From positions 1 to 32,696 of the forward strand of contig JAZRFS010000153.1 in the NCBI GenBank assembly GCA_045643765.1: a DNA stretch of 32,696 bases, in the 5' to 3' direction. Numbering within the stretch: position 1 is the stretch's first letter; each line of letters starts with the position of its first letter. The stretch comes from Eubacteriales bacterium (lineage in GTDB: Bacteria > Bacillota > Clostridia > Oscillospirales > CAG-272). The position numbers were made by a program, and so were the translations under genes. This document shows positions 1 through 32,696 of this stretch, piece after piece. The notes beneath the pieces were generated by a model, which worked only from the letters and a program-made list of their open reading frames with translations, made no database searches and had not been told where the DNA came from.

Positions 1-1595
1 ATCTCGGCGCGCTCGTCGGGGGTAAGCTCTGCGCCGCAAAGGAATGCCTTCATCGGGTAATCGCTGCTCCAATCCTGACAGATGTAGGCGGGTCTGTCGC
101 CAAGCAGAGGGAAATTGGCGGGCGCGGTGCCCACAAAGGGCTGACCGCACGCGGCAAGCGCCTCGCGCTCGGCTTCCGAGAGCAGATCGTAGTTGGGCAC
201 AAAGAGCGTGCCCTTGAAGGTGGAAAGATGCTCACAGCGCAAGGCACCCGCAAGGGGCGTGCCCGCGCGGAAAATTTCAAAGGATTGCTTGTGCGCGCTG
301 GTGCGGCGCGTTTCGATATAGGTGGCAAGCATACGCTCGTGCGCCGTGTCCGACCAAAGCATCATCGGGGAGTGGGGTGCCGTGACCTCACCGGAAAAGC
401 CGATCTCGGCACGGTTCGTAAGGGTCGACCACTCGCGCGCGGTAAGCCCGTCACCAAGGCAGAAGAAAAGTCCGTCCGTGGCGCGCTCACAGCCGTTCTC
501 GCCGCCACCCACAAGGGCGGTGGTGGTGTAAATGTCGCGCTCCAGGCGCACGGGGGCGTGGGCAAGGATGCTCCATTCCTCGGCGGCATCCTGTACGCCC
601 ACCATCGAAAGAATGCCGTGCGCCTCACCCAGTTGGGCACGCAGAAGCGGCAGATCCATGTGCATACGGTGGAAATAATAGGGGAAGGCGGGGTTTTCAA
701 AATTGACGCTGGAGGGCAGAATGTTCGCGGTGATCACGTCCACGCCCGCGTCCATCACGCGGCGCGTGTCAAAGCCGTAGACGTAGCGCGTTTCAAAGGG
801 ATCCGAGCAATACATACCAAGGATCCAGACCTGCTTGCCGATGGCGTGCACCGCGGCGCAGACCTTGCGGAAAAACTCAGCCCAGCGCCACTCCCAGAAC
901 GAGATCCATTCTGTGCGGCGCTCTCCCCAAAGAAAGGCTTGGCGGGCGCTTGCGGCGGCGGGGGTGTCGTCCCCCATCGTGTCGGCGATATTTTGCGGCA
1001 GAACTACACCCGTGTGGGCGGTAAATTGCTCCACCATATCGGTGGAATAGTCGGATTTATACAGATGTGCCGAGGGGCAGAAGGCGTCCGAGAGGTGAAT
1101 GCCGGCAAGATCGTAGTCGGTGAGCACCTGTACGAGCTTTTCTGTGAAAAAGTCCTCGTAATACGTGCCGTCCGCGAAGCGCTTGAGGCACATCAGCTCG
1201 CGCGGTCCGCGGATCGAGGTGGCGCGCAGCTCTTCGTGGTGCGAGAGCCACTCGTCGTGGTACATATTTTCCACGTACGCGCCCATGATGCCGGCATACA
1301 GCCCCACACCGCGCGATTTGAGCGCGGCGGCAAGCTTGCGCAGATCATAGTTCGTCCAATCCTGGCGCGCGCGCTCGGTGTTGCGCGGGATCGCGCGGTA
1401 GGCACAGTTGTCGGGGAAGAGCTTGTACTCCTTGTCCATACCGCGGTGCAGATGCACGAAGTCGGGGTGGAACAAGAGCGCACAGATATTGTCGGGAATA
1501 ACGCCTGCTTGCTCAAAGAAGCGCGCGGCGCCGCAGTCGGGATCGTTTTTTTCAAACCCGAGCAGCTGCATCCATACGTTGATACTCTTTTTCAC
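1..1595 (-). CDS. Uncharacterised glycoside-hydrolase-like (putative TIM-barrel) protein, 3' end beyond window; paralog of 28705..30609
   Basis: Not in ORF track (runs off edge). GTG at 1593-1595 with GGAGG at 1605-1609. Hand translation of several segments: MKKSINVWMQLLGFEKNDPDCG...RARQDWTNYDLRKL...YDLAGIHLSD...DPFETRYVYGFD...DAAEEWSILAHAP; same frame open at position 1. Aligns by eye with the 28705 protein. Confidence 0.85.
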   Translation of the reverse strand, partial: MKKSINVWMQLLGFEKNDPDCGAARFFEQAGVIPDNICALLFHPDFVHLHRGMDKEYKLFPDNCAYRAIPRNTERARQDWTNYDLRKLAAALKSRGVGLYAGIMGAYVENMYHDEWLSHHEELRATSIRGPRELMCLKRFADGTYYEDFFTEKLVQVLTDYDLAGIHLSDAFCPSAHLYKSDYSTDMVEQFTAHTGVVLPQNIADTMGDDTPAAASARQAFLWGERRTEWISFWEWRWAEFFRKVCAAVHAIGKQVWILGMYCSDPFETRYVYGFDTRRVMDAGVDVITANILPSSVNFENPAFPYYFHRMHMDLPLLRAQLGEAHGILSMVGVQDAAEEWSILAHAPVRLERDIYTTTALVGGGENGCERATDGLFFCLGDGLTAREWSTLTNRAEIGFSGEVTAPHSPMMLWSDTAHERMLATYIETRRTSAHKQSFEIFRAGTPLAGALRCEHLSTFKGTLFVPNYDLLSEAEREALAACGQPFVGTAPANFPLLGDRPAYICQDWSSDYPMKAFLCGAELTPDERAE

Positions 1596-1644
1596 GGAAT
1601 TTGCCCTCCGTTTCTTAATTTAGCCCCCAAATGGGGCGGATTTA

Positions 1645-3609
1645 TCAGGTTTCGGGGATATTCGACATGCCGCCCGAGCGCACGTAGAAATAGCGTGCGG
1701 CGTACGCGCAACCGACGTTGAAATGGTCGTAGCAGGTCTGGAAATAGACCTCGCGCTTGCCGTATTCGCGGAAGAAGGGCTCGAACAAAAGGGCGGCCTC
1801 GCGGCGCTTGCCCTTAGAGGCAAGGGCGATGGGCTCGGCGATGCCGATCAGGAAATCAAGGTAGAAGTCCAGCAATCGCATCGAAACCGTCTGCGCGCGA
1901 TAGGGCATATTCTTGTGCGCTGCAAGGAAGGGCTTGAACGTGGCGGCGAAGCGACCAAGCTCGCGCACCTTTTGTGTCATTTCGGGGTTGTAAAGGCGGT
2001 GGAAGTCCTTGTCCTTGGACATCTTGCCTGCAAGGTACGCCTGCGGCACGATCTCGCCAAGCTTCACAAGGAAGTCCTGCACCTCACGCCAGTCCTCGCC
2101 GTAAGCGTGGCGGCAATAGTCCTCTACCAGCTCGTCAAAGTTGACGTTCACGTCGAAAAGGGTTGCCGCGTAGGCGTAGAAGGGCAGACCGTGCGGCCAG
2201 TAGGAGCGCTGGCTGCCGTCCTGAATGATGCCGTGGAAGCCGTGGGCGTAGTAGCCCTTGACGTCCTCGTGCAGAATGCGCGCGTAGCCCACGTTGCCGG
2301 GGTTGTAGTACTGATTGTGGCAGAAATGGTACTCGTAAAGGAAGGTGTTGACGTTGTACTGCTTCATCGAGGATTTTGCATAAGGAATATACTCGTCAAT
2401 GTCCAGCGGCAGTGTGATGTTGTTGTGCACAAACGGCACGTAGGGGAACTCCACGTCGTTGGGGTTCACCGAGCGGTGATACACGCGCGTGATGGGCGCG
2501 AAAAGCATCGTGAAGCGGTCGGGGTTTTGAATGTTCACCGTCTCCGACTTCCAGATCGTTTCGTAGTAGCAGATGAACACGATACGGGTGTTCAGCTTGC
2601 GGCGCGTCAGCTCCTCGTCGATCTCGTTCATCAGCATGATGTACCAGTCGGTCACGATCTTCTTGCGGCACTCCTCGCACTCGCAGTGGTTGTTGTAGAA
2701 GTCGGCAAGCCAGATGTGTAGATAGTCCACGTTGGTGTTCAGCTCGGAGTAGTCCGCCACGCTTTGCACCCACAGACGGCGCGTTTCGGGGTTGGACATA
2801 CACACGTTGGTATTCAGCGGCACGCCGTGGAAGAGCTGGCGCTCACCGTTCAGCATCGCCAGGTGCTGATAGGCCTCGGCAGGAATGCTTTCCTTGTCGC
2901 TTGCCACCCAGCCGAGCGAGGAGTTGATGCCGTAGGGCTCGGCGGTCCAGCCGTGACCCATATCGTGGTACTGCAAGCCGCGCTTACTGATCTCGCTTTC
3001 GCACTGGCGCTTCCACTGCAGCACGGTTTCCTCGCTGACGGGCTCGGGCTCGCGGTTGTCGTTGAACTTGTGGTTGTAGTAGTTGTCGTAGTACGCCTTG
3101 GGGTTGTCGAACTCCTGCATGAAGATGTTCATGCCGATCTTGGGCGTGAAGTCGATCGCCTCCATCATCTGCTGCTGATACTCGCCGCCCTCGTTGCACT
3201 GTCCGCGGTAGCGCATATCCGCCATCTTGTGATACTCGGTCGCCTCAATGTTCTTGGTGGGAATGAACTCGCCGTCCACACCGGGGAACAGCCATCGACA
3301 GCCGTTCATCGTGAGGTAACGGTACACGGCAAGCAGTACCGAACGGGGGTTGGAGCCGGCGATCACGCCGTTGCCGTTCTCGTCCACGTCGATGTGCAGA
3401 ATGTCGTCCAGCTCCAGGTCCTTTGCCTCGCTTGTGTCAAGGCAGAAGTCGGACATAAGCCCGAGGCAAAAGCCCTCGGTCGCGGTGGGGTCGAACTTGA
3501 TGCCGATCTCGCCGCAACGGGGCATCATCATGCGAAGATACTTTTTGAGTTCCTCGGCGGCAAAGTCTACAACGTGGTTGGAGGTGATTTTATTGATTTG
3601 ATACTTCAT
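1645..3609 (-). CDS. DUF4838-type glycoside-hydrolase-like protein, copy 1 (654 aa)
   Basis: ATG at 3609 (MKYQINKI) with AGGAG at 3616-3620. Motifs DFAAEELKKYL, GSNPRSVL, GCRWLFPG, HDMGHGW, CMSNP, HIWLAD, CECxxC, YEYHF are shared with six tandem paralogs; no signal peptide. Confidence 0.8.
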   Translation of the reverse strand: MKYQINKITSNHVVDFAAEELKKYLRMMMPRCGEIGIKFDPTATEGFCLGLMSDFCLDTSEAKDLELDDILHIDVDENGNGVIAGSNPRSVLLAVYRYLTMNGCRWLFPGVDGEFIPTKNIEATEYHKMADMRYRGQCNEGGEYQQQMMEAIDFTPKIGMNIFMQEFDNPKAYYDNYYNHKFNDNREPEPVSEETVLQWKRQCESEISKRGLQYHDMGHGWTAEPYGINSSLGWVASDKESIPAEAYQHLAMLNGERQLFHGVPLNTNVCMSNPETRRLWVQSVADYSELNTNVDYLHIWLADFYNNHCECEECRKKIVTDWYIMLMNEIDEELTRRKLNTRIVFICYYETIWKSETVNIQNPDRFTMLFAPITRVYHRSVNPNDVEFPYVPFVHNNITLPLDIDEYIPYAKSSMKQYNVNTFLYEYHFCHNQYYNPGNVGYARILHEDVKGYYAHGFHGIIQDGSQRSYWPHGLPFYAYAATLFDVNVNFDELVEDYCRHAYGEDWREVQDFLVKLGEIVPQAYLAGKMSKDKDFHRLYNPEMTQKVRELGRFAATFKPFLAAHKNMPYRAQTVSMRLLDFYLDFLIGIAEPIALASKGKRREAALLFEPFFREYGKREVYFQTCYDHFNVGCAYAARYFYVRSGGMSNIPET

Positions 3610-3631
3610 AACGTTCTCCTTATGTGTGTTC

Positions 3632-3825
3632 GTGGGGGTGCTTTTGGGAAAGCACCCCCACACCCCCGCAAAACCCTTTAAGGGTTTTATGGGTGAGTGC
3701 AATCAATGTGAATAGAGGCATAGTATGCTCGCAAACAATGCGGCTGCTGTTATTCCTTTTTGTTCAAAAAGTTTTGAGGGGGTCATAGGGGGAACTTTTT
3801 TAAAAGTTCCCCCTAACGCGTCCCC
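3632..3825. repeat. Family A palindromic doublet (REP/REPIN-like)
   Basis: Perfect hairpins 3632-3661 (13 bp) and 3786-3815 (14 bp), palindrome AAAACCCTT-T-AAGGGTTTT 3670-3688, core GCAAACAATGCGGCT 3731-3745; ends at stop codon 3826. Confidence 0.9.
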
Positions 3826-5859
3826 TTACGCGTTCGGGATGCCGCCGACGGTGTCGGTGTCCGGTATGCCGCCGACGGTCGCGCTGTTGTGTACCGTCTT
3901 GGGGTTTTCGGGGATCTGGTCGCGGCTCACGTAGAAATTCTTGTCACCGAAGATGTAGGAGATGTTCACGTAGTCGCAATACAGCTCAAACTCTGTTTCG
4001 GTCTTGATAAACTCGTCATAGGCATCGTGATAGGCGATCGCGGCACCGCGAATGTCCTCGCCCGTGGACGCCATGATAAGGGACTTGGATACGTTTTCCC
4101 AGAAGTCGATGTAGTTCAGCAACAGCTTCACGCATACCGTCTGGGGGCGTTTTTCGCGGTTGCGGTGTTCCTCAAGGAACGGGCGGAAGGCGCGGATCTT
4201 TTCGGGGATCTTGCAAAGCCCCTCGGTAAACGCGGGGTTGTAAAGGCGGCTGATCGTTTTGTCGATGCGCTCCTTGCCGTGCAGATACTTCATCGTGACG
4301 CACTTGCCAAGATCCTTCATAAAGTCGACCACCTCGCGCCAGATGTCGCCAAAGGCGTGGCGGTAGTAGTCCTCCACCATCGCGTCAAAGTCGGCGGCAT
4401 CGTCAAACAGCGTTTCCGCGTACACAAACAGATGGAAGCCATTGGGCCAGAAGTTGCGCTGGGTGCCGTCCTCGATGATGCCCTGGTACCCGTGGTGGCG
4501 GTACGCCTTGACGTCCTCGTGAATGAGGCGCGCGTAGTCCATATTGCCGGGGTTGGCATACTGGTTGGAGCAGAAGTGATACTCGTAAAGGAAGGAGGGC
4601 ACGCGGTATTGCTCGCGGCTCTCGGTCGCGTAGAGCAGATACTCGTCCACGGTGTCGGGGAAGCGCAGATCGTTGAGCTTATAGGTCATCTTCTCAAACT
4701 GCTTTGGCACAAGCGGTACGCACTCGTAATACTGGCGCGTGATGGGCGCGAAGAGCATCGAGAAGCGATCCGGCTTTTCCAGCTTGATGTCTTTGGCAGG
4801 GAAAATGGTCTCCGTGTAGCAGATAAACACGATACGGGTGGGCAAATTCCGCGCCGTCAGCTCCGTGTCAATGTCGTTCATCAGCGCGATGTACCAGTCG
4901 GACGGGAGCTTCGTGCGGCAGACCTCGCACTCGCACTGGTTGTTCCAGAAGTCGGCAAGCCACACGTGCAGAAAGTCCACGTTCTGATGATTTTCGGCAT
5001 AATCCGCGACCGAGCGCGCCACGATCTTGCGTGCCTCGGGGTTGGACATACAGAACTGTGTCACCAGCGGAGAGCCCTTGTAAAATCCGCGGCGGCCGTT
5101 CACCTCGGCAAGGTACTGGCGCGCACCCTCGGGAATGATGCTCTCGTCGCGCTCCGCCCAGCCCTCCGAGCTGTCGATGCCGAAGGGATTTGCCGTCCAA
5201 CCGTGTCCCACGTCGTGGAATTGAAGTCCGCGCTTTTCCAGCTCGCACTCGCACGCGCGCTTCCATTGGAGCGTGGTGTCCGCGTCGATCGGCTCGGGCA
5301 GGCGCGCGCCGGCGGTCTTCCAGCGGTCGTAGTAGCAGTTGTAGTACGCCTTGGGATTGACAAACTCGGTCATAAACACGTTCATGCCGAGCTTGGGCAC
5401 CAAGTCGATGGCGGCCAGCATGCTTTGCTGGAACTCCGCGCCCTCGTTACACCAACCGCGCACGCGGTTGTCTGCCATTTTTCGATACCGTACAGGGGTT
5501 AAATCGCAAACGGGGATATATTCGCCGTCCACGCCGGGCAGCAGCCAGCGGCAGCCCATCTCGCGCAGATAGCGGTAAGCGGCAAGCAGCACCGAGCGAG
5601 GGTTGGAGCCTGCGATGATGCCGCACGCGTTTTCGTCAACGTCAATGTAAAGGATATCGTCCAGAGTGAGGTCGGCGGCGTCGCTTGTGTCAAGCCCGAA
5701 TTCGGACATCAGCCCCCAGCACAGACCGTCCCTTTGATCCTTTTCGTACCCGATGCGGATGTTGCCCGCCTCGGGGCGCATCATGCGCAGATACTTTTTC
5801 AGTTCCTCGGCGGCGAAGTCCACCACCGTATGGGGGGTAATTTTATAAATTTGATACAT
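3826..5859 (-). CDS. DUF4838-type protein, copy 2
   Basis: Start set at ATG 5859 (MYQIYKI) by homology to paralog N-termini; same conserved motifs; duplicated TVGGIP tail. Confidence 0.8.
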   Translation of the reverse strand: MYQIYKITPHTVVDFAAEELKKYLRMMRPEAGNIRIGYEKDQRDGLCWGLMSEFGLDTSDAADLTLDDILYIDVDENACGIIAGSNPRSVLLAAYRYLREMGCRWLLPGVDGEYIPVCDLTPVRYRKMADNRVRGWCNEGAEFQQSMLAAIDLVPKLGMNVFMTEFVNPKAYYNCYYDRWKTAGARLPEPIDADTTLQWKRACECELEKRGLQFHDVGHGWTANPFGIDSSEGWAERDESIIPEGARQYLAEVNGRRGFYKGSPLVTQFCMSNPEARKIVARSVADYAENHQNVDFLHVWLADFWNNQCECEVCRTKLPSDWYIALMNDIDTELTARNLPTRIVFICYTETIFPAKDIKLEKPDRFSMLFAPITRQYYECVPLVPKQFEKMTYKLNDLRFPDTVDEYLLYATESREQYRVPSFLYEYHFCSNQYANPGNMDYARLIHEDVKAYRHHGYQGIIEDGTQRNFWPNGFHLFVYAETLFDDAADFDAMVEDYYRHAFGDIWREVVDFMKDLGKCVTMKYLHGKERIDKTISRLYNPAFTEGLCKIPEKIRAFRPFLEEHRNREKRPQTVCVKLLLNYIDFWENVSKSLIMASTGEDIRGAAIAYHDAYDEFIKTETEFELYCDYVNISYIFGDKNFYVSRDQIPENPKTVHNSATVGGIPDTDTVGGIPNA

Positions 5860-5869
5860 AGTGGGTGTC

Positions 5870-6048
5870 GTGAGGGAACTTTTCAGGAAAAGTTCCCTCA
5901 CACTCCTTTAAAAACTTTTAAACAATTTTAAGGTGTTACGATATTTTTCCGCTAACAACGCGGCTTCGCACCATTTCTTTTTTTGTAAAGGATTTTGAAA
6001 GGGGTTATAGGGGAAAACTTTGCAAAGTTTTCCCCTAACGCCTTCCCC
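5870..6048. repeat. Family A palindromic doublet
   Basis: Hairpins 5870-5901 (14 bp) and 6008-6037 (perfect palindrome); core GCTAACAACGCGGCT 5951-5965; abuts stop at 6049. Confidence 0.9.
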
Positions 6049-8055
6049 TTACTCGTTCGCGGTGGTGACGTCGCCGTCGTCGGTGTCGGCGGCGGTCTGT
6101 GCTTCGCTGCCGGGGAGGTTTGCCTCAGGCTTGTTAAACACGCCAAAGCTCCATGCCTGACCGCACATTGCCTGGTCGTACCAAAGCTCGATCTCGCACT
6201 CTTTCTTGCCGAACTCTGCCATAAACGCTTCGTACACGCGCTTTGCCTCGGCACCTGCGCCGTGCGCCTTGAGGATCAGGGCATCTGTGATGCCGTCCAC
6301 GTACTCGGTGTAGTAGCGCAGCAGCTTGTGCGCCACGGTCTGCGCGCGATAGGGCATCACACGGTGCGCCTCGATGAAGGGCGCGAACGCCTTGTTGATC
6401 TCCTTCACGGCGCGCATCGCCTCTCCCTTGGCGGGGTTGTAGCGCTTGGCCACGTTCATATCGGCGGAGCGCTTGCCCTGCACGAAGTAGGGATCGACCG
6501 CGCGGCCGATCTTCTGCATATAGTCAAGCACCTCGCGCCAGTCGGCACCGTAGGCGTGGGAGTAATAGTCCTCCAACAGCGCCTCAAAGGTAAGGGAGGT
6601 GTCAAATTGCAGCTGACCGTAGATAAAGAAGGGGAAGCCGTTGGGGAAGAAGGAGCGCTGCGAGCAGTCGTTAATCAGGCCCTGGAAGCCGTGCTTGCGG
6701 TAGTTCACGATGTCGGTCCAGACCTGCTTTGCGAAGGTCATCTGCCCCATATCGTAGTACTGGTGCATGTAGAAATGATACTCGTAAAGCATCATGCCCG
6801 CGTCGCACTGCTTTTTCCATTCGTTTGCGTGGTGAATGTATTGATGCACGTCGGTAAAGCTCTTGTTTTGATTGCGCTTGTAGGTGTTCAGCTCGACCTT
6901 CTCGGGCATCGGGTATTGCACGGGCTGGGTGTAATCACGGGAAATGGGGGCGGACATCAGCGTGAAGCGGCGCGGATTGTTCAGCTTTTCCGTGTCGGGC
7001 GCCCAGGTGGTGTCCACGTAGGAGATCAGCACCACACGCGTGTCAAGTCCTGCCGCCGTCAGCTCCTCGTCAATGTCGTTCATCACCATCACGTAGTAGT
7101 CGGAGGGGGATTTTTTCACGCACTCCTCGCACTCGCAGTGGTTGTTCCAGTAGTCCGCCAGCCACACGTGCAGATAGTCCACGTTGCGGTGTCCCTCGGC
7201 ATATTTTGCCACCGCCTTTGCCATGATGCGGCGTGCCTCGGGGTTGGACATGCAGATGTTGGTGGCAAGGGGCTTGCCGCGGAACAGCTCGCGCTTGCCG
7301 TTGATCTGTGCCATATACTGACGGGACGCCTCGGGCAGGAGAGATTGATCCGAGCCACCCCACGCGCAGGCGGAGTTGATGCCAAACGGATCGGCGCACC
7401 AGCCGTGTCCCATATCGTGGAACTGCAGGCCGCGCTTGCTGATCTCCGCCTCGCATTGGCGCTTGTATTGGAGTGCGGTCTGCTCGTTGATCGGCTCCGG
7501 CTCGCGCGCAGGATTGTGCGCGTGGTCGTGGTACTTGTCATAGTAGCCCTTGGGGTTGAAGAACTCCATCATAAAGATGTTCAGACCGATCTTGGGCGTG
7601 AAGTCGATCGCCTCCATCATGTCGCGCTGGAACTCCGCGCCCTCGTTGCACTGGCCGCGGTAGCGCATGTCCGCCATCTTGTGGTACTTCACGGGGACAA
7701 CGTCCTGCATCGGGATGTACTCGCCATCCACGCCGGGGAAGAGCCAGCGACAGCCGTTCTCCTGCAGATAACGGTAGACCGCAAGCAGCACCGAGCGCGC
7801 GTTCGAGCCGGCGATGATGCCGCCCTCTTTGTCCGTGTCGATGTGGACGATGTCGTCCAGCACGAGGTCGTCGGCTTCCGAGGTGTCAAGCCCGAAGTCG
7901 GACATCAAACCAAGGCGAAAGCCCTCGGTCGCCGCAGGATCGCGGGTGATGAAGATCTCGCCGCACTCCGGCATCATCATTCTTAAATATTTTTTCAGCT
8001 CCTCGGCGGCAAAGTCCACCGTCGGGTGAGATGTTATTTTCTTGATTGAATACAT
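6049..8055 (-). CDS. DUF4838-type protein, copy 3
   Basis: ATG 8055 (MYSIKKI) by paralog homology; all family motifs present. Confidence 0.8.
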   Translation of the reverse strand: MYSIKKITSHPTVDFAAEELKKYLRMMMPECGEIFITRDPAATEGFRLGLMSDFGLDTSEADDLVLDDIVHIDTDKEGGIIAGSNARSVLLAVYRYLQENGCRWLFPGVDGEYIPMQDVVPVKYHKMADMRYRGQCNEGAEFQRDMMEAIDFTPKIGLNIFMMEFFNPKGYYDKYHDHAHNPAREPEPINEQTALQYKRQCEAEISKRGLQFHDMGHGWCADPFGINSACAWGGSDQSLLPEASRQYMAQINGKRELFRGKPLATNICMSNPEARRIMAKAVAKYAEGHRNVDYLHVWLADYWNNHCECEECVKKSPSDYYVMVMNDIDEELTAAGLDTRVVLISYVDTTWAPDTEKLNNPRRFTLMSAPISRDYTQPVQYPMPEKVELNTYKRNQNKSFTDVHQYIHHANEWKKQCDAGMMLYEYHFYMHQYYDMGQMTFAKQVWTDIVNYRKHGFQGLINDCSQRSFFPNGFPFFIYGQLQFDTSLTFEALLEDYYSHAYGADWREVLDYMQKIGRAVDPYFVQGKRSADMNVAKRYNPAKGEAMRAVKEINKAFAPFIEAHRVMPYRAQTVAHKLLRYYTEYVDGITDALILKAHGAGAEAKRVYEAFMAEFGKKECEIELWYDQAMCGQAWSFGVFNKPEANLPGSEAQTAADTDDGDVTTANE

Positions 8056-8067
8056 TTGGATTGGTTG

Positions 8068-8289
8068 GCGGGGAAAACATTTTTTCAAAATTGTTTTCCC
8101 CGCACCCCTTTCAAAAAATCTTTGGGTATTTTATGGGTGTGTTATTTTAGTTTGTGCGCTGTGGGGAAGTGTATCGCAGATGCGGCACAATGCCATTTCC
8201 GCTATCAATGCGGCTGTGGAAAACCTTTTTGTGTAAAGTTTTTGGGGGTGTGGGGGCTTTTTTCAAAAAGCCCCCACATATCGTCCCCC
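8068..8289. repeat. Family A palindromic doublet
   Basis: Hairpins 8068-8103 and 8249-8278 (14 bp); GGCACAATGCC mini-hairpin plus core GCTATCAATGCGGCT within 8184-8215; abuts stop at 8290. Confidence 0.9.
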
Positions 8290-10251
8290 TTAGTTCTCCA
8301 CTGTGGGGACGGTCATTTCCTGAGAGGCAAAGACCTTATGCTCGAAGGCATAGTACATCATCCACTGGTCGTAGCAGGTTTCGATCTCGCACTCGTGGCG
8401 GCCGAACTCGGTTACGAATTCCTTCCACAGTTCCTTTGCCTCGGCACCCGCGCCAAAGCACTTCGGGATCAGGCACTTGGCAAGACCCACGCAGTACTCC
8501 ATGTAGTAGCGCAGGAGCTTGAACATCACGGTCTGTGCGCGGTAGGGCATCACGCGGTGTGCCTCCAGGAACGCCTTTGCCTCCTCGGCAATGGCAGGCA
8601 TCTTGCGGAATTCCTCGGCACAGGAGGGCGCGTAGCGCTTGTTGACCTTGAGGTCTGCGGAGCGGTGTCCCCAGAAGTAGCCGGGATCAAACGCGGTGCG
8701 GATCTTTTGGAAGATCTCCACAACGCCTTTCCAATCCTCGCCGTAGGCGTGGGAGAAGTAGTCCTCCATCAGCCACTCGTAGGTAAGGGAGGTGTCGAAC
8801 TGCAAAAGTCCGTAGATGTAGAAGGAGAAGCCGTTGGGCCAGAAGGGACGCTGCGAGCAGTCGTTAATCAGACCGTTCAGGCCGTGCTTTTTGTAGTTGA
8901 CAATGTCCTGATAGACCACCTTCGAGAAGTCGAGGGTGCTGGGATCAAAGTACTGGAATACGTAGAAGTGGTACTCGTAGAGCATCGCGGTGACGTTGCA
9001 CTGCTTTTGCCATTCCTGACCGACCTTGACGTACTGGTTCACGTCCTTGAACAGCTCGTTGTCGTTGCGCTTGTAGGCAGGATAGGTCACGTCCGAGATG
9101 TCCTCGCGCACGGGAACGGTGTAGTCGCGCGAGATAGGAGCGACCAGCAGCGAGAAGCGCTTGGGGTTGTCCAGCTTTGTCTCGATGGGCGGCCAGGAGG
9201 TGTCCACGTAGCAGATAAACACGATGCGCGTGTTCAGGCCCTTTTCTTCCAGCATCTTGTCCAGCTCGTTCATCATGATGACGTACCAGTCGGAGGGGAG
9301 CTTCTTCTGGCAGTTTTCGCACTCGCAATGGTTGTTCCAGCAGTCGGCAAGCCACACGTGCAGGAAGTCGACGTTCTGATGCTTTTCGGCGTAGTCCACG
9401 ATGGCGCGGTTCGAGATCTCGCGCGCCTTGGGGTTGGACATGCAGATGTTGGTGTCATAGATGCGCTGTCTGCCCTTGAACAGGCCGCGCTGACCGTCGG
9501 TGAGCGCGATATACTGCTGCATTTCCTCGGGGTAGTGGAGCGTCTTGTTGTCGTAGTCCTCGCGCGTCAGACCGAAGGGCTCGGCGGTCCAGCCGTGACC
9601 CATATCGTGGAATTGCAGACCTCTCTTGGAAATCTCTGCCTCGCACTGGCGCTTCCACTGTACGGTGGTGTGCAGCTCGGGGATCGGCTCGGGCTCGCGC
9701 GCAGGGTTGCCCGAATGGTTATAGTAGGAGTTATAGTAGGACTTCGGGTTGAAGAACTCGATCATGAACACGTTCATGTAGATCTTGGGCTGGAAGTCGA
9801 TGATCTCCATCATGTTGGGCTGGAATTCGGCACCCTCGTTGCACTGACCGCGGAAGCGGCAGTCTGCCATCTTGTGGTACTTGACCGCCACGATGTCCTG
9901 CATCGGGATAAACTCGCCGTCAATGCCGGGGAAGAGCCAGCGACAGCCGTTCTCCTGCAGATAGCGGTAGACCGCGAACAGCACGGAACGGGGGTTGGAG
10001 CCGGCAAGGATGCCGTTGCCGTTTTCGTCCACGTCCACGTGTACGATGTCGTCAAGCTCCACGTCAGCGGCTTCGCTCACGTCAAGCCCGAAGTCCTGCA
10101 TCAACCCCAGGCGCAAGCCCTCGGTGGCGTCAGGCGCGTACTTGATAAAGATCTCGCCTGCCTCGGGCATCATCATGCCCAGGTATTTTTTCAGTTCCTC
10201 GGCGGCGAAGTCCACCGTGGAGTTGGAGGTGATTTTGTTGATCTGGTACAT
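8290..10251 (-). CDS. DUF4838-type protein, copy 4 (653 aa)
   Basis: ORF track; AAAGGAG-AAAACACC-ATG start; family motifs. Confidence 0.82.
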   Translation of the reverse strand: MYQINKITSNSTVDFAAEELKKYLGMMMPEAGEIFIKYAPDATEGLRLGLMQDFGLDVSEAADVELDDIVHVDVDENGNGILAGSNPRSVLFAVYRYLQENGCRWLFPGIDGEFIPMQDIVAVKYHKMADCRFRGQCNEGAEFQPNMMEIIDFQPKIYMNVFMIEFFNPKSYYNSYYNHSGNPAREPEPIPELHTTVQWKRQCEAEISKRGLQFHDMGHGWTAEPFGLTREDYDNKTLHYPEEMQQYIALTDGQRGLFKGRQRIYDTNICMSNPKAREISNRAIVDYAEKHQNVDFLHVWLADCWNNHCECENCQKKLPSDWYVIMMNELDKMLEEKGLNTRIVFICYVDTSWPPIETKLDNPKRFSLLVAPISRDYTVPVREDISDVTYPAYKRNDNELFKDVNQYVKVGQEWQKQCNVTAMLYEYHFYVFQYFDPSTLDFSKVVYQDIVNYKKHGLNGLINDCSQRPFWPNGFSFYIYGLLQFDTSLTYEWLMEDYFSHAYGEDWKGVVEIFQKIRTAFDPGYFWGHRSADLKVNKRYAPSCAEEFRKMPAIAEEAKAFLEAHRVMPYRAQTVMFKLLRYYMEYCVGLAKCLIPKCFGAGAEAKELWKEFVTEFGRHECEIETCYDQWMMYYAFEHKVFASQEMTVPTVEN

Positions 10252-10327
10252 GGTGTTTTCTCCTTTGGGGATTTTGTGTGGGGGCGTCGCCCCCTACAGG
10301 GTTACACTTTGTTTGTTAGTCGCGGAT

Positions 10328-10543
10328 ACTACTCTTCCGTCGTCCTGCTTGCCTGTGGCAAGTGGCGGACGCCACCTTCCCTCACAAGGGAAGGCTAACA
10401 ATGTCCATAGTCTTATCAATGGACGGGATGTTTGATAAAAATTCAAGGAATAGATGTTATTGCCGTCTATTGCCAAGAAGCAACGAGTTAAGCGGCCTTC
10501 CCTTGTGAGGGAAGGGGGACCGCGTTAGCGGTGGATGAGTAGT
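10328..10543. repeat. Family B inverted doublet (ACTACTC...GAGTAGT) with CCTTCCC-type hairpins
   Basis: Perfect 21-bp inverted repeat 10375-10395 / 10495-10515, each arm itself a hairpin; terminal ACTACTC 10328-10334 / GAGTAGT 10537-10543; ACCGC-GTTA-GCGGT sub-hairpin; ~100 nt AT-rich spacer. Confidence 0.85.
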
Positions 10544-10545
10544 CG

Positions 10546-10732
10546 TGGCACAATGCCATTTCCGCTATCAACGCGGCTGTACGCTATTCCTTTTTTGATT
10601 AAAGGGTTTTCTGTTCTCGCCTTACGGCGAGCACGTCGATATGCCACTACGTGACAATCGCGGGGTGGGGGTGCGGGGGAGGCCTTTTATCAAAAGGTTT
10701 CCCCCGCAAAAAGTTCCCCTACACGCCTCCCC
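10546..10732. repeat. Family A half-element with nested family C insert
   Basis: Core TGGCACAATGCCATTTCCGCTATCAACGCGGCT 10546-10578; family C insert 10611-10660; hairpin 10673-10707; orphan arm AAAAAGTTCCCCTA 10708-10721; abuts stop at 10733. Confidence 0.8.
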
Positions 10733-12694
10733 TTAATAATCCACCAACGGGACGATGGTGGTGGTATTAGAGAACAGATAGGCGTTGTAGCCAAATGCCG
10801 CCATATACTGGTCGAAGCAGGTCTGGATCTCGCACTCGCGCGGACCGATCTCGGCAAGGAACTCTTGGAACAGCTCCGCCGCCTCGGGGCCGGCACCCAG
10901 ACACTTGGGGATCAGGCACTTGGCAAGTCCGCGGCAGAAATCCATATAGTAGCGCAGCAGCTTGAACATCACGGTCTGCGCGCGGTAGGGCATCACGCGG
11001 TGTTTCTCGATGAACTCGGCATACTCCTCGGTGATCTTCGGCACCTGACGGATCTCCTCGGCAACCGCAGGGTTGTAGCGCGAGGAGAGCTTGGGGCTGG
11101 CGCGGCGCTTGCCCTCCATGTATTTGACGTCCACCGCGTCACCGAGCTTACCGAACAGCTCTGCCACGGTGCGCCAATCCTCGCCGTAGGCGTGGGAGAA
11201 ATAGTCCTCCAACAGATCCTCGAATTTGAGCGAGGTGTCAAACTGTACCTGTCCGTACAGGAAGAAGGCAAATCCGTTGGGCCAGAAGCTGCGCTGCGAG
11301 CAGTCGTTGATCAGGCCGTTCAGACCGTGCTTTTTGTAGTTGATGATGTCATCGTAGACCACGCGCGCGAACTTGAATACGCCCAGATCCATGTACTGAT
11401 GGACGTAGAAGTGATACTCGTAGAGCATCGCGCGCACGCCGCACTTTTCCTGCCATTCCTGACCGACCTTGACATACTGATCCGCGCTTTTGAACAGCTC
11501 GTTTGCATTGTGCTGATAAGCAGGGTAGGTCACGTCCGAGATGTCGGCGCTGACGGGCACGGTGTAGTTGCGCGAGATGGGAGCCACCAGCAGTGTGAAG
11601 CGCTTGGGGTTGTCCAATCTTGCCTCGATGGGCGGCCAGGAGGTGTCTACGTAGCAGATGAACACGATGCGCGTGTTCAGTCCCTTTGCCTCCAGCATCT
11701 GATCCAGCTCGTTCATCATGATGACGTACCAGTCGGAGGGGGTCTTCTTGCGGCACTCGTCACACTCGCAGTGGTTGTTGAAGTGGTCGGCAAGCCATAC
11801 GTGCAAGAAGTCCACGTTCTTGTGGTTCACGGCGTAGTCTACGATCGCGTTGTTTGCGATCTCGCGCGCCTTGGGGTTGGACATGCAGATGTTGGTGGTG
11901 TAGGTGTTGGGGTTGGTGGGGCAAAGTCCGCGGCGGCCGCCCATCATTGCGATCAGAGGCAGCATATCCTCGGGGTAGGGGCAATCGTCCGCCGAGAGCG
12001 CCTGCTCTGCCTTCACGCCGAAGGGCTCGGCGCACCAGCCGTGTCCCATATCGTGGAACTGCAAGCCGCGCTTGCTGATCTCCGCCTCGCACTGGCGCTT
12101 GTATTGCAATGCGGTGCGGTCGTCGATCGGCTCTTTTTCGCGCGTGGGATTGAATTTGTGGTTGTAGTAGGAGTTGTAGTAGCCGCGCGGATTGAAGAAT
12201 TCGACCATGAAGATGTTCAGGCCGATCTTGGGCGTGAAGTCGATGACCTCCATCATGTTGGACTGGAACTCGGCGCCCTCGTTGCACTGACCGCGGAAGC
12301 GGCAGTCCGCCATCTTGTGATACTTGACGGCTTTGATGTCCTGCATCGGGATAAACTCACCGTCGATGCCGGGGAAGAGCCAGCGGCAGCCGTTCTCCTG
12401 CAAGTAGCGGTAGACCGCGAACAGCACGGAACGGGGGTTGGAGCCCGCCAGCACGCCGTTGCCGTTTTCGTCCACGTCCACGTGCACGATGTCGTCAAGC
12501 TCGACGTCCTCGGCTTCGCTTGTGTCAAGACCGAAGTCCTGCATCAACCCAAGGCGCAAGCCCTCGGTCGCGTCCGCGTCACGGGTGATGAAGATCTCAC
12601 CGCACTCGGGCATCATCATTCTTAAATATTTTTTCAGCTCCTCGGCGGCAAAATCCACCGTGGGATTGGAGGTAATTTTCTTGATTTGATACAT
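10733..12694 (-). CDS. DUF4838-type protein, copy 5 (653 aa)
   Basis: ORF track; family motifs; most similar to copy 4. Confidence 0.82.
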   Translation of the reverse strand: MYQIKKITSNPTVDFAAEELKKYLRMMMPECGEIFITRDADATEGLRLGLMQDFGLDTSEAEDVELDDIVHVDVDENGNGVLAGSNPRSVLFAVYRYLQENGCRWLFPGIDGEFIPMQDIKAVKYHKMADCRFRGQCNEGAEFQSNMMEVIDFTPKIGLNIFMVEFFNPRGYYNSYYNHKFNPTREKEPIDDRTALQYKRQCEAEISKRGLQFHDMGHGWCAEPFGVKAEQALSADDCPYPEDMLPLIAMMGGRRGLCPTNPNTYTTNICMSNPKAREIANNAIVDYAVNHKNVDFLHVWLADHFNNHCECDECRKKTPSDWYVIMMNELDQMLEAKGLNTRIVFICYVDTSWPPIEARLDNPKRFTLLVAPISRNYTVPVSADISDVTYPAYQHNANELFKSADQYVKVGQEWQEKCGVRAMLYEYHFYVHQYMDLGVFKFARVVYDDIINYKKHGLNGLINDCSQRSFWPNGFAFFLYGQVQFDTSLKFEDLLEDYFSHAYGEDWRTVAELFGKLGDAVDVKYMEGKRRASPKLSSRYNPAVAEEIRQVPKITEEYAEFIEKHRVMPYRAQTVMFKLLRYYMDFCRGLAKCLIPKCLGAGPEAAELFQEFLAEIGPRECEIQTCFDQYMAAFGYNAYLFSNTTTIVPLVDY

Positions 12695-12704
12695 GGTGTT
12701 TTAC

Positions 12705-12858
12705 GCGGGAAAACTTTTGGGAAAGTTTTCCCGCACCCTTTCAAAACCCTTTATATAAGGGGTATTTTGGTGTGCGTTGATTTTTAGCTTGTGTTGTTTT
12801 TTATAAGTTTTGAGGGGTTGTAGGGGAATTTTCCTAAAAGTTCCCCTAACGCCTCTCC
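12705..12858. repeat. Family A palindromic doublet (no core motif)
   Basis: Hairpins 12705-12734 (13 bp) and 12821-12848 (imperfect); abuts stop at 12859. Confidence 0.88.
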
Positions 12859-14826
12859 TTAGTCGGCCTCGAAGAAGGTCTTGGCAGAGCAAAGGATACG
12901 GTTCCAGGAGGAGTATGCCATACGCTGATCGAAGTAGGTGCCGATCTCAAACTCGTGGCGGCCGAACTTGTTTTCCATGGGGCGGAACTTTTCCACGACC
13001 TCGGGGTCTGCGCCCAGTGCCTTGAGCGTCCAGATCTCGGCAAGGTCGGTGACGTACTCCATGTGGTAGCGGATCAGCTTCATGGACACGGTCTGTGCGC
13101 GGTAGGGCATCACCTTGTGAGATTCAAAGATGGGGGCGTACTTTGCCACGATGTCCTTGACGGCACGGAAGCGCTTGGCGTGCGCGGGAGAGTAGTAGCC
13201 GGCGGCGGGCTGATCGCCGCCCTTGTTGGCGTCGCGCTTGGCGCCGTCCATGATGTATGCCATATCAAACGCCTCGGTGATTTCGGTGAGGTAGGCGATC
13301 ACGTCGTCCGCGATCTCGCCAAAGGCGTGGGTGAAGTAGTCGCGCTTGATCTCCTCCAGGTCTGCCTTGGTGTCAAACAGGGTTTCCGCGTAGGTAAGGA
13401 AGTGATAGCCGGTGGGGAAGAAGCTGCGCTGCGAGCCGTCCTGAATGAGGCCGTTGAAGCCGTGCTTGTAGTAGCCCTTCACGTCGTCGTGAATGAGCTT
13501 TGCGAACTGCATCGAGCCGGGATCGCGGTACTGGTGCAGCCAGAAGTGATACTCGTATACCATCGTGGGAATGTCGGCTGCCTTCTTCCACGCCTGACCG
13601 TGCAGAATGTACTCCTCAACGGTCTTGGGGAAGGTGCCGTGCTTGTTCAGCTGGAAGGGTGTCAGCTTGATCTTGGGCAGCTCCTGCGGTACGGGGGAGG
13701 TGTAAACGCGGGTAATGGGGGCGAGGAGGAAGGAGAAGCGCTTGGTGTTCTTGATCTTTTCCTCAAGAGGTGCCCATGTGGTGTCGGTGTAGCAGATAAA
13801 CACGATGCGGGTTTCCAGCGCTCTTTCGGTGAGAAGCTCGTCGATCTCGTTCATCAGCATCACGTACCAGTCGGAGGGCGTCTTCTTACGGCACTCGGCG
13901 CACTCGCAGTGGTTGTGCGAGCCGTCGGCAAGCCAGACGTGCAGATAGTCTGCATTCTGGTGCTTGTAGGCGTACTCCGTGACGTACTTGGCAACGATGC
14001 TGCGCGCCTCGGGATTGGACATGCAGAACTGGGTGTTCGGCGCCACGCCGCCCCACAGCTCTCGCACGCCGTCAAGCTCGGCAAGGTACTGGCGCGCGTT
14101 TTCCAGATTGGGCTGCTTGCCCTCTACCCAACCGTCGGAGGAGTCAAGACCGAAGGGCTCGGCGGTCCAGCCGTGTCCCATGTCGTGGAACTGGAGGGAG
14201 CGCTTGGAAAGCTCTGCCTCGCACTGGCGCTTCCACTGCTTGGTGGTGACGGCGGTGACGGGCTCGGCAGCGCGGTTGCCGTGGTTGTGGTTGGCGTTGT
14301 AGTAGAAGTCGTAGTACGCCTTGGGGTTATCGAACTCCATCATGAACACGTTCATGCCGATCTTGGGCTGGAAGTCGATGATCTCCATCATGTTGGGCTG
14401 ATACTCGCCACCCTCGTTGCACTGACCGCGGTAGCGGCAGTCAGCCATCTTGTGGTACTTGGTGGGCTTTACGTCCTGCATCGGGATATACTCGCCGTCC
14501 ACACCGGGGAAGAACCAGCGGCAGCCGTTCTCGCGCAGATAGCGGTATACAGAAAGCAGCACGGAGCGATGGTTGGAGCCGGCGATGATGCCGTTCTCGC
14601 CATCGGTGTCCACGTGCAGAATATCATCAAGGAACAGATCCTCCGCTTCGCTTGTGTCAAGCCCGAAGTCGGACATAAGCCCTAAGCGCAGACCGTCCTT
14701 TGCGTCGGGGGCGTATTCGATGAAGATCTCGCCGCACTCGGGCATCATCATTCTCAAATACTTTTTCAGCTCCTCGGCGGCAAAGTCCACCGTGGGGTGG
14801 GAGGTGATCTTGTAAATCTTGTACAT
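12859..14826 (-). CDS. DUF4838-type protein, copy 6 (655 aa)
   Basis: ORF track; AAGGAG upstream of ATG; family motifs. Confidence 0.82.
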   Translation of the reverse strand: MYKIYKITSHPTVDFAAEELKKYLRMMMPECGEIFIEYAPDAKDGLRLGLMSDFGLDTSEAEDLFLDDILHVDTDGENGIIAGSNHRSVLLSVYRYLRENGCRWFFPGVDGEYIPMQDVKPTKYHKMADCRYRGQCNEGGEYQPNMMEIIDFQPKIGMNVFMMEFDNPKAYYDFYYNANHNHGNRAAEPVTAVTTKQWKRQCEAELSKRSLQFHDMGHGWTAEPFGLDSSDGWVEGKQPNLENARQYLAELDGVRELWGGVAPNTQFCMSNPEARSIVAKYVTEYAYKHQNADYLHVWLADGSHNHCECAECRKKTPSDWYVMLMNEIDELLTERALETRIVFICYTDTTWAPLEEKIKNTKRFSFLLAPITRVYTSPVPQELPKIKLTPFQLNKHGTFPKTVEEYILHGQAWKKAADIPTMVYEYHFWLHQYRDPGSMQFAKLIHDDVKGYYKHGFNGLIQDGSQRSFFPTGYHFLTYAETLFDTKADLEEIKRDYFTHAFGEIADDVIAYLTEITEAFDMAYIMDGAKRDANKGGDQPAAGYYSPAHAKRFRAVKDIVAKYAPIFESHKVMPYRAQTVSMKLIRYHMEYVTDLAEIWTLKALGADPEVVEKFRPMENKFGRHEFEIGTYFDQRMAYSSWNRILCSAKTFFEAD

Positions 14827-14869
14827 GACTTTGTTCTCCTTTTTCAGGGTGATATATTTTTATTTTTTA

Positions 14870-16834
14870 TTATACGTCAAAGGTCAGGTTTTCCTTGCGC
14901 TTGAAGATGCGGTGGGAGAGCGCCCAGGTGGCAAGGAAATGATCGTAGCAGGTGGCGATCTCGTGCTCGCGGCGACCGAAGTCCGCCTGGAATTTGGCAA
15001 ACAGCTCCTTTGCCTCAGCGCCTGCGCCGAATGCCTTGGGAATGAGGCACTTGACGATACTTTCGCAGTATTCCATATAGTAGCGCAACAGCTTGTACGC
15101 TACGGTCTGCGCGCGATAGGGCATCACGCGGTGCGCTTCAAGGAAGTCCTTGTATTCTGCGGCGACCTTCGGCATCTCGCGCAGCTCGTCGGCAACTGCA
15201 GGGTTGTAGTGCTTGCCGATCTCTCTGTTCGCGGAGCGCTCACCGTTGAGGTAATGCGTGTCGATGCTCTTGCCGATCTTCTCAAGCAGGGTAAGCACCT
15301 CTTTCCAGTCCGCGCCGTAGGCGTGGGAGAAGTAGTCCTCGACCAAGTCCTCAAACTTGAGGGACGTGTCAAACTGCACCTGTCCGTACACGGTAAAGGC
15401 GAAGCCGTTCGGCCAAAAAGAGCGTTGCGAGCAGTCGTTGATCAGGCCGTTGAAGCCGTGCCTGTGGTAATTCTGAATATCGTCATAGATCACACGGGCA
15501 AAATCCAGCACGCCAAGGTCAAGATACTGTGCCAGCCAGAAGTGATACTCGTAAAGCATCGCAGGCACGCGGCAGCACTCCTGCCAGTCCTTCGCGCACT
15601 TGATATAGGGCGCCACGGTGGGGAACATCGTGAGGTTGTTGCGCACGTAAGGCGTGTAGGTCGCGTCCGAAACGTCTGCAGGCACGCTTTGCGTATAGCT
15701 GCGCGAGATGGGCGCGGAGAGAAGCGAAAAGCGCTTCGGGTTTTTGACGCGCTCGACAAGCGGCGGCCACGCCGTGTCCATATAGGAGATAAACACGATA
15801 CGCGTGGCAAGCTCGCGCGCCGTAAGGGCGGCGTCCAGCTCGTTCATCAGCATCACGTAGTAGTCGGAGGGGATCATCTTTTGGCATTCCTCGCACTCGC
15901 AGTGGTTGTTCGAGGAGTCCGCCAGCCACACGTGCAGATAGTCCACGTTCTGGTGCAGGTGGGCGTAATTCACGATGTAATCGACCACAAGCTTGCGCGC
16001 ACGCGCGTTGGACATACAGAACTGCGTGTTCATCGGGCCGCGGAAGTGCACCTTGCGCTCGCCGTTCAGCATCGCAAGGAACTCGCGGCTTTCGGGCGGC
16101 ACGGGTGCCTCGCCGCCCTTGTCCTCGCCGTGCTTCCAGCGGTAGGCGGTGTCCATGCCGAAGGGCTCGGCGGTCCAGCCGTGTCCCATGTCGTGGAACT
16201 GCAAGCCGCGCTTTGAGATCTCCGCCTCGCACTGGCGCTTCCATTGTACCATCTGCTCCGCGGTGACGGGCTCTGCATCGCGCGCGGGATTGTTCATCGC
16301 GCTGTAATAGCGGTTGTAATAGACGTACGGGCAGGCAAATTCCAGCATAAAGACGTTCATGCCGATCTTGGGCGTGAAGTCGATGGCCCCCATCATGTTG
16401 GGCTGATATTCCGCGCCCTCGTTGCACTGACCGCGGTAGCGCATGTCCGCCATTTTGTGGTACTTGACCGCCACGATGTCCTGCATCGGAACGTACTCGC
16501 CGTCAATGCCGGGGAAGAGCCAGCGGCAGCCGTTTTCCTGTAAGTAGCGGTACACGGCAAACAGCACCGAGCGCGGATTGGAGCCGGCAAGCACGCCGTT
16601 GCCCGCATCGTCCACGTCCACGTGCACGATGTCGTCAAGCTCCACGTCGTCGGCTTCGCTTGTATCAAGCCCGAAGTCCTGCATCAACCCCAGGCGTAAG
16701 CCATCGGTTGCAGCGGGATCGCGGGAGATGAAGATCTCGCCCGCCTCGGGCATCATCATTCTTAAATATTTCTTCAGCTCCTCGGCGGCGAAATCCACCG
16801 TCGGGTGTGCGGTTATTTTCTTGATTGAATACAT
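14870..16834 (-). CDS. DUF4838-type protein, copy 7
   Basis: ATG 16834 (MYSIKKI) by paralog homology; family motifs. Confidence 0.8.
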   Translation of the reverse strand: MYSIKKITAHPTVDFAAEELKKYLRMMMPEAGEIFISRDPAATDGLRLGLMQDFGLDTSEADDVELDDIVHVDVDDAGNGVLAGSNPRSVLFAVYRYLQENGCRWLFPGIDGEYVPMQDIVAVKYHKMADMRYRGQCNEGAEYQPNMMGAIDFTPKIGMNVFMLEFACPYVYYNRYYSAMNNPARDAEPVTAEQMVQWKRQCEAEISKRGLQFHDMGHGWTAEPFGMDTAYRWKHGEDKGGEAPVPPESREFLAMLNGERKVHFRGPMNTQFCMSNARARKLVVDYIVNYAHLHQNVDYLHVWLADSSNNHCECEECQKMIPSDYYVMLMNELDAALTARELATRIVFISYMDTAWPPLVERVKNPKRFSLLSAPISRSYTQSVPADVSDATYTPYVRNNLTMFPTVAPYIKCAKDWQECCRVPAMLYEYHFWLAQYLDLGVLDFARVIYDDIQNYHRHGFNGLINDCSQRSFWPNGFAFTVYGQVQFDTSLKFEDLVEDYFSHAYGADWKEVLTLLEKIGKSIDTHYLNGERSANREIGKHYNPAVADELREMPKVAAEYKDFLEAHRVMPYRAQTVAYKLLRYYMEYCESIVKCLIPKAFGAGAEAKELFAKFQADFGRREHEIATCYDHFLATWALSHRIFKRKENLTFDV

Positions 16835-16846
16835 TTGGTTGGGTGT

Positions 16847-16977
16847 TGTGAGGAAACTTTTTGCAAAAAGTTTCCTCACACTCCTTCAAAAAATTTTGGG
16901 GTGATTGATGTTTTTTGGGGGTAATAAGAAATGTTTCGCTAACAATTCGGCTATTTGCAAGCTGGGGAAACGCTCTC
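16847..16977. repeat. Family A single-hairpin element
   Basis: Perfect 34-nt palindrome 16847-16880, degenerate core GCTAACAATTCGGCT 16938-16952, remnant GGGGAAACGCTCTC next to stop at 16978. Confidence 0.8.
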
Positions 16978-18297
16978 TTATTTCAGCGCGTCAAGCAGCA
17001 CACGGGTGGCTTCTACCATCTTGTCCTTGGTGCCGTATCCCAGCTGACCTGCGTAGTAGCGGCCGCCGTAAGCGGTGCTGCCGAGCGTGCTGTCGGGGGG
17101 AATGTAGCCGAAACGGCCGTTCGTCTGCTCGCTTATAAGTATCTTCTTTTCGGGCGCGACTGCCTTCATGGCAAGACCGATCTCGGTGTAAAGCTCACCG
17201 GGAACGGTAAGGATCGTCCAGTCGCCCAGGCGCATGCCGACCGTTTCCATTTCGATCGTGGTGGGGGCGGTGGGATCGTAGGAAAGAACGCTCTCCATCA
17301 CGCGGCGCTCGCCGCCATAAAGGCGCTCGCCCGCGTCCTCGCGTGCCTTGGTCTTTTGTGCCGCCTCGGTTTCCCATGCGGCCGGCACGCGCGTTTGGTA
17401 GGTGTCGGTGTGAGAGATCGCGCGCACGTCGGGAGTGCAAGCACAGGTCTTGATATTTTTATTGATGCCGACCACCGTTTCGGTCAGCAGCTTGCCCATC
17501 TCCTCGGGCATATAGGTGGTACCGGAGGCGTACTTTTCGCTCACGCCGCTTTTGTAGTTGTAGGCGTTTACGTCACCGCAAGCACCGTTGAGGAAGACCA
17601 CTACCACGTCCTGCCCGTAGATCATCTTCAGATTTTCGCGCAGGTAACCGATAAAGTCTGAGGAGAAGTGCGTGCTCTTGGTGTTATCGTTGTCGGGGTG
17701 GTTGGCGTAGTTGACAAGGAACGCGGCGGGCTCGCCGTCAGCGCCGTCCACGCGCATCACGTGCACGTCATAGTCCACCGTGCCGAGGTACCCGACGATG
17801 CGGTCCTTCGCCGCCTTGCCGGGAATGGAACGGATCGTGCCGTCGTCCAGAATGCAATCGCGGTTGAAGCTCATACGCTTCTCCTCGCCCTTGCCCGTGC
17901 CGATGGCAAAGCCGTCCTTCATGCTCTCGAACGCTTCCACGGCAACCTTGACGATGCCGTCGTCGGTGTATTTTGCCACGTACGGCTCGCCGGGCGCGCC
18001 ACTGTTGTCCTCGTAGCCCGATGCACCCGTGTGGGTGTGGGTAGCGGCGATCAGAATATTCGATACGGGCACGCCCGTTTTCTCGCTGATGCGCGCGCGC
18101 AGATCGTCTGCGCGGTCGGTGAAGATGCCAAGCGCATCCACGGAAACGAGGATGACGCTCTCCTTTTCCCCTGCAAACGCCGCGGCGTTTGCGAAAAGAG
18201 GGCAGCGCGCTTCGCCGCGCGCCCAGTAGGGCAGGCCCTCACCGGGCATAAAGCCCTCGATGGGGGTCACGTCAAATTGTGCAAATCCTGCTTTCAT
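16978..18297 (-). CDS. Neutral/alkaline ceramidase-like amidohydrolase, copy 1 (439 aa)
   Basis: Motifs ATHTHTG, SFNR, NYANHPD, FLNGACGDVN, PGELY, GYIP typical of the neutral/alkaline non-lysosomal ceramidase N-terminal-domain family; AGGAG RBS; no signal peptide. Confidence 0.75.
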   Translation of the reverse strand: MKAGFAQFDVTPIEGFMPGEGLPYWARGEARCPLFANAAAFAGEKESVILVSVDALGIFTDRADDLRARISEKTGVPVSNILIAATHTHTGASGYEDNSGAPGEPYVAKYTDDGIVKVAVEAFESMKDGFAIGTGKGEEKRMSFNRDCILDDGTIRSIPGKAAKDRIVGYLGTVDYDVHVMRVDGADGEPAAFLVNYANHPDNDNTKSTHFSSDFIGYLRENLKMIYGQDVVVVFLNGACGDVNAYNYKSGVSEKYASGTTYMPEEMGKLLTETVVGINKNIKTCACTPDVRAISHTDTYQTRVPAAWETEAAQKTKAREDAGERLYGGERRVMESVLSYDPTAPTTIEMETVGMRLGDWTILTVPGELYTEIGLAMKAVAPEKKILISEQTNGRFGYIPPDSTLGSTAYGGRYYAGQLGYGTKDKMVEATRVLLDALK

Positions 18298-18344
18298 AAT
18301 GGGTTCTCCTTTGGGTGCGATGGATTTTAATTTTCGGAGGTGGA

Positions 18345-18557
18345 ACTACCCCACCACCAACTTCGTTGGTCCCCCGCGACCGAGTGTAACGAGTGTCGAC
18401 GTGCTCGCAAAGCGAGGACAACGCCCACTCGCAAGGGGCGGACCGGTTGGTGCGAACATAGCAAGTAGTCACATAACAATTTTATGTTGAACAATGCGGC
18501 TACATTGTCCCTCCCTTGAGAGGGAGGGGGGACCACCAGCGGTGGTGGGAGGGTAGT
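18345..18557. repeat. Family B inverted doublet with nested family C insert, directly downstream of DUF559 gene
   Basis: ACTACCCCACCACC...GGTGGTGGGAGGGTAGT ends; hairpins ACCAAC-TTC-GTTGGT, CCCTCCCT-TGAG-AGGGAGGG (18509-18528), ACCACC-AGC-GGTGGT; core ACAATGCGGCT 18491-18501; insert 18377-18423. Confidence 0.85.
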
Positions 18558-18577
18558 AACAATAAACAATGCGGTTA

Positions 18578-18928
18578 TTATAAATTGTCGATCTTTTCCA
18601 AAATATCGGCAATCACGCCACGAAAATTTTTTTGAACGCTTTCGTTGGAATAGCGCAACACGGTGATGCCAAGAGATTGCAAATACAAGTCACGTTCCTC
18701 GTCTTCTTTTCTCGCTTCCGGTGCGGTATGCTGTATACCGTCTACCTCGATGACCGTTTTTGCTTTTGGGATATAAAAATCCACGATATAACGCCCAATC
18801 ACCTTTTGTCTTTTCACGCGAACGGGTAACGAGCAAAGAAAATCAAACCAAAGGTGCTTTTCTTCTTCCGTCATTTCCTTGCGCAGAGATTTCGCGTTGT
18901 GTAACAGATTTTTTCGGTAAGGGAGCAT
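18578..18928 (-). CDS. DUF559 (Vsr-like) endonuclease domain protein (116 aa)
   Basis: AKSLRKEMTEEEKHLW, RQKVIGRYIVDFY, IEVDGIQH, DEERD...GITVLRYSN are the DUF559 signature; visibly AT-richer than neighbours; ATG 1 nt after the upstream TGA. Confidence 0.9.
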   Translation of the reverse strand: MLPYRKNLLHNAKSLRKEMTEEEKHLWFDFLCSLPVRVKRQKVIGRYIVDFYIPKAKTVIEVDGIQHTAPEARKEDEERDLYLQSLGITVLRYSNESVQKNFRGVIADILEKIDNL

Positions 18929-18929
18929 T

Positions 18930-20249
18930 TCAACCCAGCTCGTCTACCAGTGCCTTGGCGGCGGCGGTCATCTTGTCCTTCGCGCCGTAGCCGAGGCGGC
19001 CGGAGTAGTAGCGTCCGCCGTAAGCGGTAGAGCCGAGGGTGCTGTCGGGGCAGCAGTAGCCCACGTGACCGTTGGTCAGCTCACTGACAAGGATCTTCTT
19101 GTCGGGGGCGACCGCCTTCATGGCAAGGCCGATCTCGGTGTAAAGCTCGGCGGGCGTGGTGAGGATCGTCCAATCCCCAAGGCGGATCACCTGCATCTCC
19201 ACGTCCATCGTTTGAGGGGCGTTCGGATCAAAGGAAAGCGTGGTGTTCATCACGGAGCGCGCGCTGTTTACCATACGCTCACCGGCGTCCGCGCGTGCCT
19301 TTTTCTCCTGTGCGTTTTCCACTTCCCAAGCGGCGGGGGTGCGCTTTTGATAGGTGTCCGTGCGGACAGCCGCGCGCACGTCGGGGGTGCAGGCGCAGGT
19401 CTTGATCTCGCGGTTGATCTTGCACACGGTTTCGGTCAGCAGCTTGCCGATCTCCTCGGGCATATAGGTGAGAGCGGAGGCATATGCCTCGCTTACGCCG
19501 CTTTGATAGTTGTAGGCGTTGACGTCACCGCACGCGCCGTTGAAGAACAGCACCACAACGTCGCGGCCGTAGATCATCTTCAGATTTTCGCGCAGATAAC
19601 CGATAAAGTCGGAGGAGAAGTGGGTGCGTCTGGTGTTATCGTTGTCGGGGTGGTTGGCGTAGTTGACAAGGAACGCAGCGGGCTCGCCGTCGGCACCGTC
19701 CACGCGCATCACGTGCACGTCATAGTCCACCGTGCCAAGATAGCCAACGATGTGACCCTTTGCCGCCTTGCCGGGGATGGATACGAGGCGTCCGTCGTCC
19801 AGCTTGCAGTCGCGGTTGAAGCTCAGGCGCTTCTCCTCGCCCTTGCCTGTGCCGATCGCGAAGCCGTCCTTCATGCTCTCGAACGCCTCGACCGCGACCT
19901 TCACCACGCAATCGTTGGTGTAGTCAGCGATGTGGTGGTCGCCGGGAACGCCGTCGCACGCCATGTGCAGGTTCGCACCCGTGTGCGTGTGCGTGGCGGC
20001 AAGCAGAATATGCGAAGCAGGGACGCCCGTCTTTGCCGCAATACGCGCGCGAATGTCGGTGGCATAGTCGGTCTCAAACAAAAGCTGGTCAACCGAGATC
20101 AGAATAACGGTCTCCTTCTCGCCTGCAAACGCCGCGGCGTTGGCGAACAGGGGGCAGCGCGCCTCGCCGCGCGCCCAATAGGGCAGACCCTCGCCGGGCA
20201 TAAAGCCCTCCAGAGGGGTGAAATCAATTTGTGCAAATCCTGCTTTCAT
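18930..20249 (-). CDS. Ceramidase-like amidohydrolase, copy 2 (439 aa)
   Basis: Same motifs; long identical stretches with copy 1; AAGGAG RBS. Confidence 0.75.
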   Translation of the reverse strand: MKAGFAQIDFTPLEGFMPGEGLPYWARGEARCPLFANAAAFAGEKETVILISVDQLLFETDYATDIRARIAAKTGVPASHILLAATHTHTGANLHMACDGVPGDHHIADYTNDCVVKVAVEAFESMKDGFAIGTGKGEEKRLSFNRDCKLDDGRLVSIPGKAAKGHIVGYLGTVDYDVHVMRVDGADGEPAAFLVNYANHPDNDNTRRTHFSSDFIGYLRENLKMIYGRDVVVLFFNGACGDVNAYNYQSGVSEAYASALTYMPEEIGKLLTETVCKINREIKTCACTPDVRAAVRTDTYQKRTPAAWEVENAQEKKARADAGERMVNSARSVMNTTLSFDPNAPQTMDVEMQVIRLGDWTILTTPAELYTEIGLAMKAVAPDKKILVSELTNGHVGYCCPDSTLGSTAYGGRYYSGRLGYGAKDKMTAAAKALVDELG

Positions 20250-20281
20250 AGCGGTTTCTCCTTGTAAAGGTTAATTTCAAT

Positions 20282-20405
20282 GTGGCACAATGCCACTTTC
20301 GCCAACAATGCGGCTGTCGGCTTTTTCTTTTGTATAAAAGGTTTTCGGAGGGGGGGGTGGGGGAGGGGCTTTTATCAAAAGCTCTCCCCCACCAAATGTT
20401 TTCCC
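20282..20405. repeat. Family A half-element
   Basis: GTGGCA-CAA-TGCCAC plus core GCCAACAATGCGGCT 20282-20315; hairpin 20356-20393; abuts stop at 20406. Confidence 0.82.
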
Positions 20406-21803
20406 TTATTGAAACTTCCGGTTGAAAAGGCGGTTGTCCTTGATCTCGCCCATGCGATGCTGGATGTGCGACTCAAACATTCCCTTGAGCATCGTGACCG
20501 CGCCGTCCACAAGGATGTCGGCGGTGCCGAGCCCTGTGTAGGAAATGTTGGAGTAGATGCTCTCATAGCAGCCGCCGCGCAGCACGTAGTCGGGTGCGAT
20601 GTAGCCGTGCGAGCCGTCGGCAAGCTCGACCACCACGGTGTGCGCGAAGGGGGAGAGCGCCTTGATTTTAAGCCCGATCTCGGAGAAGATCTCGCCGGGC
20701 AGACCCACGAATACGATGTCGCCCAGCTGCAGCACGTGTACGCCGATGTCCATCAGCTTCGGCGTGTTCTCAGCGTCCTCTGCCAGATAGATCTCTGCGC
20801 ACTGTCTGTCGTGGCTGCACGCGTGATCCTCCATCTTGCCGTTTTTCTCAAGGTATTCCAGATACTGCTTTGCCCACTCCTTGCGCTCGGGCGTTGCATA
20901 GCGGCGCGCGGTGGGGAAGGTGCAGTATCTGCCCTGGATCAGCGCCTCACCCTCTCGGGTGTAAACGGGCGGATTCATCTTTTCAATGGTGTCGGCAAGT
21001 CCCTCACCGATGTGCCAGCTGGAGTAGGTCTTGGGGAGGACGTGCGTTTTCTTGTGGTTGTAGTTCTTGAAATCGTAGTGGTTGATATTGCCGCAGCAGC
21101 CGTTGAGGAAGAGCACCACCACGTCGCGGCCGTACTTGCGGCGCAGCGCCTCGCGCATCGTGCCCGCGTAGTCGGCGTCAAACTTGTCGGGGTGAGCATT
21201 GGTATCTAGATGCAGCGCGTAGTTGACCACGAAGCAAAGCGGATAGCCCTCCATATCGTCAAAGCGCATCACGTTCACGCTTTGGTCGATGTCCGAGATC
21301 GGGCCTACCAGATCGCCTGCCCATCCAAGCCCCGGGTTGGTGACGATCTCGCCTTTCACGGAGAAGAAGTCGCGGCAGAAGGAAAAGCGTGTTTCGTAGG
21401 TGCGGCCCGTGCCCATCTTGACCTCGGCAAGCTGCTCGTTGGCGGCGATCACCGCCTGTACGGCAGCGTCCGCTACGGGAATGAGCGCGTCGGGGTTGGC
21501 GGGGCAGCCCCAGCAGCGCACGTCGGTCTCACAGCCCGTGTGGGTGTGGGTGGTATGTACGAAAATATAATCGGTGGAGATCTTCAGCACCTTGCCGATG
21601 CGCTCGCGCAGAGCGCTTGCCCAGTCAACGGTAACAAAGATGATGTCAAGCGACAAAAGCACCGCTTTGATACCTTTGCTTTCGATCACGGCGGCGTGCG
21701 CCATCAGGGGGGTGAGCTTGCCCTTGCCGTAATGCCCCTTGATCTGACCGGGGATCGGCCCTTCCGCGGGGGTGTATTCTCTTTCTGCAAATCCTGCTTT
21801 CAT
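20406..21803 (-). CDS. Ceramidase-like amidohydrolase, copy 3 (465 aa)
   Basis: TTHTHTG, NYALHLD, FLNGCCGNIN, PGEIF motifs; AAGGAG RBS. Confidence 0.75.
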   Translation of the reverse strand: MKAGFAEREYTPAEGPIPGQIKGHYGKGKLTPLMAHAAVIESKGIKAVLLSLDIIFVTVDWASALRERIGKVLKISTDYIFVHTTHTHTGCETDVRCWGCPANPDALIPVADAAVQAVIAANEQLAEVKMGTGRTYETRFSFCRDFFSVKGEIVTNPGLGWAGDLVGPISDIDQSVNVMRFDDMEGYPLCFVVNYALHLDTNAHPDKFDADYAGTMREALRRKYGRDVVVLFLNGCCGNINHYDFKNYNHKKTHVLPKTYSSWHIGEGLADTIEKMNPPVYTREGEALIQGRYCTFPTARRYATPERKEWAKQYLEYLEKNGKMEDHACSHDRQCAEIYLAEDAENTPKLMDIGVHVLQLGDIVFVGLPGEIFSEIGLKIKALSPFAHTVVVELADGSHGYIAPDYVLRGGCYESIYSNISYTGLGTADILVDGAVTMLKGMFESHIQHRMGEIKDNRLFNRKFQ

Positions 21804-21855
21804 ATCGGTTCTCCTTGTGTGAGTGTTGGTTTTTTATAAATCGTGGATGGCGGGA

Positions 21856-22062
21856 ACTACCCCACCACCGCGGGGCCAATTCGGCTTATGCCGAATAGGT
21901 CACTTGCTTCGCAAGATGCGCGGTCCCCCGCCCCTTACAAGGGGCGGACGAGTGAGTGCGAACATAGCACACAGCTTTTTAAAAAGTTAAAGCAAATAAT
22001 GCGGCTACATAGTCCTCCCCTTGAGAGGGGAGGGGGACCAACGAAGTTGGTGGAGGGGTAGT
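21856..22062. repeat. Family B inverted doublet
   Basis: ACTACCCCACCACC...GGTGGAGGGGTAGT ends; hairpins CCGCCCCTT-AC-AAGGGGCGG, CCTCCCCT-TGAG-AGGGGAGG, ACCAAC-GAA-GTTGGT; GTGCGAACATAGCA and AATGCGGCTACAT shared with the 18345 copy. Confidence 0.85.
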
Positions 22063-22078
22063 AACAATTCCCGATCGC

Positions 22079-23461
22079 TCAATTCTTTCTGGTCGTATGT
22101 GCAGGGCGCATCGCAACGCCGCCGACGGTTTTGTCAAGATACTCCTTGTGCATCTCGCAAAGCATCTTGGTGGCACCGTTTACCAGCACGTCCACCGTGC
22201 CGTGTCCCGTGAAGGCGATGGTGCTGTAAATGCCCTCGTACGCGCCGCAGTCCTGAATGATGTCGGGGGAGATGTAGCCGTTCGCGCCGCTCTCCAGCTC
22301 TACCACCAAGGTCTTGGGGTAGGGGGAGTTCGCCTTGATGCGCGTGCCGATGCAGGTGTAGATCTCACCGGGCAGTCCGACGATCGCCCAGTCGCCCACC
22401 TGCATTACGTGCACCTCCACCTCGCAGGTGGCAGGCATCTCCTCGGGCTCGGCAAGATATTGCTCGGCAAGCAGCAGCGAGTGCTCGTTCATCTTCTCCT
22501 CGCCTGCGTCCTTTTTCGAAAGGATCATCTTCGCCCACTCGCGCATCTCGGCGGTGGCGTGGCGGCGCAGGGTTTCCTGCATCTCGGAATTGGCATGGAT
22601 GAACGGATCCGCATCCTTCATTACAATGCCCTCGTTGATCTTCGCAACCGTTTCGGCAAGTCCCTCGCCGATCATCTCGGGCGGACAAAGTCCGTGGCCG
22701 CGGTAGCTGTCGGAGGTGCGGTATTTGAAGTCTATATCGTTCACGTCACCGCACGTGCCGTTGAGGAACACCACCACCACGTCGCGGCCGAAGCGGCGGC
22801 GGAGCGCCGTGCGCAGATAACCGGGGTAGTCGGCAGAGAACTTGTCGCGCAGCTTGTGGTTGTCGGGGTGGTTCGCGTAGTTGACGATGAAGCACTTGGG
22901 GCGATCCTCCTCTACACTGTCGATACGCATGACGTGTACGGACTGATCCACCGTGTCGAAGGGAGCGACAAGATCGTCACCCTTGAAGCCGGGGTTGCTG
23001 CGAAGTCTGCCGTCAGCCATGTACCAGTCGCGGTTGAAGCTGTATCTGGTCTCAAAGCCCTGACCTGTGCCAAGTCTTGCCTCAACGCGGTTTTCAAATG
23101 CCTCCACAGCGGCGGCAACTGCCATCTCACCGGCAAATTCCGCGACCTCGGGCTCGGCAGGTGTGCCCCAGCACTGATAGTCGGTGCCGCACCCCGTGTG
23201 CGTGTGCGTGCACGCGAGCAAAATATTTTCCACGGGCACCGAGATGGCGTCCGCGATCTTCTTCTTGATGCGATCCGAGAGGGCGGTGGTGATGAAGATG
23301 ATGTCCATCGCCACAAAGACCGCGGTCTTGTCGCCTGACGTGATCACGGCGGCGTGCGCCATCAGCGGCGTGCGCGTGCCTTTTGCAAAGTAAGGGCCGA
23401 TCTCGCCGGGCATATTGCCCTCGGCAGGTGTGAATTCTCTTTCTGCAAATCCTGCAAGCAT
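22079..23461 (-). CDS. Ceramidase-like amidohydrolase, copy 4 (460 aa)
   Basis: CTHTHTG, SFNR, NYANHPD, FLNGTCGDVN, PGEIY; GGAGGT RBS. Confidence 0.75.
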   Translation of the reverse strand: MLAGFAEREFTPAEGNMPGEIGPYFAKGTRTPLMAHAAVITSGDKTAVFVAMDIIFITTALSDRIKKKIADAISVPVENILLACTHTHTGCGTDYQCWGTPAEPEVAEFAGEMAVAAAVEAFENRVEARLGTGQGFETRYSFNRDWYMADGRLRSNPGFKGDDLVAPFDTVDQSVHVMRIDSVEEDRPKCFIVNYANHPDNHKLRDKFSADYPGYLRTALRRRFGRDVVVVFLNGTCGDVNDIDFKYRTSDSYRGHGLCPPEMIGEGLAETVAKINEGIVMKDADPFIHANSEMQETLRRHATAEMREWAKMILSKKDAGEEKMNEHSLLLAEQYLAEPEEMPATCEVEVHVMQVGDWAIVGLPGEIYTCIGTRIKANSPYPKTLVVELESGANGYISPDIIQDCGAYEGIYSTIAFTGHGTVDVLVNGATKMLCEMHKEYLDKTVGGVAMRPAHTTRKN

Positions 23462-23486
23462 TTTGGTACCTCCAATGTGTGTGTTC

Positions 23487-23730
23487 GTGGGGAAAACTTT
23501 TTCAAAATTTTCCCCACACCCTTTTCAAAACCTTTTGAAGAAGGGGGAATAGGTGTTGTTCGTTGTTGGTTCGTTGTTTGTTTATAAATCGCGGATGCGA
23601 GGCGTCGACGCCCCGTATGGCATAATGCCTTAATCGCAAACAATGCGGCTACACAAAGTCTTTTTTTATTGAGAAGTTTTGAAGGGGTCATAGGGGAAAC
23701 TTTCCTAAAAGTTTCCCCTGACGCGTCTCC
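23487..23730. repeat. Family A palindromic doublet
   Basis: Hairpins 23487-23517 and 23692-23719; GGCATAATGCC plus core GCAAACAATGCGGCT 23636-23650; abuts stop at 23731. Confidence 0.9.
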
Positions 23731-25053
23731 TCAATACAACTTCTTCAGCGTTTCCACGCTGCCGGCGACGATGGTGTCCATCGCGCCAAAGCCGGTGGTG
23801 CCGGAGCTGAAGCGGCCCTCGTACGAGCCGTTCTCGCGCACGCTGTCGGGAATGACGTAGCCGTGGTGGCCGTTGGCAAGCTCTACGGGAATGGTGTGGG
23901 TGAAGGGCGAGCCCTCTTTGATCGAGCGACCGACGGCGGTATACATCTCACCGGGCATCGCGATCATACCCCAGGGACCCACGCGGTAGCCCGTGACCAC
24001 GAATTCCTCGGTTTCGGGGACGTTCTTGCTGCCCTCAACGTACGCCATCGCCGTGCCGTACTCCCAGACGACGGGGTACTCGGTCTTGGCTTTCTCCAGC
24101 ACGTCGGCAGCCCAGGCGCGCTCGGCATCGGTGATCTGGCGGCGCTTGACCGTGAGGGGATTTTCCAAAACAGCTACGGTGTTGTCGCTCACGTCCTCGG
24201 CGGTGTGATCCAGTGCCTTGATGATCGTGTCTGCCATGCCGTTGCCGATGACCTCGGGAGCGATCACGTCGGGGGCGTTGTGCAGCTTAAGGTGTGTTTG
24301 GTTGAGGAAATCAAAGTGGTTGACGTCACCGCAGCAGCCGTTGAAGAACAGCACCGTGACGTCCTCGCCGTACTTTTCCTTCAGTGCGATGCGCATAAAG
24401 CCGGGCCAGTCGGCGCAGAATTTGTTGCGCTTGCGGGTCTTGCCGTTATTGGTGTCGGGGTGGTTGGCGAAGTTGACCATGATGGCGACGGTTTTGCTGT
24501 CCTGCATCACGCGCATAATTTCAATTTGATGATCGGGCACGTCGCAGGTGCGCAGGATCTCATCGTAATATTTAGGGGCGGGATTGGTCTTGATGCGGCC
24601 GTCCTTGAGTACCACGTCGCGGACGAAGGAAAAGCGCTTTTCCTCGGCGGTGGCGACCTGAAGGGTTGCGCCCTCGCTCATATTTTCAAACGCCCGGATG
24701 GCGGCACTTGCGATGCGGTGCGCCACGACCTCGGCGATCTCGGGCTCTGCGGGGGATTTCCAGCAGGGGAGGTCGTAGGAGGGACCCATGTGGGTGTGGG
24801 TGGCGGCAAGCAGAATATTTTTGACGGGCAGACCCGTAGCGGCGGCAACGCGGCTGCGGATGTCGGCGGCATAAGCGCTGTGGAACAGCAGATGGTCGGC
24901 GGAGATCAGAATGATGGTCTCACCGTTATTTTCAAACGCGGCGGCGTTTGCCTGCAGGGGGGTGTAGGCACCGTTTGCGTAATACGCATCAAACTCACCC
25001 GGCATAAAGCCCTGTTTGGGGGTGTATTCAACTTCTGCAAATCCGGCTTTCAT
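23731..25053 (-). CDS. Ceramidase-like amidohydrolase, copy 5 (440 aa)
   Basis: Start MKAGFAEV at 25053 with AAAGGAG RBS (the track's 25437 start crosses the promoter and terminator); ATHTHMG, NFANHPD, FFNGCCGDVN, PGEMY. Confidence 0.78.
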   Translation of the reverse strand: MKAGFAEVEYTPKQGFMPGEFDAYYANGAYTPLQANAAAFENNGETIILISADHLLFHSAYAADIRSRVAAATGLPVKNILLAATHTHMGPSYDLPCWKSPAEPEIAEVVAHRIASAAIRAFENMSEGATLQVATAEEKRFSFVRDVVLKDGRIKTNPAPKYYDEILRTCDVPDHQIEIMRVMQDSKTVAIMVNFANHPDTNNGKTRKRNKFCADWPGFMRIALKEKYGEDVTVLFFNGCCGDVNHFDFLNQTHLKLHNAPDVIAPEVIGNGMADTIIKALDHTAEDVSDNTVAVLENPLTVKRRQITDAERAWAADVLEKAKTEYPVVWEYGTAMAYVEGSKNVPETEEFVVTGYRVGPWGMIAMPGEMYTAVGRSIKEGSPFTHTIPVELANGHHGYVIPDSVRENGSYEGRFSSGTTGFGAMDTIVAGSVETLKKLY

Positions 25054-25168
25054 TTGTGGTTCTCCTTTGTATGGATGAAATTTTTCCGCACGCGTATGCG
25101 AGCGCGCGAGAAATAAAAGGCACCTGTCGCCGCTCTCTATATAATAGAGAGGGTGGGCGCTTACGGCA

Positions 25169-25197
25169 AGTATAGCAAAGAAAAGGGGGGTTGTCAA
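25169..25197 (-). promoter_or_regulatory. sigA/sigma70-type promoter heading the paralog run
   Basis: Minus strand TTGACA (25197-25192), 17-nt spacer, TGn-TATACT (25174-25169). Confidence 0.8.
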
Positions 25198-25206
25198 CCC
25201 TATTTT

Positions 25207-25226
25207 CACATTTTTGGCAAAATGTG
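25207..25226. promoter_or_regulatory. Candidate operator palindrome
   Basis: CACATTTT-TGGC-AAAATGTG just upstream of the -35 element. Confidence 0.3.
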
Positions 25227-25229
25227 CGA

Positions 25230-25263
25230 AAAACCCGAGATTTCCTGGGAAATCTCGGGTTTT
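25230..25263 (-). terminator. Intrinsic terminator after the phosphotriesterase-family gene
   Basis: 16-bp perfect inverted repeat AAAACCCGAGATTTCC-TG-GGAAATCTCGGGTTTT with T-runs, just downstream of the stop at 25287. Confidence 0.7.
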
Positions 25264-25286
25264 GAGGGTGCTTTTTTGTGCAAAAA

Positions 25287-26309
25287 TCAAAAATCCAGAA
25301 ATGCGGCGGGATTTTGGACGGTCAGGCGGTCGATAGCCGCTTCCTCTACGCCGATATAGCGTAGCATCGGCAAAATGGTGCGTGCCACGTGCATAAAACC
25401 GTTGCCGCCGTACGCGGCAAGCATGGTCTTGAGGCAAATATCGTTGGTGACAAGCAGGCGATCACCGTAGCCGTCGGCAATGAGGCGCGCGATCATCTCG
25501 GCGCGCTCCATATCGTAGGCAAACTTGCCGCGGATCTTGCCGTGGTCGCGGGGCGGCATAAAAAATTCCTTGCCGCAGTTGTCAAACTCGATCCACGCGC
25601 CCTCGTCCAGCAGATATTTGCAATAATCGTAGCGCAGATCCACGTCGATGTGGTCGATGCAGATTTGCGTGGGGTCGGTACCCACTTTTTTGGCGATTTC
25701 CAATACCGTTTTGCCGTTTTCTTCCCAAAGACTGGTGTGAAAATGCACCGAGGCACCGCTCTCCCGCGCGGCGGTCAGCGCGGCCTCCACGCACTTGTGC
25801 TCGGCGTCCGTGATCTCGGCGCTGGTGCCGATCTCACCGACGACGCCCGCGCGCATATCGGTGCCCTGCACGCCCTCGTTGAGGTCGCGCAGGATCTCGT
25901 CCGTGAGCTGCGTCACGGTCATATCCTTGACCGCCTGCGAAAGCGAGGGCTCGGTGTAATGTCCGCAGCCCACCACAATATTGACACCCGTGCGCTCGGA
26001 AATGCGGCGCAGCGCGCGCACGTCGCGGCCAATATCATCGGGCGTGGCGTCCACGATCGTTTGCCCGCCGTACTTTTTGAAAAGCGTGAGCTCGCGCACC
26101 GCCACCTCCTCGTCGGTGTAGGCGGCGTTTTCCTTGATGTAATAAGGGTCGGAAACCATCAAATAGCGGTTGAACGGGGTGATTTTTCCGTGAAATTCCG
26201 CGTGCGGCATCTCGTCCACACAGTTCTCCATGTCGATGAGAATATGCTCGTGCGGAAGCGTAAAGCCAAGCGCTTCTTTGGGGAGGTCCCCCAAGATCGT
26301 GCGGATCAT
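25287..26309 (-). CDS. Phosphotriesterase-family (PTE/PHP-like) amidohydrolase/lactonase
   Basis: GFTLPHEH, GGQTIVDAT, GVNIVVGCGHY, GEIGTS, HFHT, DHID, TND, NPA motifs; ATG 1 nt after the upstream stop. Confidence 0.9.
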   Translation of the reverse strand: MIRTILGDLPKEALGFTLPHEHILIDMENCVDEMPHAEFHGKITPFNRYLMVSDPYYIKENAAYTDEEVAVRELTLFKKYGGQTIVDATPDDIGRDVRALRRISERTGVNIVVGCGHYTEPSLSQAVKDMTVTQLTDEILRDLNEGVQGTDMRAGVVGEIGTSAEITDAEHKCVEAALTAARESGASVHFHTSLWEENGKTVLEIAKKVGTDPTQICIDHIDVDLRYDYCKYLLDEGAWIEFDNCGKEFFMPPRDHGKIRGKFAYDMERAEMIARLIADGYGDRLLVTNDICLKTMLAAYGGNGFMHVARTILPMLRYIGVEEAAIDRLTVQNPAAFLDF

Positions 26310-26310
26310 C

Positions 26311-27507
26311 TTACTTCAAAAAACCGGGCAGGAACTCGTCGTTGTAGGTGGTCACGCGCTCAGCACCATTCTTGCCGATCACGTACACGTCCTCCACGCG
26401 GAAGGAGCCCCACTCCATGCCCTTGAAATATGCATCGATGCAGATGCCCATGTTCTCTTCAATGATGCGCTTGTTGTTCACGGAGAAGACGGGTGCCTCG
26501 CATTCAAGCAAGCCCGTGCTGTGCAAGCTGCCGTAGGGGCAGTAATCAATGTAGCCGTACTTGGTCAGATAATCGGTGTAGGCGTTCAGCACCACGTCAC
26601 AGGGGGTGCCGGGCTTCATCAGGTCTGCGGCGGTGTTGAGTGCCTCGTACGCGCACTTGATCGCGTCCTTGATCTTCTGGGGCACCTCGCCCAGTACGTA
26701 AGGGGTGCAGATGACGCCGTTATAGCCCTCGTAGCACACGCCGGCGGCAAGGTTGAGGATCTCGCTTTCCTGCATCTTGCGCGTGGTGTTGCGGCCCATG
26801 CTGATGAAGGAGTTCACGGGGCCGGTCGCTACCATCGGGGCAAACGCCTGCACGTAGCTCTCACCGCCAAGGCGGATCAGCTCGCCCTCCAGCTCTGCCT
26901 GCAGCTCCAGCTCGCTCATACCCGCGTGGATCTTGGGAACCACGTTGCGGAAGGTGTCGCTGATGATGTCGCACGCGCGGCGAATGCAGGCGATCTCGGC
27001 AGGGGTCTTGACCACGCGGCGCGCGTAGTGCTGCTCGTCAAAGTCGACGATCTCCACGCCCTCAAACACGCTTGCCAGCTTGTTGTAGATCACGGCAGGG
27101 AAGGTCAGCTTGCCGATAAGGCCGATCTTCTTGACGTTGTATTTTGCCTTCAATTCCTTGAAATAGACCTCGAAGTCCAGCTGTCCCTCGGTGTCGTACT
27201 CAAAGCCGGATACCTCACCGATCTCGGGGAAGATCTTGATGATGGAGCCGTCCAGCTTGTTCTTTGCCTGGGCGTAGTCATAGCCCGCCTGACCGGAGCA
27301 AAGGGTGACCTCGCCCTCGGCAGGGATAATGATGGCAGCGCTCTCATTCACGGCAGCAAAGTCGGTGAAGTAGCGCACCGTAGAGGGGTCCAGCAGGTTG
27401 GAAAAGCCGACCAGCATATCGATGCCGGCAGCCGCCATATCGGCACGGGCCATAGCCACACGGGCGGTAAATTCGGACTTTTCGATCACGGGAAACAGAT
27501 TTTTCAT
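26311..27507 (-). CDS. M24 (Xaa-Pro peptidase/creatinase-like) family protein with atypical metal site
   Basis: Creatinase-like N-domain (VRYFTDF), RRVVKTPAEI, GMSELE, HSTGL, FRVED; AAGGAG RBS. Confidence 0.8.
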   Translation of the reverse strand: MKNLFPVIEKSEFTARVAMARADMAAAGIDMLVGFSNLLDPSTVRYFTDFAAVNESAAIIIPAEGEVTLCSGQAGYDYAQAKNKLDGSIIKIFPEIGEVSGFEYDTEGQLDFEVYFKELKAKYNVKKIGLIGKLTFPAVIYNKLASVFEGVEIVDFDEQHYARRVVKTPAEIACIRRACDIISDTFRNVVPKIHAGMSELELQAELEGELIRLGGESYVQAFAPMVATGPVNSFISMGRNTTRKMQESEILNLAAGVCYEGYNGVICTPYVLGEVPQKIKDAIKCAYEALNTAADLMKPGTPCDVVLNAYTDYLTKYGYIDYCPYGSLHSTGLLECEAPVFSVNNKRIIEENMGICIDAYFKGMEWGSFRVEDVYVIGKNGAERVTTYNDEFLPGFLK

Positions 27508-27543
27508 AGCAAATTCTCCTTTTCGGATATTTTTTACACCTTC

Positions 27544-27572
27544 ATATTAACATAAAACGCGGCACAAGGCAA
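27544..27572 (-). promoter_or_regulatory. Putative promoter of the M24-PTE operon
   Basis: TTGCCT (27572-27567), 17 nt, TGn-TAATAT (27549-27544) on the minus strand. Confidence 0.45.
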
Positions 27573-27625
27573 TACAACTCCTTGCGCGCGTGATGCAAAC
27601 TATTGCTTTTCTTGCGCGATTTTTG

Positions 27626-27654
27626 TTGACAATCTTGCGCACGTTTGCTATAAT
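27626..27654 (+). promoter_or_regulatory. Consensus sigA/sigma70 promoter of the AraC gene
   Basis: TTGACA 27626-27631, 17-nt spacer, TGn-TATAAT 27649-27654. Confidence 0.85.
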
Positions 27655-27679
27655 CGTGGATAGAGAAGGGGGTGAGCAC

Positions 27680-28432
27680 GTGACGTCGACCATCACAGCC
27701 ACACGCATTGGCGCTGAGGATGCCATAGGAAAAACGGGTTGTTACGCCCTGTTGTACGTGGAACGTGGAGAAGCAGCTCTGCACGTGGGCGATGTGAGCT
27801 TTTCCGCAGAAAAGGGGAGTGTTTGCCTGTTTGCCCCGAACGATGCGCCCCGCTTGCGGGGAGAAGCGGATTTTGAGGCGGTGCTTGTCCGGATACCCTC
27901 GGCGCTTGCCGCCGTCCCCGTGCTTTCGCCCTTGTTCGCCCACTTTGGCAGCGGCGTGCGCATAGAACGGCTTGACAAGGAAAAAACAGCGTTTTTTGAT
28001 ACCGTTTTGGGGGATATTTTGCAAATTCGCGCCGAAGCGCCCTTTGCCGTGCAGCGGATGCTTGCCCGCACGGTGGATCTTTTGACGGCACTTCCGGCGC
28101 CACACGCCCCCGCCACCGAGAGTGCGCGAGGGAAAATCACGGCGGCGGTGCTTGCCTATATTGAGGAAAACATTTCCCGCGCGATCTCGCTGGATGACAT
28201 CGCAGCGGCGCTCTTTATCAGCAAGTATCATATGAGCCACGTGTTCAAGGCGGAAAACGGCATCTCGGTGGGCGAGGCGGTGCTGCGCCGCAAGGTCGCA
28301 CACGCCGAAAGCTTGCTTGCTTCGGGGCTGCCCGCACACCGCGTGTGCGAAATGGTGGGATTTCATCATTACTCCGCGTTTTTCCGCATCTTCAAGCGCA
28401 TCGCGGGACACGCCCCGACAGGGACGCGTTAG
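27680..28432 (+). CDS. AraC-family transcriptional regulator (cupin-like N-domain plus HTH)
   Basis: YIEENISRAISLDDIAAALFISKYHMSHVFK...VGFHHYSAFFRIFKRIAGHAP; start moved to GTG 27680, downstream of the promoter and the AGGGGGTG RBS. Confidence 0.9.
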   Translation: MTSTITATRIGAEDAIGKTGCYALLYVERGEAALHVGDVSFSAEKGSVCLFAPNDAPRLRGEADFEAVLVRIPSALAAVPVLSPLFAHFGSGVRIERLDKEKTAFFDTVLGDILQIRAEAPFAVQRMLARTVDLLTALPAPHAPATESARGKITAAVLAYIEENISRAISLDDIAAALFISKYHMSHVFKAENGISVGEAVLRRKVAHAESLLASGLPAHRVCEMVGFHHYSAFFRIFKRIAGHAPTGTR

Positions 28433-28681
28433 GGGGGCGCGTGCAGGGGAACTTTTTGGTAAAAGTTCCCCCTATGACCCCCTCCGCGATTGCCGCAAAG
28501 CGGCACATCGGCGTGCTCGCCGCAGGGCGAGGACAGAAAACCTTTCACACAAAAAGGGTTTTCCGCAGCCGCATTCGCGACAAATAACACAACAGCGCAC
28601 TTGCTTAAAAATTATCGCATTAAAATTGTTCGAAAAGTTTTGAAAAGGGCATGGGGAAAACTTTCCTAAAAGTTTTCCCCA
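28421..28681. repeat. Family A doublet in flipped orientation with nested family C insert
   Basis: GGGACGCGTTAG end overlapping the AraC stop; hairpins 28446-28471 and 28652-28681; insert 28487-28536; core AGCCGCATT 28567-28575 on the plus strand. Confidence 0.88.
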
Positions 28682-28704
28682 CATACCCCCGAAAGGAGAA
28701 AATT

Positions 28705-30609
28705 ATGGACAGATGGTATTGGGTAGAATTGATCGGGTTTGACAACACGTCCCCCGATTTTGGTGTTTCCGCGTATCTCTCGCGCAATCAAAGCACCACG
28801 GGCGTGTCGCTTTTGTTCGCGCACATTGATTTTCTGTTCGCCGAGGAAAACGAGGTGCTGGCACCCACCGCCTGCTCCTACGGTGGGCACGAATACAACC
28901 GCGAGCGCCGCCGTCAGGATTGGACGAAAACGCAGCTCAAGGGGCTTGTCAAGGAGCTGCAATCGCACGGTGTGAAGGTCTTTTTCTCCTGCTTTGATAT
29001 GACGGACACGGTCACCGATCCCGCGTGGCTGTGCTACGGGCACAAGGGCAAGCCCAGCCGCCTTGTGTACGTGCTCAAAAAGCTGGAAAACGGCACGGTG
29101 GGTGACGTGGTGATTGAAAAATTGCGCACCGTGATCGACACCTACGGCTTTGACGGGCTGCAGCTGGGTGACGGGCTTTCCTCGAACCGCCTTTCCATCG
29201 AAAACGGCGATTTTTCCGTACCGTTTTGCCGCCAATCGGGTATTTCCGTGCCAGAAAAGCTGATGGGAGAGGACACGGAAAGCTATGCCGCGCGCCGCGC
29301 GTGGATCCTGAAAAACAAGCGCTATGAATGGATCCGCTTCCTTGCCGACGCGTGGGCTGATTTTTATGGGAAGCTGTTTGACAGGGTGAAAAAACCCATC
29401 ATGTTCAATATCGCGTGGACGCGCGGACCCTTCGAGGCGCTCTACCGCTACGGTCTCGATTACGGGCGCTGCCAGCTGGATCGCGCCTTCGCCGCGATGA
29501 TCGAGGAGAACTCTGCCACGCGCGCCATCACCGCCCCCGAGGACGAGGGCGCTGTGGAATTCTCGCTTGCCCACCGCGACACCTTCCCCTACGAGTACAC
29601 GCTGATGCAGCAGCAAATTAAGCTGCACACGGGTGGACTTTCGCAGATCTCGCTGATGCCGATCAGCGACACGCAGGAGCAATGGGACGCGCTGCGCCAC
29701 TGCCCCACTGAGCTGACGCGCGCCATCGTGCGCCGCTACAACAATTTCGTGTGGAAGGACGAAAAATTCATCCCCTGCTGTGACGCGCCGCACTACTGCC
29801 TTTCCGACGGCATTCCTGCCGAGGACTGGCGCTGGCTTGCCAAGCAGGAAAGCTACCGTCTGCCCCCTGTTGATTTCGCTGAGGGCTTTGCGGGCGTGTA
29901 TAACCCCGATGCGCTCTGGCGCGACGTGGCACAATTCTGCCGCAAAAAGCATTATTTCGGCGCGGCATTACAGCAGGAGCTGATCTGCGCGGGATTGCAC
30001 GTGGGCGCACAGGTGGCGCTTGCGGACGCGCCCTTGTTTGACCGCGCGAAATGCTTGCTTGTAACCGATCTTGACACCTACACCGCAGAGCAGAAGACAG
30101 CGCTTGCCAAAGCCAAGCTCCCCATTCTCGTTGTGGGCGAGGACGTGGAGCTTCCCATCGAAAACTCCACCCGTTATGCGGGTAAATATCTTTCCGTGGC
30201 GCTTTATAACGCACCCGTCGCGCCGGATCTTGCATCGCTTGCCGCGCTTGAGCGTATGATCCGCAAACAGCCGTTACAGCAGGGCGAGATCTGGACAGAG
30301 CCGCTTTCCCACCGCCGCGTAAGCACAGAGTTCTTCAAGGCGCTTGCCGAAATGCTCAACGTGGCGTTCAACCTTGACCGCGCCGCCTCCGACGTGAAGG
30401 TAGCCAGCTACCGTTGCGGCGGAGAAAAGTACGTGATGCTTTCCAACGACCGCCACACCTACTATCTACCCACCGTCACCACCGCCGCCCCCGTGAAGGG
30501 TGCCACCGCGCTGATGAAGGACAAGGGCTACACGGTCAGATGCAAGGAAAATACCTTTACCGTCCGTATCCCCCCGCGCTGCGTGGAGATCGTGAAGGTT
30601 GAGGAGTAA
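28705..30609 (+). CDS. Uncharacterised glycoside-hydrolase-like (putative TIM-barrel) protein (634 aa)
   Basis: ATG 28705 with AAAGGAG RBS; LKGLVKELQSHGVKVFF and YGFDGLQLGDG resemble (beta/alpha)8 GH segments; paralog of 1..1595. Confidence 0.75.
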   Translation: MDRWYWVELIGFDNTSPDFGVSAYLSRNQSTTGVSLLFAHIDFLFAEENEVLAPTACSYGGHEYNRERRRQDWTKTQLKGLVKELQSHGVKVFFSCFDMTDTVTDPAWLCYGHKGKPSRLVYVLKKLENGTVGDVVIEKLRTVIDTYGFDGLQLGDGLSSNRLSIENGDFSVPFCRQSGISVPEKLMGEDTESYAARRAWILKNKRYEWIRFLADAWADFYGKLFDRVKKPIMFNIAWTRGPFEALYRYGLDYGRCQLDRAFAAMIEENSATRAITAPEDEGAVEFSLAHRDTFPYEYTLMQQQIKLHTGGLSQISLMPISDTQEQWDALRHCPTELTRAIVRRYNNFVWKDEKFIPCCDAPHYCLSDGIPAEDWRWLAKQESYRLPPVDFAEGFAGVYNPDALWRDVAQFCRKKHYFGAALQQELICAGLHVGAQVALADAPLFDRAKCLLVTDLDTYTAEQKTALAKAKLPILVVGEDVELPIENSTRYAGKYLSVALYNAPVAPDLASLAALERMIRKQPLQQGEIWTEPLSHRRVSTEFFKALAEMLNVAFNLDRAASDVKVASYRCGGEKYVMLSNDRHTYYLPTVTTAAPVKGATALMKDKGYTVRCKENTFTVRIPPRCVEIVKVEE

Positions 30610-30614
30610 AAGAC

Positions 30615-30834
30615 GTGGGGGATGCCTTTTGATAAAGGCATCCCCCACACCCCCTTTCAAAACCTTTTATGAAAAGGTTTTTGTGTAGCCGCGTTGTTTG
30701 CAATTTCTATCAAATAAAACAAAAAGGATACGCTACCATTCCGGCGGCGTATCCTTATTTTTATTCGAAGGATTTTTGAGGGGTTGTAGGGGACCTTTTT
30801 GCAAAAAGTTCCCCTAAGCGCTTCCCACGCGTCC
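30615..30834. repeat. Family A doublet between convergent genes
   Basis: Hairpins 30615-30648 (15 bp) and 30787-30816; palindrome AAAACCTTTT-ATG-AAAAGGTTTT 30659-30681; core AGCCGCGTTGTTTGC 30687-30701. Confidence 0.9.
30721..30762. terminator. Bidirectional intrinsic terminator
   Basis: AAGGATACGC (30724-30733) / GCGTATCCTT (30747-30756) stem flanked by an A-run and a T-run, between convergent genes. Confidence 0.7.
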
Positions 30835-32508
30835 TTAGAACAATCCCACGATCTTGCCCGTGTCGTCCACGTCGATGTTGAACGCGGCGGGAGCCTTGGG
30901 AAGGCCGGGCATCGTCATGATGTCACCCGTCAGCGCGACCACGAAGCCCGCACCTGCGGCAACCTTGACGTTGCGCACGGTGACGGTAAAGCCCTCGGGT
31001 GCGCCCGCCTTGGTGGCGTCGTCAGAGAAGCTGTACTGCGTCTTTGCCATACAAACGGGGAGCTTGTCAAAGCCAAGCGCCACGAGGGTGGCGAGCTGCT
31101 TCTTCGCCTGAGGTGCAAAAGTTACACCGTTACCGCGGTAAATGCGCTTCACGATGGCTTCGACCTTCTGCTCGATGCCAAGATCCAGGTCATAGGAGAA
31201 CTCAAATTCGTTCGGCTGCTCGCACAGACGCATCACCTCTTCGGCAAGCGCCATACCGCCCTTGCCGCCCTCTGCCCAAACGGTGGAAAGCACCACGTTT
31301 ACGCCGAGCGCACGGCACTTTTCAATGACGAGGTTGATCTCGGCATCTGTGTCGGTGGGGAAGCGGTTGACAGCGACCACAGCGGGAAGCTTGTATACGT
31401 CCTTGATGTTGGAAAGGTGACGAAGGAGGTTGGGCAGACCTGCTTCCAGGGCCTCGAGGTTCTCCTCGCCAAGCGCGGTCTTGGGGAGCCCCCCGTGCAT
31501 CTTCAGCGCGCGCACGGTGGCAACCAGTACCACGGCAGAGGGCACAAGACCTGCGGCGCGGCACTTGATGTCAAGGAATTTCTCAGCACCGAGATCGGCA
31601 CCAAATCCTGCCTCGGTGATGGCGTAATCGGCAAGCTTCATTGCCATCTTGGTGGCGATGACCGAGTTACAGCCGTGTGCGATGTTCGCGAAAGGACCGC
31701 CGTGCACGAATGCGGGGGTGCCCTCGAGGGTTTGTACCAGGTTGGGCTTGAGCGCGTCCTTGAGGAGTGCGGCAACGGCACCCGTTGCGCCGATGTCACC
31801 GATGGTGACGGGGGCTTCGGCGTAAGTATATGCCACAACGGTGCGAGCAAGACGCTCCTTGAGGTCCTTCATCGAGCTCGCCAGGCAGAAGATCGCCATG
31901 ATCTCAGATGCCACGGTGATGTCAAAGCCATCCTCGCGCGGCACGCCGTTCACACGGCCGCCAAGGCCGTCGGTGACGAAGCGGAGCTGACGGTCGTTCA
32001 TATCCACGCAACGCTTCCAGGTGATGCGGCGGGGATCAATGTTGAGGGCGTTGCCCTGATAGATGTGGTTATCCAGCATCGCGGCGACAAGGTTGTTGGC
32101 AGCGCCGATGGCGTGGAAGTCACCCGTGAAGTGCAGGTTGATGTCCTCCATGGGCACGACCTGCGCGTAGCCGCCGCCTGCGGCGCCGCCCTTGATGCCG
32201 AATACCGGTCCCAAGGAGGGCTCGCGCAGTGCGACCGCCACGGATTTGCCCAAGCGGGCAAATCCGTCGGCAAGGCCGATGGTGGTGGTGGTCTTACCCT
32301 CGCCCGCGGGGGTGGGGGTGATCGCGGTGACCAAAATCAATTTACCCGGCTCACGGGTGGAGTTTTCCAGCAGATTGTAGTCAACCTTCGCCTTGTAATT
32401 ACCGTACTGCTCCAGGCTTTCGGCGGGGACGCCTGCCTTTGCGGCGATCTCGGTAATGGGGCGCATTTTCGCGTTTTGCGCGATCTCAATATCAGACAAA
32501 TATGCCAT
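30835..32508 (-). CDS. fhs: Formate--tetrahydrofolate ligase
   Basis: [65 protein letters not shown]. Confidence 0.98.
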
Positions 32509-32523
32509 AACGGTATGCCTTTC

Positions 32524-32696
32524 TTACTTGAAGTACTTGACGGCGGAGCGGAACAGACCCATATCGTACTCACCGATGACGTTGCGGTACAGATCCTTGC
32601 CCACACGCTCGCTGTGGCCCATCTTACCAAGGACACGGCCGTCGGGGGAGATGATACCCTCGATCGCGGCGATAGAGCCGTTGGGGTTGAAGGCGG
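32524..32696 (-). CDS. purL: Phosphoribosylformylglycinamidine synthase, C-terminal fragment (glutaminase domain)
   Basis: Hand translation AFNPNGSIAAIEGIISPDGRVLGKMGHSERVGKDLYRNVIGEYDMGLFRSAVKYFK*; NPNGS and GKMGHSER motifs; 5' end outside the window. Confidence 0.9.
   Translation of the reverse strand, partial: AFNPNGSIAAIEGIISPDGRVLGKMGHSERVGKDLYRNVIGEYDMGLFRSAVKYFK

Follow-up and report, generated by a model that had tools for sequence, protein, structure and literature searches.

Short palindromic repeats of the REP/REPIN type are GC-rich and imperfect, occur in tens of copies and are strictly intergenic, lying mostly just after stop codons and often as inverted pairs. A different kind of element, STAB-SD, reportedly described by Agaisse and Lereclus in 1996, is a 5′ mRNA stabiliser of the Bacillus thuringiensis cryIIIA gene that is thought to bind the 30S subunit, shielding the 5′ end; the gene is said to keep an SD of its own. 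In the split initiation regions of phage T4 genes 38 and 25, folding shortens the distance between SD and AUG from 22 to 5 nt and from 27 to 11 nt, respectively (Nivinskas et al. 1999; Malys and Nivinskas 2009, as summarised in PMC3014915). A first-pass annotation of the DNA studied here had invoked hairpin-bridged SDs in T4 as a precedent, and in that summary the precedent is real for both genes. In Escherichia coli rpmE and thrS, as outlined in PMC7297116, the initiation region consists of two cooperating parts separated by a stable stem-loop, the hairpin being a repressor-binding operator between an AU-rich enhancer and a start-adjacent SD.

Leaders and start codons of the DUF4838-like array

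The window (the whole stretch of DNA analysed, 32,696 nt) holds a tandem array of seven DUF4838-like genes. In copies 2, 3, 5 and 7 the ATG lies 10–12 nt 3′ of a hairpin of 30–36 nt. The features of these four leaders, and of two array copies with which they contrast, are as follows.

3826–5859, minus strand: copy 2, DUF4838-like paralogue, 677 aa, start ATG at 5859 (PF16126, E = 7.7e-13)
5903–5909, minus strand: copy 2 SD-like repeat flank of GGAG type, ending 1 nt 5′ of the hairpin (ruler count)
5870–5901, minus strand: copy 2 repeat hairpin, 14 bp, −20.3 kcal/mol, GAGG/CCUC-type stem
5860–5869, minus strand: copy 2 spacer from hairpin to ATG, 10 nt, A/C-rich, without SD
6049–8055, minus strand: copy 3 paralogue, 668 aa, start ATG at 8055
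8105–8111, minus strand: copy 3 SD-like flank, GGGG type, 1 nt 5′ of the hairpin
8068–8103, minus strand: copy 3 repeat hairpin, −19.6 kcal/mol, then a 12-nt spacer (8067–8056)
10733–12694, minus strand: copy 5 paralogue, 653 aa, start ATG at 12694
12736–12741, minus strand: copy 5 SD-like flank, GGG (three G only), 1 nt 5′ of the hairpin
12705–12734, minus strand: copy 5 repeat hairpin, −18.2 kcal/mol, then a 10-nt spacer (12704–12695)
14870–16834, minus strand: copy 7 paralogue, 654 aa, start ATG at 16834
16881–16886, minus strand: copy 7 SD-like flank, GGAG type, abutting the hairpin (0 nt)
16847–16880, minus strand: copy 7 repeat hairpin, −19.5 kcal/mol, GAGG/CCUC-type stem, then a 12-nt spacer (16846–16835)
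10252–10266, minus strand: contrasting ordinary SD (10266–10260) and 8-nt spacer of copy 4, ATG at 10251
3632–3661, minus strand: contrasting repeat hairpin before copy 1, a full repeat copy, with the ATG (3609) 22 nt on and an ordinary SD between

Reading of the sequence and a hairpin finder put the four hairpins at exactly the positions, all on the minus strand, that the first-pass annotation had given, and its assignment of GGAG flanks to copies 2 and 7 is borne out. It had also reported no SD between hairpin and start: GGAG, GAGG and AGGA are all absent from the A/C-rich spacers of copies 2, 3, 5 and 7, and no SD-like motif is present except the one 5′ of the hairpin, whose end is 41–49 nt from the ATG in linear distance (ruler counts). 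Ordinary SDs are present at copies 1, 4 and 6, including, as had been claimed, the nearest paralogue of copy 5, copy 4 (73% amino-acid identity). Copy 4 additionally has a short G5/C5 palindrome at 10294–10280.

The stability of the four leader hairpins is far beyond chance: at 67 nt each, the leaders reach folding energies between −21.8 and −24.4 kcal/mol (z between −3.7 and −4.7), which none of 200 shuffles matched. In the minimum-energy folds the flank is partly, and weakly, paired with upstream or spacer bases (P(unpaired) 0.30–0.49), and the spacer is predicted to be largely open (0.68–0.84).

Three observations mark the ATGs of copies 2, 3, 5 and 7 as the real starts. The seven paralogues, like their sister-genome homologues, align from the same Met with first codons that differ synonymously; in copies 4 and 5 the open frame itself begins at the ATG; and a homologue in sister genome G048 has a canonical SD at normal distance 5′ of the homologous ATG. 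The first-pass annotation had allowed for initiation at an in-frame GTG or TTG within the hairpin, which would make the annotated ATGs internal, and open frames do reach GTG 5901 (copy 2), GTG 16879 (copy 7) and TTG 8088 (copy 3), the GTG coming after a GGAG flank. We regard this as barely credible, however: the GTG sits just 1–2 nt past the SD-like run, buried in a stem of about −20 kcal/mol, and by hand count is out of frame in the copy 2 orthologue of G045 and missing in G036; the frames that open at the ATG and the synonymous divergence from a shared Met also argue against it.

The palindromic repeat and its GGAG subtype

Each hairpin is, as the first-pass annotation had supposed, a copy of an intergenic palindromic repeat, which we find at 68 loci in the 1.78 Mb draft genome (G000): 39 just after stop codons, 13 in leaders before starts and 16 elsewhere. 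On its 5′ side an A-run leads into GGGG, or into GGAG in one subtype. This SD-like flank belongs to the consensus at all 68 loci, among them the 39 after stops, where it is on the antisense side; its presence alone is therefore no evidence of co-option. On one side the repeat unit continues for about 60 nt beyond the hairpin. Many of the hairpins come close to perfect palindromes, and each window spacer carries two inverted copies about 100–190 nt apart with mutually complementary flanks. No repeat hairpin was flagged as an intrinsic terminator (GC-rich hairpin with an immediate U-tract) in a consensus scan of 3500–17100. Rfam gave no gathering-score match in the whole window, and its sole match within 10200–10760 was a chance-level miRNA (E 0.56). 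Canonical terminators often occur further downstream of the 3′ copies, many of which have a REP-like, TAG-containing tetranucleotide beside the stem. Further copies in the window include the following.

6008–6037, plus strand: the commoner placement of the repeat, a hairpin 11 nt past the copy 3 stop, in opposite orientation
3786–3815, 8248–8279, 10672–10708 and 12821–12848, opposite orientation: further post-stop copies (hairpin finder)
23487–23517, minus strand, and 28652–28681, plus strand: leader copies outside the array, followed by their own SD

Among the 13 leader copies an ordinary SD follows the hairpin in six and none follows in seven, whose spacers of 9–13 nt contain no GGAG, GAGG or AGGA. 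Besides the four array genes, the seven include three unrelated genes of the same leader design: mnmE, a gene for a DUF370 protein and one that is beta-lactamase-like. The four array genes do not count as four independent events of one kind. Distances from hairpin to start form two clear classes, with 9, 10, 10, 10, 12, 12 and 13 nt in the SD-less leaders and 22–31 nt where an SD follows; hand counts gave 10–15 nt in 11 further SD-less leaders of sister genomes. Hairpin energies across leaders range from −17 to −25 kcal/mol.

This genome is an SD user: of its 608 unambiguous ATG genes, 398 (65%) carry GGAG or GAGG at 4–11 nt. The SD 4-mers end mostly 6–9 nt before the start, with counts of 22, 12, 5 and 2 at 11, 12, 13 and 14 nt. 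About a quarter of unambiguous ATG genes (152 of 603) start without an SD, and 23 of these 152 are leaderless-like, with a −10 box a few nt before the ATG; the four window leaders do not have this layout and carry a hairpin and A/C-rich spacer instead. Away from the repeat, the genome shows no overall excess of a hairpin-bridged SD layout: where a hairpin ends 4–16 nt before the ATG of an SD-less gene, GGAG, GAGG or AGGA lies just 5′ of it in 3 of 25 cases. All seven paralogues fall in the 93rd–100th percentile of the genome for use of its preferred codons, which points to well-expressed genes in need of a working start.

SD-less hairpin leaders persist in orthologues from three sister species: that of mnmE in G048, G045 and G036, those of the DUF370 gene and copy 2 in G045 and G036, and that of the beta-lactamase-like gene in G045 (87% identity) and G036 (82% identity). 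Sequence further upstream of the kept leaders has diverged. Across 18 leaders from four genomes, changes on both sides that keep the pair occur at 7 of the 14 predicted stem pairs, although palindromic repeats show such changes anyway. Within the same genus, mnmE of three other species (L033, L041 and L036) has a canonical SD, an unrelated 5-bp hairpin, 7–11 nt and then the ATG; the split layout therefore arose there independently. In ten congeners mnmE starts 11 nt past an unrelated terminator hairpin without a canonical SD, indicating that a hairpin just before that start is tolerated without a good SD. The genus that hosts the repeat clade is uncultured, small-genomed and apparently Firmicutes-like.

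In G000, a GGAG ending no more than 2 nt from the stem is found in four of the seven SD-less leader copies versus 1 of the 61 other copies (hypergeometric ~2e-4 by hand, under a definition chosen post hoc). With GGAG or GAGG counted anywhere in the 18 nt before the stem, the figures are 4/7 versus 14/61 (Fisher p = 0.07). The association of the GGAG variant with starts lacking an SD of their own, for which the first-pass annotation had proposed a genome-wide comparison, is supported in this clade. Sampled copies of G045 and G036 have the GGAG subtype only at SD-less, ATG-adjacent sites (copy 2 and the DUF370 gene in both; the copy 1 orthologue in G045). The flank of the beta-lactamase-like leader is GGGG in G045 and G036 and GGAG in G000. 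At copy 1, a GGGG flank accompanies an SD of the gene's own in G000 and G036; in G045 the flank is GGAG and the SD is missing. Comparison of these orthologues indicates that both flank changes happened in place. A GGAG flank always comes with the GAGG/CCUC stem change, suggesting a repeat subfamily spread by copying, a pairing that bridging does not explain. In G001, a more distant congener, GGAG-flank copies are not next to an ATG; what follows them is a terminator, a promoter or else an ordinary SD. Folded spacing, counted by hand, is 9–12 nt in GGAG-type leaders, as compared with 11 nt in T4 gene 25, and 11–16 nt in GGGG-type leaders; that of the window copies, 11–13 nt, is at or beyond the edge of the genome's normal SD spacing.

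Bridged, SD-independent or regulatory leaders

The explanation we find most plausible, though we hold it tentatively, is a putative hairpin-bridged SD carried by the repeat. The repeat, with its A/C-rich right flank of 9–13 nt, abuts the ATG where an ordinary SD would sit, and its very stable stem of 13–15 bp would stay folded and loop out 30–36 nt. The flank, 0–1 nt from the stem base, would thereby be brought to 9–14 nt from the AUG and could pair with the 16S 3′ end, the unstructured spacer lying in the mRNA channel. The outcome would be a split (hairpin-bridged) ribosome-binding site in the style of T4 gene 25, and the GGAG subtype, with full SD complementarity and folded spacing of 9–12 nt, may be its better-adapted form. 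Such a site would require a flank that is transcribed with the gene, a 30S subunit that makes use of this flank, and a hairpin on which such use depends. The co-option suggested by the first-pass annotation gains from recurrence at three unrelated genes and from orthologue conservation with compensatory changes; it loses from a flank that is consensus everywhere and from folded spacing at the edge of the usual range.

We also entertained the possibility that initiation is SD-independent and merely takes place beside a generic REP-like repeat, for example an mRNA-stabilising or insulating hairpin, that chanced to replace the SD region. The ribosome would then load directly on the unstructured, G-poor spacer of 9–13 nt and the open coding start, with no part for the flank. 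This is doubtful but a serious contender. The 152 genes without an SD imply that the organism can start without one, and both spacer and start are predicted to be open; the flank is shared by all 68 copies, GGGG-type folded spacing mostly exceeds the natural SD range, and the mnmE starts of ten congeners and the GGAG-type copies of G001 in other contexts fit as well. It could, however, account for the distance of 9–15 nt from hairpin to ATG in 18 leaders only through a right flank of constant length in the repeat, and it does not account for a GGAG subtype confined, in G000, G045 and G036, to SD-less, ATG-adjacent sites, two of them changed in place. The top-percentile codon usage of the paralogues fits a weak start poorly, and the leaderless-like route of 23 SD-less genes is closed to these leaders. 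A regulatory device that lowers or conditions translation of particular genes, for instance a protein-bound palindrome, seems improbable. On read-through transcripts the flank could pair with the inverted copy after the upstream stop and be hidden, for which the paired copies with complementary flanks in each window spacer offer the means; the near-perfect palindromes resemble dimer-binding sites, and ordinary SDs are kept by only some copies of the array. Yet codon bias is equally strong throughout the seven-gene array, whether or not a copy has the hairpin layout, so that the damping of particular paralogues proposed in the first-pass annotation is a poor fit. Moreover, housekeeping genes such as mnmE have the layout too, and no candidate binding protein or ligand was identified, nor any Rfam family in the window.

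A broader proposal goes beyond the bridged SD itself: a mobile or copy-spreading palindromic repeat with its own ribosome-binding module, formed by the SD-like flank and bridging hairpin, may have replaced ordinary SDs at at least six unrelated gene families in one clade, with the GGAG subtype tuned for this. We consider this conceivable but unlikely. If true, no earlier split SD would have been both cellular and repeat-borne, and the module would amount to a natural 'portable insulated RBS'.

Comparison with known systems

As a short, GC-rich, imperfect and strictly intergenic palindrome at 68 loci, mostly post-stop and often in inverted pairs, the repeat resembles REP/REPIN elements. It differs from them in a unit that extends some 60 nt past the hairpin on one side and in the subset that abuts start codons in 5′ leaders. 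A Y1 (RAYT) transposase (PF01797) was found in none of five genomes (G000, G036, G045, G048 and G003), drafts that are 78–98% complete, so that its absence is not proven. Like STAB-SD, the leaders have an SD-like purine run linearly far from the start, whereas cryIIIA has its own SD at the start and the leaders here have no second one. A stable stem-loop would split the initiation region here as in rpmE and thrS, but the SD-like run is itself upstream of the hairpin, unlike theirs, which in the account of PMC7297116 stays by the start.

The leaders resemble T4 genes 38 and 25, as these are summarised in PMC3014915: a linear SD too far from the AUG, none at normal distance, an intervening stem-loop, and a structure whose conservation is limited to close relatives. 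Mutants, reporters and probing underpin the T4 cases; bridging by the hairpin here is a prediction from sequence. The loop-out of 30–36 nt is about double the ~16–17 nt of T4, and the folded spacing is 9–16 nt as compared with 5 and 11 nt. The genes here are cellular, several of them mutually unrelated, and a multi-copy genomic repeat supplies both the hairpin and the SD-like run. A hairpin between SD and start, previously known mainly from two phage T4 genes, may have been spread here by a repeat.

Leader layout in the DUF4838-like array

The draft genome G000 (1.78 Mb, 212 contigs, 54.9% G+C, 83% complete) was gene-called with our own crude ORF and codon caller; one entire contig of it, C153, makes up the window. 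Seven tandem DUF4838-like paralogues (copies 1–7; 653–677 aa, pairwise identity 47–73%) occupy positions 1645–16834 of the minus strand. Reading the leaders of copies 2, 3, 5 and 7 confirmed, base for base, the split layout that the first-pass annotation had described at these genes. An SD-like purine-rich run, which reads GGAG ahead of copies 2 and 7, GGGG ahead of copy 3 and GGG ahead of copy 5, is followed after 0–1 nt by a repeat hairpin and then by an A/C-rich spacer of 10–12 nt, without any SD, that leads to the ATG. Copies 1, 4 and 6, in contrast, carry ordinary SDs. The hairpins are as follows:

5870–5901, minus strand: leader hairpin
8068–8103, minus strand: leader hairpin
12705–12734, minus strand: leader hairpin
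16847–16880, minus strand: leader hairpin

They span 30–36 nt and form 13–15 bp (−18 to −20 kcal/mol); the 67-nt leaders gave folding z-scores of −3.7 to −4.7, with none of 200 shuffles as stable. Inspection by eye and a consensus scan found no convincing sigma-70 promoter in the repeat or the central spacer.

The DUF4838-like family is larger still in the sister species G036, with 12 matches. A second tandem family of five paralogues (439–568 aa) lies on the minus strand of the window at 16978–25437; its members have conserved N-termini with weak matches to neutral/alkaline ceramidase, and ordinary SDs.

A repeat family at gene ends and gene starts

Searches for the repeat rested on nhmmer profiles. 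The iterated profile gave 134 matches in G000 at E ≤ 0.01, both strands counted, which fall at 76 places; a solid hairpin is present at 68. Beyond 39 copies, oriented by the flank (the SD-like run 5' of the hairpin), a convergent gene ends at a distance of 2–62 nt, mostly about 10 nt. Viewed from that gene, the order is stop codon, hairpin and C-rich complement of the flank, and the stop codon often lies within an outer stem. Another 13 copies are sense-oriented ahead of a start, and 16 are unclear. The unit reaches about 60 nt past the hairpin, a canonical terminator often lies farther along, and none of the repeat hairpins matches the intrinsic terminator consensus. Rfam holds no family matching the repeat, and a Y1 (RAYT) transposase was not found in the five draft genomes searched; the repeat behaves like a REP-type element, membership in the REP family not being established. 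BLAST with one window spacer as the query found the repeat in 5 of 31 sampled relatives, G000 included. It is abundant in G036 and a second sister species, G045 (34 and 23 BLAST matches), where our census of copies is a BLAST-seeded, non-exhaustive sample of 39 fetched regions.

The stops at 3826, 6049, 8290, 10733 and 12859, like those on many other contigs, are mostly TAA and stand directly before a 3' copy; the stops of many unrelated genes seem to be part of its outer stem, at a nearly fixed distance of about 10 nt from the hairpin. Further short elements accompany the repeat:

10611–10640, minus strand: second repeat of about 45 nt, adjoining the first repeat at 10672–10708
G000 contigs C142, 6879–6898, and C117, 319–336: second repeat
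Locus L053, about 1354–1399, and also loci L057, L099, L107 and L108: second repeat
About 3735–3760, 5955–5990, 8185–8225, 10560–10600 and 16945–16965, minus strand: spacer motif of about 35 nt
10318–10400 and 10495–10530, minus strand: G/C-rich motif of about 70 nt

The second repeat has a small hairpin of its own and is inserted in the loop of first-repeat copies or adjoins them, forming nested repeats; it interrupts the hairpin of the copy 1 orthologue in G045. The 35-nt motif, a small stem with a second short hairpin, is conserved between two inverted repeat copies in each array spacer and also adjoins many 3' copies elsewhere in G000. It has no convincing sigma-70 match and may serve as an operator or promoter, or belong to the repeat unit. 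The structured 70-nt motif matches no Rfam family. It lies between copies 5 and 4, whose spacer is unusually long at 480 nt, and is found again ahead of repeat copies on contigs C142, C134, C35, C199, C106 and C1.

Among the 13 leader copies in G000, six have an ordinary SD after the hairpin, with the ATG 22–31 nt downstream of the hairpin, and seven have no SD, with the ATG at 9–13 nt. These seven precede the four window genes, a beta-lactamase-like gene (contig C49), a DUF370 gene (C84) and mnmE (C101). The flank–hairpin–spacer design without an SD is kept in G045 and G036 at the beta-lactamase-like orthologues (87% and 82% identity, respectively; spacer 10–13 nt), the DUF370 gene and copy 2, and at mnmE in these two and a third sister species, G048. 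Eighteen aligned SD-less leaders yield a consensus stem of 14 pairs, seven of which have changes on both sides. In more distant congeners the layout is found at further unrelated genes, TatD-like in G013 and sugar-kinase-like in G001, as judged by eye from their first residues.

Flank type and folded spacing

No 16S rRNA from which to read the anti-SD was found in G000, G036, G045, G048 or G022, nor by motif look-up, and the SD consensus was derived from genes instead. GGAG or GAGG lies 4–11 nt upstream of 65% of 608 unambiguous-ATG genes in G000 (73% with AGGA included). The SD 4-mers end mostly 6–9 nt ahead of the start, with 22, 12, 5 and 2 cases at 11, 12, 13 and 14 nt.

A GGAG ending within 2 nt of the stem characterizes 4 of the 7 SD-less leaders in G000 (copies 2 and 7 and the genes on C49 and C84) versus 1 of 61 other copies (hypergeometric probability about 2e-4, calculated by hand for a post hoc definition and non-independent copies). 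Under a broad definition (GGAG or GAGG within 18 nt) the contrast fades to 4 of 7 versus 14 of 61 (p = 0.07, not significant), since many of the copies have GAGGGG. The four GGAG-type copies also have in common a GAGG/CCUC stem change, which indicates that they are one subfamily; the host genes of copies 2 and 7 are just 48% identical. Among the sampled G045 and G036 copies, the GGAG subtype occurs only at SD-less, ATG-adjacent sites. The flank has also been altered in situ twice: ahead of the beta-lactamase-like gene, G045 and G036 have a GGGG-type leader where G000 has a GGAG-type one, and copy 1, which in G000 and G036 combines a GGGG flank with an SD of its own, has a GGAG flank and lacks an SD in G045. 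GGAG-type copies prevail in G001, where they stand ahead of a terminator, promoter or ordinary SD, contexts that count against a simple selective reading.

By hand count, the folded distance from run to AUG is 9–12 nt in eight GGAG-type and 11–16 nt in ten GGGG-type leaders. The former falls in the upper tail of the SD spacing of G000 itself, and the latter is mostly beyond it.

Initiation behind the hairpin

The paralogues and the homologues of three sister genomes align from the same Met, their first codons differing synonymously, and the G048 homologue has a canonical SD ahead of the homologous ATG; judged on these alignments, the annotated ATGs are the true starts. The open frames of three of the four hairpin leaders do continue into the hairpin. 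In copies 2, 7 and 3, the in-frame GTG or TTG that it contains is conserved among orthologues neither in frame nor in presence (hand count), and we rejected initiation there as very improbable. A regulatory or damping role for the hairpin also seems unlikely. A codon-preference index based on the commonest codons of the genome, uncalibrated as an expression measure, places all seven paralogues at the 93rd–100th percentile genome-wide, which speaks against any copy being silent or strongly damped and sits badly with the earlier proposal that particular paralogues are damped.

We consider as best supported a mechanism in which the repeat would provide a hairpin-bridged SD, the folded hairpin bringing the upstream flank near the AUG; we hold it tentatively, somewhat short of calling it probable. 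Co-option of the repeat as a structure-bridged ribosome-binding site, as first proposed, is upheld in part: it is most credible for the GGAG subtype, and it has a strong competitor in SD-independent initiation beside a generic repeat, which is possible if less probable. In the genome at large, 152 of 603 genes have no SD at 3–13 nt, and a −10-like box lies 3–12 nt ahead of the ATG in 23 of these 152 versus 2 of 454 SD genes. This enrichment implies that leaderless starts exist in G000, where such mRNAs seem to form a regular class, and a missing SD is by itself unremarkable.

A survey of mnmE in the genus bears on both readings. Of 40 genomes searched, 38 gave a TrmE_N match, and 30 of the loci were retrieved for comparison. 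Fourteen have an ordinary SD; in ten, which lack a canonical SD, a U-rich spacer puts the start 11 nt beyond an unrelated terminator-like hairpin. Three carry the repeat, in addition to G000, and three show a canonical SD, a small unrelated 5-bp hairpin and 7–11 nt to the ATG:

Loci L033, L041 and L036 (genomes G050, G049 and G001): mnmE with a non-repeat split layout, T4 gene 38-like

A split layout has thus arisen independently within the genus, and mnmE tolerates starting close to a hairpin even where no good SD is present. Non-repeat SD–hairpin–ATG layouts in G000 as a whole showed no excess (3 of 25). One clean non-repeat case, at C90:4409 (plus strand), has a strong SD followed by an 8-bp hairpin, with 9 nt left to the ATG, and may be another bridged start.

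If bridging is true, hairpin-bridged initiation would be a recurrent cellular solution and no longer a phage curiosity, and would offer one route by which intergenic repeats, whether selfish or structural, are turned into parts of gene expression signals. Fixed-distance SD scoring in gene finders would mis-rank such starts, and a self-folding module that keeps a ribosome-binding site active whatever lies upstream would be of interest for construct design. Should initiation instead be SD-independent, these loci would form a clean natural set for such initiation directly behind a strong hairpin.

We found no repeat-borne, multi-gene split SD of cellular genes in the open-access literature. Split initiation regions are already known from phage T4, and what would be new here is the repeat-borne, multi-gene, cellular version. 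Folding shortens the SD spacing from 22 to 5 nt in T4 gene 38 and from 27 to 11 nt in gene 25, according to the review PMC3014915; on those figures, the GGAG-type leaders, at 9–12 nt, match the folded spacing of gene 25.

What the first reader, a model, noticed from the sequence alone, without database searches (positions are those of the whole stretch)
18345..18928. Candidate DUF559-endonuclease / palindromic-repeat system (RAYT-REPIN analogue)
Seen: a stand-alone AT-rich DUF559 gene sits between the two most similar ceramidase-like paralogs, 1 nt from the upstream stop, and is followed directly by a family B doublet. Nuclease-free family B doublets recur at 10328-10543 and 21856-22062. It is the only nuclease or recombinase-like gene in a window full of short palindromic elements. 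Established: REP/REPIN elements are linked to HUH (RAYT) transposases; DUF559 is a Vsr-like nuclease fold without an assigned role. Inference: DUF559 may be the trans-acting nuclease that spreads or processes these hairpin elements, and might promote the local duplications.
Basis: partly seen in the sequence, partly recalled or inferred. Interest (0 to 1): 0.8.

Follow-up and report, generated by a model that had tools for sequence, protein, structure and literature searches.

The report
Small nuclease gene tied to palindromic repeats
A small DNA-cutting enzyme gene of unknown role sits against a hairpin-forming repeat that is also scattered through this gut bacterium's genome, and the same pairing turns up in distant bacteria including E. 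coli, so the enzyme and the repeats probably belong together.

Summary
Window 18578-18928 (-) is an intact 116-aa YcjD-type DUF559 (Vsr/EDxHD-fold) nuclease gene. With the 213-nt doublet at 18345-18557 it forms one ~585-bp block that is missing between the same two paralogs in a congener.

The repeat unit is a C-rich block, a variable covarying hairpin, a C5 linker and a CCYCCC hairpin. The block mirrors the hairpin arm, as in E. coli BoxC/PIT "triplex" repeats.

- Both DUF559 genes of this genome abut a doublet.
- Across the genus, repeat load tracks DUF559 presence and does not track Y1 (RAYT-type) transposase.
- In 45 of 78 DUF559 loci from Clostridia, Alphaproteobacteria and others, inverted copies of such motifs bracket the ORF. 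None of 142 displaced controls shows this.
- E. coli ycjD lies beside a BoxC copy.

The HUH-like mechanism and the idea that the gene promoted the paralog duplications are not. Most likely the nuclease recognises or cuts the units, and break repair (homing-like) spreads the ORF and the units. No cleavage data exist. I found no paper making this link.

The parts
18578..18928 (-). YcjD-type DUF559 nuclease ORF, 116 aa, intact
   Evidence: PF04480 E 1.3e-28. AF2 model pLDDT 90. Best folds are 3hrl, 3r3p (I-Bth0305I) and Vsr. Invariant D50, E61, D63, H67, D76 in 26 homologues. dN/dS 0.04 against the syntenic G028 copy.
18558..18577 (.). 20-nt spacer between the stop codon and the ACTAC end of the first unit
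   Evidence: The second DUF559 gene (C199) has a spacer of about 19 nt.
18507..18557 (-). Unit 1 of the doublet, in the same orientation as the gene: ACTA + C-rich block, hairpin 1, C-rich linker, hairpin 2
   Evidence: R1 70.3 bits.
18444..18506 (.). Doublet spacer with motifs shared by other B1-type doublets
18345..18443 (+). Unit 2 of the doublet, inverted, carrying a ~53-nt internal insertion
   Evidence: R1 36.1 bits. One metagenome contig shows a variant that skips 53 nt.
18345..18929 (-). Whole ~585-bp block (ORF + spacer + doublet), absent from the empty site in G034 and present at the syntenic site in G028
10328..10543 (.). Nuclease-free doublet, subtype B2 (units 10328-10396 + and 10494-10543 -)
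   Evidence: One unit has 100%-identical copies in G010.
21856..22062 (.). Nuclease-free doublet, subtype B1 (units 21856-21949 + and 22012-22062 -)
   Evidence: Present at the orthologous site in G028 and absent in G034 and G015.
18930..20249 (-). Upstream ceramidase-like paralog; its stop is 1 nt before the DUF559 ATG
   Evidence: PF04734 E 7.8e-7, below the cut-off.
16978..18297 (-). Downstream ceramidase-like paralog; it starts 47 nt after the doublet
   Evidence: PF04734 E 3.7e-8.

Best explanation
The ORF encodes an active, selectively maintained YcjD-type DUF559 nuclease. Its fold and catalytic residues are those of Vsr and of the EDxHD homing endonuclease I-Bth0305I. Its cognate DNA site is the family-B unit.

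The gene and the adjoining doublet form one inserted cassette. The same units occur without the ORF as dispersed inverted doublets.

Inferred mechanism: the nuclease recognises the structured unit, which consists of a hairpin plus a mirror-repeat block, at its ACTAC/GTAGT end. It nicks or cuts there. Recombinational repair from another copy (homing-like copying, gene conversion) then spreads and homogenises the units and carries the ORF to the unit's end. In this window the ORF has no unit or promoter room upstream, so it is probably expressed by read-through or coupling from the ceramidase-like gene.

Shown: the anatomy, the association, the insertion polymorphism, purifying selection and the fold.
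Inferred: the cleavage site, the repair-based spread, and which partner drives which.
For: 1. Both DUF559 genes of the genome (59% identical) have a doublet about 19-20 nt after the stop, each of a different unit subtype. There are only 11 elements in 1.78 Mb.

2. Subtypes pair up. P0001 and G028 (86% identical) go with B1 units; C199 and G010 (78% identical) go with B2 units. That is only two pairs.

3. Genus of 39 genomes.
- With 5 or more units, 22 of 24 have DUF559; the misses, G007 and G016, are 70% and 52% complete.
- With 2-4 units, 5 of 6 have it.
- With 0-1 units, 0 of 9 have it.
- Units far outnumber genes in G028 (56 to 1), G002 (41 to 1) and G010 (37 to 3).

4. No Y1_Tnp or TnpB family match in this genome. 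In the genus Y1_Tnp occurs in 11 of 24 repeat-rich genomes and 3 of 9 repeat-poor ones; G028, G010 and G031 have none.

5. An inverted repeat brackets the ORF in 30 of 49 loci and 15 of 29 loci. Displaced pseudo-genes score 0 of 89 and 0 of 53. The bracketed loci include Hyphomicrobium-type genomes, where the flanks are BoxC-like motifs present 52 and 33 times per genome against a control of 0.

6. Empty, doublet-only and ORF+doublet states occur at orthologous sites. An ORF-less [unit-][unit+] module sits inside an otherwise homologous element. Empty [- +] doublets have 8-15-nt centres.

7. The protein profile hits I-Bth0305I at E 1.5e-6 and Foldseek at 6e-4.

8. dN/dS is 0.04 with pS 0.66, while the adjacent unit is almost unchanged apart from a swapped hairpin-1 allele.

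9. E. coli ycjD ends inside a CCCTCTCCC hairpin and has a BoxC copy about 180 nt downstream, one of 23 in K-12 against a control of 1.
Against: - No biochemical data exist. A hydrolytic PD-(D/E)xK nuclease cannot by itself join DNA.
- The window's own copy, like C199, G028 and G006, has units on one side only and fails the bracket test (L001 score 14, z -0.4).
- The family is small here (11 elements), and I saw no target-site duplication.
- The boundaries of the 21856-22062 insertion are not clean.
- ORF-less elements persist in genomes where no DUF559 was found: G036 (99% complete, 4 units) and G035.
- Outside the genus some DUF559-positive genomes give no R1 match (G040, G053, G071), although their flanks show other hairpin classes by eye.
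- In the multi-copy 'class ii' relatives the DUF559 module rides inside a 1.2-1.5-kb element whose ends are different inverted repeats. That element is inserted in terminator-hairpin loops, so another enzyme could move it.
- Part of the genus correlation is built in, because each gene brings its own unit or units.
- Related genomes are not independent samples.
Confidence: 0.62

Rival explanations
1. Homing parasite only. The palindromic units spread by some other means. The DUF559 gene is a free-standing homing endonuclease gene that cuts the centre or end of unit pairs and is copied there by repair. It does not propagate the ORF-less units.
For: - The ORF sits exactly where empty [- +] doublets have an 8-15-nt centre.
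- Sequence and fold are related to a proven homing endonuclease that cuts a pseudo-palindrome.
- ORF-less elements occur in genomes where no DUF559 was found.
- Three states occur at the site between the two genes flanking the C199 copy.
Against: - No other candidate mobiliser was found in this genome.
- Repeat load tracks DUF559 across the genus.
- In this genome the ORF-less copies are [+ -] doublets whose ACTAC ends face outward, so the presumed palindromic target centre is not present in them.
- dN/dS of 0.04 at a syntenic site suggests a maintained function rather than a decaying homing gene.
Confidence: 0.2
2. Hitch-hiking or regulatory coincidence. The units are terminator-, insulator- or SD-sequestering hairpins that gather in intergenic hotspots. 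Small horizontally acquired genes such as DUF559 land in the same hotspots, and the nuclease has an unrelated role (Vsr-like repair or defence).
For: - Hairpin 2 with A/T runs resembles a bidirectional terminator.
- The unit's G-rich end serves as the Shine-Dalgarno sequence of bracketed ORFs.
- The site between the two genes flanking the C199 copy took several different repeat insertions.
- A Caulobacter Vsr-like protein is linked to cytosine methylation in a paper I saw only as a search listing and abstract.
Against: - 0 of 142 displaced controls show the bracket, against 45 of 78 genes.
- The motif class changes with the protein class across phyla.
- No methyltransferase family appeared among the 20 window ORFs scanned.
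- The other abundant hairpin family of this genome (family A) does not show the same adjacency at 2 of 2 genes.
Confidence: 0.1
3. The repeats are moved by a RAYT, an IS200/IS605-type enzyme or another transposase that was lost from the incomplete assemblies. DUF559 is a passenger.
For: - The genome is 83% complete in 212 contigs, and IS copies often fail to assemble.
- Y1_Tnp occurs in 15 of 39 congeners.
- Class ii modules lie inside elements with other terminal repeats.
Against: - No Y1_Tnp or TnpB match in this genome.
- Repeat-rich G028, G010 and G031 (the last 97% complete) have no Y1_Tnp, while G021 and G024 have it with 0-1 units.
Confidence: 0.06

Closest known systems
REP/REPIN elements with RAYT (HUH Y1) transposases
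   Same: Short palindromic units paired as inverted doublets that fold into long hairpins. A small enzyme gene is flanked by the same units. In this genus there are one or two gene copies at syntenic sites under purifying selection, with many more ORF-less doublets. Gene and repeats co-occur across genomes.
   Different: The enzyme is a hydrolytic Vsr/EDxHD-fold nuclease, not an HUH tyrosine transposase. Copy numbers are tens, not hundreds. The unit carries a mirror-repeat block. In other lineages the gene is multi-copy and patchy.
EDxHD (Vsr-like) homing endonuclease I-Bth0305I (PDB 3r3p; PMC3239194, passages read)
   Same: The catalytic domain is homologous (profile E 1.5e-6; Foldseek 6e-4). 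The D/E-D-H-D residues are conserved. The ORF sits in the middle or at the end of a (pseudo)palindromic site that exists in ORF-less form.
   Different: There is no NUMOD/HTH DNA-binding domain, and no intron or intein. The presumed target is a dispersed non-coding repeat, not a conserved host gene.
BoxC / PIT / TMECO intrastrand-triplex repeats of E. coli (PMC4666352, passages and one section read)
   Same: Three blocks with mirror symmetry (C-C-G on one strand, C-G-G on the other), GC-rich, intergenic, dispersed, of unknown origin. One BoxC copy lies just downstream of E. coli ycjD. Hyphomicrobium-type DUF559 genes are bracketed by nearly canonical BoxC-like motifs.
   Different: In the window's units the linker between the blocks holds a 15-25-nt hairpin. 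That is outside the 1-6-nt loops the paper searched. That paper reports finding no mobility gene near the motifs and does not mention ycjD or DUF559 in its main text.
IS elements and their MITE derivatives
   Same: In many relatives the ORF fills the space between ~50-nt inverted repeats and runs into the right one. ORF-less versions are dispersed. Insertion polymorphism occurs between species.
   Different: No DDE, HUH or serine/tyrosine recombinase. No target-site duplication seen. The dominant ORF-less form here is inside-out ([+ -]) relative to the ORF-bracketing form ([- ORF +]).

Membership tests
DUF559 (PF04480) / YcjD-type stand-alone nuclease | Pfam match above the curated cut-off over the whole domain | tested here: met
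   99.5 bits against 20.6; residues 7-113 of 116.
DUF559 (PF04480) / YcjD-type stand-alone nuclease | Equivalog of E. coli YcjD (NCBIfam NF007294) | tested here: not met
   55.2 bits against a cut-off of 218. Same family and length, but not an equivalog.
DUF559 (PF04480) / YcjD-type stand-alone nuclease | Vsr-like restriction-endonuclease fold with conserved acidic and His residues | tested here: met
   pLDDT 90. 3hrl E 8.7e-6, TM 0.66-0.81. D50, E61, D63, H67, D76 invariant in 26 sequences.
EDxHD homing endonucleases | Catalytic domain homologous to I-Bth0305I | tested here: met
   hmmsearch E 1.5e-6; Foldseek E 6e-4.
EDxHD homing endonucleases | N-terminal NUMOD/HTH DNA-binding region; residence in an intron or intein | tested here: not met
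   Only about 35 N-terminal residues precede the core and they carry no other Pfam family. The ORF is free-standing and intergenic.
EDxHD homing endonucleases | Cleaves the ORF-less allele and is copied into it | not testable with these tools
   Only presence/absence states at orthologous sites were seen.
RAYT-REPIN system | HUH Y1 transposase gene flanked by the repeats | tested here: not met
   No PF01797 match in the genome. The flanked gene is DUF559.
RAYT-REPIN system | Inverted doublets of a palindromic unit that fold as a long hairpin | tested here: met
RAYT-REPIN system | Co-occurrence of gene and repeats across relatives | tested here: met
   22 of 24, 5 of 6 and 0 of 9 genomes by repeat load. 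Partly built in, and the genomes are related.
BoxC/PIT intrastrand-triplex motif | Third block mirrors the hairpin arm (Hoogsteen-compatible, parallel register) | tested here: met
   86.5% C.G/T.A in the parallel register against 55% antiparallel; 0 of 2000 shuffles reach it; 71 distinct units.
BoxC/PIT intrastrand-triplex motif | Short loops (1-6 nt) between the three blocks | tested here: not met
   A hairpin of about 15-25 nt, up to about 65 nt with insertions, separates block 1 from hairpin 2. Loop rule taken from PMC4666352, section 15.
BoxC/PIT intrastrand-triplex motif | Triplex formation in vitro | not testable with these tools
   -
IS/MITE | Terminal inverted repeats plus target-site duplication plus a transposase of a known class | tested here: not met
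   The window copy has units on one side only. No duplication seen at 11 elements. No known transposase family in the cassette.
Vsr very-short-patch repair | Partnership with a cytosine-5 methyltransferase | tested here: not met
   No methyltransferase family among the 20 window ORFs scanned. The rest of the genome was not searched.

The most novel reading that the evidence does not exclude
YcjD-type DUF559 nucleases are the missing enzyme behind BoxC/PIT-type 'triplex' palindromic repeats across bacteria, from gut Clostridia through Alphaproteobacteria to E. coli. Together they form a new class of minimal selfish element: a ~115-aa hydrolytic nuclease gene set between two structured half-sites. 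It spreads itself and its ORF-less repeats through structure-specific nicking and host repair, not through transposase chemistry.
Probability: 0.35. Interest if true: 0.9.

Novelty: new variant of a known kind. Interest (0 to 1): 0.82.

Why it matters
DUF559/YcjD is a widespread protein family with a solved structure and no assigned role. BoxC/PIT repeats have been known in E. coli since the 1990s (as stated in PMC4666352), and no enzyme or origin has been assigned to them.

A specific link would give both a testable function in a tractable organism, E. coli K-12. It would add a second, mechanistically different enzyme class to repeat-enzyme partnerships of the REP/RAYT type. It would also point to small nucleases that may read DNA shape (hairpin, cruciform, triplex) as well as sequence.

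For genome annotation, it explains AT-rich mini-ORFs and contig breaks in many gut metagenome-assembled genomes.

Tried and rejected
- Rfam at gathering thresholds gave no match in the window.
- Complex prediction on two copies of the protein gave no verdict. It is not used either way.
- The look-up of sequencing runs listed no RNA holder and only small shares, at most 0.11.
- Read laying on four DNA runs gave only short contigs, mostly 90-95% alike, and no piece spans the stretch. Nothing about expression or population polymorphism can be said. I note only that several contigs match from 18345 onward and differ before it, and that one contig skips 53 nt inside unit 2.
- Doublets as simple internal-deletion derivatives of [unit- ORF unit+]: rejected for this genome, because its doublets are in the opposite arrangement, [+ -].
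- Watson-Crick pairing of block 1 with the hairpin-2 arm: rejected, because the antiparallel register fits only 55%.
- Orthologous empty site for the doublet at 10328-10543: not resolved, because of the many paralogs.
- The species tree was not built, so gains and losses at the two loci are not polarised.
- Supplementary files were not opened. Those of PMC4666352 (gene contexts of the triplex motifs) could show whether ycjD was listed there.

Full report
**1. What is there**

The window is a whole 32.7-kb contig (C153) of a 1.78-Mb draft genome in 212 contigs. The draft is 83% complete and has 55% GC. Close relatives of the DUF559 protein come from uncultured Clostridia, Eubacteriales and Oscillospiraceae genomes assembled from animal-gut metagenomes.

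The window holds seven tandem ~650-aa paralogs, some matching DUF4838. These are followed by five ceramidase-like paralogs, all on the minus strand.

Between two of the ceramidase-like genes lies a 116-aa ORF at 18578-18928 (-). It matches DUF559 over its whole length (E 1.3e-28). Its ATG is 1 nt after the upstream stop. Its GC is 0.43 in flanks of about 0.6.

**2. The repeat**

Twenty nucleotides after the stop begins a 213-nt element (18345-18557) made of two inverted units. Read from its outer end, each unit has these parts:
- ACTA;
- a 7-nt C-rich block;
- hairpin 1, whose sequence varies while its pairing is kept;
- a CCCCC or CCACC linker;
- hairpin 2, with stem CCYCCC and loop TCNCAA.

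A covariance model (R1) built from 14 units finds 21 units in 11 elements on 8 contigs. Three of the elements are in the window. On 92 distinct units from this and related genomes, 11 of 13 base pairs change on both sides and 0 of 500 shuffles reach the covariation score. That alignment was fitted to the model. The doublets fold as long hairpins closed by ACTACCC...GGGTAGT, with z -4.6 and -9.3.

A further regularity: the C-rich block mirrors the pyrimidine arm of hairpin 2.
- Read in parallel with the purine arm, it gives C.G or T.A at 86.5% of positions in 71 distinct units.
- The antiparallel register gives 55%, and shifted registers at most 72%.
- Shuffled rows give 73.3 +/- 1.3%, and 0 of 2000 reach the observed value.
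- Six or more block/arm combinations covary.

This is the symmetry of BoxC/PIT 'intrastrand triplex' repeats (PMC4666352; passages and section 15 read). The difference is that a hairpin replaces their short linker.

**3. Link to DUF559 in this genome**

The genome has two DUF559 genes, 59% identical to each other. The second, C199:3612-3974 (-), also has a doublet about 19 nt after its stop. That doublet is of the other subtype (B2, like window 10328-10543).

With 11 elements in 1.78 Mb, two hits out of two is very unlikely by chance. My rough bound is below 1e-3. This is an inference, not a computed test.

No Y1_Tnp and no TnpB-type match was found in the genome. The genome is incomplete.

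**4. Relatives**

In 39 genomes of the genus, R1 units occur in 36 and DUF559 in 27.

| R1 units in genome | Genomes | With DUF559 |
|---|---|---|
| 5 or more | 24 | 22 |
| 2-4 | 6 | 5 |
| 0-1 | 9 | 0 |

- The two misses in the top class, G007 and G016, are 70% and 52% complete.
- Units greatly exceed genes in G028 (56 to 1), G002 (41 to 1) and G010 (37 to 3).
- Part of this correlation is built in, since a gene brings its own unit. The genomes are also related to each other.
- Y1_Tnp shows no such pattern: it occurs in 11 of 24 repeat-rich and 3 of 9 repeat-poor genomes, and is absent from G028, G010 and G031.

R1 matches lie within about 100 nt of the gene in 19 of 31 loci, and, by my reading of the table, in 29 of 55 loci.

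By sequence, most relatives show the ORF bracketed by inverted units. One unit ends 3-15 nt before the ATG, and its G-rich end doubles as the Shine-Dalgarno sequence. The other starts just after, or overlaps, the stop.

I then ran a model-free test for an inverted repeat between the start region and the stop region.
- It passes in 30 of 49 loci from the search for related loci. I tested 50 of the 76 loci returned, leaving out truncated and weak partial matches, and one of the 50 was too short.
- It passes in 15 of 29 loci from the order-level search; two more were too close to contig ends.
- It passes in 0 of 89 and 0 of 53 displaced pseudo-genes.
- The window's own copy and its nearest relatives (C199, G028, G006) fail this test. 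They have units on the 3' side only.

Several motif classes exist, and they change together with the protein class.

**5. Beyond Clostridia**

In Hyphomicrobium-type genomes the ORF is bracketed by inverted, nearly canonical BoxC-like motifs at -55..-16 and +25..+64. That motif occurs 52 and 33 times in two such genomes, against a control of 0. The pairs are spaced about 436 nt apart with the ORF or about 106 nt apart without it.

In E. coli K-12:
- the ycjD ORF ends inside a CCCTCTCCC hairpin;
- a duplicated 3' end follows it;
- a BoxC copy lies about 180 nt downstream, one of 23 in the chromosome against a control of 1.

A 2026 paper (PMC12817139, passages read) reports that ycjD stands where the eefRABCD operon is missing in some E. 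coli phylogroups.

**6. Mobility**

First site, the window locus.
- G034 has the two ceramidase-like paralogs about 45 nt apart, with no ORF and no doublet.
- What G000 has in addition is exactly the ATG through the GTAGT end (18345-18929).
- G028 has the ORF at the same place, followed by three doublets.

The doublet at 21856-22062 is present at the orthologous site in G028 and absent in G034 and G015. The indel boundaries are not clean.

Second site, the C199 locus. Y and Z are my labels for the genes immediately upstream and downstream of the C199 DUF559 copy.
- The ORF+B2 doublet is shared with G010.
- G028 has a B1 doublet only.
- In the three relatives whose junction I read, Y and Z lie 13 nt (G006), 37 nt (G033) and about 100 nt, holding a family-A hairpin (G015), apart.
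- By the match coordinates Y and Z are also close in G034, G031, G002, G032, G023 and G009.

Near-identical multi-copy 'class ii' modules (5-7 per genome, often at contig ends) lie inside 1.2-1.5-kb insertions. These insertions carry a cargo ORF and different terminal repeats, and they sit exactly in the loops of terminator hairpins. The empty sites are in G029 and G008. One such element carries [unit-] 20 nt [unit+] with no ORF.

Empty [- +] doublets with 8-15-nt centres occur in G006, G031 and G010.

At orthologous doublets of G000 and G028 the hairpin-1 allele differs while the rest is conserved. One B2 unit is 100% identical in G000 and in several G010 copies. This points to constraint or conversion between copies.

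**7. The protein**

- The AlphaFold2 model has pLDDT 90.
- The best structural matches are the DUF559 protein 3hrl, the I-Bth0305I catalytic domain 3r3p, and Vsr.
- The profile hits 3r3p at E 1.5e-6.
- D50, E61, D63, H67 and D76 are invariant in 26 homologues. They match the composite EDxHD motif described for I-Bth0305I (PMC3239194, passages read).
- dN/dS against the syntenic G028 copy is 0.04 with pS 0.66. The gene is maintained, not decaying.

**8. Reading**

The chemistry cannot be RAYT-like. The nearest working model is a homing-type nuclease whose site is the repeat. Nicks or breaks at units would be repaired from other copies, which would spread the ORF and spread and homogenise the units.

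Whether the nuclease drives the ORF-less doublets or only parasitises them is open.

The suggestion that the gene promoted the paralog duplications is not supported, because G034 has the tandem paralogs without the cassette.

**9. Novelty**

These full-text searches found no paper linking DUF559 or YcjD with REP-like, BoxC or triplex repeats:
- DUF559 + repeat;
- boxC with repeat terms;
- ycjD;
- intrastrand triplex / BoxC;
- DUF559 / COG2852 with mobile-element and repeat terms.

PMC4666352 says no mobility gene was seen near the motifs, and its main text names neither ycjD nor DUF559.

The library omits most subscription journals, and supplements were closed. The older BoxC papers were not seen.

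Noticed in passing
window 1645-16879 and 16978-25437: Two tandem paralog arrays on the minus strand. Seven ~650-690-aa genes sit at ~2.0-2.4-kb spacing, some matching DUF4838. Five ceramidase-like genes of 439-568 aa follow, then a phosphotriesterase-family gene and an M24 peptidase gene.
   Followed up: partly
window e.g. 3760-3813, 5982-6035, 12794-12847, 23665-23718, 28626-28679, 30761-30814: A second, more abundant intergenic hairpin family ('family A': a TTTTGA..GGGG motif followed by a GGGGAAAACTTTT..AAAAGTTTTCCCC palindrome) lies between most genes. It looks terminator-like and shows no link to DUF559.
   Followed up: no
window 18487-18503, 18566-18580, 21993-22008, 23638-23653, 3737-3750, 30690-30705: A short motif (AACAATGCGGCTACA and variants) recurs inside B1 doublet spacers, and also outside doublets next to family-A hairpins. 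Its role is unknown.
   Followed up: no
L146 (G038:C14) 1746-2991; L164 (G008:C53); L170 (G029:C24): A family of 1.2-1.5-kb insertions with ~18-nt terminal inverted repeats (CTCTNAAGGACAGTTTT). They carry a variable small cargo ORF plus the DUF559 module and sit exactly in the loops of intrinsic-terminator hairpins. Empty sites are seen in close relatives.
   Followed up: partly
L069 (E. coli K-12 NC_000913.3 1351039-1351830): ycjD has a perfect 17-nt palindrome over its SD and start region and a partial duplicate of its own 3' end downstream, followed by a BoxC copy. A 2026 paper reports ycjD in the place of the eefRABCD operon in some phylogroups.
   Followed up: partly
G081 and G082 (genomes of L117 and L113): BoxC-like motif GGGGAGGGGTTAGGGGTGGGG is present 52 and 33 times (control 0). 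Inverted pairs are spaced about 436 nt (with a DUF559 ORF) or about 106 nt (without).
   Followed up: partly
window 22012-22062 and 21856-21949 against G028:C13 8179-8342; window 18507-18557 against G028:C13 4711-4760: At orthologous doublets the hairpin-1 sequence is a different discrete allele in the two species, while the rest of the unit is nearly unchanged. This suggests exchange between copies.
   Followed up: partly
L163 (G010:C95:11431-11505): A minimal 75-nt element in which two inverted units share a single hairpin 2. It may be the basic symmetric form of the family.
   Followed up: no
L040 (G028:C13 about 4390-4400): A short run of N inside the doublet array downstream of the G028 DUF559 gene, so the number of doublets there is uncertain.
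   Followed up: no
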